Shown piece after piece: positions 1 through 24,000 of a stretch of DNA of 24,000 nt. Numbering within the stretch: position 1 is the first letter of the stretch; every line of letters begins with the position of its first letter. The stretch covers positions 25,066 to 49,065 of the forward strand of contig JAWXCO010000015.1 in the NCBI GenBank assembly GCA_034408705.1. Reading direction: 5' to 3'. The notes under the pieces were generated by a model that searched no databases, was not told the origin of the DNA, and was given only the letters and a program-made list of their open reading frames with translations. The position numbers and the translations under genes are program-made. The stretch comes from Bacteroidota bacterium. GTDB lineage: Bacteria; Bacteroidota; Bacteroidia; Chitinophagales; Chitinophagaceae.

Positions 1-240
1 CCTCACAGAACCTCATCCCGCATCTGGTTACGGACAAGCTATTAGTCCTCTCGATCCCATAGTCACGATAAATAACGGAATCGAATCACAAGGTTTTTCT
101 CACAGAATCACATAGCGGATTCAGCTTTAAATTGTTGCAAAAATTTCAGTATTTTTATTGAGCAGCTTGTAATTTTTTATTTCACAAACTGACATTAGTA
201 ACAACTATAAAACAGACCGAAACTATTGACCCGATAAATA

Positions 241-669
241 ATGAAAATTAGATTTTACCCTGAATATTACTGGTTCACAATTTTTGTGTTGAACACTATC
301 TCCTATCAATTGGTACAAGATAATATCAGACTAAATTATGATGGTGAAAATTTGACTGTTAAATACTTGCTAGGAATTGCACCTAATTTTTTTCCGGCTT
401 TTGGAATACCTGCTTTGTTTGTCATTTTAATTCCAATTTTTAGGAAAAAAAACAAGCCGAATGCATGGCTGAATAACTATAAGCACATAACAGCCAATAT
501 ACTTTCGCTAATAGGGCTTCTATCGTGGGAGTTTTTGCAAATGGCGATAACAAAAGGACGATTTGACTGGAACGATGTTCTTTGGACTTTCATTGGGGCC
601 TTGATTTTTCAATTAATATGGACTATCACCCCAGCCAGACTCAAAGAAGAATATGAAGAAGCAAAATAG
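241..669 (+). CDS. hypothetical small integral membrane protein (142 aa)
   Basis: ATG-initiated ORF with about 4 hydrophobic segments (FTIFVLNTISY, FPAFGIPALFVILIPIF, ANILSLIGLLSW, WTFIGALIFQLIW). I recognise no family motif. AT-rich coding region. Confidence 0.45.
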   Translation: MKIRFYPEYYWFTIFVLNTISYQLVQDNIRLNYDGENLTVKYLLGIAPNFFPAFGIPALFVILIPIFRKKNKPNAWLNNYKHITANILSLIGLLSWEFLQMAITKGRFDWNDVLWTFIGALIFQLIWTITPARLKEEYEEAK

Positions 670-735
670 GGAAATACCGGTACTTCGTCAGGCGCAGCCC
701 GGTAGTGACAAACGTATAATGACAAACGGTAAATA

Positions 736-1521
736 ATGACAGACGAAATAAAAAAAGAACTTTTAAGACTTGAACTTCAGCACGACATCAAAATTTTGTA
801 TGCCGTTGAAAGTGGAAGTCGTGCCTGGGGTTTTGCTTCGACTGACAGCGACTGGGATGTACGGTATATATACATTCATAATCCTGACTGGTATTTAAAA
901 ATTGACAGTAATAAAGACAACCAGGAAGAAATTTTATCTAACGATATCGACCTTGCCGGCTGGGAACTAAAAAAAGCATTACGCCTTTTTAGAAAATCAA
1001 ATCCACCCATGTTAGAATGGTTAAGAAGTCCAATCGTTTACCTGCAGCAATCTTCTACAGCAGACAAACTACGTGACCTGACAAAGGAATATTTCAATCC
1101 AAAATCCTGTCTTCATCATTACCTGCATATGGCAGAAGGTAATTACAAAACATATTTACAGAAGGAAAATGTGAGAGTAAAAAAATACTTTTATGTTTTA
1201 CGGCCTATACTTGCCTGCGACTGGATTAAACAAACCAATACAATGGTCCCCATGGAATTCCATAAACTTTTGGACAGCCAGGTTACAGACCAACCTATTA
1301 AGACAGCAATCCAAAACTTACTAACCCGAAAAATGGCAGGTGAAGAATTGAATGAAGAACCCAAAATTCAAATCCTGAACGACTTCGTTGAACAAAAAAT
1401 TGAGTTTTACAATGAATATATACAATCGTTGGAACAATATGACCAACCGGACACAGCAAAGCTTGATAAACTATTTAAACTGGCCATTCATGAAGCCTGG
1501 GAGGAGAATAGCAGTCAGTAG
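736..1521 (+). CDS. PF10127 (Nuc-transf / RlaP-like) predicted nucleotidyltransferase, pol-beta superfamily
   Basis: The N-terminal motif YAVESGSRAWGFASTDSDWDVRYIY is the G-S...D-x-D signature of minimal nucleotidyltransferases of this family. Length (261 aa) and the helical C-terminal half fit. Confidence 0.7.
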   Translation: MTDEIKKELLRLELQHDIKILYAVESGSRAWGFASTDSDWDVRYIYIHNPDWYLKIDSNKDNQEEILSNDIDLAGWELKKALRLFRKSNPPMLEWLRSPIVYLQQSSTADKLRDLTKEYFNPKSCLHHYLHMAEGNYKTYLQKENVRVKKYFYVLRPILACDWIKQTNTMVPMEFHKLLDSQVTDQPIKTAIQNLLTRKMAGEELNEEPKIQILNDFVEQKIEFYNEYIQSLEQYDQPDTAKLDKLFKLAIHEAWEENSSQ

Positions 1522-1729
1522 GTGTATGTTTTTTTGCCCTCGCTTACCAAAACTTTTCAAAAATGTTTGATAAAATAAAATTCTGGTGAGAAATATACCC
1601 TCTTGCTGCTGATACCTGCAACTCAATTGGCCCTGGTAAAAGACAGCCAGCCAACAAAAGAAAAATAAAATATCCGGTTACCGTACCAAGTTATCAGTTC
1701 GCCAAAAAATCCATTCTGCACTTTGTATG

Positions 1730-1763
1730 AACCGATCCTGATAGTAATCGGGACTATCGGGTT
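1730..1763 (-). repeat. GATAGT-loop compound hairpin, copy 1 (downstream of proline dehydrogenase)
   Basis: Outer stem aaccgat/atcgg(g)tt. Inner stem cctgat/atcggg closing the loop AGTA. A second inverted half-site, actatcgg, lies at 1753-1760. Same architecture as 22068-22102 and 23304-23336. Confidence 0.5.
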
Positions 1764-1860
1764 TAGCATTTACAATCCCACTATAGACGAGGCCCTGCTT
1801 TAGTGTATAGAAGCTGTGAAATGGAACAGCTTGCAGTTTTTACGTGAAGGAGTTTTGCCT

Positions 1861-3093
1861 TTATCCTTTTCGTCGCTCCAATTCCTTTTTGATCAGAGCC
1901 AATTCCCGGCCGGTCTGCCCTTTTACCGATGTATTTTCCTGGGCCCGCCGCATCAGGTAAGGCACTACATCTTTTATCGGACCAAAGGGCAGGTACTTGC
2001 TCACGGAACAACCGGCATGGGCGAGGTTGAACGTGATATTATCACTCATCCCATAGAGCTGGCTCCAGTGTATATGCGGATGATTTAATGATAGTCCTTT
2101 TTGTTGTAACAGCTGGGTAGCGTAGAGATTACTGTACTCATTATGTGAAGCAACGATCAGTCCGATCCTGTCGAGGTGCTGAATACAAAATTCTATTCCA
2201 GCATTATAATCCCTGTCAGTACTTTCCTTATCCTGTTGTATCGGGGAGGGATAACCCTTCTCCGCAGCCCTTTTTCTTTCCTTCTCCATATAAGCGCCCC
2301 GCACCAGTTTGGCACCTAAAATAAAATTTCTTTCCCTGGCTGCTTCATAAGAATCTTTCAGGAACTGAAGCCTGTCGTGCCGGTAATGCTGAATGGTATT
2401 GTAAACAACACAACGATTTTTATTAAACGTATCCATCATCAGGATCGTAAGCGCATCAACCGGGTCCTGTATCCAGGTTTCCTCTGCATCGATTAGCACC
2501 CCCACCTTTTTCTCTGCCGCTATTTCGCAGATCCGCATCATCCGGTGACGGACCCGGTGCCACTCTTCTTTTTCTGCTGCATTCAGGTCATCTATTGATT
2601 TCAAAAAACGTTTCATCAGCGTACCTTCCGCCTGGTGCATCATCGTGTCCAGTTTTTCCAATAAAGCAAAGCGGGCAAGACCCGTTACTTTAATACTCAT
2701 AAAAGGAATATTGGGCTGCGTGGCTGAATAGTTGATCACCCGGATAAATTCGTCCGTAGAATTGTCAAACCCGAGTTCCCCGTCATCTCCTCCTTCCACA
2801 CCATAATCGAGTATCACCTGAACATTGTACGTTCCCATCTTGCTTGCCACCACGGCAGTTTGCTCCAGGGTCTCACCTCCTACAAACTGGGCAAAAATCG
2901 TACTACGGATAATTCCTTTTACGGGCAGCCCGGCCTTGATGGACCAGGGCGCAATGCGGGTTCCCATACTGACCAGCCAGGGTTTAGCCATCATAGAAAA
3001 AAGAAAGCTGGCCTTCTTCAGTTGCTCATTGGTTTTGTATTCAAATGCAAACTCTGTATTATCAAACGAAATAGCAGGTGTAGATATATCCAT
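1861..3093 (-). CDS. proline dehydrogenase family protein (monofunctional, 410 aa)
   Basis: Typical Bacteroidota proline dehydrogenase features: N-terminal ISFDNTEFAF, FVGGETLEQ, VILDYGVEG, KVTGLARF, LIDAEETWIQD, LVRGAYMEKER, VASHNE. Confidence 0.8.
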   Translation of the reverse strand: MDISTPAISFDNTEFAFEYKTNEQLKKASFLFSMMAKPWLVSMGTRIAPWSIKAGLPVKGIIRSTIFAQFVGGETLEQTAVVASKMGTYNVQVILDYGVEGGDDGELGFDNSTDEFIRVINYSATQPNIPFMSIKVTGLARFALLEKLDTMMHQAEGTLMKRFLKSIDDLNAAEKEEWHRVRHRMMRICEIAAEKKVGVLIDAEETWIQDPVDALTILMMDTFNKNRCVVYNTIQHYRHDRLQFLKDSYEAARERNFILGAKLVRGAYMEKERKRAAEKGYPSPIQQDKESTDRDYNAGIEFCIQHLDRIGLIVASHNEYSNLYATQLLQQKGLSLNHPHIHWSQLYGMSDNITFNLAHAGCSVSKYLPFGPIKDVVPYLMRRAQENTSVKGQTGRELALIKKELERRKG

Positions 3094-3097
3094 ACAG

Positions 3098-3105
3098 CAA
3101 ACGTA
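3098..3105 (-). promoter_or_regulatory. Bacteroidota -7 promoter box (TACGTTTG) for proline dehydrogenase
   Basis: Exact match to TAnnTTTG on the minus strand. Its G lies 5 nt before the A of the ATG at 3093, implying a leaderless or near-leaderless mRNA. Confidence 0.45.
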
Positions 3106-3242
3106 ATTTCCTGTAAAATTAACTGAAAGCCTTTTATTGGAAAGAATGTCTTTTAGCGGTGACCCCAGGCAAACGCAGGCAGTATGTTACGTTTTTGGAA
3201 AATCAATTCCTCTCATCGCCAGAATGGCTGCCCCTCCTTGCC

Positions 3243-3250
3243 TATCTTTG
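3243..3250 (+). promoter_or_regulatory. Bacteroidota -7 promoter box (TATCTTTG) for the acyl-CoA thioesterase
   Basis: Exact TAnnTTTG match. Its G lies 6 nt before the ATG at 3256. It sits inside the long version of the ORF (3184), which argues for the shorter start. Confidence 0.45.
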
Positions 3251-3255
3251 CGCAA

Positions 3256-3780
3256 ATGGCGACTATGAATTCTAAAAAATCAGCGGAAAGCCTGACAATC
3301 ATGACCGAGCTGGTGTTACCCAACGATACCAATGTATTTGGCAACCTGATGGGTGGACGATTAATGTACTGGATGGATATTGCTGCAGCCATAGCAGCGC
3401 AAAAGCATTGTAATGCGCCCGTCGTCACGGCTTCTGTTGATAATATATCTTTTGAAAACCCCATCAAACTCGGGAACGTGGTTCATATTGAAGCCAGGAT
3501 AACCCGGACTTTCAATTCATCGATGGAAGTACACCTGAATGTATGGGGAGAAGACCTGACCCAGCAATATAAATACAAAAGCAATCAGGCTTATTACACA
3601 TTTGTTGCACTCGATCCCAACCGGAAACCGCGGACCGTTCCACAACTCCTGGTAGAAACAGAAGAGGAGAAAAAATTGTTTGATGGTGCCTTACGAAGAA
3701 GGCAGCTGCGGCTGATACTGGGCGGAAAAATGAAACCCGATGATGCGGTGGAATTAAAAGCCCTGTTTTTTAAAGAGTAA
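3256..3780 (+). CDS. acyl-CoA thioesterase, hotdog fold (YciA/ACOT-like)
   Basis: The motif ELVLPNDTNVFGNLMGGRLMYWMDIAAAIAA is typical of YciA/BFIT-type hotdog thioesterases. I moved the start from 3184 to the internal ATG at 3256 because of the -7 box at 3243-3250. The ATG at 3265 is an alternative. Confidence 0.7.
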   Translation: MATMNSKKSAESLTIMTELVLPNDTNVFGNLMGGRLMYWMDIAAAIAAQKHCNAPVVTASVDNISFENPIKLGNVVHIEARITRTFNSSMEVHLNVWGEDLTQQYKYKSNQAYYTFVALDPNRKPRTVPQLLVETEEEKKLFDGALRRRQLRLILGGKMKPDDAVELKALFFKE

Positions 3781-3788
3781 ACGACTGC

Positions 3789-4556
3789 TTATTTATCCGT
3801 GGTTTGCCAATGATGTTTTCCCTTCATCATAAACCTTTTGCTTTGTTCGATGGAGTCCATAAGCTGCGCCATAATGTCTTCGGATGACGCATCATAGTCA
3901 ATAACTAATGGTGCTTTAAAAGTGATGGAGAGAAGGGATCCCTTCTTTTTGAATTTCAATCCTTTCTTGTTAAACGCCCTCCAGAAACCCCTGATCACCA
4001 CCGGTATCACAATAGGTTTCATTTGTTTGATAATCAGTGCCGTACCTTTCCTTCCGGGAGCGAAAGGCTTGGTGGTTCCCTGCGGAAAAGTGATCACCCA
4101 GTTATTTTCCAATGCCCTGGTGATCTTGCGGGTATCGGATGGGTCCAGACCTCTGCGAATTTCTTTTCCTTCAGCCCGCCAGGTACGTCTCACAGTTAAT
4201 CCTCCAGCCAGTAAAAAAAGCCGGCTGATAAAACTTCCTTTCATGGTTTCTTCGGCTGCCACATAATTGACCCTGGTAAACGGATTCAGTAAATAATACG
4301 GAATACCTAACCGGTTCTTCTTCCCCCATTTCACCGCACAAAAAATATGGAGAAAAGTAATGACATCCGCAAAATAGGTTTGATGATTACTCACAAACAA
4401 CACTTTTTTGGGAGGGAGCCCCTTGAAATGCTCCGTACCTTCAATCTTCAGCTTATTGATAATGGCAAGTCCTGGATAGGAAAAAAGGCCTACAAAGAAG
4501 TAGACTATTTTCCTCACCGGGTGAAAATTCTTTAACCTTTCGACAATAGGAGTCAT
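3789..4556 (-). CDS. lysophospholipid (1-acyl-glycerol-3-phosphate type) acyltransferase family protein
   Basis: Acyltransferase block I SNHQTYFAD and block III FPQGT, with an N-terminal hydrophobic anchor. The His-Asp spacing is H-x5-D. Confidence 0.7.
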   Translation of the reverse strand: MTPIVERLKNFHPVRKIVYFFVGLFSYPGLAIINKLKIEGTEHFKGLPPKKVLFVSNHQTYFADVITFLHIFCAVKWGKKNRLGIPYYLLNPFTRVNYVAAEETMKGSFISRLFLLAGGLTVRRTWRAEGKEIRRGLDPSDTRKITRALENNWVITFPQGTTKPFAPGRKGTALIIKQMKPIVIPVVIRGFWRAFNKKGLKFKKKGSLLSITFKAPLVIDYDASSEDIMAQLMDSIEQSKRFMMKGKHHWQTTDK

Positions 4557-4643
4557 GTATTGTATTTAGCCAGCAATGATGGCTCAAATTAATGAATTGT
4601 AATATAATAAACCCCTTTGAAAGTCATCCTTTTTTAATGTAAT

Positions 4644-4669
4644 AAAGGACCCCTGAAAAGGAGCCCTTT
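4644..4669 (-). terminator. possible stem-loop terminator after the T9SS cargo gene
   Basis: Minus-strand RNA aaagggctcc-uuuuca-ggggucCuuu forms a 10-bp stem, 2 pairs of which are G-U on the minus strand only. There is no clear U-tract. Confidence 0.35.
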
Positions 4670-4722
4670 ATTTAACCTACCTTGAAGGTTAAGTGAAAAA
4701 ATCAATATCGTAAAGCCTATTT

Positions 4723-6192
4723 TTATTTAATTCCTCCTACAACTATTTTTTCCACCGTATTTTCTCCTGTTTCAGGTATGATTGTACGCAGCAAATAAAT
4801 TCCCGGTTTCAAATTATCTATCTGGATAGTATTACCATTTATAGCTTTCCATTGCCTGATGATGCGGCCGCTGATGTCGGCGAGCGTTACAGCCCGGTTG
4901 ACTTCTCTGTCTTCAAATACCACATTCACTCTTCCATCCTGACTTGGGTTAGGATATATTAGTGTCCTTCCTTTTTGCCCGTCACCCCGTACAGTACGAA
5001 TATCACTGAGCTTGCTTCTTCCATCAATATCTACCTGCTGAATTCGGTATTGACTTATATCCTTGCTTGCATTCAAATCATTATATGTATACACCTGCAT
5101 TGAACTGCTATTTCCACCGAGTGCCTGTGATCTGATAAAGGCTATCGTCTCCCAGACGTTATTCCCAATATTTCTTTGCAATCCAAAACCACTGTTATTT
5201 GTTTCGGTAGCTGTTTCCCATCTTAATGTCACATTTGACCTGTTGATTCTTTTTGCTGTAAATGAGGTAAAGCTAACTGGCAAAGGGCTACACAATGGTG
5301 AACGTAATAAAATAACTCTCGAAGCACCAGTTCCTGTGCCAGTTGTTTGAGTGAACACCAGGAATATATTCTGGCCAAGATTTGCAACCGGTATCGAACC
5401 CCCGACAGTAGTAGTAGTAGCCGGTCCCGCAACAATGCCATATGTAATCGGACCACTTATAAGCGTATCTGTAACAGGAGTAAAATAGCCATCCCGGTTT
5501 ACATCAGCATATACTCTGTAATAACCATTGAGTGCAATACCGGTGTTATTTGTCACTATTGCAGAATAAGTTGGAGGGTTACCGCAAAAAATAAACCCGG
5601 TCACTGATATGTATCCTGCCGTAGATAAAATACCGCAATTGACACAATGGGCTCTTTGCGCATTAGAGGACTGACTTGACCAAAGGTCAGCTACTATAAC
5701 AACAGGCGTACCACAAGGTACAGACACTGTCGTAGTTACACCTATCAGGGTGATGTTAGCTGAACCATCAGGTAATACTACTCTTGTTATTGAATTTACA
5801 GTAGTTAAAGTAACTGAAGGATCAGGCGGATAAACGGTTAAAATGGTGGGGATAGGACCATTGTTATCTATACCAATATTAAAAAAAGAATTACCAAGAT
5901 CACCCGCGTCAGGAGCAGCGATTGAACCATTAAGTGTGGGATTGCCATTTACACACTGAAAATAATCTGGATACTCACTTTGTAGCCAGGCATGAATAAA
6001 AATATATTTATTCCCCCCATTATTTGCAATATTAAAGGTGGCATCAAAAGTTACTGTGCAGGTGCCAGTACCCGGAACAACATTTCGTATATTCTGAATA
6101 AAAATATCAGAAACCGTACATTGAGCACGTAGCTTTCCGGCGCTAAACGCAACAAGGGCGATAAACAAGAGTGATCGTAAAACTGTTTTCAT
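4723..6192 (-). CDS. secreted protein of unknown function with T9SS type-A C-terminal sorting domain
   Basis: Start moved to the ATG at 6192, giving the signal peptide MKTVLRSLLFIALVAFSAGKLRAQ. The C-terminal ~80 aa (LIYPNPSQDGRVNVVF...LKPGIYLLRTI...VEKIVV) match the Por/T9SS secretion tail. The middle region is Thr/Gly/Val-rich and beta-like. Confidence 0.75.
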   Translation of the reverse strand: MKTVLRSLLFIALVAFSAGKLRAQCTVSDIFIQNIRNVVPGTGTCTVTFDATFNIANNGGNKYIFIHAWLQSEYPDYFQCVNGNPTLNGSIAAPDAGDLGNSFFNIGIDNNGPIPTILTVYPPDPSVTLTTVNSITRVVLPDGSANITLIGVTTTVSVPCGTPVVIVADLWSSQSSNAQRAHCVNCGILSTAGYISVTGFIFCGNPPTYSAIVTNNTGIALNGYYRVYADVNRDGYFTPVTDTLISGPITYGIVAGPATTTTVGGSIPVANLGQNIFLVFTQTTGTGTGASRVILLRSPLCSPLPVSFTSFTAKRINRSNVTLRWETATETNNSGFGLQRNIGNNVWETIAFIRSQALGGNSSSMQVYTYNDLNASKDISQYRIQQVDIDGRSKLSDIRTVRGDGQKGRTLIYPNPSQDGRVNVVFEDREVNRAVTLADISGRIIRQWKAINGNTIQIDNLKPGIYLLRTIIPETGENTVEKIVVGGIK

Positions 6193-6394
6193 AACGTTTA
6201 ATTTTAAAAAGATTAAAAATGCTCTAAAAATTTTTTCCAGACTTTTAGCTGGCACTTTCACAAGAAACGGGATTTGTTTTTTTCGTAGGGGGGATAACAA
6301 GAATTACCGAAAAGCGTACCAGAAAAAGACTCCCTCAAAAAGATTATAACAACGTTAAACAGGTACATAATTCTACAAAACAGGATAATAATGG

Positions 6395-6408
6395 GTAGAT
6401 AGTTCTAC
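6395..6408 (-). repeat. short hairpin with TAGT loop (weaker GATAGT-family member)
   Basis: gtaga-TAGT-tctac contains GATAGTT. It lies in the rpsA / T9SS-gene spacer. Confidence 0.3.
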
Positions 6409-6467
6409 AATCTCCATAAAGAGATTTTCTAAATTCCCCATGAGGGGTTTAAAGCAGGTTGATCGTA

Positions 6468-6501
6468 TAAAAAAAATCCTCTCGTTTGAAACGAGAGGAT
6501 T
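6468..6501 (-). terminator. rho-independent terminator of rpsA
   Basis: Perfect 11-bp stem aatcctctcgt / acgagaggatt (6475-6485 / 6491-6501) with a 5-nt loop. On the minus strand it is followed by a U-tract (the plus-strand A-run ending at 6476). It lies 27 nt after the rpsA stop. Confidence 0.8.
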
Positions 6502-6527
6502 TGATTATTAAACCAAATAAACTGTAC

Positions 6528-8504
6528 TTATTCAGGCTTTGTTTCTTCGGCAGCTGGAGCTGTATCATCGCTGCCACCTTCCATCTTTTTCTTCAATTCA
6601 GCCAGCACACCCAAATCACCCAAAGTAGATTTTTCTACTTTAGTCTGTACGTTCTTAACAGCCTTTCTTGTGCTTTCAGCTTCTGCCCTTACTTCTTTCT
6701 TAGCAGTTTCAGCCTCTTCCACTTTTACCTGCTCCCAAATGCGGGTATGAGATACTACAATGCGTTTTTCATTGCGGTCAAACTCAATCACCATGAACTG
6801 AGCAGTTTCATCTGCAGCAATACTCTTACCATCTTCTTTCGCAAGATGACGGTTAGGAGCAAAGCCTTCCAGGCCATAAGATAACTGAACAGTAGCGCCT
6901 TTATCATCTCTGCGGCTCACCGTACCTTCATGAAGGCTGCCGATGGCAAACGTATCCTGCAGGGAATTCCAGGGATCTTCTTCCAGTTGTTTGTGACCTA
7001 ATTGCAGTTTCCTGTTTTCTTTATCGATACCCAGGATGATCACATCAATGTTAGCAGCCACTTTCGTGTATTCACCGGGGTGATTAAAGCGCTTCAGCCA
7101 GCTCAGGTCGCTGATATGGATCATACCACCGATACCAGCAGCCAGTTCGACAAACACACCATAATTAGTGATATTCTTCACCAGGCCGTTATGCTTGCTG
7201 CCTTCTGCAAATTTTATTTCAATATCATTCCACGGATCAGCAGAAAGCTGCTTGATCGACAAGCTCATCTTGCGGCTTGCTTTATCCAGGGTTACTACTT
7301 TCGCTTCATGCTCATCACCCAGCTTAAAGAATTCTTTGGCGTTGATTGGCGTATTGGCCCACGTAATTTCTGATACATGCACCAGTCCTTCCACACCCGG
7401 CTGAATTTCGAGGAAAGCACCGTAATCTTCAATATTTACCACTTTACCTTTTACGATATTGCCTTCAGCAATATTTTCTGCCAGCACATCCCATGGATGC
7501 GGGGTCAGTTGTTTCAGGCCAAGGCTGATACGTTTCTTCTCATCATCAAAATCAAGTACCACCACATTGATCTTCTGATCCAATTTCAATACTTCAGTCG
7601 GGTGAGAGATACGCCCCCATGAAATATCAGTAATATATAACAGCCCATCTAAGCCACCCAGGTCCATGAACGCACCGAAATCGGTAATATTCTTCACCGT
7701 TCCTTCCAGTACTTGTCCTTTCTCCAGTTTGCTCATGATCTCTGCACGTTGTGCTTCGATATCGCTTTCGATCAGGGCTTTGTGAGATACAACAGCATTC
7801 TTAATAGTTTCGTTGATCTTAACTACTTTAAATTCCATTGTTTTACCTACAAACTGATCGTAATCTGTTACAGGCTTCACATCGATCTGTGAACCTGGTA
7901 AGAATGTTTCCATTCCAAATACGTCAACGATCAAACCACCCTTGGTTTTAGAAGTAACTGTACCGGTGATCACTTCACCTGTTTTGTGTACTTCCACAAT
8001 TCTTTCCCATGCCCTGGTAATACGGGCCTGGCGGCGGCTCAGGTTCAGGTGTCCGTCCCTGTCTTCTTTTTCTACGATCATCACTTCCACTTCATCACCT
8101 ACGGAAAGATTAGGAAGATCACGGAATTCATTGAGGGAAATCAAACCATCACTTTTAAAGCCAATGTTCAGGACTACGTCGGTTTTAGTTAAACCAACTA
8201 CCAATCCTTTCATCATTTGTCCATCGTCTAACTGAACAAATGTGTTATCATACACCGTATGATATTTTTCTTTTTCATCTTTCGTGTAAGACGTCACGTT
8301 ACGTTTGTCAACACTCCAGTCAAAATCATCATGGGGCGTTTCCGGGGCATAAGCAGGTTTCTTTGCAGAAACCTCCTCTATTCCGGCAGAACCGGAATCT
8401 GCGACAGGTGCAGTTGTTGTCGCTGTAGCTGTCTCTTCCGGGAGGGAAGCTGCAGTCTCCTGTTCATCAGCGTTTAGTTGTTTTCTAATTACGTTTTCAA
8501 ACAT
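6528..8504 (-). CDS. rpsA: 30S ribosomal protein S1
   Basis: Six tandem S1/OB repeats with the recurring motifs G.V..(I/V)...G.F(V/L)(D/E)(L/I)..G..G(L/M).H.S(E/D). It has an acidic, low-complexity N-terminus and a Lys/Glu-rich C-terminal tail. Confidence 0.9.
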   Translation of the reverse strand: MFENVIRKQLNADEQETAASLPEETATATTTAPVADSGSAGIEEVSAKKPAYAPETPHDDFDWSVDKRNVTSYTKDEKEKYHTVYDNTFVQLDDGQMMKGLVVGLTKTDVVLNIGFKSDGLISLNEFRDLPNLSVGDEVEVMIVEKEDRDGHLNLSRRQARITRAWERIVEVHKTGEVITGTVTSKTKGGLIVDVFGMETFLPGSQIDVKPVTDYDQFVGKTMEFKVVKINETIKNAVVSHKALIESDIEAQRAEIMSKLEKGQVLEGTVKNITDFGAFMDLGGLDGLLYITDISWGRISHPTEVLKLDQKINVVVLDFDDEKKRISLGLKQLTPHPWDVLAENIAEGNIVKGKVVNIEDYGAFLEIQPGVEGLVHVSEITWANTPINAKEFFKLGDEHEAKVVTLDKASRKMSLSIKQLSADPWNDIEIKFAEGSKHNGLVKNITNYGVFVELAAGIGGMIHISDLSWLKRFNHPGEYTKVAANIDVIILGIDKENRKLQLGHKQLEEDPWNSLQDTFAIGSLHEGTVSRRDDKGATVQLSYGLEGFAPNRHLAKEDGKSIAADETAQFMVIEFDRNEKRIVVSHTRIWEQVKVEEAETAKKEVRAEAESTRKAVKNVQTKVEKSTLGDLGVLAELKKKMEGGSDDTAPAAEETKPE

Positions 8505-8539
8505 TTAAATAGTCCCGAAGGGTTTTATTTTCGGGGCAG

Positions 8540-8547
8540 CAAAGATA
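8540..8547 (-). promoter_or_regulatory. Bacteroidota -7 promoter box (TATCTTTG) for rpsA
   Basis: Exact TAnnTTTG match on the minus strand, about 35 nt upstream of the rpsA ATG. The leader contains the hairpin cccgaa/ttcggg (8514-8535). Confidence 0.45.
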
Positions 8548-8657
8548 AGATAATAAGCCGTAGAGCTGGCTTTGGGCGGGGGATATTTTTGGTTTTGTTT
8601 CCAGCCCCAACTCCTTGATTTAGCTTTCGTTGTGGAGCCTGGGGCAGAGTAGGATAT

Positions 8658-9668
8658 ATGTTTCATCTGGCAATTCTTACTATATTCACCAAAACTAGCT
8701 GTTTGTTTTACCGTTGCCTTAAACTTATTGCCCGGATTGCCATCCGAATTTTTTGCCGGAAGATAATCATCAACCAACCCGGTTTATTAAAAATCAAGGG
8801 GCCGGTGTTACTGGCTTGTAATCATCCTAATTCTTTTCTCGACTCCGTTATTCTTGATACACTATTTGAACAACCAGTATGGTCACTGGCAAGAGGTGAT
8901 GTATTTAAAAATCCTGTTGTTATCCGGATGCTGACTGCTTTAAAAATATTACCCGTCTATCGTACCAGCGAAGGAGTAGAAAACCTCTCAGAAAATTATA
9001 AAACATTTGAAGCCTGCACTACTATTTTCCGGAATAATGGAATAATAACAATTTTCAGTGAAGGCAAATGTATCAACGAGTGGCATCTCCGTCCCTTAAA
9101 AAAAGGGACAGCAAGACTGGCCATCAAAGCATGGGAAGAAAACATTCCATTACAGGTAATATCAGTCGGTATTAATTACAGTTCGTTCAGGAGGTTTGGC
9201 AAAAATATTTTTCTAAATTTTGGTTCGCCTATCATTAAAGAAAATATTAATTTCACTGAAGCAGATGGCATGCGGCATCAGTCTTTTAATAACCAATTAC
9301 AAAAACAACTGGAACAATTGGTTTTTGAAATACCAAAACAGGATAAACAAAAACAAAGAGAATTACTTGAAATAAAGCCTTCTGTACAAAAAAAAATAGT
9401 ATTGGCTATCCCAGCTGCTGTTGGCTATCTTATTCATTTACCACTTTACTTACCGGTTAAAAAATTTACCTGGAAAAAAAATAATCATAATGATCATTAT
9501 GATTCTGTACTGATCGGCATTCTTCTTTTCGGCTATATACTTTACTTAATTGTACTAGTAGCTATTGTATGGATTATAACCGGCGGCTGGTGGGCAATTT
9601 TCCTACTGATACTTTTACCTTTTACTGCCTGGGCATACACACAACTAAAGCCGCAATTGGATAAATAG
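8658..9668 (+). CDS. membrane-anchored glycerolipid/lysophospholipid acyltransferase family protein
   Basis: Block I ACNHPNSFLDS (again H-x5-D), ARGDVFKN, block III FSEGKC. The C-terminal third has 2-3 TM helices (LAIPAAVGYLIHLPLYL, VLIGILLFGYILYLIVLVAIVWIITGGWWAIFLLILLPF). Confidence 0.65.
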   Translation: MFHLAILTIFTKTSCLFYRCLKLIARIAIRIFCRKIIINQPGLLKIKGPVLLACNHPNSFLDSVILDTLFEQPVWSLARGDVFKNPVVIRMLTALKILPVYRTSEGVENLSENYKTFEACTTIFRNNGIITIFSEGKCINEWHLRPLKKGTARLAIKAWEENIPLQVISVGINYSSFRRFGKNIFLNFGSPIIKENINFTEADGMRHQSFNNQLQKQLEQLVFEIPKQDKQKQRELLEIKPSVQKKIVLAIPAAVGYLIHLPLYLPVKKFTWKKNNHNDHYDSVLIGILLFGYILYLIVLVAIVWIITGGWWAIFLLILLPFTAWAYTQLKPQLDK

Positions 9669-9671
9669 CAG

Positions 9672-10424
9672 TTATTCCTTTTTTACCCCGAAAACAATTT
9701 CTCCACTGGCTTCATTTTTATACGTCTTAAAAAGCCGATCCCAGCAACTAAATACAGAGCCATAATTAGTATCAGTTTCCTGCTGTTTATCTGAATGATG
9801 AATACGGTGCATCAGCGGAGAAGAAAATAGTTTTCTGTATATGTGATCAATCCTACGGCTGATAGCAATATTAGAATGATGGATGAGCACAATTATGAAA
9901 AATATCGCTTCGTAAATAAGAATGGGCAAAAAAGAAAATCCCATCAACAAAAAGAAAATGGCTTTACATACAGTAGAAAACAACAGCTCTACCGTATGAA
10001 AACGTAAAGCGGTGGTAGTATTCATTTTATTATCCTTGTGGTGAAACTGGTGAAAACGCCAGAATATTTTTTGGGTGTGGTTGATGCGGTGCCACCAGTA
10101 CATGGCTAAATCCATAAAAAATATTGTAATCGCCAACTTTAACCAAAATGGGAAAATGAATTGCTGCAACAATCCCATTTTATTTTTTTCAATTGCGGAT
10201 AACAACTCAATTATAAGTACAGATGGGAAAAACAGGATGGCGAGGTTTATGACCCCAATTAATAAATTACGTCCTTCATTTTTTCTGTCATTATATTTAC
10301 GAGCTGCCGGAAATAAATGTTCTGCAGTATATTGCAATAATAAAACAGCAAAAAGAATAATTGATTGCCACCGCTTTTCAGGTATGTGTTCCAGGTAACC
10401 CGAAAAAACAAATGCCAGGGTCAT
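9672..10424 (-). CDS. fatty acid hydroxylase / sterol desaturase superfamily membrane di-iron enzyme
   Basis: Histidine boxes WWHRINH (HxxxH), HQFHHKD (HxxHH) and HRIHHSD (HxxHH), plus about 4 TM segments. Its ATG overlaps the upstream stop as ATGA (10421-10424). Confidence 0.8.
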   Translation of the reverse strand: MTLAFVFSGYLEHIPEKRWQSIILFAVLLLQYTAEHLFPAARKYNDRKNEGRNLLIGVINLAILFFPSVLIIELLSAIEKNKMGLLQQFIFPFWLKLAITIFFMDLAMYWWHRINHTQKIFWRFHQFHHKDNKMNTTTALRFHTVELLFSTVCKAIFFLLMGFSFLPILIYEAIFFIIVLIHHSNIAISRRIDHIYRKLFSSPLMHRIHHSDKQQETDTNYGSVFSCWDRLFKTYKNEASGEIVFGVKKE

Positions 10425-11017
10425 GCTAAACTCTTTTTAGTGACCAGCCAATCTTTTTCCGTATCCACATCGGTAAGTACCGGCAACACATAGAAAGATA
10501 ATTGCTGCTTTCTGAAATCAGCGATGGTGTCATTATATACTGTTGGAGTGCTCCATTCTTTATTCTCAAAAATGAAAGAGTACATTTTTTTCATTCCGAG
10601 AAGGTAATAGCCTCCGTCTTTTGCAGGTCCGATCACTACATCATTTTCATTTAAGGATTCAAATGCTTTATTTACAATTGTTGCGTTTAATTCGAAACAA
10701 TCGCTGCCGATAATAACTGCTTTTTCATACCCTTCTTCAAGTAGCGATGTAAATGCATGGTTCATTTTTTTTCCGAGATCTTTATTGATTTGAACAAATT
10801 TGAAGAATCTTTCAGCTGTCCACAGATCATTACTTTCAATTTCCTCATGATAAAAAACAAATTTATCAGCATCAATTGCATTTGCAATTTGAAAAGTGTG
10901 TTGCAGTAATTCTTTATATATATACAAAGCTTTTTCATCCCCAATAGAGGCTGCCAGTCTTGTTTTTACTTTCCGCAGTTCTGGTTTTCGTACAAATATG
11001 ATTAAGCCCTTTTTCAT
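10421..11017 (-). CDS. DUF2064 / TIGR04282-like (arsenosugar-associated) GT-A / nucleotidyltransferase-fold protein
   Basis: The N-terminus GLIIFVRKPELRKVKTRLA is the DUF2064 signature. 198 aa. ATGA start/stop overlaps at both ends (11014-11017 and 10421-10424). Confidence 0.75.
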   Translation of the reverse strand: MKKGLIIFVRKPELRKVKTRLAASIGDEKALYIYKELLQHTFQIANAIDADKFVFYHEEIESNDLWTAERFFKFVQINKDLGKKMNHAFTSLLEEGYEKAVIIGSDCFELNATIVNKAFESLNENDVVIGPAKDGGYYLLGMKKMYSFIFENKEWSTPTVYNDTIADFRKQQLSFYVLPVLTDVDTEKDWLVTKKSLA

Positions 11018-12084
11018 TTACTTCTCAGCTTTTGGCCTTCTGTTTTTTTAGGGTGTACGGTTCTGTTACGGTTTAAGTTTAATTCCATTTGCTTTTGTGG
11101 TGATGAGTTTTCAGGTGCTTTCCCAAACCGGAGCTTAAATGCCCGCAAGCCTGACTTAATCTCATCCCAAAAATTTGAAGGTGGTTTATACCCGTAAGCC
11201 CGGTATTTGCCGGGTTGTAATTTTCCTTTTGCTGCAACAAAGGTTTTAAAATGTTGCACCCAATTCTCAAATTTATTGATATAATCTTTCTCAAAAATCA
11301 CATCTTCACTTTGGTTTTCGCTGTACTTCTTGCCTACCCCGCTATCTGCATATTCCCATAATTTTTCCGGCACTTCTATTCCACCATACCTGCATTGCCA
11401 TACAAGCGGCGCATATGCCTGTCGCATGTCATCAAATGGTTCTGTATCCCCATCAAAATATTTTTTATGCGTTAAAATTTTCGGAATATTATTTTCATCC
11501 ATTTCATCTCCTCCCTGATCACCATAACAAAAGAATCCAGCAGTTCTCCCTTCGAGGTGATTTAACATTAAGCTCTTCCATTGTTCCGATTGCTCTAATG
11601 CCATTGCTTTTTCCGGATCTTTATGTGCAATTAATTTTTCATCAGGATTACCACCGTTCATGCAAACCATTCTGTCAAACATTAGTTTTAAATTACTGGT
11701 GGGCCCGTACCAGTTCACGGGTCCTATAATGGCCCATGCATCAGCCATATCCAACCGGGCATACATATCTGCATCCCACATAAAATCCGGTTCTGCATGG
11801 CTGTTTTTTTTATAGCAATTACACGGCCACACACATAATGCCATTGAAGTAGATACACAGGCATTGCAACTTTGGATGTGTGCCCTTCCATAAGCGTTGC
11901 TTAAATCCTCGTAATCTATTTCCCATTCCTGCGGCAGCATATCAGCCATTTTTAGCATCAGCATCCTTGCTTTGCTGTCAACACCGGGACAATTGTACTG
12001 TTTACGGCCTGAACCGGCGATTATTAATACCCGGAACGGTCTTTGATCTACAGGTAATGCCGCATTTTTATCATTAGGTTTCAT
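11014..12084 (-). CDS. flavodoxin-like fold (NADPH-dependent FMN reductase family) protein with Cys-rich insert
   Basis: N-terminal RVLIIAGSGRKQYNCPG is the flavodoxin-like nucleotide loop. The Cys cluster CNACVSTSMALCVWPCNC resembles the Fe-S motif of iron-sulfur flavoproteins. The basic C-terminal tail is of unknown function. Confidence 0.5.
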   Translation of the reverse strand: MKPNDKNAALPVDQRPFRVLIIAGSGRKQYNCPGVDSKARMLMLKMADMLPQEWEIDYEDLSNAYGRAHIQSCNACVSTSMALCVWPCNCYKKNSHAEPDFMWDADMYARLDMADAWAIIGPVNWYGPTSNLKLMFDRMVCMNGGNPDEKLIAHKDPEKAMALEQSEQWKSLMLNHLEGRTAGFFCYGDQGGDEMDENNIPKILTHKKYFDGDTEPFDDMRQAYAPLVWQCRYGGIEVPEKLWEYADSGVGKKYSENQSEDVIFEKDYINKFENWVQHFKTFVAAKGKLQPGKYRAYGYKPPSNFWDEIKSGLRAFKLRFGKAPENSSPQKQMELNLNRNRTVHPKKTEGQKLRSK

Positions 12085-12187
12085 AGCTAAAAAATTGGTA
12101 TTGTCTTAAAAAATGCAGTTATATATTTTTTCGCTTAAAATACAAAAGTGTTGTGCTCCTGTCCTCAGTATCTCATAACTTCAATTT

Positions 12188-12517
12188 ATGCAAAATATTT
12201 GGGAAAGTATTAAAAAATACTATGTGACTTTAGGGGAAAGCTATCATGTCGACCCACTTATATTTGTGGGAATACATGTTGTTGCAACTCCTTTATTTAT
12301 TGCGGCTGTTGCATGGCTAATAAGTAATTACCGTAAAAATAAATCAATTTTTCTCCCTGCTATAGTTGCCGTCCTCATTTTTAATGCTGCCAACATCTAT
12401 CTCGTCATTATGGGGAGAAATATACCCTGGTGGATTTATACTATACTAGGGGTAACAACAATACTCAGCAGTTATTTTTCTTACAAAAAAGTAAGGAAGA
12501 AAATAAATGCAAAATAA
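12188..12517 (+). CDS. hypothetical small membrane protein (109 aa, about 3 TM)
   Basis: ATG ORF with hydrophobic segments (LIFVGIHVVATPLFIAAVAWLI, IFLPAIVAVLIFNAANIYLVIM, WWIYTILGVTTILSSYF). It is the only plus-strand ORF inside the cluster. No family recognised. Confidence 0.4.
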   Translation: MQNIWESIKKYYVTLGESYHVDPLIFVGIHVVATPLFIAAVAWLISNYRKNKSIFLPAIVAVLIFNAANIYLVIMGRNIPWWIYTILGVTTILSSYFSYKKVRKKINAK

Positions 12518-12633
12518 AGTACATACCTGTTGCCATGAAAAGAGAACGAGGAAAAGTGCAAACCCGGATAAATCGGGACTGGCACAACAGCGGCTACTAC
12601 TTTAAGAAAATATCTTCGGCTACCACACTATTT

Positions 12634-13602
12634 TTAGCAGCATCCCCCTCCATCATAAAACCAGGTGGAACCAGAAATAAAAATATCTTCACTACCTAAT
12701 GCTGCTAATGCACGGGCAGTTTTATCACAAACCGCTAATGGCTGATTGGGTAATAACAAATGGCCTTTATTATCATCAAAACAATCATTACCGCCATAAT
12801 AAATAGCTGTCTTACCTGTAAACACACAAGGGCCGTCAGCAGGCATCGGGTCTTTTATAGCACATACTTCCACACTCTCTATATAAATAAGTTTGTCGGT
12901 ATCATAGTTCTTTGGGTCAAGAATACGATAAGGACGTTTAGCTCTTATCTCCACGGTACCAAAACCAACATCGGTTATCATTTTAATATAATCCCACAAG
13001 GGTAATGAGCCACTGAGACATAATGCCCTTAACCTTTCATCTTCCCGTAATGATTCCGGCATAATAGCTTCGCAAGTCGGGTCACTCATTACTAATCGGC
13101 CACGGGGTTTCAACACCCGGTACATTTCCCCTAATGCCTGTTTCAAGTCTTCCTGTTTAAAAATATTAAACAAACAATTTTGTGCAGCTACATCTATGCT
13201 TGCATCTTCTACCGGCAAATTCAATGCATCACCTTTTTTTACTCCCACAAACTCACTCCTGAACCAGGGATTTAATTTTTCTGCCTCCACAAAATTCTCC
13301 TTACAAGCTGTTATCATTTCATCAACCACATCTACACCAATAACTCCATTTTGTTGCCGGCTGAAATAAGCAAATTGTAACAACTCCATTCCTCCCCCAA
13401 TACCTACATATAAAATTTTCGGATTATTTACAAGGTCCCTTGGATGAACGGTACTGCCGCATCCGTAATTCATTTGCTGCATCTTTACTGGTATGTCTAA
13501 TCCGGGCAATTGCCAAACGGGCGTTGTAGTACAGCAAAGACCTACCTGTGGATTTTCTGCCGCTTCTCTATAAATATCCCTGGTTGTTTCTAAATATGAC
13601 AT
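12634..13602 (-). CDS. arsM: ArsM-like SAM-dependent arsenite methyltransferase (arsenosugar-cluster type)
   Basis: SAM motif I ILYVGIGGGMEL. Cysteines sit in ArsM-like contexts (GLCC near the N-terminus, AQNCLFNIF, RALCLSGSL). The C-terminus is GGGCC. It lies directly downstream of arsS. Confidence 0.75.
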   Translation of the reverse strand: MSYLETTRDIYREAAENPQVGLCCTTTPVWQLPGLDIPVKMQQMNYGCGSTVHPRDLVNNPKILYVGIGGGMELLQFAYFSRQQNGVIGVDVVDEMITACKENFVEAEKLNPWFRSEFVGVKKGDALNLPVEDASIDVAAQNCLFNIFKQEDLKQALGEMYRVLKPRGRLVMSDPTCEAIMPESLREDERLRALCLSGSLPLWDYIKMITDVGFGTVEIRAKRPYRILDPKNYDTDKLIYIESVEVCAIKDPMPADGPCVFTGKTAIYYGGNDCFDDNKGHLLLPNQPLAVCDKTARALAALGSEDIFISGSTWFYDGGGCC

Positions 13603-13625
13603 CCGTTTATTTTTTTTAGTAAAAA

Positions 13626-14687
13626 TTAAGCTACTGCTCCTCCACAGCTACTTCCTGCACCAGCGGTGCAGCCATAGCAATGTTGGTTTATTACAATTTC
13701 GCGGTTGGCTAAAACAGATAAACTGAATTGTGAAATATGCTGAGATGAACAATTTACTTTCATATCCAGCATCTGGTTAAAATCACAATCATAAATAAAT
13801 CCATCCCAACCAATGGAGAGTGTATTCCGACACATTACATTAGCGGCAGCTACGGGATTAAATGCTAAAACCAGTTTCTCCATATACTTTTCATAGTTGC
13901 CGCTTTCTAATAAATATTGCAGAAAGCGACTGATAGGTAAATTGGTAATAGCAAAAAGGTTGTTGAATTCGATATTGAAATCCCTTTTTAATGCCGCTTT
14001 AAAATCTTTTTGTAAAGCATCCTGAGCAGGCGGCAAAAAAGCACCTGCCGGATTATACACCAGGTTTAATAGTAGACCAGTCCCTATTATTCCATAGCCA
14101 ACTCCGTTCAGCAATTGAAGTGCTTTGATAGAATCTTCAAATACACCATCTCCTCTTTGCCTGTCTGTCCGCTCTTTACTATAAAAAGGAAGTGACGACA
14201 CCACTTCAATATTATGCAGCTTAAAAAATTCTGGAAGGTCATTAAATCTTTTATTGGCCAGGATGATAGTAAGATTGCAACGGACAATTATATGCTTGTC
14301 CAGTTTTTTAATTTCCTCCACAAACCATCTGAAATCGGGATTGAGTTCCGGAGCACCACCGGTAAGATCAACTGTGGTAAAAGATTTATTAGCTGACAGC
14401 ACATTCAAACATTGCTGCATCGTTTCTCTGGTCATTATTTCTTTACGGTCCGGTCCTGCATCCACATGGCAATGCTTGCAAACCTGGTTGCACATTTTGC
14501 CTACATTGATTTGAAAAATTTCTAATTGTATTGGCTTTAATGGAAATAAACCAACCGCCTCCAGTTTTTGCTGAAAGGGCACTAACCTGAAAGCATCATC
14601 ATGATTACGGCCATGCTCCAGGATTTCAATCTGTTCATTTGAATCGGATAACAAGTGATGCTGAGATTTCAGAGACTTCATTTTCAA
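13626..14687 (-). CDS. arsS: radical SAM / Cys-rich domain protein ArsS (TIGR04167-like), Cys form
   Basis: CX3CX2C radical-SAM motif (CNQVCKHC). The characteristic C-terminal motif is CYGCTAGAGSSCGG. The Cys that is Sec in some family members is encoded here by TGT. Confidence 0.85.
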   Translation of the reverse strand: MKMKSLKSQHHLLSDSNEQIEILEHGRNHDDAFRLVPFQQKLEAVGLFPLKPIQLEIFQINVGKMCNQVCKHCHVDAGPDRKEIMTRETMQQCLNVLSANKSFTTVDLTGGAPELNPDFRWFVEEIKKLDKHIIVRCNLTIILANKRFNDLPEFFKLHNIEVVSSLPFYSKERTDRQRGDGVFEDSIKALQLLNGVGYGIIGTGLLLNLVYNPAGAFLPPAQDALQKDFKAALKRDFNIEFNNLFAITNLPISRFLQYLLESGNYEKYMEKLVLAFNPVAAANVMCRNTLSIGWDGFIYDCDFNQMLDMKVNCSSQHISQFSLSVLANREIVINQHCYGCTAGAGSSCGGAVA

Positions 14688-14716
14688 ATTTTCTATTAAC
14701 TGATTATCAGATTTAT

Positions 14717-15052
14717 TTACATGGCCACTTCTTTTACCTTATTCATCATCTGCACACCATGCACTAATGCTGCGCCACCCTTGATGGCAGCAGCTACATG
14801 AATAGCTTCCATCATTTGTCCTTCACTCCATCCTTTTTCAAATGCGTCGCTGCTGTAAGCATCGATACAATAAGGGCATTGTACAGCATGAGCTACGGCT
14901 AAAGCAATCAATGATTTTTCTTTAGCCGTTAAGTTACCTTCTCCAAACACTTCCCCATACCAGGCAAAAAATTTATCGGCCATTGGCTTTTGAAACTCGC
15001 CGACATTTCCAAATTTTCCAAGGTCCTCTGCGTTGTAATAATGATTAGCCAT
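14717..15052 (-). CDS. AhpD/carboxymuconolactone-decarboxylase-like 'peroxidase-like' protein (arsenosugar-associated type)
   Basis: 111 aa with the AhpD-type CxxC motif (VQCPYCIDAY). Only 3 nt separate its ATG from the upstream stop. Confidence 0.75.
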   Translation of the reverse strand: MANHYYNAEDLGKFGNVGEFQKPMADKFFAWYGEVFGEGNLTAKEKSLIALAVAHAVQCPYCIDAYSSDAFEKGWSEGQMMEAIHVAAAIKGGAALVHGVQMMNKVKEVAM

Positions 15053-15055
15053 ATG

Positions 15056-16327
15056 TTATGATTTATAGTTTTGAAGATATAGTGTCCAGTCGTACTCTTT
15101 AAATTGTATTGCCGGCTTTTTATCGGCCGGGACAATTGAAAGTTCCCGAAGTAAAGATAGCATCCCTTTCTTACCTCCAAAATCACGGCGAAACCAGCTC
15201 ATTAATGTGGGCAGCTCTGCCCTATTAGCCACTTCATCATATTTCACCTCACTTGTTAAATAAACTTTTGTTGCGAGTGCCAATTGTTCATTTATACTTT
15301 CCGCCTTATAAAAAGCGATCGGTGGGCAACTTTTGGCTCCGCAGTTCAGGGCAAAATGTAACCGGTAATCCAATTGATTAACCCGCAATTGTTTCTCTGT
15401 TTTACCGGGAAATGGTTTTTTCAAATGCCCCAAACTCCATTTTATACTTGAGCGGCGCAGAATACCATGTTCTATATCATCAAGACTAAATTTTTCTCCC
15501 GCAATCTCTATTTGTTTACTTCCGAAGAATTGACTTCTTTTCTTATACTGCTCAGGATTTTTCTTTAATGATACCTGTGTATATGCATTATAAAGATTTA
15601 TCCAGAAGGCCTTTTTCTCCTCATCTGTTTTTATAGTTGATCGCAGATCAGTCATGGTAATTTGCCGGAGTTGCTGGACAAAACCTGATACATCTTCGTC
15701 TGTTTTGGCAGCATACATAAACTGCTGCGATAGTTGGACTAACCTGTTGGCAGACGGTTCCATGATTTCCTTCTCTTTATTTGTTGAAGATAAAGGTTGG
15801 TTAACAACCTTATTAGTCATACCGATGACCACTGAACCGGCTTCTTCTTCCTTCAACCACTTATCAATATTTTCAGCAGTCATTTCCTCCTGTGAAGGTA
15901 TTGCAATAACTTTGCCACTCTTATTAACAATCACGGTATAAGGATAGGAAGGTGGCTGAAAATGTTTAGTGAATAACTCTTTTTCATCCACTACAAGTGG
16001 TAGTGTAAAGTCTTGTTGTCTGCTGATAAAACTAGTCAGCTTTGCTTCTGGTTCATTTGATACAAGCAGTATTCTCACACGATCGTTGTATTTTTCCTGG
16101 AGGGCTGATAATTTTGGCAAAGCCTTTACACAAGGCACGCACCAGGTACCAAAGAAATCAACTACCAGTAACCGGTCTTTTAACTGCGAAAACGTTGAGG
16201 AAGCAGAAGAACTATTAAGTATTTTATGAACAGGGAAGTCGCCAGTCATATCGTTTAGCCCATATCCAGACTGGCCACGTAATGTGACATTCGCCATGAT
16301 GCATATGAAAAGAAAGCTCCATTTCAT
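15056..16327 (-). CDS. exported TlpA-like thioredoxin fused to a DUF547 domain
   Basis: Start moved to the ATG at 16327, giving the signal-like N-terminus MKWSFLFICIMANVTLRGQ. The thioredoxin motif is FFGTWCVPC. The C-terminal half has DUF547 hallmarks (FWINLYNAY, LDDIEHGILR, HFALNCGAKSCPPI). Confidence 0.7.
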   Translation of the reverse strand: MKWSFLFICIMANVTLRGQSGYGLNDMTGDFPVHKILNSSSASSTFSQLKDRLLVVDFFGTWCVPCVKALPKLSALQEKYNDRVRILLVSNEPEAKLTSFISRQQDFTLPLVVDEKELFTKHFQPPSYPYTVIVNKSGKVIAIPSQEEMTAENIDKWLKEEEAGSVVIGMTNKVVNQPLSSTNKEKEIMEPSANRLVQLSQQFMYAAKTDEDVSGFVQQLRQITMTDLRSTIKTDEEKKAFWINLYNAYTQVSLKKNPEQYKKRSQFFGSKQIEIAGEKFSLDDIEHGILRRSSIKWSLGHLKKPFPGKTEKQLRVNQLDYRLHFALNCGAKSCPPIAFYKAESINEQLALATKVYLTSEVKYDEVANRAELPTLMSWFRRDFGGKKGMLSLLRELSIVPADKKPAIQFKEYDWTLYLQNYKS

Positions 16328-16375
16328 GAAAGACAGGTGTAGTTGGTTAGACGAATGACCTACTATAAACGTAAA

Positions 16376-16387
16376 TTTACCGGTAAA
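16376..16387. promoter_or_regulatory. 12-bp perfect palindrome TTTACCGGTAAA in the divergent control region (candidate operator)
   Basis: Perfect dyad, overlapping a second 10-bp palindrome gtaaatttac (16371-16380). It is centred about 32 nt upstream of the PNP start and lies within the 86-bp gap between the divergent arsenical operon and the PNP gene. Confidence 0.35.
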
Positions 16388-16400
16388 AGATTCGAAATAG

Positions 16401-16408
16401 TAAATTTG
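16401..16408 (+). promoter_or_regulatory. Bacteroidota -7 promoter box (TAAATTTG) for the PNP gene
   Basis: Exact TAnnTTTG match with its G 6 nt before the ATG at 16414, the same geometry as at 3243-3250. Confidence 0.45.
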
Positions 16409-16413
16409 TTTAA

Positions 16414-17238
16414 ATGATATTAACACCTGAAAGTATAGTCGAAACCGCTTCTTTTCTGCGGACATCCGGCTTTAATCAACCTGTGGTGGGTATTGTTATG
16501 GGCACCGGTCTCGGTGCAATGGCAGATAAAATTGAGAACCCGATTTCGATCCCTTATCCGGCCATTCCGAACTTCCCTGAAGCCACGGTAGAGTTTCATA
16601 AAGGCAACCTGTTGTATGGCTCCGTTGGTGACGTGAAGGTCATTGCGATGCAGGGTCGTTTTCATTATTATGAGGGCTATAGTATGCAGCAAATTACTTT
16701 TCCGATACGCGTAATGAAAGCATTAGGTATAAACTATCTTTTTCTAAGCAATGCAGCTGGTGGGCTGAACCCAAGCTACAAAAAAGGCGACCTCGTTTTA
16801 TTGGAAGACCATATCAATTTCCTGCCGGATAATCCGCTTCGGGGCGTAAGTGACCCGGCGCTGGGTCAGCGTTTTGTTGATATGAGCCGTCCCTATGATA
16901 TGCGCTTAATAAAACTGTTAGAAGATACCGCGTTATTACAAAACAAGATGGTAAAAAAAGGGATCTATGCAGCCGTGATGGGCCCTAATCTGGAGACCCG
17001 GGCCGAATACCGCTGGCTCCGTTCCACCGGCGCGGACCTGGTAGGCATGAGTACAGTCCCAGAAGTAATAGTGGCCAACCAGGCTGGGATAAAATGTGCA
17101 GCCATCAGTGTTGTCACGGATGAATGTGACCCCGATCATTTACAACCCGTAAATATTGCTGAGATCATTGAAGTGGCGGGCAGGTCGGATAAAATACTAA
17201 GTGATCTGTTGGTAGCCTGTATAAAAGAATTGAAATAA
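16414..17238 (+). CDS. purine nucleoside phosphorylase, trimeric PNP/MTAP class (PunA-like) with Asp at the base-specificity position
   Basis: Motifs GIVMGTGLG, QGRFHYYEG, LSNAAGGLN, GPNLETRAE and GADLVGMSTVPEVIVA. The ISVVTDE motif puts Asp236 (GAT, 17119-17121) where human PNP has Asn243. Confidence 0.85.
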   Translation: MILTPESIVETASFLRTSGFNQPVVGIVMGTGLGAMADKIENPISIPYPAIPNFPEATVEFHKGNLLYGSVGDVKVIAMQGRFHYYEGYSMQQITFPIRVMKALGINYLFLSNAAGGLNPSYKKGDLVLLEDHINFLPDNPLRGVSDPALGQRFVDMSRPYDMRLIKLLEDTALLQNKMVKKGIYAAVMGPNLETRAEYRWLRSTGADLVGMSTVPEVIVANQAGIKCAAISVVTDECDPDHLQPVNIAEIIEVAGRSDKILSDLLVACIKELK

Positions 17239-17283
17239 GTCTCCATACAATAAAACTACTTACATGCAGGGGATCGGGTAGTT

Positions 17284-17976
17284 TTAGCGGTAGTTCAGCA
17301 TTTTTTTATACATATGCACCATTTCCACCTGGGAAGCCCCATTTTTATACATACTGACGATCTTCCTGTTGGTCATTTGTACTTTCCACCAGCTGTTTGT
17401 GTCATATTTACGGGCTGAAACAAGGGTCGGCTTATTAAAGATTTTGTACCGCTCTTTTTCTCTTGCCCTTGAAACAAATTCATACTCTTCCATGATCAGC
17501 ATATCTGTTTTGAAACCACCTGCGCTCATATACAAATCCCGGGTAATAAAAAGTGTCTGGTCTCCACCCATACAGATAAACCAGTCGAACCGGGTAAACC
17601 ACGCATTGATCTTTAAATACCATTTACGGGAATTAAATTGTGTACGATACCGGCCGATAGCAAACCCATCTTCTATTGCCTTGCTAATATCGGCAACAAA
17701 AGAGGCAGGAGGGAATGTATCTGCATGGACAAAATATAAAACATCTCCTTTGGCCAATGATGCCGCATAGTGCATTTGTGCTGCCCTGCCTTTTTGAGGT
17801 GAGAGAATCCCTGCTGCTCCTGCATTGTTAGCTATCAGCAACGTATCATCCGTACTGCCAGCATCCACCACAATGATTTCTGCGACCGCCTCCGTTTTAT
17901 ATTGCAGAAGATAACGGATAAGTTCTCCGATATGCTCAGCTTCATTATAAACCGGTATGATAATACTTATCTGCAT
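17284..17976 (-). CDS. family-2 glycosyltransferase, TIGR04283-like (arsenosugar-associated type)
   Basis: IIIPVYNE, VVDAGSTDDT, GRAAQM, LYFVHADTFPP, GGDQTLFITR and MEEYEF. The ~230 aa size is typical of the small GT2 that co-occurs with DUF2064 proteins. Confidence 0.7.
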   Translation of the reverse strand: MQISIIIPVYNEAEHIGELIRYLLQYKTEAVAEIIVVDAGSTDDTLLIANNAGAAGILSPQKGRAAQMHYAASLAKGDVLYFVHADTFPPASFVADISKAIEDGFAIGRYRTQFNSRKWYLKINAWFTRFDWFICMGGDQTLFITRDLYMSAGGFKTDMLIMEEYEFVSRAREKERYKIFNKPTLVSARKYDTNSWWKVQMTNRKIVSMYKNGASQVEMVHMYKKMLNYR

Positions 17977-18005
17977 AGCGATATGATGATAAAGCAGGGA
18001 AACAA

Positions 18006-19238
18006 TTATAAAGAAATTTGAGCAATCGTTTTACCAGCAATAAACCCACTGGTCCAGGCATACTGGAAATTAAATCCGCCGGTCACTCCGTCTACATCCA
18101 AGACTTCACCGGCAAAAAAAAGGTTCGGTTGTTTTTTACTCATCATCGTTGTATGATCGATTTCAGTAAGCCGGATACCGCCAGCCGTTACAAATTCTTC
18201 TTTGAATGTTGTTTTCCCTTTTACCTCAAACCCGCAACTACATAAATTCTTAACCAGTTTGTTGGCATCTTTTGAAGGCAGATCGGTCCATCTTCTTTCT
18301 GCATCTACACCTGAATAATGCAATAAAAAATCCCATAATCTTCCCGGCAAACCGAAATGGTTTTTTGTTCCTAGTTTTTGTGCAGCAATTTCAAAACGAA
18401 GTGACTGAAATTTCTCAGCCAGTTGTTGTTCATTGTAATTTGGCAACCAGTTAACAACGATACTAAAATTATATTGTTTAATAGCCAGTTCCCGGGCTCC
18501 CCATGCACTTAGCTTTAATATTGCCGGGCCGCTCATTCCCCAATGGGTAATCAGTAGCGGGCCCTCCTGTTCAAGCTTTGTTCCGGTGATCTTGACCCTG
18601 GTATTTTCCACACTTACACCCATCAGTTCCCTGATCGGATGACCTGGCATATTAAACGTGAATAAAGATGGGACCGGGTCTTCAATGGAATGTCCCAGCT
18701 CCCGCAGCCATTCAAACATAGAAGACTTTGGATATCCCCCGCTTGCAATACATATATAGTCAGCTGTAAGCATCCTGGAGTTGGATAGTTGAATGGCAAA
18801 TTGTCCTTTCTTACTGTTTATGTTTTTTACTTCTGTCTGCATCATCATTTCAATACCATACCGGCTCATTTCGTTCAGCAGGCAATCAATGATTGTCTGA
18901 GAGGAGTCAGTAATGGGAAACATTCTTCCGTCTTTTTCCTCTTTCAGTTCTACTCCTCTTTGGCGAAACCAGTCGATCGTATCTGTGGTAAAAAACTGGT
19001 GAAACGTTTTCTTTACAAAATTTCCTCCCCTTGGATATCTTTTACTCATATCCGCAATATCAAAACAAGCGTGCGTAACATTGCAGCGGCCACCGCCACT
19101 TACTTTTACTTTCGATAAAAGCTTACCGGTCTTTTCTATCAGGATGACCTGCAGGTTAGGGTTTAATCTTGCTGCATTCACTGCACAGAAAAAACCGGCT
19201 GCTCCGCCCCCTACCACTACCAGTTTTTTTACTACCAT
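18006..19238 (-). CDS. HI0933/YhiN (BaiN-like) family NAD(P)/FAD-dependent oxidoreductase
   Basis: Start moved to the ATG at 19238 (MVVKKLVVVGGGAAGFF, the dinucleotide-binding GxGxxG). SGGGRCNVTH is the family signature. The longer ORF to 19421 would overlap map. Confidence 0.8.
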   Translation of the reverse strand: MVVKKLVVVGGGAAGFFCAVNAARLNPNLQVILIEKTGKLLSKVKVSGGGRCNVTHACFDIADMSKRYPRGGNFVKKTFHQFFTTDTIDWFRQRGVELKEEKDGRMFPITDSSQTIIDCLLNEMSRYGIEMMMQTEVKNINSKKGQFAIQLSNSRMLTADYICIASGGYPKSSMFEWLRELGHSIEDPVPSLFTFNMPGHPIRELMGVSVENTRVKITGTKLEQEGPLLITHWGMSGPAILKLSAWGARELAIKQYNFSIVVNWLPNYNEQQLAEKFQSLRFEIAAQKLGTKNHFGLPGRLWDFLLHYSGVDAERRWTDLPSKDANKLVKNLCSCGFEVKGKTTFKEEFVTAGGIRLTEIDHTTMMSKKQPNLFFAGEVLDVDGVTGGFNFQYAWTSGFIAGKTIAQISL

Positions 19239-19265
19239 AAAATAAAACCCCTCAGCTGAGGGGTT
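19239..19265 (-). terminator. 20-bp perfect palindrome plus U-tract spanning the map stop codon
   Basis: aacccctcagctgaggggtt (19246-19265) is a perfect dyad containing the map TGA. On the minus strand it is followed by TTATTTT, which runs directly into the ATG at 19238. Confidence 0.55.
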
Positions 19266-20070
19266 GAAGTATTTGTTGGGTAAATAAGTTAGGATTTGTT
19301 TCTTCTGCCTTTTCAATCGTACTGTAATTGGACAATATATCTGCCTTCCCTTTCCTGACACAGACATCATGTTCAAAATGCACCGATGGTTTTCCGTCCT
19401 TTGTCCGTACGGTCCAGCCATCTTCTTCAGTAAACACTTCTTTCTTTCCCAGGTTGATCATCGGTTCTATTGCCAGCACCAATCCTTCTTTCAATTTCGG
19501 ACCGCTTCCCCGTTTGCCATAGTTAGGTACCTGGGGATCTTCATGCAGGCTCCGGCCCAGCCCATGCCCCACCAATTCCCTTACCACACCATAGCCATTT
19601 TTTTTCTCTGTATGCTCCTGTATGGCAAATGCAATATCTCCGATCCTGTTCCCTATTACTGCTTTTTCAATCCCTTTATACAACGATTCTTTTGTCACTT
19701 GTATCAGCCGCAATGTTTCAACTCCCGGATCACCAATAGCAAAAGTGTAGGCATGATCACCGTGCCAGCCGTTTAATATGACACCGATATCGACAGAAAT
19801 AATATTCCCTTCGGCCAGTTCATTCGGCCCGGGGAAACCATGCACCACCACATCATTGACTGAAATACAGGAATTATAAGGGTAACCTTTATAATTTAAA
19901 AAGGAAGGAATGGCTTCGTGATCCCTGATAAACTGGCCAATCACTTTATCTATAGAAAGGGTGGTGATACCAGGTTTCAGCATTCCGGCCACTTCGGCCA
20001 ATGTCTTACTGACCAGCAATGCACTCTTGCGCATCATTTCGACCTGTTCATCTGTTTTATAAAGCATCAT
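19252..20070 (-). CDS. map: type I methionine aminopeptidase
   Basis: Metal-ligand blocks SVDIGV...GWHGD, VGHGLG, LAIEPM and HFEHD. The ORF track begins at a TTG (20079); the first ATG is at 20070 (MMLYKTDEQVEMMR), with 20067 as an alternative. Confidence 0.9.
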   Translation of the reverse strand: MMLYKTDEQVEMMRKSALLVSKTLAEVAGMLKPGITTLSIDKVIGQFIRDHEAIPSFLNYKGYPYNSCISVNDVVVHGFPGPNELAEGNIISVDIGVILNGWHGDHAYTFAIGDPGVETLRLIQVTKESLYKGIEKAVIGNRIGDIAFAIQEHTEKKNGYGVVRELVGHGLGRSLHEDPQVPNYGKRGSGPKLKEGLVLAIEPMINLGKKEVFTEEDGWTVRTKDGKPSVHFEHDVCVRKGKADILSNYSTIEKAEETNPNLFTQQILQPLS

Positions 20071-20087
20071 ACGTTGCAAATATCTTT

Positions 20088-20122
20088 AAAAAAACAAAAC
20101 CCGGCAAGTATTGCTTACCGGG
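20088..20122 (-). terminator. rho-independent terminator after secY
   Basis: Minus-strand cccgguaagc-aauac-uugccggg (9 bp with 1 mismatch) followed by UUUUGUUUUUUU. It lies 22 nt after the secY stop and just upstream of map. Confidence 0.7.
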
Positions 20123-20144
20123 TCCTGCTGTATAAAATTTATTG

Positions 20145-21485
20145 TTACATCTGGACTGCAGAAGTGGTTTGACGGCCCTGTATACGTCCGCTTTTCATTA
20201 AGCCATCGTACTGACGCATTAATAACTGTGTTTCGATTTGTTGTAAAGTATCGAGGATAACACCTACCATGATCAGCAATGAAGTACCACCAAAGAACGT
20301 AGAGAAAGCCTGTGTTACACCGAACCGCTCTGCAATACCCGGAAGAATACCCACAAAAGCAAGTAAAAATGCACCGGGCAGTGTGATACGGTCCATGATA
20401 GCACCGATATAATCCGCCGTCGGTTGTCCTGGTTTTACACCGGGGATAAAACCGTTATTCTGTTTCAGGTTATCCGCTATTTGCTTGGGATTAAAGATCA
20501 GCGCCGTGTACAAAAAGGTAAATCCAATTACCACCACGGAGTAAATAAGCATATACCACAAACTCTTATGGTCGGTCAGTTCTCTTAAGAAACTACCACT
20601 GGTTGGATTAAAATTTGCAAAAATGGTAGGGATAAAGATGATCGCCTGGGCAAAAATGATAGGCATAACACCGGCACTGTTCACCTTCAATGGTAGAAAC
20701 TGTCTGGCGCCACCAAACTGGCGGTTCCCCACTATTTGCTTGGCATAGTTCACCGGTACTTTACGTACACCCTGTATCAGCAAAATACATCCCATAATGA
20801 TCGCAATCAGGATGGCTATTTCAATAATGAAAATCAAAATATCACCGCTTCTGCCTGATTTGCTACTTAACTCCTGGAGGAAAGACTGTGGCAAACGGGC
20901 CAGGATACCGATCATGATGATCAACGAAGTTCCATTACCCAATCCTTTATCAGTGATCTTCTCTCCCATCCACATGACAAACATGGTTCCTGCTGTTAAT
21001 ACCACTACAGTGATTAACCAGAAACTGGAAGGAGAAAGTCCTGCCATCATCGCTCCGGACTGTGCGGTCAATCCTTCTAAATATTTTACATAAGCAGATG
21101 CCTGTAATATGGTAACTGCTACCGTGAGGTAACGGGTGTATTGATTGATTTTCTTACGCCCACTATCACCTTCTTTTTGCATTTTCTGAAAACGGGGCAC
21201 CAGCACCGTCATCAGCTGCATAAAAATGGAAGCAGAGATATAAGGCATGATACCCAATGCAAAAATGGAGGCGTTATTAAATGCACCTCCGGAGAAAGCA
21301 TCGATCAAACCGAGGATACCATTATTATTTCTATCACCGGTTTCGAGCTTAGTAGGATCAATACCGGGCAAAACAATATGTGAACCAATCCGGTAGATTG
21401 CGATCATCATCAGGGTAAAAAGAATTTTACCCCGCAACTCTTCAATGCTCCAGATATTTTTGAGTGTCTGTATTAATTTCTTCAC
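20145..21485 (-). CDS. secY: preprotein translocase subunit SecY
   Basis: Full-length 10-TM SecY (LGIMPYISASI, GEKITDKGLGNGTSLIIM, LLIMVGVILDT). It appears to start at a GTG (21485). Confidence 0.95.
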   Translation of the reverse strand: MKKLIQTLKNIWSIEELRGKILFTLMMIAIYRIGSHIVLPGIDPTKLETGDRNNNGILGLIDAFSGGAFNNASIFALGIMPYISASIFMQLMTVLVPRFQKMQKEGDSGRKKINQYTRYLTVAVTILQASAYVKYLEGLTAQSGAMMAGLSPSSFWLITVVVLTAGTMFVMWMGEKITDKGLGNGTSLIIMIGILARLPQSFLQELSSKSGRSGDILIFIIEIAILIAIIMGCILLIQGVRKVPVNYAKQIVGNRQFGGARQFLPLKVNSAGVMPIIFAQAIIFIPTIFANFNPTSGSFLRELTDHKSLWYMLIYSVVVIGFTFLYTALIFNPKQIADNLKQNNGFIPGVKPGQPTADYIGAIMDRITLPGAFLLAFVGILPGIAERFGVTQAFSTFFGGTSLLIMVGVILDTLQQIETQLLMRQYDGLMKSGRIQGRQTTSAVQM

Positions 21486-21553
21486 GGGAATTAAAAAAAT
21501 TTAAAAGCACTTAAAACATACTACCCCGGCTTGCTGGTGTAGTACATATAAAA

Positions 21554-21572
21554 GACGCATTGTCAGTGCGTC
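21554..21572 (-). terminator. possible attenuator hairpin between rplO and secY
   Basis: Minus-strand gacgca-cugacaa-ugcguc followed by UUUUAUAU, within a 104-nt rplO-secY spacer. Confidence 0.3.
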
Positions 21573-21589
21573 GTTACAATTTAGCGAAA

Positions 21590-22039
21590 TTACTTTACAA
21601 TCTCTATCGTTCCACCTGCCGCTTCAATAGCGGATTTGGCTTTCGCACTTGCAGCATTCACTTTGAAAGTGAATTTACCATTCAGCTCCCCGTTTCCCAG
21701 TATTTTTATTCTGTCGTTTTGGGCAATCAGGCCGTTAATATACAAACTCTCCGGTGAAAATTCAGTGATACTATATTTCTCAGACAATTGTTCGATTTGT
21801 CCCAGATTCAATACTTTATATTCTATCCGGTTAATGTTCGTAAAACCACGTTTAGGGACACGCCGCTGAATAGGCATCTGGCCACCTTCATGCGCCATTT
21901 TACTTTTATAACCTGAGCGGCTTTGTCCGCCTTTGGTACCTTTTGTAGATGTTCCACCATGACCAGAACCATCACCACGGCCAATTCTTTTGTCTTTGTG
22001 TACAGAACCTTTTGCAGGTCTTAATTCGTGTAGTTTCAT
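21590..22039 (-). CDS. rplO: 50S ribosomal protein L15
   Basis: MKLHELRPAKGS...RIGRG.GSG.G.TS.KG.KG. This is the canonical L15 N-terminus, in the operon position after L30. Confidence 0.95.
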   Translation of the reverse strand: MKLHELRPAKGSVHKDKRIGRGDGSGHGGTSTKGTKGGQSRSGYKSKMAHEGGQMPIQRRVPKRGFTNINRIEYKVLNLGQIEQLSEKYSITEFSPESLYINGLIAQNDRIKILGNGELNGKFTFKVNAASAKAKSAIEAAGGTIEIVK

Positions 22040-22067
22040 TGTTGTTTGCTTTTATTTTTGACTTAAC

Positions 22068-22102
22068 GCCCCGAAAGCTTCCGATAGTTACCGGAACGGG
22101 GC
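22068..22102 (-). repeat. GATAGT-loop compound hairpin, copy 2 (rpmD-rplO spacer)
   Basis: Outer stem gccccg/cggggc, 5-nt asymmetric bulge, inner stem ttccg/cggaa, loop ATAGTTAC. It lies about 30 nt upstream of the rplO ATG. Confidence 0.5.
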
Positions 22103-22162
22103 TCGCTTTTTTAATTTGAAAATTTAACGAAAAGATTATAATCCCGGATCGTTAAATCACAT

Positions 22163-22345
22163 TTATGCCAGTTCTTCCACTTTTAAAAGGTGGGTTACTT
22201 TACGTATCATCCCCAGTATTTGCGGAGTCGCTTCTACTTCTTTGGAAGAATTCGTTTTATTAAGACCTAAAGCCTGTACAGTCAGTTTCTGACGTTCAGG
22301 TCTGTCGATAGGGCTTTTTACCAATGTTATCTTTAACTTTTTCAT
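22163..22345 (-). CDS. rpmD: 50S ribosomal protein L30
   Basis: 60 aa, KITLVKS.I......K.T..ALGL pattern, positioned between S5 and L15. Confidence 0.9.
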
Positions 22346-22368
22346 AATTCAATTCTTTTGAAATCGTA

Positions 22369-22887
22369 TTAACCGTTGAATACTTTCTTTAACCCCATCG
22401 TGCGGGTCTTCGCTACATTGATCGGCTCTCTCAGTAACGCTAACGCTTTAAAAGTTGCTTTTACCACGTTGTGAGGATTAGCAGAACCCAATGATTTAGC
22501 CAAAACGTCCGTTACGCCGGCTGCTTCCAGCACAGCACGCATAGAACCTCCGGCGATCACACCAGTACCATGGGCAGCTGGTTTAATCAGCACCTTGGCA
22601 GCACCTTCTTTAGCCCACTGGTCATGCGGGATCGTACCCTTCATTACCGGAACTTTGATAAGGTTCTTTTTGGCATCCTCAATTCCTTTGGTAATAGCTT
22701 CCTGTACTTCCTTGGCTTTGCCCAAACCATGGCCCACTACTCCGTTCTCGTTTCCAACAACGACGAGTGCAGAAAAACTGAAAGCACGGCCACCTTTGGT
22801 AGTTTTTACTACCCGGTTGATGGCTACTACTTTATCTTTCAGTTCCAGGTCACCTGCTTTTACCCTGTTTACGTTGAACTTTGACAT
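22369..22887 (-). CDS. rpsE: 30S ribosomal protein S5
   Basis: [33 protein letters not shown] and the GTGVIAGG motif. Confidence 0.95.
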
Positions 22888-22921
22888 GTATACTTGTAAT
22901 TAAAGTTTGAATGTTGTTTGC

Positions 22922-23284
22922 TTAAAATTTCAGGCCGCCTTCTCTTGCTCCGTCAGCTACTGATTTCACCCGGCCATGATATAGATAACCACCACGGTCA
23001 AAAGTTACATTTTCAATACCCAGCTCAACGGCTTTCTTAGCGATTGCTTCCCCTACCATCTTGCTCTTTTCTACTTTATTCACCTTTTGGGCTGCAATAG
23101 ACTTGTCTTTGGAAGAAGCTGCTGCCAGTGTCTGACCATTTGCATCATCGATCAACTGTGCATAAATATCAGCGTTACTTCTGAACACAGATAAGCGGGG
23201 CTTCTGCGCTGAGCCTTCACCAATTCTACGGCGAATGCGATAACGGATGTTTCTTCTTCTTTGTGATTTAACTTTTGGGTTCAT
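22922..23284 (-). CDS. rplR: 50S ribosomal protein L18
   Basis: Basic N-terminus, then [17 protein letters not shown] and the C-terminal [25 protein letters not shown]. Confidence 0.9.
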
Positions 23285-23303
23285 CTCTTTCTATTTTATG
23301 GTT

Positions 23304-23336
23304 CCCTGTCCTGATAGTTATCGAGGACTGCCAGGG
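23304..23336 (-). repeat. GATAGT-loop compound hairpin, copy 3 (rplF-rplR spacer)
   Basis: Outer stem ccctg/caggg. Inner stem tcct(g)at/at(c)gagga region closing the loop AGTT. Core CTGATAGTTATCG. Confidence 0.5.
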
Positions 23337-23353
23337 TTCAATTTTCAAATTAT

Positions 23354-23908
23354 TTATTTACCAGCCGCTTTACCAGCTTTCTTACGTACCACTTCACCAA
23401 CATAACGAACACCTTTTCCTTTGTATGGTTCAGGTTTGCGGAGGCCGCGCAATTTAGCGGCTACCTGTCCGATCAGTTGCTTATCGATTCCTTCCAGGGT
23501 AATAATCGGGTTCTGACCTTTTTCCTGTGCGGTAGCAACCTTCAATTCTTTTGGCACTTCAAAAACGATATTATGAGAGAAACCTAAAGAAAGATCGAGC
23601 ACATTTCCCTGGCTAGCTGCTTTAAAACCTACCCCGATCAATTCCAGTTTTCTTTGATAGCCTTCCGTTACACCTTTTACCATATTAGATACCAGCGAAC
23701 GATATAAACCATGCATGGCGCGGTGACGGATCTGATCAGTTGGACGGGCAAAAGTGATCTGGCCATCTTTTACTTCCAGCGTAATATCGCGGTCAACTGT
23801 TTCTTTCAATTCACCTTTGGGACCTTTTACAGTCACTACATTGTCCTTACCCACAGAAATCGTTACACCATTGGGAGCGATCACGGGTTGTTTTCCTATA
23901 CGAGACAT
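23354..23908 (-). CDS. rplF: 50S ribosomal protein L6
   Basis: MSRIGK.P...P.GV........V.VKGPKGEL, a two-domain L6 upstream of L18. Confidence 0.95.
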   Translation of the reverse strand: MSRIGKQPVIAPNGVTISVGKDNVVTVKGPKGELKETVDRDITLEVKDGQITFARPTDQIRHRAMHGLYRSLVSNMVKGVTEGYQRKLELIGVGFKAASQGNVLDLSLGFSHNIVFEVPKELKVATAQEKGQNPIITLEGIDKQLIGQVAAKLRGLRKPEPYKGKGVRYVGEVVRKKAGKAAGK

Positions 23909-23943
23909 AAAATAAGTTTATAGTTTGTTGTTTATAATTTGTT

Positions 23944-23957
23944 GCTGACCGGTCAGC
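23944..23957. other. 14-bp perfect palindrome GCTGACCGGTCAGC upstream of rplF
   Basis: Perfect dyad in the spacer preceding rplF. All three minus-strand frames contain a stop codon between 23958 and 24000, so the upstream gene (expected rpsH) ends at or beyond about 23969-23997. Confidence 0.4.
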
Positions 23958-24000
23958 TTAGTATAGTTTCAGCTTAATGTATCGACAACGTTCAGGCTAA

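Follow-up and report, generated by a model that had tools for sequence, protein, structure and literature searches.

A DUF2064/TIGR04282 gene between genes for a cysteine-rich flavodoxin-like protein and a histidine-box oxygenase in an arsenosugar cluster of a Chitinophagaceae-like bacterium

The window, i.e., the whole stretch of 24,000 nucleotides that was analysed, carries on its minus strand three consecutive genes, which encode a cysteine-rich protein of the FMN-reductase fold (in the following, FLV), a DUF2064/TIGR04282 protein and a histidine-box protein of the FA_hydroxylase family (in the following, FAH; Table 1). The trio had been described in an initial annotation as joined by two ATGA overlaps, and both were found in the ORF coordinates as well as in the sequence: at 11017-11014 the stop codon TGA of FLV overlaps the start codon ATG of the DUF2064 gene, and a second ATGA is present at the DUF2064/FAH junction (10424-10421). 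Four-base overlaps are the commonest overlap type in bacterial operons; those in the trio indicate one transcription unit, though they are not unusual. The gene order FLV-DUF2064-FAH was found again in two other loci (L007 and L084) and in one Logan contig; of these, L084 and the Logan contig share the first overlap with the window and have a gap of 2 nt at the second junction. Since this order recurs and homologues of the trio elsewhere show identities of up to 84–92%, the three are real genes. The family and fold assignments proposed for them (FMN_red, DUF2064/TIGR04282 and FA_hydroxylase) held, all with scores above the cut-offs. A scan for sigma-70 promoters and terminators from 9400 to 12800 yielded no more sites than shuffled sequence, with a consensus that is ill-suited to Bacteroidota, and no matches were obtained in an Rfam scan of the window.

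Table 1. Genes of the trio and its surroundings in the window (positions as in the forward strand; scores in bits)
Feature	Position	Strand	Description
PlsC-like acyltransferase	8658..9668	+	C-terminal membrane region; convergent on FAH; Pfam Acyltransferase 60.8
FAH	9672..10424	-	250 aa; membrane di-iron His-box oxygenase, fatty-acid hydroxylase/sterol desaturase superfamily, "type A" (~250 aa)
DUF2064/TIGR04282 protein	10421..11017	-	198 aa; probable MobA/CofC-type nucleotidyltransferase
FLV	11014..12084	-	356 aa; Cys-rich, flavodoxin-like/NAD(P)H:FMN-reductase fold, uncharacterised subfamily
Small membrane protein	12188..12517	+	109 aa; divergent from FLV; Pfam/NCBIfam: nothing above threshold
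ArsM	12634..13602	-	Arsenosugar-type arsenite methyltransferase; NF038099, 561 (cut-off 400)
ArsS	13626..14687	-	Radical-SAM enzyme; TIGR04167, 440.8 (cut-off 300); Pfam DUF3641
AhpD/CMD-like protein	14717..15052	-	"Arsenosugar biosynthesis-associated peroxidase-like protein"; TIGR04169, 174.6 (cut-off 120)
Thioredoxin-fold + DUF547 protein	15056..16330	-	Pfam DUF547, 117; AhpC-TSA/Thioredoxin_8
PNP	16414..17238	+	Trimeric type with MTAP-like Asp; NF006054, 340
Family-2 glycosyltransferase (GT2)	17284..17976	-	TIGR04283, 214 (cut-off 182)

The neighbourhood can be regarded as an arsenosugar cluster, since five NCBIfam arsenosugar models (NF038099, TIGR04167, TIGR04169, TIGR04282 and TIGR04283) exceed their cut-offs in it; the suggested membership of the trio in an arsM/arsS cluster was thus borne out. 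The genes for ArsM and ArsS are 23 nt apart. Within this set of five models, TIGR04282 is the one that the middle gene of the trio matches, whereas FLV and FAH lie outside every NCBIfam model with an arsenosugar label.

For comparative genomics, about 170 related loci were used in three sets. These included 80 ArsS-anchored loci (ArsS proteins 58–74% identical to that of the window, about 10 kb on each side) and 83 FLV-anchored loci, with 35 full-flank FLV loci. Residue conservation was evaluated in 84 FLV and 33 FAH sequences. The TIGR04169 gene adjoins ArsS in 72 of the 80 ArsS loci, and the thioredoxin-DUF547 protein was seen repeatedly in related clusters; its listed ORF extends to 16465, and the likely start, judged from the translation, is a Met ahead of a signal-like peptide near 16330. 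For the TIGR04283 gene, the runner-up models were GpgS and polyprenyl-phosphate glycosyltransferases. Of 13 Bacteroidota loci, 11 have a homologue of the 109-aa membrane protein directly beside FLV, and homologues are found in L084, L087, L089 and L093 as well.

The middle protein of the trio belongs to TIGR04282 (205.6 bits, NCBIfam cut-off 134) and to Pfam DUF2064 (106.1 bits, cut-off 25.8). Its gene was found in 41 of the 80 ArsS-anchored loci, and in one genome (L038) TIGR04282 is fused to the GT2 family TIGR04283. The genomic association with ArsS (TIGR04167) and TIGR04283 was therefore recovered; a link of this gene to ArsS had been assumed at the outset and is already implied by the NCBIfam name of TIGR04282. 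The nearest characterised relatives are CofC/FbiD (2-phospho-L-lactate guanylyltransferase, MobA-like), in agreement with the nucleotidyltransferase-like nature that had been suggested. Pfam CofC matches the protein (32.3 bits, cut-off 22), the N-terminal motifs K-x-K-T/S-R-L and G-x-D are common to both, and the TIGR04282 family profile weakly reaches FbiD (6BWG) and CofC (2I5E). Conserved motifs in the protein are KTRL, GxD and DGGYYL. A PDB sequence search gave 3CGX (E = 6e-30) as the nearest structure, which is without an assigned function. The protein is not CofC itself, since it scored 37.1 bits against a cut-off of 105 with the CofC equivalog TIGR03552, and the similarity is one of superfamily level only; the substrate proposed here, a sugar-1-phosphate, is also different from that of CofC/FbiD. 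The DUF2064 protein is a known core member of the cluster and, from these profile and motif matches, probably a sugar-activating enzyme of the CofC/MobA nucleotidyltransferase type. In the literature searched on TIGR04282, DUF2064, DDMAA, and arsenosugar together with sterol desaturase or flavodoxin, no roles are assigned to these genes.

A phosphorylase is a further core member. PNP is present in 30 of the 80 ArsS loci, with variable operon position. The PNP of the window carries an Asp (SVVTDECDPD) at the position of N243 of human PNP, where the base is recognised, and so do all 10 cluster PNPs. True MTAP, which is non-orthologous (255–311 bits), replaces PNP in three clusters (L041, L047, L051); clusters with MTAP belong to Planctomycetota and Myxococcota, those with PNP and the MTAP-like Asp to Bacteroidota. 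In view of the varied positions, the frequency in ArsS loci and the replacement by MTAP in other phyla, mere housekeeping synteny of the PNP gene was rejected. The adenine-type phosphorylase is proposed as candidate for acting on DDMAA.

From the gene identities, their conservation and their co-occurrence we infer a core route of five steps. ArsM would produce dimethylarsenite, which ArsS would adenosylate to DDMAA; PNP or MTAP with phosphate would split DDMAA into adenine and α-5-deoxy-5-dimethylarsinoyl-ribose-1-phosphate; the DUF2064/TIGR04282 protein would activate the arsenoribose-1-phosphate to NDP-arsenoribose; and the inverting GT2 TIGR04283 would move the arsenoribose onto an acceptor. 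Since phosphorolysis yields an α-1-phosphate and GT2 enzymes invert, the product should be a β-riboside, as in natural arsenosugars. The published reactions in the accessible literature are those of ArsM and ArsS only; the steps after DDMAA, i.e., adenine removal and glycoside formation, are described in papers up to 2026 without named enzymes.

The assignment of FLV to FMN_red (PF03358) is marginal in score (27.9 bits, cut-off 24); NCBIfam gave no match at E ≤ 0.01, and a PDB sequence search with FLV alone gave nothing. The AlphaFold2 model (pLDDT 82) showed a flavodoxin-like fold, with SsuE, ArsH, azoreductases and NQO1 as best Foldseek matches in the PDB, and together with the PF03358 score this places FLV in the FMN-reductase fold. 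With ArsH, SsuE and azoreductases (Foldseek E ~1e-5, target TM 0.5–0.7) FLV shares an FMN loop, P-x-x-W/Y...K...D-R; it differs from them in having an insertion rich in Cys and some 150 additional residues at the C-terminus, and its identity to solved structures of the NAD(P)H:FMN reductase fold is only 9–14%. FLV was rejected as an ArsH, since no ArsH family model was matched (NCBIfam, E ≤ 0.01), and the likeness is at the level of the fold only. The cysteine cluster noted at the outset, CNACVSTSMALCVWPCNC, was confirmed; it has the motif CX2CX7CX3CXC, with C73, C76, C84, C88 and C90 conserved in 82–83 of 84 homologues. Altogether, nine Cys, H176 and H206 are conserved in the 84 sequences, as are the FMN-loop residues G24, S25, R27, P122, W125, K133, D137 and R138. 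Binding of FMN and of an Fe-S cluster by FLV is thus a prediction from motifs and modelled fold.

Relatives of FLV were found in at least 585 species-level genomes. In 19 of the 35 full-flank FLV loci, ars genes are lacking over a distance of at least 8 kb, and neither FAH nor ars genes are near FLV in any of the 11 Gemmatimonadota or the 11 Proteobacteria loci. This wide distribution means that the role of FLV is not restricted to a tailoring module, or that its partners are encoded elsewhere. Outside ars clusters, the recurrent neighbours of FLV are redox-repair genes, namely Pyr_redox_2, MsrA/MsrB and DUF547.

FAH was matched by PF04116 with 102.8 bits (cut-off 31), and its translation contains the His boxes HRINH, HQFHH and HRIHH, in line with the pattern HX3-4H, HX2-3HH, HX2-3HH. 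The eight canonical histidines (112, 116, 125, 128, 129, 206, 209, 210) are conserved in 32–33 of 33 sequences, and the earlier assignment as a histidine-box di-iron enzyme can be maintained. A PDB sequence search with FAH alone gave nothing. The window FAH (type A) is 25–34% identical to a "type B" FAH, which follows FLV in other genomes. All type A contexts examined (the window, L084, L085, L087, L089) are clusters that contain TIGR04283, and the same holds for the type B contexts L091, L092 and L093; the contexts around FAH usually include ArsS. A homologue of the PlsC-like gene (35–64% identity) lies beside or near type A FAH in L005, L007, L084, L085 and L089, and the gene is kept next to type A FAH down to a FAH identity of 49%.

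When co-occurrence with arsS was determined in the 80 ArsS loci, as had been recommended, the three genes behaved differently: in contrast to DUF2064, FLV was present in only 3 and FAH in 4 loci (both in 3, FLV alone in 0, FAH alone in 1, neither in 76; Fisher p = 4.9e-5). Among the ArsS loci with ample flanks, FLV was found in 1 of 32. FLV and FAH, however, belong together. FAH directly adjoins FLV in 18 of 24 loci, from Bacteroidota, Acidobacteriota, Bdellovibrionota and Cyanobacteria, whereas direct adjacency to FLV holds for just 4 of the 23 ArsS hits in its vicinity; in L003, L092 and L093 the FLV and FAH genes overlap by 8 nt. In the window, DUF2064 and not FAH follows FLV directly. One locus (L065) has an FLV-FAH pair with no ars core gene within 10 kb, and in another (L001) only a TIGR04283-like GT2 is next to FLV. 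FLV was deleted and FAH retained in L089 and L091, where FLV remnants of 26–35 aa are left, and FAH without FLV occurs also in L096 and L085. FAH persists after the loss of FLV, so that FLV is not an absolute requirement and its place may be taken by another reductase; one candidate is a Pyr_redox_2 protein, which 14 of the 83 FLV-anchored loci have in the vicinity of FLV. FLV and FAH form an optional, mutually linked add-on module; since no more than about 5% of the ArsS loci sampled contain FAH, its reaction would be an optional tailoring step outside the core route.

Di-iron His-box oxygenases require two electrons per turnover. The redox logic fits an FLV-FAH pair: FLV has the FMN-reductase fold, the FMN-loop residues and nine Cys, and a need for electrons would exist at FAH, as opposed to ArsS, the reaction of which was reported to be redox-neutral (PMC13598754). 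FLV would take electrons from NAD(P)H via FMN and a Cys-ligated metal centre and pass them singly to the di-iron centre of FAH, which would use O2 for the hydroxylation or desaturation of the product or its acceptor, in a hydrophobic and probably lipid portion. The PlsC-like acyltransferase next to FAH would fit a glycerolipid product; with this gene kept beside type A FAH, a lipid-linked product of the cluster is plausible.

With moderate confidence, the trio of this Chitinophagaceae-like bacterium can be read as the distal operon of an extended cluster for arsenosugar biosynthesis, with one core enzyme (DUF2064) and an optional two-gene tailoring module (FLV and FAH). The more specific proposal that in aerobic bacteria of the soil, among them Bacteroidota, Acidobacteriota and Myxococcota, an arsenoriboside is converted by FLV, FAH and the PlsC-like acyltransferase to an arsenolipid of the membrane is tentative, and we consider it rather unlikely.

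FLV could act on arsenic itself in the manner of ArsH, either by converting dimethylarsenate to the trivalent substrate of ArsS or in the redox chemistry of an arsenosugar intermediate, with Cys residues that bind arsenic. The ArsH structures 2Q62 and 7PLE are among the best fold matches, conserved Cys are numerous, and the redox-repair neighbours outside ars clusters would be in keeping with this role, As=O being presumably a chemical analogue of a sulfoxide. This reading appears quite unlikely, however: SsuE and azoreductases fit the fold equally well and no ArsH model was matched, the Cys motif is retained in lineages without nearby ars genes, which suggests a cofactor site, and the tight pairing of FLV with FAH would be left unexplained.

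The occurrence of FLV by itself in over half of the FLV loci, the lack of FLV and FAH in about 95% of the sampled ArsS loci and the isolated pair in L065 would be expected if both formed a general membrane-lipid or oxidative-stress module that is unrelated to arsenic and merely lies beside arsenosugar genes in some lineages. Against this stands that every FAH-anchored context examined is a TIGR04283 cluster, usually with ArsS, that the association is found in five or more phyla and in varying gene orders, and that the trio of the window is translationally coupled via the core enzyme DUF2064; we judge such a module to be very unlikely.

Radical-SAM enzymes require at least one priming electron. 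FLV, by its flavodoxin-like fold, might deliver it, a local reductant might help aerobic hosts, and 22 of the 83 FLV-anchored loci have ArsS at a distance of no more than 10 kb from FLV, which for a rare gene is much more than expected by chance. Yet a dedicated donor for the [4Fe-4S] cluster of ArsS, as FLV was suggested to be in the initial annotation, is the least probable of these explanations, since FLV is found in so few ArsS loci (3/80; 1/32 with ample flanks), adjoins few of the nearby ArsS hits (4/23), is common without ars context (19/35) and was deleted in L089 and L091 with the ArsS clusters left in place, and since the reaction is reported to be redox-neutral and ArsS, once primed, turns over without external reductant (PMC13598754).

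In seafood and algae, organic arsenic occurs mainly as arsenosugars and arsenolipids. The cluster supplies a testable candidate for each remaining core step, namely the adenine-type phosphorylase, the DUF2064 nucleotidyltransferase and the GT2, and the optional O2-dependent module of FLV and the di-iron hydroxylase could account for a diversification of products towards lipids. A working context is also gained for a widespread, highly conserved and uncharacterised family of Cys-rich flavoproteins, and chemistry of the arsenosugar type may be widespread among soil bacteria and not limited to cyanobacteria and algae. If the arsenolipid reading were true, no Fe-S flavoprotein reductase dedicated to an enzyme of the fatty-acid hydroxylase superfamily would have been described before FLV, and with the PNP/MTAP, DUF2064 and GT2 steps included, the genes for a whole route from arsenite to an arsenosugar lipid would be known for the first time.

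Several known systems are comparable in part. Isf, the iron-sulfur flavoprotein of methanogens, binds a [4Fe-4S] cluster with the motif C-x2-C-x2-C-x5-7-C; Isf and FLV presumably have in common a flavodoxin-like fold and, after the second strand and ahead of the helix that follows it, a compact Cys motif. The best PDB match (E = 7.7e-10) to an approximate Isf sequence was 7D38 (310 aa), which has the same layout as FLV, with a CxxCxxC run at that position in the aligned stretch. The spacing in FLV, C-x2-C-x7-C-x3-C-x-C, is different from the Isf motif, and an FLV profile search of the PDB (E ≤ 10) returned neither 7D38 nor an Isf. For both FAH types, OlsE (ornithine-lipid hydroxylase) was the best NCBIfam match, but with 51–90 bits (window FAH 89.8) the scores are far below the cut-off of 475 for NF052566; FAH was thus rejected as an OlsE, and the ornithine-lipid genes OlsB/OlsA were not identified in the cluster. 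His-box di-iron membrane enzymes need one-electron delivery from NAD(P)H via a small redox protein, as in the known pairs of fatty-acid hydroxylases or desaturases with cytochrome b5 and of AlkB with rubredoxin and its reductase. To our knowledge, a flavodoxin-like Fe-S flavoprotein has not been described as partner of the fatty-acid hydroxylase superfamily. The likeness of the FLV-FAH module to the cytochrome b5 and rubredoxin systems would lie in such a delivery, with the gene of the candidate donor, FLV, here adjacent to and overlapping that of FAH.

The initial annotation had described three minus-strand genes joined by ATGA start/stop overlaps. These encode FLV (a Cys-rich protein of FMN-reductase fold), DUF2064 (a TIGR04282 protein) and FAH (a His-box FA_hydroxylase). 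Reading of the reverse strand showed ATGA at 11017–11014 and at 10424–10421, so that each stop codon shares four bases with the next start. Judging from clear family matches and from homologues at 84–92% identity elsewhere, the three ORFs are genuine genes; the order FLV-DUF2064-FAH was repeated in the related loci L007 and L084 and in one Logan contig. Four-base overlaps are frequent within operons; they support a single transcription unit and are not remarkable per se. The trio forms a unit of its own, since the gene for a 109-aa membrane protein lies on the opposite strand between it and arsM. A homologue of this protein directly adjoined FLV, mostly divergently, in 11 of 13 Bacteroidota loci; homologues were also found in L084, L087, L089 and L093 (in L093 a weak one, detected by tblastn in an uncalled gap between the Pyr_redox_2 and HAD genes). 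The protein may be part of an FLV/FAH module.

The cluster is flanked by housekeeping genes (rpsA, secY, ribosomal proteins), and its nearest relatives were from Ferruginibacter and Chitinophagaceae MAGs. As called, the thioredoxin-DUF547 ORF overlaps the start of the purine nucleoside phosphorylase (PNP) gene by 52 nt; its true start is probably the Met ahead of a signal-like peptide (MKWSFLFICIMANV), near 16330. The thioesterase and second acyltransferase genes, a few kb off the cluster, were syntenic in L084.

Features of the window and of related loci (L numbers), with positions and model scores
Feature	Position	Strand	Remarks
FLV (gene 1)	11014–12084	minus	ORF, 356 aa
DUF2064/TIGR04282 (gene 2)	10421–11017	minus	ORF, 198 aa
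FAH (gene 3)	9672–10424	minus	ORF, 250 aa
PlsC-like acyltransferase			convergent with FAH
109-aa membrane protein	12188–12517	plus	three helices, family-less
ArsM		minus	upstream of trio; NF038099, 561 bits
ArsS		minus	upstream of trio; TIGR04167, 441 bits
AhpD-like protein (CMD)		minus	upstream of trio; TIGR04169
Thioredoxin-DUF547 protein	15056–16465 (as called)	minus	upstream of trio
PNP	16414–17238	plus	divergent, beyond thioredoxin-DUF547 gene
Glycosyltransferase GT2			TIGR04283; after PNP
4HBT thioesterase	3184–3780	plus	
Second acyltransferase	3789–4556	minus	
DUF2064-GT2 fusion	L038 7707–9149	plus	481 aa; Bdellovibrionota MAG
MTAP in ars clusters	L041 1889–3148; L047 69–1091; L051 11919–12941		TIGR01694
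FLV remnants	L089 9863–9940; L091 7895–7999		26–35 aa, just upstream of intact FAH
Disulfide oxidoreductase near FLV	L011 6413–7864; L093 4485–5918		examples
YxCxLCxLTYG protein	L002 8878–9243; L092 5858–6244; L091 6839–7111		absent from window
Glyoxalase/dioxygenase-superfamily gene	L084 1023–2081; L085 12020–13075; L087 11498–12535; L089 11457–12512		absent from window
PHO4-type transporter	L009 7486–8610; L084 5818–6903; L087 17121–18236		

FLV matched Pfam FMN_red marginally (27.9 bits, cut-off 24) and no NCBIfam model. As a single query it had no sequence relative in the PDB, and its family profile reached at best an E value of about 1e-3, limited to the FMN-loop motif. The AlphaFold2 model (pLDDT 82) matched SsuE, ArsH, azoreductases, NQO1/2, KefF and WrbA by fold, and these structural matches confirm the flavodoxin-like NAD(P)H:FMN-reductase fold that had been proposed. 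Membership in ArsH failed for want of an NCBIfam match, and the classical Isf motif was absent. The previously noticed cysteine cluster proved to be a family signature, C73, C76, C84, C88 and C90 being kept in 82–83 of 84 sequences; also conserved in this set were C32, C141, C186, C231, H176, H206 and the FMN-loop residues. With 2146 clusters at 90% identity (629 at 50%), the family is large, and its conservation is unusually high: the relatives, spread over about ten phyla and at least 585 species-level genomes, show 54–86% identity.

The assignments of the other two proteins stood as well. Gene 2 encodes a full-length TIGR04282/DUF2064 protein (205.6 bits, cut-off 134), a model named "arsenosugar biosynthesis glycosyltransferase" at NCBI. 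Its sole close structure, 3CGX, is a structural-genomics entry without assigned function; the Pfam CofC match exceeds its cut-off, and the profile weakly matches 6BWG and 2I5E. The nearest characterised relatives are thus the nucleotidyltransferases CofC/FbiD, although membership in the CofC equivalog failed; the motifs K-T-R-L, G-x-D and D-G-G-Y-Y-L are kept. FAH belongs to PF04116 (102.8 bits), the His-box di-iron membrane enzymes, with all canonical histidines conserved; it is not an OlsE, scoring far below that cut-off (89.8 versus 475 bits). Two types were found, type A (as in the window, about 250 aa) and type B (usually after FLV, about 281 aa), with 25–34% identity between them. Every FAH examined in the FAH-anchored loci, of either type, was surrounded by a TIGR04283-containing cluster, and the PlsC-like acyltransferase beside type A was retained down to 49% FAH identity.

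Among 83 FLV-anchored loci, the most frequent genes within 5 kb of FLV were FAH (19), ArsS (19), GT2 (18), CMD (16), DUF2064 (15), a Pyr_redox_2 flavoprotein (14) and PNP (11); a rival conserved context was not found in this set. FAH directly adjoined FLV in 18 of the 24 loci which contained it, from at least four phyla, and ArsS did so in 4 of 23. When both flanks extended over at least 8 kb (n = 35), an ars core gene was present in 15 loci and neither an ars gene nor FAH in 19, among which fall all Gemmatimonadota and Proteobacteria loci. Cultivable carriers among the loci are Parapedobacter indicus RK1 (L026), Pedobacter sp. SYSU D00535 (L019), Adhaeribacter radiodurans (L001) and Rufibacter hautae (L002), the last with FLV and without a FAH close by. 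A further set comprised 80 metagenome loci with about 10 kb on each side of ArsS, a sample skewed to relatives of the window ArsS (58–74% identity). Here CMD was found in 72 loci, DUF2064 in 41, PNP in 30, ArsM in 28, GT2 in 22, FAH in four and FLV in three. FLV and FAH occurred together in these loci (2x2 table 3/0/1/76, Fisher p = 4.9e-5). Locus L093 possesses a ten-gene operon on one strand, consisting of CMD, ArsS, ArsM, PNP, DUF2064, GT2, Pyr_redox_2, HAD, FLV and FAH.

Di-iron oxygenases require two electrons per turnover, supplied one by one; flavoproteins that also bind a metal centre through cysteines are the classic device for such single-electron supply. Together with adjacency and co-occurrence, this makes FLV as the reductase of FAH the best reading; the two would then form a tailoring module that is optional and depends on O2. 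Counter-evidence is that FAH outlasts the loss of FLV in some loci, that FLV genes with no FAH in the vicinity are widespread, and that a Pyr_redox_2 enzyme recurs near both. The short remnants in L089 and L091 indicate a recent deletion of FLV, with ArsS and FAH retained. FLV had initially been proposed as a plausible dedicated electron donor for ArsS. Since ArsS, once primed, reportedly catalyses a redox-neutral reaction (PMC13598754) and most ArsS clusters lack FLV, a stoichiometric donor of this kind is not supported. A lipid-linked end product, also suggested initially, is plausible but unproven, based on the conserved acyltransferase and the lipid substrates of the FAH superfamily.

The core route may be approached from the phosphorylase. 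The Asp within TDECDP (SVVTDECDPD in the window) was present in 10/10 cluster PNPs; at this position (human N243), guanosine/inosine-specific PNPs carry Asn and MTAP carries Asp. The closest solved structures, 4M1E and 4LNA, have the Asp, while 4NS1 has Asn. In ars clusters of Planctomycetota and Myxococcota, PNP is replaced by a true MTAP (255–311 bits). The cluster has thus recruited adenine-type phosphorylases of two unrelated kinds, which points to phosphorolysis of DDMAA, the ArsS product. This 5'-substituted adenosine would be cleaved with phosphate to an α-ribose-1-phosphate analogue, the natural type of substrate for a nucleotidyltransferase, for which DUF2064, joined to GT2 in one protein in L038, is the obvious candidate. 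GT2 enzymes are inverting; an α-NDP-sugar would thus yield a β-riboside, as in natural arsenosugars. The HAD phosphatase of L093 would be in keeping with an acceptor that is phosphorylated, as it is in the GpgS pathway, and GpgS was among the next-best models for the window GT2. We infer this whole scheme of phosphorylase, DUF2064 and GT2 steps.

Several other genes recurred. A class-I pyridine-nucleotide disulfide oxidoreductase (a MerA/lipoamide dehydrogenase relative of about 460–480 aa) was near FLV in 14 loci, some without ars genes; MsrA/MsrB, DUF547 and VTT/DedA genes were also recurrent there. In at least nine loci, DUF2064 and GT2 have between them a family-less protein of 90–136 aa with the motif YxCxLCxLTYG. 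A gene of about 345–352 aa from the glyoxalase/dioxygenase superfamily, to which the C-As lyase ArsI belongs, adjoins GT2 in related clusters. The PHO4-type phosphate transporter adjoining ArsM or ArsS within several clusters suggests a connection to arsenate/phosphate uptake. In the variant cluster of L085/L086 (1–14000), DUF2064, FAH, acyltransferase, the glyoxalase-like gene and GT2 were accompanied by Trx-DUF547, a second, divergent DUF2064, a TonB receptor, an ABC importer and a different radical-SAM gene; no ArsS, ArsM, CMD, PNP or FLV was present within 20 kb.

Arsenosugar clusters of this kind are already known, and the NCBIfam names already encode the link to DUF2064. Papers up to 2026 still describe the later arsenosugar steps without enzymes. 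The FLV-FAH module, an adenine-type phosphorylase as core member, the DUF2064-GT2 fusion and the resulting stepwise scheme are absent from model names and accessible papers; with them, the later steps of arsenosugar/arsenolipid biosynthesis are reduced to a short list of testable candidate enzymes.

Follow-up and report, generated by a model that had tools for sequence, protein, structure and literature searches.

What might an exported thioredoxin-like protein contribute to an operon that otherwise encodes enzymes of arsenic metabolism? The question is raised by four genes near the middle of the window, the 24,000-nucleotide stretch of Bacteroidota DNA analyzed here. All four lie on the minus strand, at positions 12634–13602 (322 aa), 13626–14687 (353 aa), 14717–15052 (111 aa), and 15056–16465, and, in order from the gene for ArsM to the gene for a thioredoxin-DUF547 fusion, are separated by gaps of 23, 29, and 3 nt. 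When the open reading frames and motifs were re-read directly, the coordinates, gaps, and motifs of an initial annotation proved to be real, but the four-gene unit it had drawn was too small, having overlooked both glycosyltransferase families, a purine nucleoside phosphorylase (PNP), and other members. Judged by its gene content, the region from 9672 to 17976 is a full Bacteroidota arsenosugar-type cluster, of which the four genes are the core.

The identities first proposed for ArsM and ArsS hold. The product of 12634–13602 is an ArsM-type arsenite methyltransferase of the arsenosugar subfamily (NF038099, 561.3 bits against a cut-off of 400), and that of 13626–14687 is the radical-SAM enzyme ArsS, with a CX3CX2C motif and a C-terminal Cys-rich DUF3641 domain (TIGR04167, 440.8 bits against 300; PF12345, 186.9 bits). 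The motifs CNQVCKHC and HCYGCTAGAGSSCGG can be read directly from the ArsS translation, and C66, C70, C73, C286, C301, C337, and C340 are invariant among 49 diverse homologues. Elsewhere, ArsS is found fused to ArsM-type methyltransferase domains, in both orders, and to a CMD (AhpD-like) domain. For the chemistry of ArsS we follow the literature (PMC13598754; PMC12159101, citing Cheng et al. 2021), in whose account the enzyme of the cyanobacterium Synechocystis was characterized in vitro by Cheng et al. The cyanobacterial ArsM and ArsS belong to the same curated families as those of the window, and the CX3CX2C motif and Cys-rich C-terminal domain of ArsS are common to both. Unlike the cyanobacterial case, the host here is a heterotrophic member of the Bacteroidota, and the two genes are grouped with genes for a PNP, TIGR04282 and TIGR04283 proteins, an AhpD-like protein, and the exported fusion. 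Steps past adenosylation appear in the literature consulted only as a hypothetical "adenosyl nucleosidase" (PMC10456119), and our literature search found no report of an arsenosugar product from Bacteroidota.

The 111-residue AhpD-like protein (14717–15052, minus strand) carries the motif QCPYC and is a member of TIGR04169 (174.6 bits against a cut-off of 120). It had been presented as one of two unassigned partners. It is true that no chemical step has been assigned to either partner, but the AhpD-like family is a curated one that already bears the NCBI name "arsenosugar biosynthesis-associated peroxidase-like protein", and in one protein (P0164) the domain is fused to ArsS. That both accessory proteins are thiol proteins stands, given the CxxC of the AhpD-like protein and the WCVPC and C-x4-C motifs of the fusion. 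In 73 of 82 Bacteroidota ArsS loci the AhpD-like gene immediately precedes ArsS on the same strand, and its product is probably a cytoplasmic thiol helper dedicated to ArsS and ArsM.

Five further genes extend the cluster on both sides of the core. A divergently transcribed gene (16414–17238, plus strand) encodes a trimeric-type PNP that passes NF006054 (340 bits against 218) and TIGR01700 and falls below the cut-off for methylthioadenosine phosphorylase (MTAP; 101.5 bits against 274.85). Where human PNP, like other 6-oxopurine enzymes, has Asn243, all 34 cluster PNPs have Asp, a change that presumably shifts preference to 6-aminopurine nucleosides, as in MTAP; the same Asp is present in 4m1e and 4lna, the nearest bacterial PNPs of known structure, and is hence not specific to the cluster. 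We consider this PNP a candidate for the enzyme that removes adenine. The two families that NCBI names "arsenosugar glycosyltransferase" are represented by a TIGR04283 family 2 glycosyltransferase (GT2; 17284–17976, minus strand; 214.1 bits against 182) and a CofC-like TIGR04282 (DUF2064) transferase (10421–11017, minus strand; 205.6 bits against 134), and in locus L090 a GT2 is fused to DUF2064. The roles we propose for the PNP and these two transferases would follow from context and family chemistry. The TIGR04282 gene is overlapped by 4 nt at its start by the end of a gene (11014–12084, minus strand) for an FMN_red-like flavoprotein with a C-x2-C-x8-C-x3-C-x-C cluster (PF03358, 27.9 bits against 24). 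This flavoprotein, a possible electron donor, is 67–80% identical to proteins of five other ArsS loci; searches of the PDB and NCBIfam found no relative. The TIGR04282 gene is also overlapped by 4 nt by a gene (9672–10424, minus strand) for an FA_hydroxylase-family membrane protein (PF04116, 102.8 bits), which is distantly OlsE-like and accessory; its OlsE score, 89.8 bits, is below the cut-off of 475. Such a gene is present in 15 of the 82 ArsS loci, always downstream and on the same strand, and often adjoins DUF547. Finally, a small 109-aa hydrophobic protein (12188–12517, plus strand), whose membership in the cluster is uncertain, had no family match in profile searches; tblastn found relatives with 37–43% identity near ArsS or DUF547 in L013, L016, L082, L104, L107, L123, and L149.

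How general is this arrangement? In tallies over the 82 loci, made without phylogenetic correction, TIGR04282 is found in 57, ArsM in 36, PNP in 34, TIGR04283 in 28, rhodanese in 27, and DUF547 in 25. Both accessory genes are co-conserved with arsS, a point that the initial annotation had named as a test of its reading, and DUF547 is so in several arrangements. A matching gene set occurs amid different flanking genes in L007, L089, and L095. The set corresponds to the NCBIfam "rSAM/selenodomain-associated" families, now named for arsenosugar biosynthesis: TIGR04167, TIGR04169, TIGR04282, TIGR04283, and NF038099, together with NF045521 ("rhoda_near_glyco"). The first five are all represented in the window above their curated cut-offs, in a gene order like that of many Bacteroidota. 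PNP lies outside the named set; DUF547, with or without thioredoxin, has no NCBIfam model; and the place taken in many relatives by the NF045521 rhodanese is filled in the window by a fused thioredoxin. The cluster is a Bacteroidota version of an already annotated arsenosugar gene cluster. The ArsM, ArsS, and AhpD-like families already have NCBI names for arsenosugar biosynthesis, only the thioredoxin-DUF547 fusion is truly without assignment, and this exported protein, accompanying the glycosyltransferase of the pathway, is the one new feature.

The fusion is a 423-aa protein encoded at 15056–16327 (minus strand). We place its start at 16327 (MKWSFLFICIMANVTLRGQ...), because this is the start consistent with the 11 of 11 homologues whose N-termini were read (M-K/R/Y, a run of hydrophobic residues, and A/G/S before a Q) and because an open reading frame extended to 16465 would run into the divergent PNP gene, whose start is at 16414. 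Residues 1–19 form a predicted signal peptide (16271–16327, minus strand) with probable cleavage at LRG|Q, signal peptides being judged by inspection and a crude hydropathy rule rather than by a trained predictor. The signal is kept across homologues, in agreement with the export first proposed, and the localization suggests that part of the arsenosugar chemistry may be periplasmic. The architecture is kept in 119 of the 120 homologues listed, and in an AlphaFold model residues 165–189 form a disordered linker between two well-folded domains. The thioredoxin-fold domain with WCVPC (15848–16216, minus strand) matches Thioredoxin_8, AhpC-TSA, and Redoxin (PF13905, PF00578, and PF08534; 44–47 bits). 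Among solved structures it is closest to the extracytoplasmic reductants ResA, StoA, and TlpA, with which it shares export, the fold, and a WCxPC active site. It nevertheless scores far below the cut-offs of all three families (for ResA 59.7 bits against 170 and for TlpA 28.8 against 230 in NCBIfam) and so is not an orthologue, and its presumed client is covalently attached. TlpA keeps the metal-binding cysteine pair of its client reduced, and our working model for the fusion builds on this precedent.

The DUF547 domain (15068–15760, minus strand; PF04784, 117.1 bits against a cut-off of 27) reads NCGAKSCPP in the translation and contains an invariant C329-x4-C334-P as well as invariant E286, H324, and D382. 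The C-x4-CP motif is present in 79 of 80 metagenome DUF547 open reading frames and is invariant in the DUF547 proteins of the 25 ArsS-linked loci, all of which have a signal peptide or lipobox. A model of the domain has pLDDT 84 and pTM 0.84; a search of the PDB returned no fold match (best E-value 2.5), and a literature search found no paper on DUF547 function. Its invariant residues (Glu, Asp, His, Tyr, and Trp) would also suit an enzyme that processes sugars and holds a structural disulfide. In plants, DUF547 is likewise fused to a thioredoxin-fold thiol oxidoreductase, in the class IV glutaredoxins (GRX-DEP-DUF547; PMC13621322). Unlike the window fusion, these proteins are cytosolic and contain a DEP domain. 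We know of no link between them and arsenic or a glycosyltransferase.

With which enzyme does DUF547 work? Its place relative to ArsS varies, with at least four different positions among Chitinophagales, Sphingobacteriales, Cytophagales, Flavobacteriales, and Saprospiraceae; roughly two in three ArsS neighborhoods are without it, as are all four non-Bacteroidota ArsS loci sampled. All loci in which the thioredoxin-fused form was seen were of the Chitinophagaceae type. When we searched outward from DUF547, the ten such fusions that came up were all in arsenosugar-type clusters: nine adjoined an AhpD-like gene or ArsS, and one, on a contig of 3.1 kb, had a weak TIGR04282 match only. Among ArsS-linked loci, an exported rhodanese is present in 16 of 21 in which DUF547 lacks thioredoxin and in none of the four with the fused form. 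This rhodanese (NF045521) directly follows ArsS in 27 of the 82 loci and has a C-x4-R loop, which we take to be of the sulfurtransferase type. Many thioredoxin-less DUF547 genes adjoin a TIGR04283 glycosyltransferase without ArsS within 8 kb, and 8 of 10 GT2 genes adjoining DUF547 in ArsS-less loci score above the TIGR04283 cut-off. In Aequorivita sublithincola, DUF547 is accompanied by PNP, DUF2064, and GT2 in the absence of ArsS and ArsM. In genomic context, DUF547 is associated most closely with the TIGR04283 glycosyltransferase and not with ArsS or ArsM. Because so many thioredoxin-less copies adjoin TIGR04283 with no ArsS nearby, DUF547 would belong to the late, glycosyl-transfer stage. 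The ArsS-less pairs could serve a glycoconjugate that does not contain arsenic.

The reading that best accounts for the whole, to which we give a probability of roughly 55%, is an arsenosugar cluster whose exported thioredoxin-DUF547 protein serves the glycosyl-transfer stage at the envelope. In the cytoplasm, ArsM would convert As(III) to DMAs(III), and ArsS would join the 5'-deoxyadenosyl group of SAM to yield 5'-deoxy-5'-dimethylarsinoyl-adenosine, both steps being established for the families, with the AhpD-like protein as their probable thiol helper. Phosphorolysis by the cluster PNP could then remove adenine to give arsenoribose-1-phosphate, and this sugar phosphate might be activated by the TIGR04282 protein and passed to an acceptor by the TIGR04283 enzyme. 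In the oxidizing periplasm the TlpA-like domain would maintain or recycle the C-x4-C dithiol of DUF547, a job that in other Bacteroidota appears to fall to the exported rhodanese or to a separate thioredoxin. DUF547 itself would act at the cell envelope with the glycosyl-transfer stage, its target most likely being the arsenic center or the fate of an exported arsenoriboside.

Much of the same evidence bears on an alternative that we consider unlikely, if the most serious: DUF547 as a partner of TIGR04283 that processes sugars or lipids in the periplasm and has no part in arsenic redox, its cysteines being structural or regulatory, the thioredoxin or rhodanese serving folding or maintenance alone, and the pair of GT2 and DUF547 being a general glycoconjugate module recruited by arsenosugar clusters. 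Such pairs, in divergent or tandem orientation and 3–180 nt apart, do occur in many loci that have no ArsS, AhpD-like, ArsM, TIGR04282, or PNP gene within 8 kb; E286, D382, H324, and the invariant Tyr, Trp, Asn, and Gln recall carbohydrate-active sites; L095 has more glycosyltransferases and a GT-C-like MptA_B protein downstream; and the frequent neighbor FA_hydroxylase is of a lipid type. But a reductive-type thioredoxin fused to a structural-disulfide protein would be odd, three recurring thiol partners (fused thioredoxin, exported rhodanese, and plant glutaredoxin) point to a redox-active cysteine pair, and most of the GT2 partners score as TIGR04283; ArsS may simply lie elsewhere in those genomes. 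Slightly less likely, in our judgment, is a role in supply, in which the fusion would reduce arsenicals or bind As(III) in the periplasm, converting or holding penta- or trivalent arsenic outside the cytoplasm so that As(III) can enter and feed ArsM, its thioredoxin domain keeping the dithiol reduced much as TlpA keeps that of the copper chaperone ScoI. An exported protein with an invariant vicinal cysteine pair and a thioredoxin half akin to the reductive TlpA and ResA would fit, as would the gene for a MIP channel that separates ArsS from ArsM in L007 and L008. Against it, C-x4-CP characterizes the DUF547 family as a whole, even members that have no arsenic gene in sight and the cytosolic plant members; DUF547 follows the glycosyltransferase rather than ArsM; the A. 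sublithincola locus has it without ArsS or ArsM; and an arsenate-reductase-type loop is absent, the loop of the partner rhodanese being C-x4-R.

The rhodanese invites a further proposal, that the exported module turns an oxo-arsenosugar (As=O) into a thio-arsenosugar (As=S) with sulfane sulfur carried by the rhodanese or sulfide released by the thioredoxin domain. Its export, its loop, and its place directly after ArsS are in keeping with this, and thio-arsenosugars occur in nature; the partner in the window is, however, a thioredoxin and not a sulfur carrier, and the same conversion can be spontaneous with sulfide. We regard the proposal as improbable. Least credible, and already disfavored, is that the fusion, as an ordinary thiol oxidoreductase of the envelope, sits beside the cluster only through shared Chitinophagaceae ancestry. 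TlpA-like proteins are abundant in Bacteroidota, and the restriction of the fused form to Chitinophagaceae-type loci is what such ancestry would produce, but the varied positions of DUF547 across these lineages of Bacteroidota, the changing flanking genes among relatives, and the independently found fusions beside AhpD-like or ArsS genes all speak against it, the chance of an unlinked gene falling within 10 kb on either side being about 0.5% per copy. Should the preferred reading, an exported DUF547 protein serving the glycosyl-transfer stage, be true, the uncharacterized DUF547 family would gain a testable role.

All four genes lie on the minus strand, and translation of the window reproduced the open reading frames that the initial annotation had described, together with the gaps of 23, 29 and 3 nt between them. 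They encode an ArsM-like methyltransferase (12634-13602; NF038099, 561.3 bits against a cut-off of 400), the radical-SAM enzyme ArsS (13626-14687; TIGR04167, 440.8 bits against 300), a 111-residue AhpD-like protein, also called CMD (14717-15052; TIGR04169, 174.6 bits against 120), and a fusion of thioredoxin to DUF547, here Trx-DUF547 (15056-16327; PF04784, 117.1 bits against a gathering cut-off of 27), which also scores with thioredoxin-fold families in a Pfam search. The identities proposed for ArsS and ArsM thus hold at the NCBIfam cut-offs. The quoted motifs are likewise present in translation: the CX3CX2C motif of ArsS reads CNQVCKHC and its C-terminal HCYGCTAGAGSSCGG fits a CxxC...SS(C/U)GG ending, the AhpD-type CxxC is QCPYC, and Trx-DUF547 contains both WCVPC and NCGAKSCPP. 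The motif cysteines of ArsS are invariant in an alignment of 49 diverse homologues, and its C-terminal cysteine-rich DUF3641 domain scores 186.9 bits with PF12345; the ArsM-like protein has a class I SAM methyltransferase fold, with Methyltransf_31, _11 and _25 on record for an identical protein. Because NCBI already names TIGR04167, TIGR04169, TIGR04282, TIGR04283 and NF038099 for arsenosugar biosynthesis, and because the ArsS name is present in Flavobacteriaceae RefSeq records, the core of the cluster is an annotated kind of cluster and not a new one. To call the AhpD-like protein a novel partner was therefore an overstatement, TIGR04169 being a curated family with the arsenosugar name at NCBI. 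Among the features that set the window apart from the NCBI-named set are the additional DUF547, for which NCBIfam searches of the window and its relatives found no model, the fusion of the thioredoxin and the absence of the rhodanese.

The four genes had been presented as a tight unit; they are real, but the cluster is larger. It also includes a TIGR04283 glycosyltransferase of the GT2 family (17284-17976, minus strand; 214.1 bits against 182), a purine nucleoside phosphorylase, or PNP, transcribed in the divergent direction (16414-17238, plus strand; NF006054, 340 bits against 218), the DUF2064/CofC-like transferase TIGR04282 (10421-11017, minus strand; 205.6 bits against 134) and, from Pfam matches, a 356-residue FMN_red-like protein (11014-12084, minus strand) and an FA_hydroxylase-family protein (9672-10424, minus strand). 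Overlaps of 4 nt chain the TIGR04282, FMN_red-like and FA_hydroxylase genes. The window comes from a metagenome contig, and the nearest relatives are Chitinophagaceae. In relatives with quite different flanks, PNP, Trx-DUF547, CMD, ArsS, ArsM, DUF2064 and GT2 are kept together, with an MIP channel and a 354-residue glyoxalase-fold protein as variable inserts. Since two related loci (L007 and L089) hold the same cluster in unrelated flanks, the cluster has moved as a unit.

DUF547 is a large family found in bacteria and plants. The longest reading frame of Trx-DUF547 begins at 16465, a start that would run into the divergent PNP gene. From 16327, translation yields MKWSFLFICIMANVTLRGQ, and the N-terminus then follows the pattern of its homologues: M-K/R/Y, a hydrophobic stretch, and A/G/S followed by Q (11 of 11 inspected). 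Gene callers chose shorter starts on identical metagenome contigs (413 and 397 residues), and the assignment of a signal peptide therefore rests on homologue conservation and inspection, with no trained predictor; on this basis the protein is predicted to be exported, in agreement with the earlier proposal. Its WCVPC matches the WCxPC active site of the TlpA/ResA/StoA type. The likeness is at the level of fold and active site only, and orthology was rejected by the scores (ResA, 59.7 against 170; StoA, 44.1 against 210; TlpA, 28.8 against 230). A sequence search of the PDB returned solved relatives of the thioredoxin half only, led by ResA, StoA and TlpA. In a model of the full-length fusion, a disordered linker (residues 165-189) connects two confidently modeled domains. 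Modeled alone, the DUF547 domain is mostly helical (pLDDT 84, pTM 0.84), and one Foldseek search of the PDB found no significant structural match to it (best E-value 2.5, TM-score 0.2). Its C-x4-CP hallmark is present in 79 of 80 DUF547 relatives.

We compared neighborhoods of ArsS in 80 loci from species genomes, all but two from Bacteroidota; open reading frames were clustered over 82 loci (these 80, L007 and the window), and genes were also counted in the subset of 45 loci that extend 8 kb or more to either side. Both of the thiol-redox partners placed beside ArsS by the initial annotation recurred. The AhpD-like gene was present in 73/82 loci (43/45 in the subset), always directly upstream of ArsS on the same strand, and DUF547 in 25/82 (16/45). 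The corresponding counts were 57/82 (36/45) for TIGR04282, 36/82 (20/45) for ArsM, 34/82 (19/45) for PNP, 28/82 (18/45) for TIGR04283, 27/82 (20/45) for an exported rhodanese that is absent from the window, and 15/82 (11/45) for FA_hydroxylase. None of four ArsS loci sampled outside Bacteroidota, a small sample, had DUF547. DUF547-bearing loci from isolate genomes include those of Kordia jejudonensis (L078), Neotamlana nanhaiensis (L086) and Polaribacter porphyrae (L088). DUF547 occupies at least four kinds of position relative to ArsS: directly upstream of the AhpD-like gene; adjoining TIGR04283 several kilobases downstream; adjoining ArsM, in Hymenobacter and Adhaeribacter; and, at one locus, on the opposite strand. 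Its linkage to ArsS is therefore not simple inherited synteny. All of the ArsS-linked DUF547 proteins have a predicted signal peptide or lipobox, and all have C-x4-CP. Among them the thioredoxin is fused in Chitinophagaceae-type loci only, and the exported rhodanese (NCBIfam NF045521, 'rhoda_near_glyco'; 192.8 bits against 145), whose gene usually lies immediately after ArsS, is present in 16 of the 21 loci with DUF547 lacking the thioredoxin and in none of the four with the fusion (Fisher p = 2.6e-6, kinship ignored).

Searching metagenomes with the DUF547 alignment yielded 80 loci centered on DUF547. Nine of ten Trx-DUF547 fusions lie beside AhpD-like or ArsS genes, the tenth (L105, 3.1 kb) having a weak TIGR04282 match only, and the same is true of five of seven DUF547 genes without thioredoxin at 55% identity or more. 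Among DUF547 genes of lower identity (34-50%), many lie 3-180 nt from a GT2 gene, divergently or in tandem, and none of these pairs has ArsS, AhpD-like, ArsM, TIGR04282 or PNP within 8 kb. Eight of ten GT2 proteins from such pairs score above the TIGR04283 cut-off. Thus, the nearest genomic partner of DUF547 is the TIGR04283 glycosyltransferase. In Aequorivita sublithincola (CP003280.1; L094 6882-11718) the order is rhodanese-DUF2064-PNP-FA_hydroxylase-DUF547-GT2, with no ArsS, ArsM or AhpD-like gene beside it; this species is not among the named ArsS homologue matches, most matches bearing no name. In a second flavobacterial genome the operon is complete, with all eight genes. The pathway appears to consist of ArsM, PNP and two modules: one comprises AhpD-like, ArsS and TIGR04282, the other TIGR04283 and DUF547, to which rhodanese or the glyoxalase-fold protein may be added. 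Full clusters such as that of the window merge both modules. Two further loci, L119 and L120 (about 0.6 kb after DUF547), hold the trio of a divergent GT2 gene, DUF547 and the rhodanese, and no ArsS within 8 kb. The glyoxalase/VOC-fold protein adjoins the TIGR04283 gene in six metagenome loci (for example L126, 5964-7028) and in L007 (8016-9080); the MIP channel gene lies between those for ArsS and ArsM in L007 (12691-13353) and L008.

Gene fusions join several of these components. ArsS is found in one polypeptide with an ArsM-type methyltransferase, in either order, and also with CMD (P0142, P0146, P0156, P0174, P0203 and P0164), and GT2 is fused to DUF2064 in L090 (2400-3791). Further long ArsS proteins (P0141, P0151 and P0153) carry extra N-terminal sequence that matches no Pfam family, and an NCBIfam family of ArsM/AhpD-domain fusions, NF041537, exists and matches only weakly in the window. 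In plants, class IV glutaredoxins consist of a glutaredoxin fused to DUF547 (PMC13621322). From the gene fusions we infer that the AhpD-like protein assists ArsS and ArsM directly in the cytoplasm, that TIGR04282 and TIGR04283 act in consecutive steps, and that DUF547 is a client of its thioredoxin-fold partner.

Asn243 of PNP sets specificity for 6-oxopurines, and Asp at that position favors adenine nucleosides, as in MTA phosphorylase. With the register checked against the human PNP sequence, the position corresponding to human Asn243 is Asp in the cluster enzymes: SV(I/V/L)TD is present in 34/34 ArsS-cluster PNPs, that of the window (SVVTDECD) included. It is not a signature of the cluster: Asp is likewise found there in 4m1e and 4lna, the nearest bacterial PNPs of solved structure, which makes it a feature of the clade. 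Nor does the enzyme reach the MTA phosphorylase cut-off (TIGR01694, 101.5 bits against 274.85); it is a member of the PNP family with an Asp243-type substitution. Given Asp243 and a 5'-substituted adenosine as the product of ArsS (PMC13598754), the cluster PNP is a plausible candidate for the enzyme that removes adenine, a step represented in the literature consulted only by a hypothetical 'adenosyl nucleosidase' (PMC10456119).

Other genes recur near the cluster. The FMN_red-like protein, which has the Cys cluster CNACVSTSMALCVWPCNC and no relative in a PDB sequence search or in NCBIfam, is 67-80% identical in five further ArsS loci (L015, L018, L019, L020 and L082) and may be an iron-sulfur flavoprotein that gives electrons to ArsS. 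Flavobacterial clusters are repeatedly followed, a short way downstream, by paired genes for a Pyr_redox_2 flavoprotein and a NapH-like membrane polyferredoxin (L094 12933-15839; L095 12579-15463; also L044, L046, L047, L051, L054, L081 and L084), two proteins that may likewise supply electrons; beyond this pair, L095 has more GT2 genes and one for a GT-C-like MptA_B protein. FA_hydroxylase, distantly OlsE-like, often lies immediately before DUF547 in the 15 of 82 ArsS loci that carry it, and in the window it adjoins a PlsC-type acyltransferase (8658-9668, plus strand), which hints that the product or acceptor could be a lipid. A hydrophobic protein of 109 residues (12188-12517, plus strand) matches no family, and relatives at 37-43% identity lie near ArsS or DUF547 in L013, L016, L082, L104, L107, L123 and L149. 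Antisense frames in ArsS, ArsM and AhpD-like genes (14254-14514 and 12760-13005, plus strand; ORF clusters 6, 9, 10, 12 and 18), "conserved" over many loci, are most simply explained by conservation of the coding strand. Promoter-like sites between 9500 and 18200 numbered 22, against 27.1 in shuffled sequence, in a promoter and terminator scan unsuited to Bacteroidota promoters. The window cluster is flanked by housekeeping genes, a SecY/methionine aminopeptidase/ribosomal-protein operon (19252-23908) and ribosomal protein S1 (6528-8504). The longest frame of an HI0933-like flavoprotein (18006-19421, minus strand; 471 residues) is extended at its N-terminus into the methionine aminopeptidase gene; on identical contigs, gene callers give 410 residues.

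GT2 enzymes are inverting, and the beta-riboside is the known configuration of arsenosugars. ArsM enzymes make DMAs(III) from As(III), and ArsS enzymes adenosylate DMAs(III) with SAM in a redox-neutral reaction (PMC13598754 for ArsS). By analogy with these families, ArsM and then ArsS of the window would lead through DMAs(III) to adenosylated arsenic. Context and family chemistry suggest that the AhpD-like protein would serve as a thiol helper and that PNP would release arsenoribose-1-phosphate. TIGR04282, being CofC-like, probably activates the sugar phosphate as a nucleotidyltransferase, and TIGR04283, as an inverting GT2 enzyme, would yield a beta-riboside. The 'arsenosugar glycosyltransferase' names of TIGR04282 and TIGR04283 rest on gene context: a literature search found no experimental paper on arsenoribosyl transfer by either, and the literature found assigns no glycosyl-transfer enzyme to the steps after ArsS. 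A further literature search found no report of arsenosugar synthesis or of a dimethylarsinoyl-riboside product in Bacteroidota.

For DUF547 itself several roles can be considered. Its predicted localization, its invariant cysteine pair (C329 and C334 of the C-x4-CP hallmark) and its three kinds of thiol partner point to Trx-DUF547 as a self-recycling periplasmic dithiol protein, which would be tied to the glycosyl-transfer stage. A bolder reading, with a probability of only about 0.3, is that biosynthesis of arsenosugars (or arsenosugar lipids) in heterotrophic Bacteroidota has an extracytoplasmic stage in which DUF547 would be a thiol-dependent enzyme acting on the product of TIGR04283, with a TlpA-like domain in the fusion, or else an exported rhodanese, to recycle it. 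The reaction of DUF547 could be redox chemistry or thiolation at arsenic, or the protein could bind arsenicals or take them up. Alternatively, DUF547 could process a sugar or lipid, its cysteines forming a non-catalytic disulfide; the GT2 neighbor and the recurrent FA_hydroxylase are the genes to be set beside that possibility, and the thioredoxin and rhodanese beside a thiol-dependent enzyme.

What is new here is the link to DUF547, with TIGR04283 as its nearest partner, the alternation of thioredoxin and rhodanese, and the PNP candidate. The cluster offers a concrete, ordered set of candidates for the steps after ArsS: the Asp243-type PNP, the CofC-like TIGR04282 and the TIGR04283 glycosyltransferase. 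That DUF547 is tied to a single family of glycosyltransferases, and has thiol partners of three kinds, provides a first experimental handle on it, and an extracytoplasmic DUF547 stage, if it exists, would be the first function for DUF547 and, by extension, would bear on the plant class IV glutaredoxins. DUF547, PNP and TIGR04282 would then fill the enzymatic gap from adenosylated arsenic to the arsenosugars. Finally, should heterotrophic Bacteroidota turn out to produce arsenosugars or arsenolipids, a source of such compounds in soils, in lakes and in the sea would have been overlooked.

Follow-up and report, generated by a model that had tools for sequence, protein, structure and literature searches.

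A clade of phosphorylases with the purine nucleoside phosphorylase (PNP) fold belongs to the arsenosugar gene cluster of Bacteroidota. One of its members is encoded in the 24,000-nucleotide stretch of Chitinophagaceae DNA analysed here (the window), and we regard the PNPs linked to this cluster as the best candidates yet for the removal of adenine from DDMAA (5'-deoxy-5'-dimethylarsinoyl-adenosine). That the window enzyme is a phosphorylase for DDMAA, feeding a TIGR04282 protein and a GT2 glycosyltransferase, has in our estimate a probability of about 55%. Because the gene recurs as a cluster member, is coupled to TIGR04282, belongs to a clade of its own and encodes an MTAP-like 5' pocket, the candidate adenine-removing role put forward in the original prediction is supported; the reasoning then offered for it, from an Asp at the position of human Asn243, does not carry it.

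In seaweeds, arsenic occurs mainly as arsenosugars, which are also a major source of arsenic in the diet. The first proposal for their biosynthetic pathway dates from the 1980s, and the removal of adenine and the attachment of the arsenoribose to glycerol or other acceptors have been open since. According to the published literature, including a preprint of May 2026, the established part of the pathway ends with DDMAA, which the radical SAM enzyme ArsS makes; all that the preprint says of the following step is that the adenine "can then be removed". Searches of the literature, whose scope did not extend to Xue et al. 2019 (PMC6467767), turned up no enzyme to which this step has been assigned.

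Profile searches agreed with the earlier description of the neighbouring genes, in which the PNP gene stands head to head with the arsenical operon. The genes of the cluster in the window are as follows:

9672-10424, reverse strand: fatty-acid-hydroxylase-family membrane protein, overlapping the TIGR04282 gene by 4 bp; the family occurs in 9 ArsS loci
10421-11017, reverse strand: TIGR04282/DUF2064 protein, CofC-like (205.6 bits), proposed to act as a nucleotidyltransferase on the sugar 1-phosphate
11014-12084, reverse strand: Cys-rich FMN-reductase-like protein (PF03358, weak match)
12634-13602, reverse strand: arsenosugar-type arsenite methyltransferase ArsM (NF038099, 561 bits against a cut-off of 400)
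13626-14687, reverse strand: radical SAM enzyme ArsS (TIGR04167, 440.8 bits against a cut-off of 300)
14717-15052, reverse strand: AhpD-like arsenosugar-associated peroxidase-like protein (TIGR04169, 174.6 bits against a cut-off of 120)
15056-16327, reverse strand: thioredoxin-like and DUF547 protein, encoded by the operon's first gene
16328-16413, no strand: divergent intergenic region of 86 bp between the PNP and thioredoxin-DUF547 genes, with the start of the latter at 16327
16414-17238, forward strand: PNP-family gene, an intact open reading frame of 274 aa, member of the arsenosugar-linked clade
17284-17976, reverse strand: GT2 glycosyltransferase TIGR04283 (214 bits against a cut-off of 182), convergent with the PNP gene across a 45-bp gap

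The TIGR04282 protein matches PDB 3cgx, a putative nucleotide-diphospho-sugar transferase, and homologues of the FMN-reductase-like protein (68–80% identity) are present in six other clusters. The divergent arrangement of the PNP and thioredoxin-DUF547 genes is common to seven relatives. The size of the gap between them varies because the choice of start codon differs: the 86 bp originally given stands with a start at 16327, which yields a product of 423 aa (homologues, 422–426 aa), but gene callers applied to identical contigs place the start at 16297 or 16249, for gaps of 116 or 164 bp.

By profile, ligand residues and modelled fold, the enzyme is a trimeric-class PNP, as had been predicted. 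It matches PF01048 with 175 bits (cut-off 25.1) and the NCBIfam purine-nucleoside phosphorylase model NF006054 with 340 bits (cut-off 218), and its AlphaFold model (pLDDT 92.5) superposes on solved PNPs with TM scores of 0.94–0.96 overall (0.95–0.96 for 4m1e, 0.94–0.95 for the human and bovine enzymes). It also exceeds, barely, the cut-off of TIGR01700, the "inosine and guanosine-specific" model (299 against 293.35 bits), which makes the earlier description of this protein as divergent doubtful. With 101.5 bits against a cut-off of 274.85 for TIGR01694, it is not a member of the MTAP family. A profile search of the 24-kb window returned no second PF01048 gene.

The active site was mapped using the published list of PNP residues, in which Asn243 contacts O6 of the base (PMC9916683), and alignments to the verified sequences of human PNP and human MTAP and to solved bacterial PNPs. 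Three short segments differ from, or bear on, the human pattern:

16990-16995, forward strand: codons for Leu193-Glu194, equivalent to human Phe200-Glu201, with Glu201 kept
17119-17124, forward strand: codons for Asp236-Glu237 in the motif TDEC, the counterparts of human Asn243-Lys244 and of MTAP Asp220/Asp222
17155-17169, forward strand: codons for Ile248-Ala-Glu-Ile251-Ile252, with Ile248 in place of the 5'-OH ligand His257

MAFFT and HMMER alignments confirmed the assignment of Asp236 (GAT, 17119-17121, within the motif SVVTD) to the position of human Asn243, where MTAP likewise has Asp (Asp220). There is no gap between GMSTVPE and this residue, the distance from Met212 to Asp236 being 24 residues, as it is from Met219 to Asn243 in the human enzyme. 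The phosphate and ribose ligands are conserved (Thr31, Arg82, His84 and Ser213, and Tyr86, Met212 and Phe154, for human Ser33, Arg84, His86 and Ser220, and Tyr88, Met219 and Phe159, respectively). Two features of 6-oxopurine-specific PNPs, Asn243 and His257, are absent, and two features of MTAP are present in the alignment, namely the Asp220-type residue and a non-polar 5' pocket, in which Ile248, Ile251 and Ile252 align with the 5'-methylthio pocket residues Val233, Val236 and Leu237. Judged from these aligned positions, the resemblance may lie in mode of action and not in family membership.

Linkage of PNP to ArsS extends well beyond the window. Of 80 ArsS-centred loci, drawn from different species and several families of Bacteroidota, 28 have a PNP 16–3414 bp from ArsS, whereas a single-copy gene located randomly in a 4-Mb genome would give about 0.4 in 80. 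The observed linkage is thus approximately 70-fold higher, although many of the linked loci are phylogenetically related and independent events are fewer than the counts suggest. Twenty-five of the 28 linked PNPs are full length, one is cut by a contig end and two are fragments; that two metagenome-assembled genomes have nothing but PNP fragments in the cluster counts against the main reading. In the tally of neighbour families (ArsS 80, AhpD-like 61, TIGR04282 47, ArsM 30, PNP 24, GT2 TIGR04283 21), PNP ranks fifth, and rhodanese, DUF547 (13 loci) and fatty-acid hydroxylase families recur as extras alongside local neighbours. TIGR04282 is present in 27 of the 28 loci with PNP compared with 12 of the 52 without (p=6e-11). 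In 19 of 24 other loci the PNP gene directly adjoins the TIGR04282 gene on the same strand, often overlapping it (gaps of -11 to +98 bp), and PNP/TIGR04282 loci show at least four gene orders. The window itself departs from this pattern and to that extent weakens the main reading, as its PNP gene is on the strand opposite the operon and 5.4 kb from the TIGR04282 gene. All seven close homologues looked up (70–75% identity) are embedded in an arsenosugar cluster, in two unrelated outer contexts; had the gene stood beside unrelated genes in relatives, the original prediction would have suffered, and the outcome favours it. PNP is missing within 10 kb in the other 52 ArsS loci (12 of them carrying TIGR04282), a point against the main reading, and is therefore dispensable, or encoded elsewhere, in those genomes; among the 80 loci, no recurrent nucleosidase or hydrolase family was found as another adenine-removing enzyme in clusters without PNP.

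The linked PNPs form one clade in neighbour-joining trees, the only method applied, which excluded all PNPs known to be unlinked in 196 of 200 bootstraps and recovered the linked PNPs as strictly monophyletic in 126 of 200. Three members of the clade (L101, L104 and L126) are unlinked. Approximately 14 of 17 informative loci inside the clade are linked and none outside it. The clade crosses class phylogeny, since the PNP of Chryseolinea groups with the linked PNPs of Chitinophagaceae and that of Spirosoma falls outside. Among the 25 linked PNPs, Asp at position 243 (human numbering) is invariant, as are Leu at 200 (also found in 120/120 close homologues) and Ile at 257, and Glu occupies position 244 in 23. 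Unlinked enzymes from Spirosoma, planctomycetes and B. fragilis have Leu at 244. An independent sample of metagenome loci centred on PNP gave linkage for 13 of 32 PNPs of the Glu/Asp244 type and for none of the 48 PNPs of other types (p=1e-6).

Single residues were also considered as markers of the linked type, and none served on its own. The Asp emphasised in the original prediction is not distinctive: it occurs in unlinked PNPs of B. fragilis, Spirosoma and planctomycetes, one of them solved with Immucillin-H, and Glu201 is kept beside it. Leu200 with a hydrophobic residue at 257 was rejected as arsenosugar-specific, as relatives of 4lna and 4m1e in Spirosoma and planctomycetes carry both but lie among unrelated genes; the combination of Leu200, Asp243 and hydrophobic 257 also occurs in YggS-DivIVA-PNP-IleRS-type contexts, among other ordinary neighbourhoods, which weighs against the main reading. 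Glu244 is not sufficient for linkage, since 19 of the 32 Glu/Asp244-type metagenome PNPs are unlinked; of the 14 informative cases among these, 11 fall outside the linked clade.

On the main reading, the window PNP would bind DDMAA in the way that MTAP binds methylthioadenosine. Asp236, possibly together with Glu237, would hold the adenine, and Ile248, Ile251, Ile252 and Leu193 would provide a non-polar pocket for the 5'-dimethylarsinoyl group, replacing the contact of His257 to the 5'-OH. Phosphate at the intact Thr31/Arg82/His84/Ser213 site would then displace adenine, giving 5-deoxy-5-dimethylarsinoyl-alpha-D-ribose 1-phosphate. PNPs of the Leu200, Asp243 and hydrophobic-257 class that are encoded beside MtnA, described below, speak for this reading; the retention of Glu201, where MTAP has Ser, counts against it. 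Downstream, the CofC-like TIGR04282 protein could convert the sugar 1-phosphate to an NDP-sugar, from which the inverting GT2 enzyme TIGR04283 could transfer the sugar moiety to an acceptor, yielding a beta-riboside as in natural arsenosugars. The stereochemistry fits: a beta-nucleoside would yield the alpha-1-phosphate, and inversion by a GT2 enzyme would lead back to the beta-riboside. The dedicated PNP clade, the nucleotidyltransferase and the glycosyltransferase would together constitute a Leloir-type route (nucleoside, sugar 1-phosphate, NDP-sugar, beta-glycoside), which we propose tentatively, at a little under even odds. To our knowledge, a nucleotide-activated arsenic sugar has never been described as an intermediate.

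The same observations bear on other explanations. The window PNP could be a general 5'-deoxyadenosine/methylthioadenosine phosphorylase, retained in the cluster to clear 5'-deoxyadenosine, an inhibitor of radical SAM enzymes such as ArsS, with DDMAA not its true substrate; we consider this unlikely. ArsS is a radical SAM enzyme, the 5' pocket of the window PNP is non-polar, and in 5 of 80 loci a PNP of the same class (Leu200, Asp243 and hydrophobic 257) is encoded immediately upstream of MtnA (TIGR00512, 388 bits), implying MTA phosphorylase activity in relatives. However, the 5'-deoxyadenosyl radical goes into the ArsS product, so that 5'-deoxyadenosine would arise only as a side product, and the neighbour tally of ArsS loci includes neither MtnA nor any other salvage gene. 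Such a role also leaves unexplained the coupling to TIGR04282 at the level of gene overlap and the separate clade that moves with the cluster.

Quite unlikely, in our view, is an ordinary housekeeping PNP for adenosine, inosine and guanosine salvage, possibly the sole PNP of the organism, that hitch-hikes with the cluster. A linkage excess of this size, maintained across four or more gene orders and in two genomic locations, is hard to reconcile with hitch-hiking, as are the crossing of class phylogeny by the clade and the loss of the 5'-OH ligand His257, although the generic PNP models, including TIGR01700, are exceeded, the catalytic residues are all standard, Asp-type PNPs are what Bacteroides, Spirosoma and planctomycetes normally have, and the visible 24 kb show no second PNP. 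A role in arsenate handling, in which arsenolysis would give ribose 1-arsenate and thiol reduction would then supply arsenite to ArsM, appears very improbable. It draws on PNP-dependent arsenate reduction, as by mammalian PNP in vitro (literature cited by PMC12608789), and on the thioredoxin-like protein encoded by the divergent neighbour, but that review describes the in vivo role of this reaction as unproven, and neither the altered 5' pocket nor the TIGR04282 coupling would follow from it. A more conventional arsenate-reductase candidate, a rhodanese-like protein, is moreover present in 14 clusters, several of which also contain PNP.

Phosphorolysis of DDMAA by the linked PNPs remains our preferred reading. 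It offers a specific candidate enzyme, a hypothesis of three enzymes acting in order and a set of residues for mutation, making the question testable with easily expressed proteins. If the Leloir-type route is correct, arsenosugars would be made via a nucleotide-activated arsenic sugar, which would explain their beta configuration. Automatic annotation would label the linked PNPs "inosine and guanosine-specific", and a larger set of enzymes that combine the PNP fold with an MTAP-like pocket, some of them encoded beside MtnA, may be MTA phosphorylases that have gone unrecognised.

Compared with human PNP and the bacterial PunA-type trimeric enzymes, the window PNP is alike in family, fold, phosphate and ribose sites and Glu201, and differs in four active-site positions (Asn243 to Asp, Lys244 to Glu, Phe200 to Leu and His257 to Ile) and in having its gene in a biosynthetic cluster instead of in nucleoside catabolism. 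Engineered human PNP carrying Glu201Gln:Asn243Asp is a useful reference, as Asp243 enables it to cleave adenosine analogues (PMC2799393), whereas the window enzyme keeps Glu201 and has its additional changes in the 5' pocket. The PNP of Bacteroides fragilis (8swt; 262 bits, TM 0.94), from the same phylum, also has Asp at the Asn243 position but still has both Phe200 and His257, and its crystal structure includes Immucillin-H, an analogue of hypoxanthine; Asp alone therefore does not define the linked type. A literature search for specificity data on this enzyme found nothing useful.

The closest solved structures are those of Planctomyces limnophilus (4m1e, 296 bits) and Spirosoma linguale (4lna, 288 bits), with TM scores of 0.94–0.96. 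Both resemble the window PNP at three positions (Leu200, Asp243 and hydrophobic 257) but have Leu at 244 where it has Glu, fall outside the linked clade and have close homologues beside unrelated genes. MTAP (human, 1cb0) differs in having Ser178, Ile67 and His137 at the equivalents of Glu201, Tyr88 and Phe159. It nevertheless offers the nearest parallel for the proposed function, in its Asp220 (Asp236 in the window PNP), its second acidic residue Asp222 (Glu237), its non-polar pocket of Val233, Val236 and Leu237 (Ile248, Ile251 and Ile252) and its substrate, as the substrate proposed for the window PNP would also be a 5'-deoxy-5'-substituted adenosine.

The purine nucleoside phosphorylase (PNP) gene is an intact open reading frame at 16414-17238(+) that encodes 274 aa, and its product matches PF01048 (Pfam, 175 bits) and the NCBIfam purine-nucleoside phosphorylase model NF006054 (340 bits, cut-off 218). 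It also just passes TIGR01700, the "inosine and guanosine-specific" model (299 vs cut-off 293), which makes "divergent" doubtful, and the label "divergent paralog" in the original prediction is not backed. As Asn243 and His257 (human PNP numbering) are absent despite this pass, automatic naming could mislead. The AlphaFold model (pLDDT 92.5, pTM 0.91) superimposes on 4m1e with TM 0.95-0.96 and on human PNP with TM 0.94-0.95. Profile matches bore out the neighbouring genes as originally listed:

9672-10424 (-), fatty-acid-hydroxylase-family protein
10421-11017 (-), TIGR04282 (DUF2064)
11014-12084 (-), Cys-rich FMN-reductase-like protein of 356 aa, weak FMN-reductase match
12634-13602 (-), arsenosugar ArsM, NF038099
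13626-14687 (-), ArsS, TIGR04167
14717-15052 (-), AhpD-like protein, TIGR04169
15056-16327 (-), thioredoxin-DUF547 protein
17284-17976 (-), GT2 glycosyltransferase, TIGR04283, 45 bp past the PNP stop

The predicted divergent gap of 86 bp holds if the thioredoxin-DUF547 gene starts at 16327, which agrees with homologue lengths of 422-426 aa; with the alternative starts called on identical contigs, the gap is 116 or 164 bp. The window comes from a metagenome-assembled genome resembling Chitinophagaceae. The Cys-rich protein, for which no NCBIfam model matched, is 68-80% identical in six further clusters (L013, L016, L017, L018, L076 and L151) and could be the electron donor of ArsS. On the opposite strand within the cluster, 12188-12517(+) encodes a predicted membrane protein of 109 aa with no family match; L011, L015 and L076 have homologues of it (40-44% identity). 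In the regions 8658-10424 and 3789-4556, the fatty-acid-hydroxylase-family and TIGR04282 genes overlap by 4 bp and PlsC-type acyltransferases flank the cluster, as acyltransferases also do in L090 and L177, which hints at an arsenic-containing lipid as its end product.

An ArsS alignment was used to scan GTDB at one genome per species, and 80 loci with 10-kb flanks were kept, nearly all from Bacteroidota; related species are included in all counts. In 28 of these loci ArsS has a PNP homologue (51-66% identity) at a distance of 16-3414 bp (25 full length, one ending at a contig end and two fragments), against a chance expectation of about 0.4, and the remaining 52 have no PNP nearby. Clustering of the neighbouring open reading frames without prior labels recovered ArsS (80 loci), AhpD-like (61), TIGR04282 (47), ArsM (30), PNP (24), GT2 TIGR04283 (21), rhodanese (14), DUF547 (13) and fatty-acid hydroxylase (9), so that PNP, in fifth place, outranks TIGR04283, which NCBI names "arsenosugar biosynthesis glycosyltransferase". 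TIGR04282 is present in 27/28 loci with PNP vs 12/52 without (p=6e-11), and the two genes directly adjoin on the same strand in 19/24 loci, with gaps of -11 to +98 bp and frequent overlaps of 1-4 bp. At least four gene orders were observed (ArsS-PNP-TIGR04282-GT2; TIGR04282-PNP-ArsM; PNP-AhpD-ArsS; and divergent, as in the window). Close homologues of the window PNP (70-75% identity) were not found beside unrelated genes: all seven that were looked up have thioredoxin-DUF547/AhpD/ArsS to one side and GT2 to the other. Their outer flank is the SecY end of a ribosomal-protein operon in four loci and beta-lactamase and phospholipase-D genes in three, indicating that the PNP gene travels together with the cluster.

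The entire cluster has relocated: in the window (6528-8504 and 17284-24000), L090, L177 and L178 it has ribosomal protein S1 at one end and the SecY end of the ribosomal-protein operon at the other, and in L087, L089 and L176 it is placed among beta-lactamase and phospholipase-D genes. Only PNP fragments, covering residues 27-65 and 158-266, occur where relatives have the full gene in Ferruginibacter and Saprospiraceae MAGs (L007, 9094-9210; L076, 7496-7822), as a result of gene decay or of faulty assembly. In related clusters the interval from ArsS to ArsM holds a PHO4-type phosphate/arsenate transporter or a MIP aquaglyceroporin, and there is a glyoxalase-domain protein or rhodanese-thioredoxin fusion adjoining PNP (L175, 3004-4089; L177, 2914-4020 and 7826-8536; L087, 6566-7228 and 10839-11903); this suggests that the cluster may import arsenic, beyond detoxification alone.

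A neighbour-joining tree of 185 PNPs placed every linked PNP (from Chitinophagaceae, Saprospiraceae, Chryseolinea and Flavobacteriaceae) in a single clade, which also took in one unlabelled representative. Strict monophyly was recovered in 126/200 bootstraps; the known-unlinked PNPs (Spirosoma, planctomycetes, KSB1, 4m1e, 4lna, 8swt and human) all lay outside in 196/200. The clade does not mirror class phylogeny, with Chryseolinea grouping with Chitinophagaceae and Spirosoma outside. In an extended tree, likewise distance-based, it takes a clade of 61 members to hold the 51 linked PNPs, of which members only three are informative unlinked ones (L101, L104 and L126); of the 14 Glu244-type PNPs that are informative and unlinked, 11 lie outside it. 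Metagenome contigs were also scanned independently for PNPs, with sister representatives of the linked clade as seeds, and arsenosugar genes were found beside 13/32 PNPs whose residue 244 is Glu or Asp and beside 0/48 of other types (Fisher p=1e-6).

The window PNP was aligned with human PNP and human MTAP (sequences identical to PDB entries), with 25 homologues and with three bacterial PNPs of solved structure. Asp236 (GAT, 17119-17121) aligns with human Asn243 and MTAP Asp220, with no gap between the GMSTVPE motif and this residue, and thus does occupy the base-specificity position, but the argument for adenine removal that was built on it is not backed. All three best PDB matches have Asp at this position. 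One is the PNP of Bacteroides fragilis, whose structure was solved with Immucillin-H, a hypoxanthine analogue; close homologues of the other two, of the 4lna type (Spirosoma) and 4m1e type (planctomycetes Polystyrenella and Schlesneria), are surrounded by unrelated genes. Glu201 is moreover retained (Glu194), and in the literature searched it is a double mutant, Glu201Gln:Asn243Asp, that gives an engineered human PNP able to cleave adenosine analogues (PMC2799393). Asp236 is not the telling feature. The nearest clusters of the family at 50% identity were sampled by 150 representatives, in which positions 200/201/243/257 are Tyr or Phe/Glu/Asn/His (canonical) in 54, Leu/Glu/Asp/hydrophobic in about 22, Leu/Glu/Asn/hydrophobic in about 23 and Phe or Tyr/Glu/Asp/His in 8. 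The Leu200/Asn243/hydrophobic-257 combination (including P0253, P0254, P0258, P0264, P0267 and P0269) is, judged from these residues, a possible class for 5'-substituted 6-oxopurine nucleosides.

Across the active-site residues listed for trimeric PNPs (PMC9916683), every phosphate ligand and every ribose ligand is conserved in the window PNP. At five positions its residue is unlike that of human PNP, with little or no variation across 25 linked PNPs:

Active-site positions unlike human PNP (human PNP; window PNP; human MTAP; linked PNPs)
Phe200; Leu193; Phe177; Leu in 25/25
Asn243; Asp236; Asp220; Asp in 25/25
Lys244; Glu237; Asp222; Glu in 23/25
Val245; Cys238; Cys223; Cys in 20/25
His257; Ile248; Val233; Ile in 25/25

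Leu200, Glu201 and Asp243 are present in 120/120 close homologues and Ile257 in 119/120, the remaining one having a gap there. Human His257, of which Gly, Phe and Asp mutants are present in the PDB, is the ligand of the 5'-OH. Ile248, Ile251 and Ile252 align with MTAP Val233, Val236 and Leu237, which form its 5'-methylthio pocket.

In five of the 80 metagenome loci (L103, L154, L139, L111 and L098), a PNP with the signature Leu200/Asp243/hydrophobic-257 is followed immediately by MtnA (S-methyl-5-thioribose-1-phosphate isomerase; TIGR00512, 388 bits vs cut-off 279), and the L103 pair (3998-4819 and 4856-5917) comes after an aminotransferase. MtnA uses up the product of MTA phosphorolysis, and this adjacency is therefore independent evidence that the class acts on 5'-substituted adenosines; it suggests that methionine salvage includes an MTA phosphorylase of the PNP family that has gone unrecognised.

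Linkage, clade and 5' pocket together provide strong comparative evidence that keeps the window PNP a plausible adenine remover. Family, fold, residues, linkage and clade are what the analysis shows; from these we infer that its role is most likely phosphorolysis of DDMAA (5'-deoxy-5'-dimethylarsinoyl-adenosine), which ArsS produces. DDMAA and phosphate would yield adenine and 5-deoxy-5-dimethylarsinoyl-alpha-D-ribose 1-phosphate; TIGR04282, which is CofC-like and has a "putative nucleotide-diphospho-sugar transferase" as its sole PDB relative, would turn this into an NDP-sugar, from which GT2 TIGR04283 would move the arsenosugar unit to an acceptor. PNPs yield alpha-1-phosphates, nucleotidyl transfer leaves the anomer unchanged and GT2 enzymes are inverting, so a beta-riboside would result, the configuration of natural arsenosugars; one compound name in the literature specifies a beta-ribofuranosyl linkage. 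No paper in the literature searched assigns the adenine-removal step of the arsenosugar pathway, though an earlier mention is possible.

The enzyme might instead clear the by-products 5'-deoxyadenosine or MTA, which agrees with the MtnA adjacency of its relatives but does not account for the coupling to TIGR04282. A housekeeping PNP that hitch-hiked with the cluster would fit the generic model scores and is at odds with the persistent linkage, the separate clade and the loss of His257. Arsenolysis by PNP as a route of arsenate reduction has been described in vitro; it leaves the 5' pocket unaccounted for, and many clusters also hold a rhodanese-like candidate for arsenate reduction. DDMAA phosphorolysis remains the preferred reading. 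The B. fragilis PNP retains Phe200 and His257, unlike the linked clade, whose residues at 243, 244 and 257 resemble those of MTAP, giving a PNP scaffold with an MTAP-like base site and 5' site.
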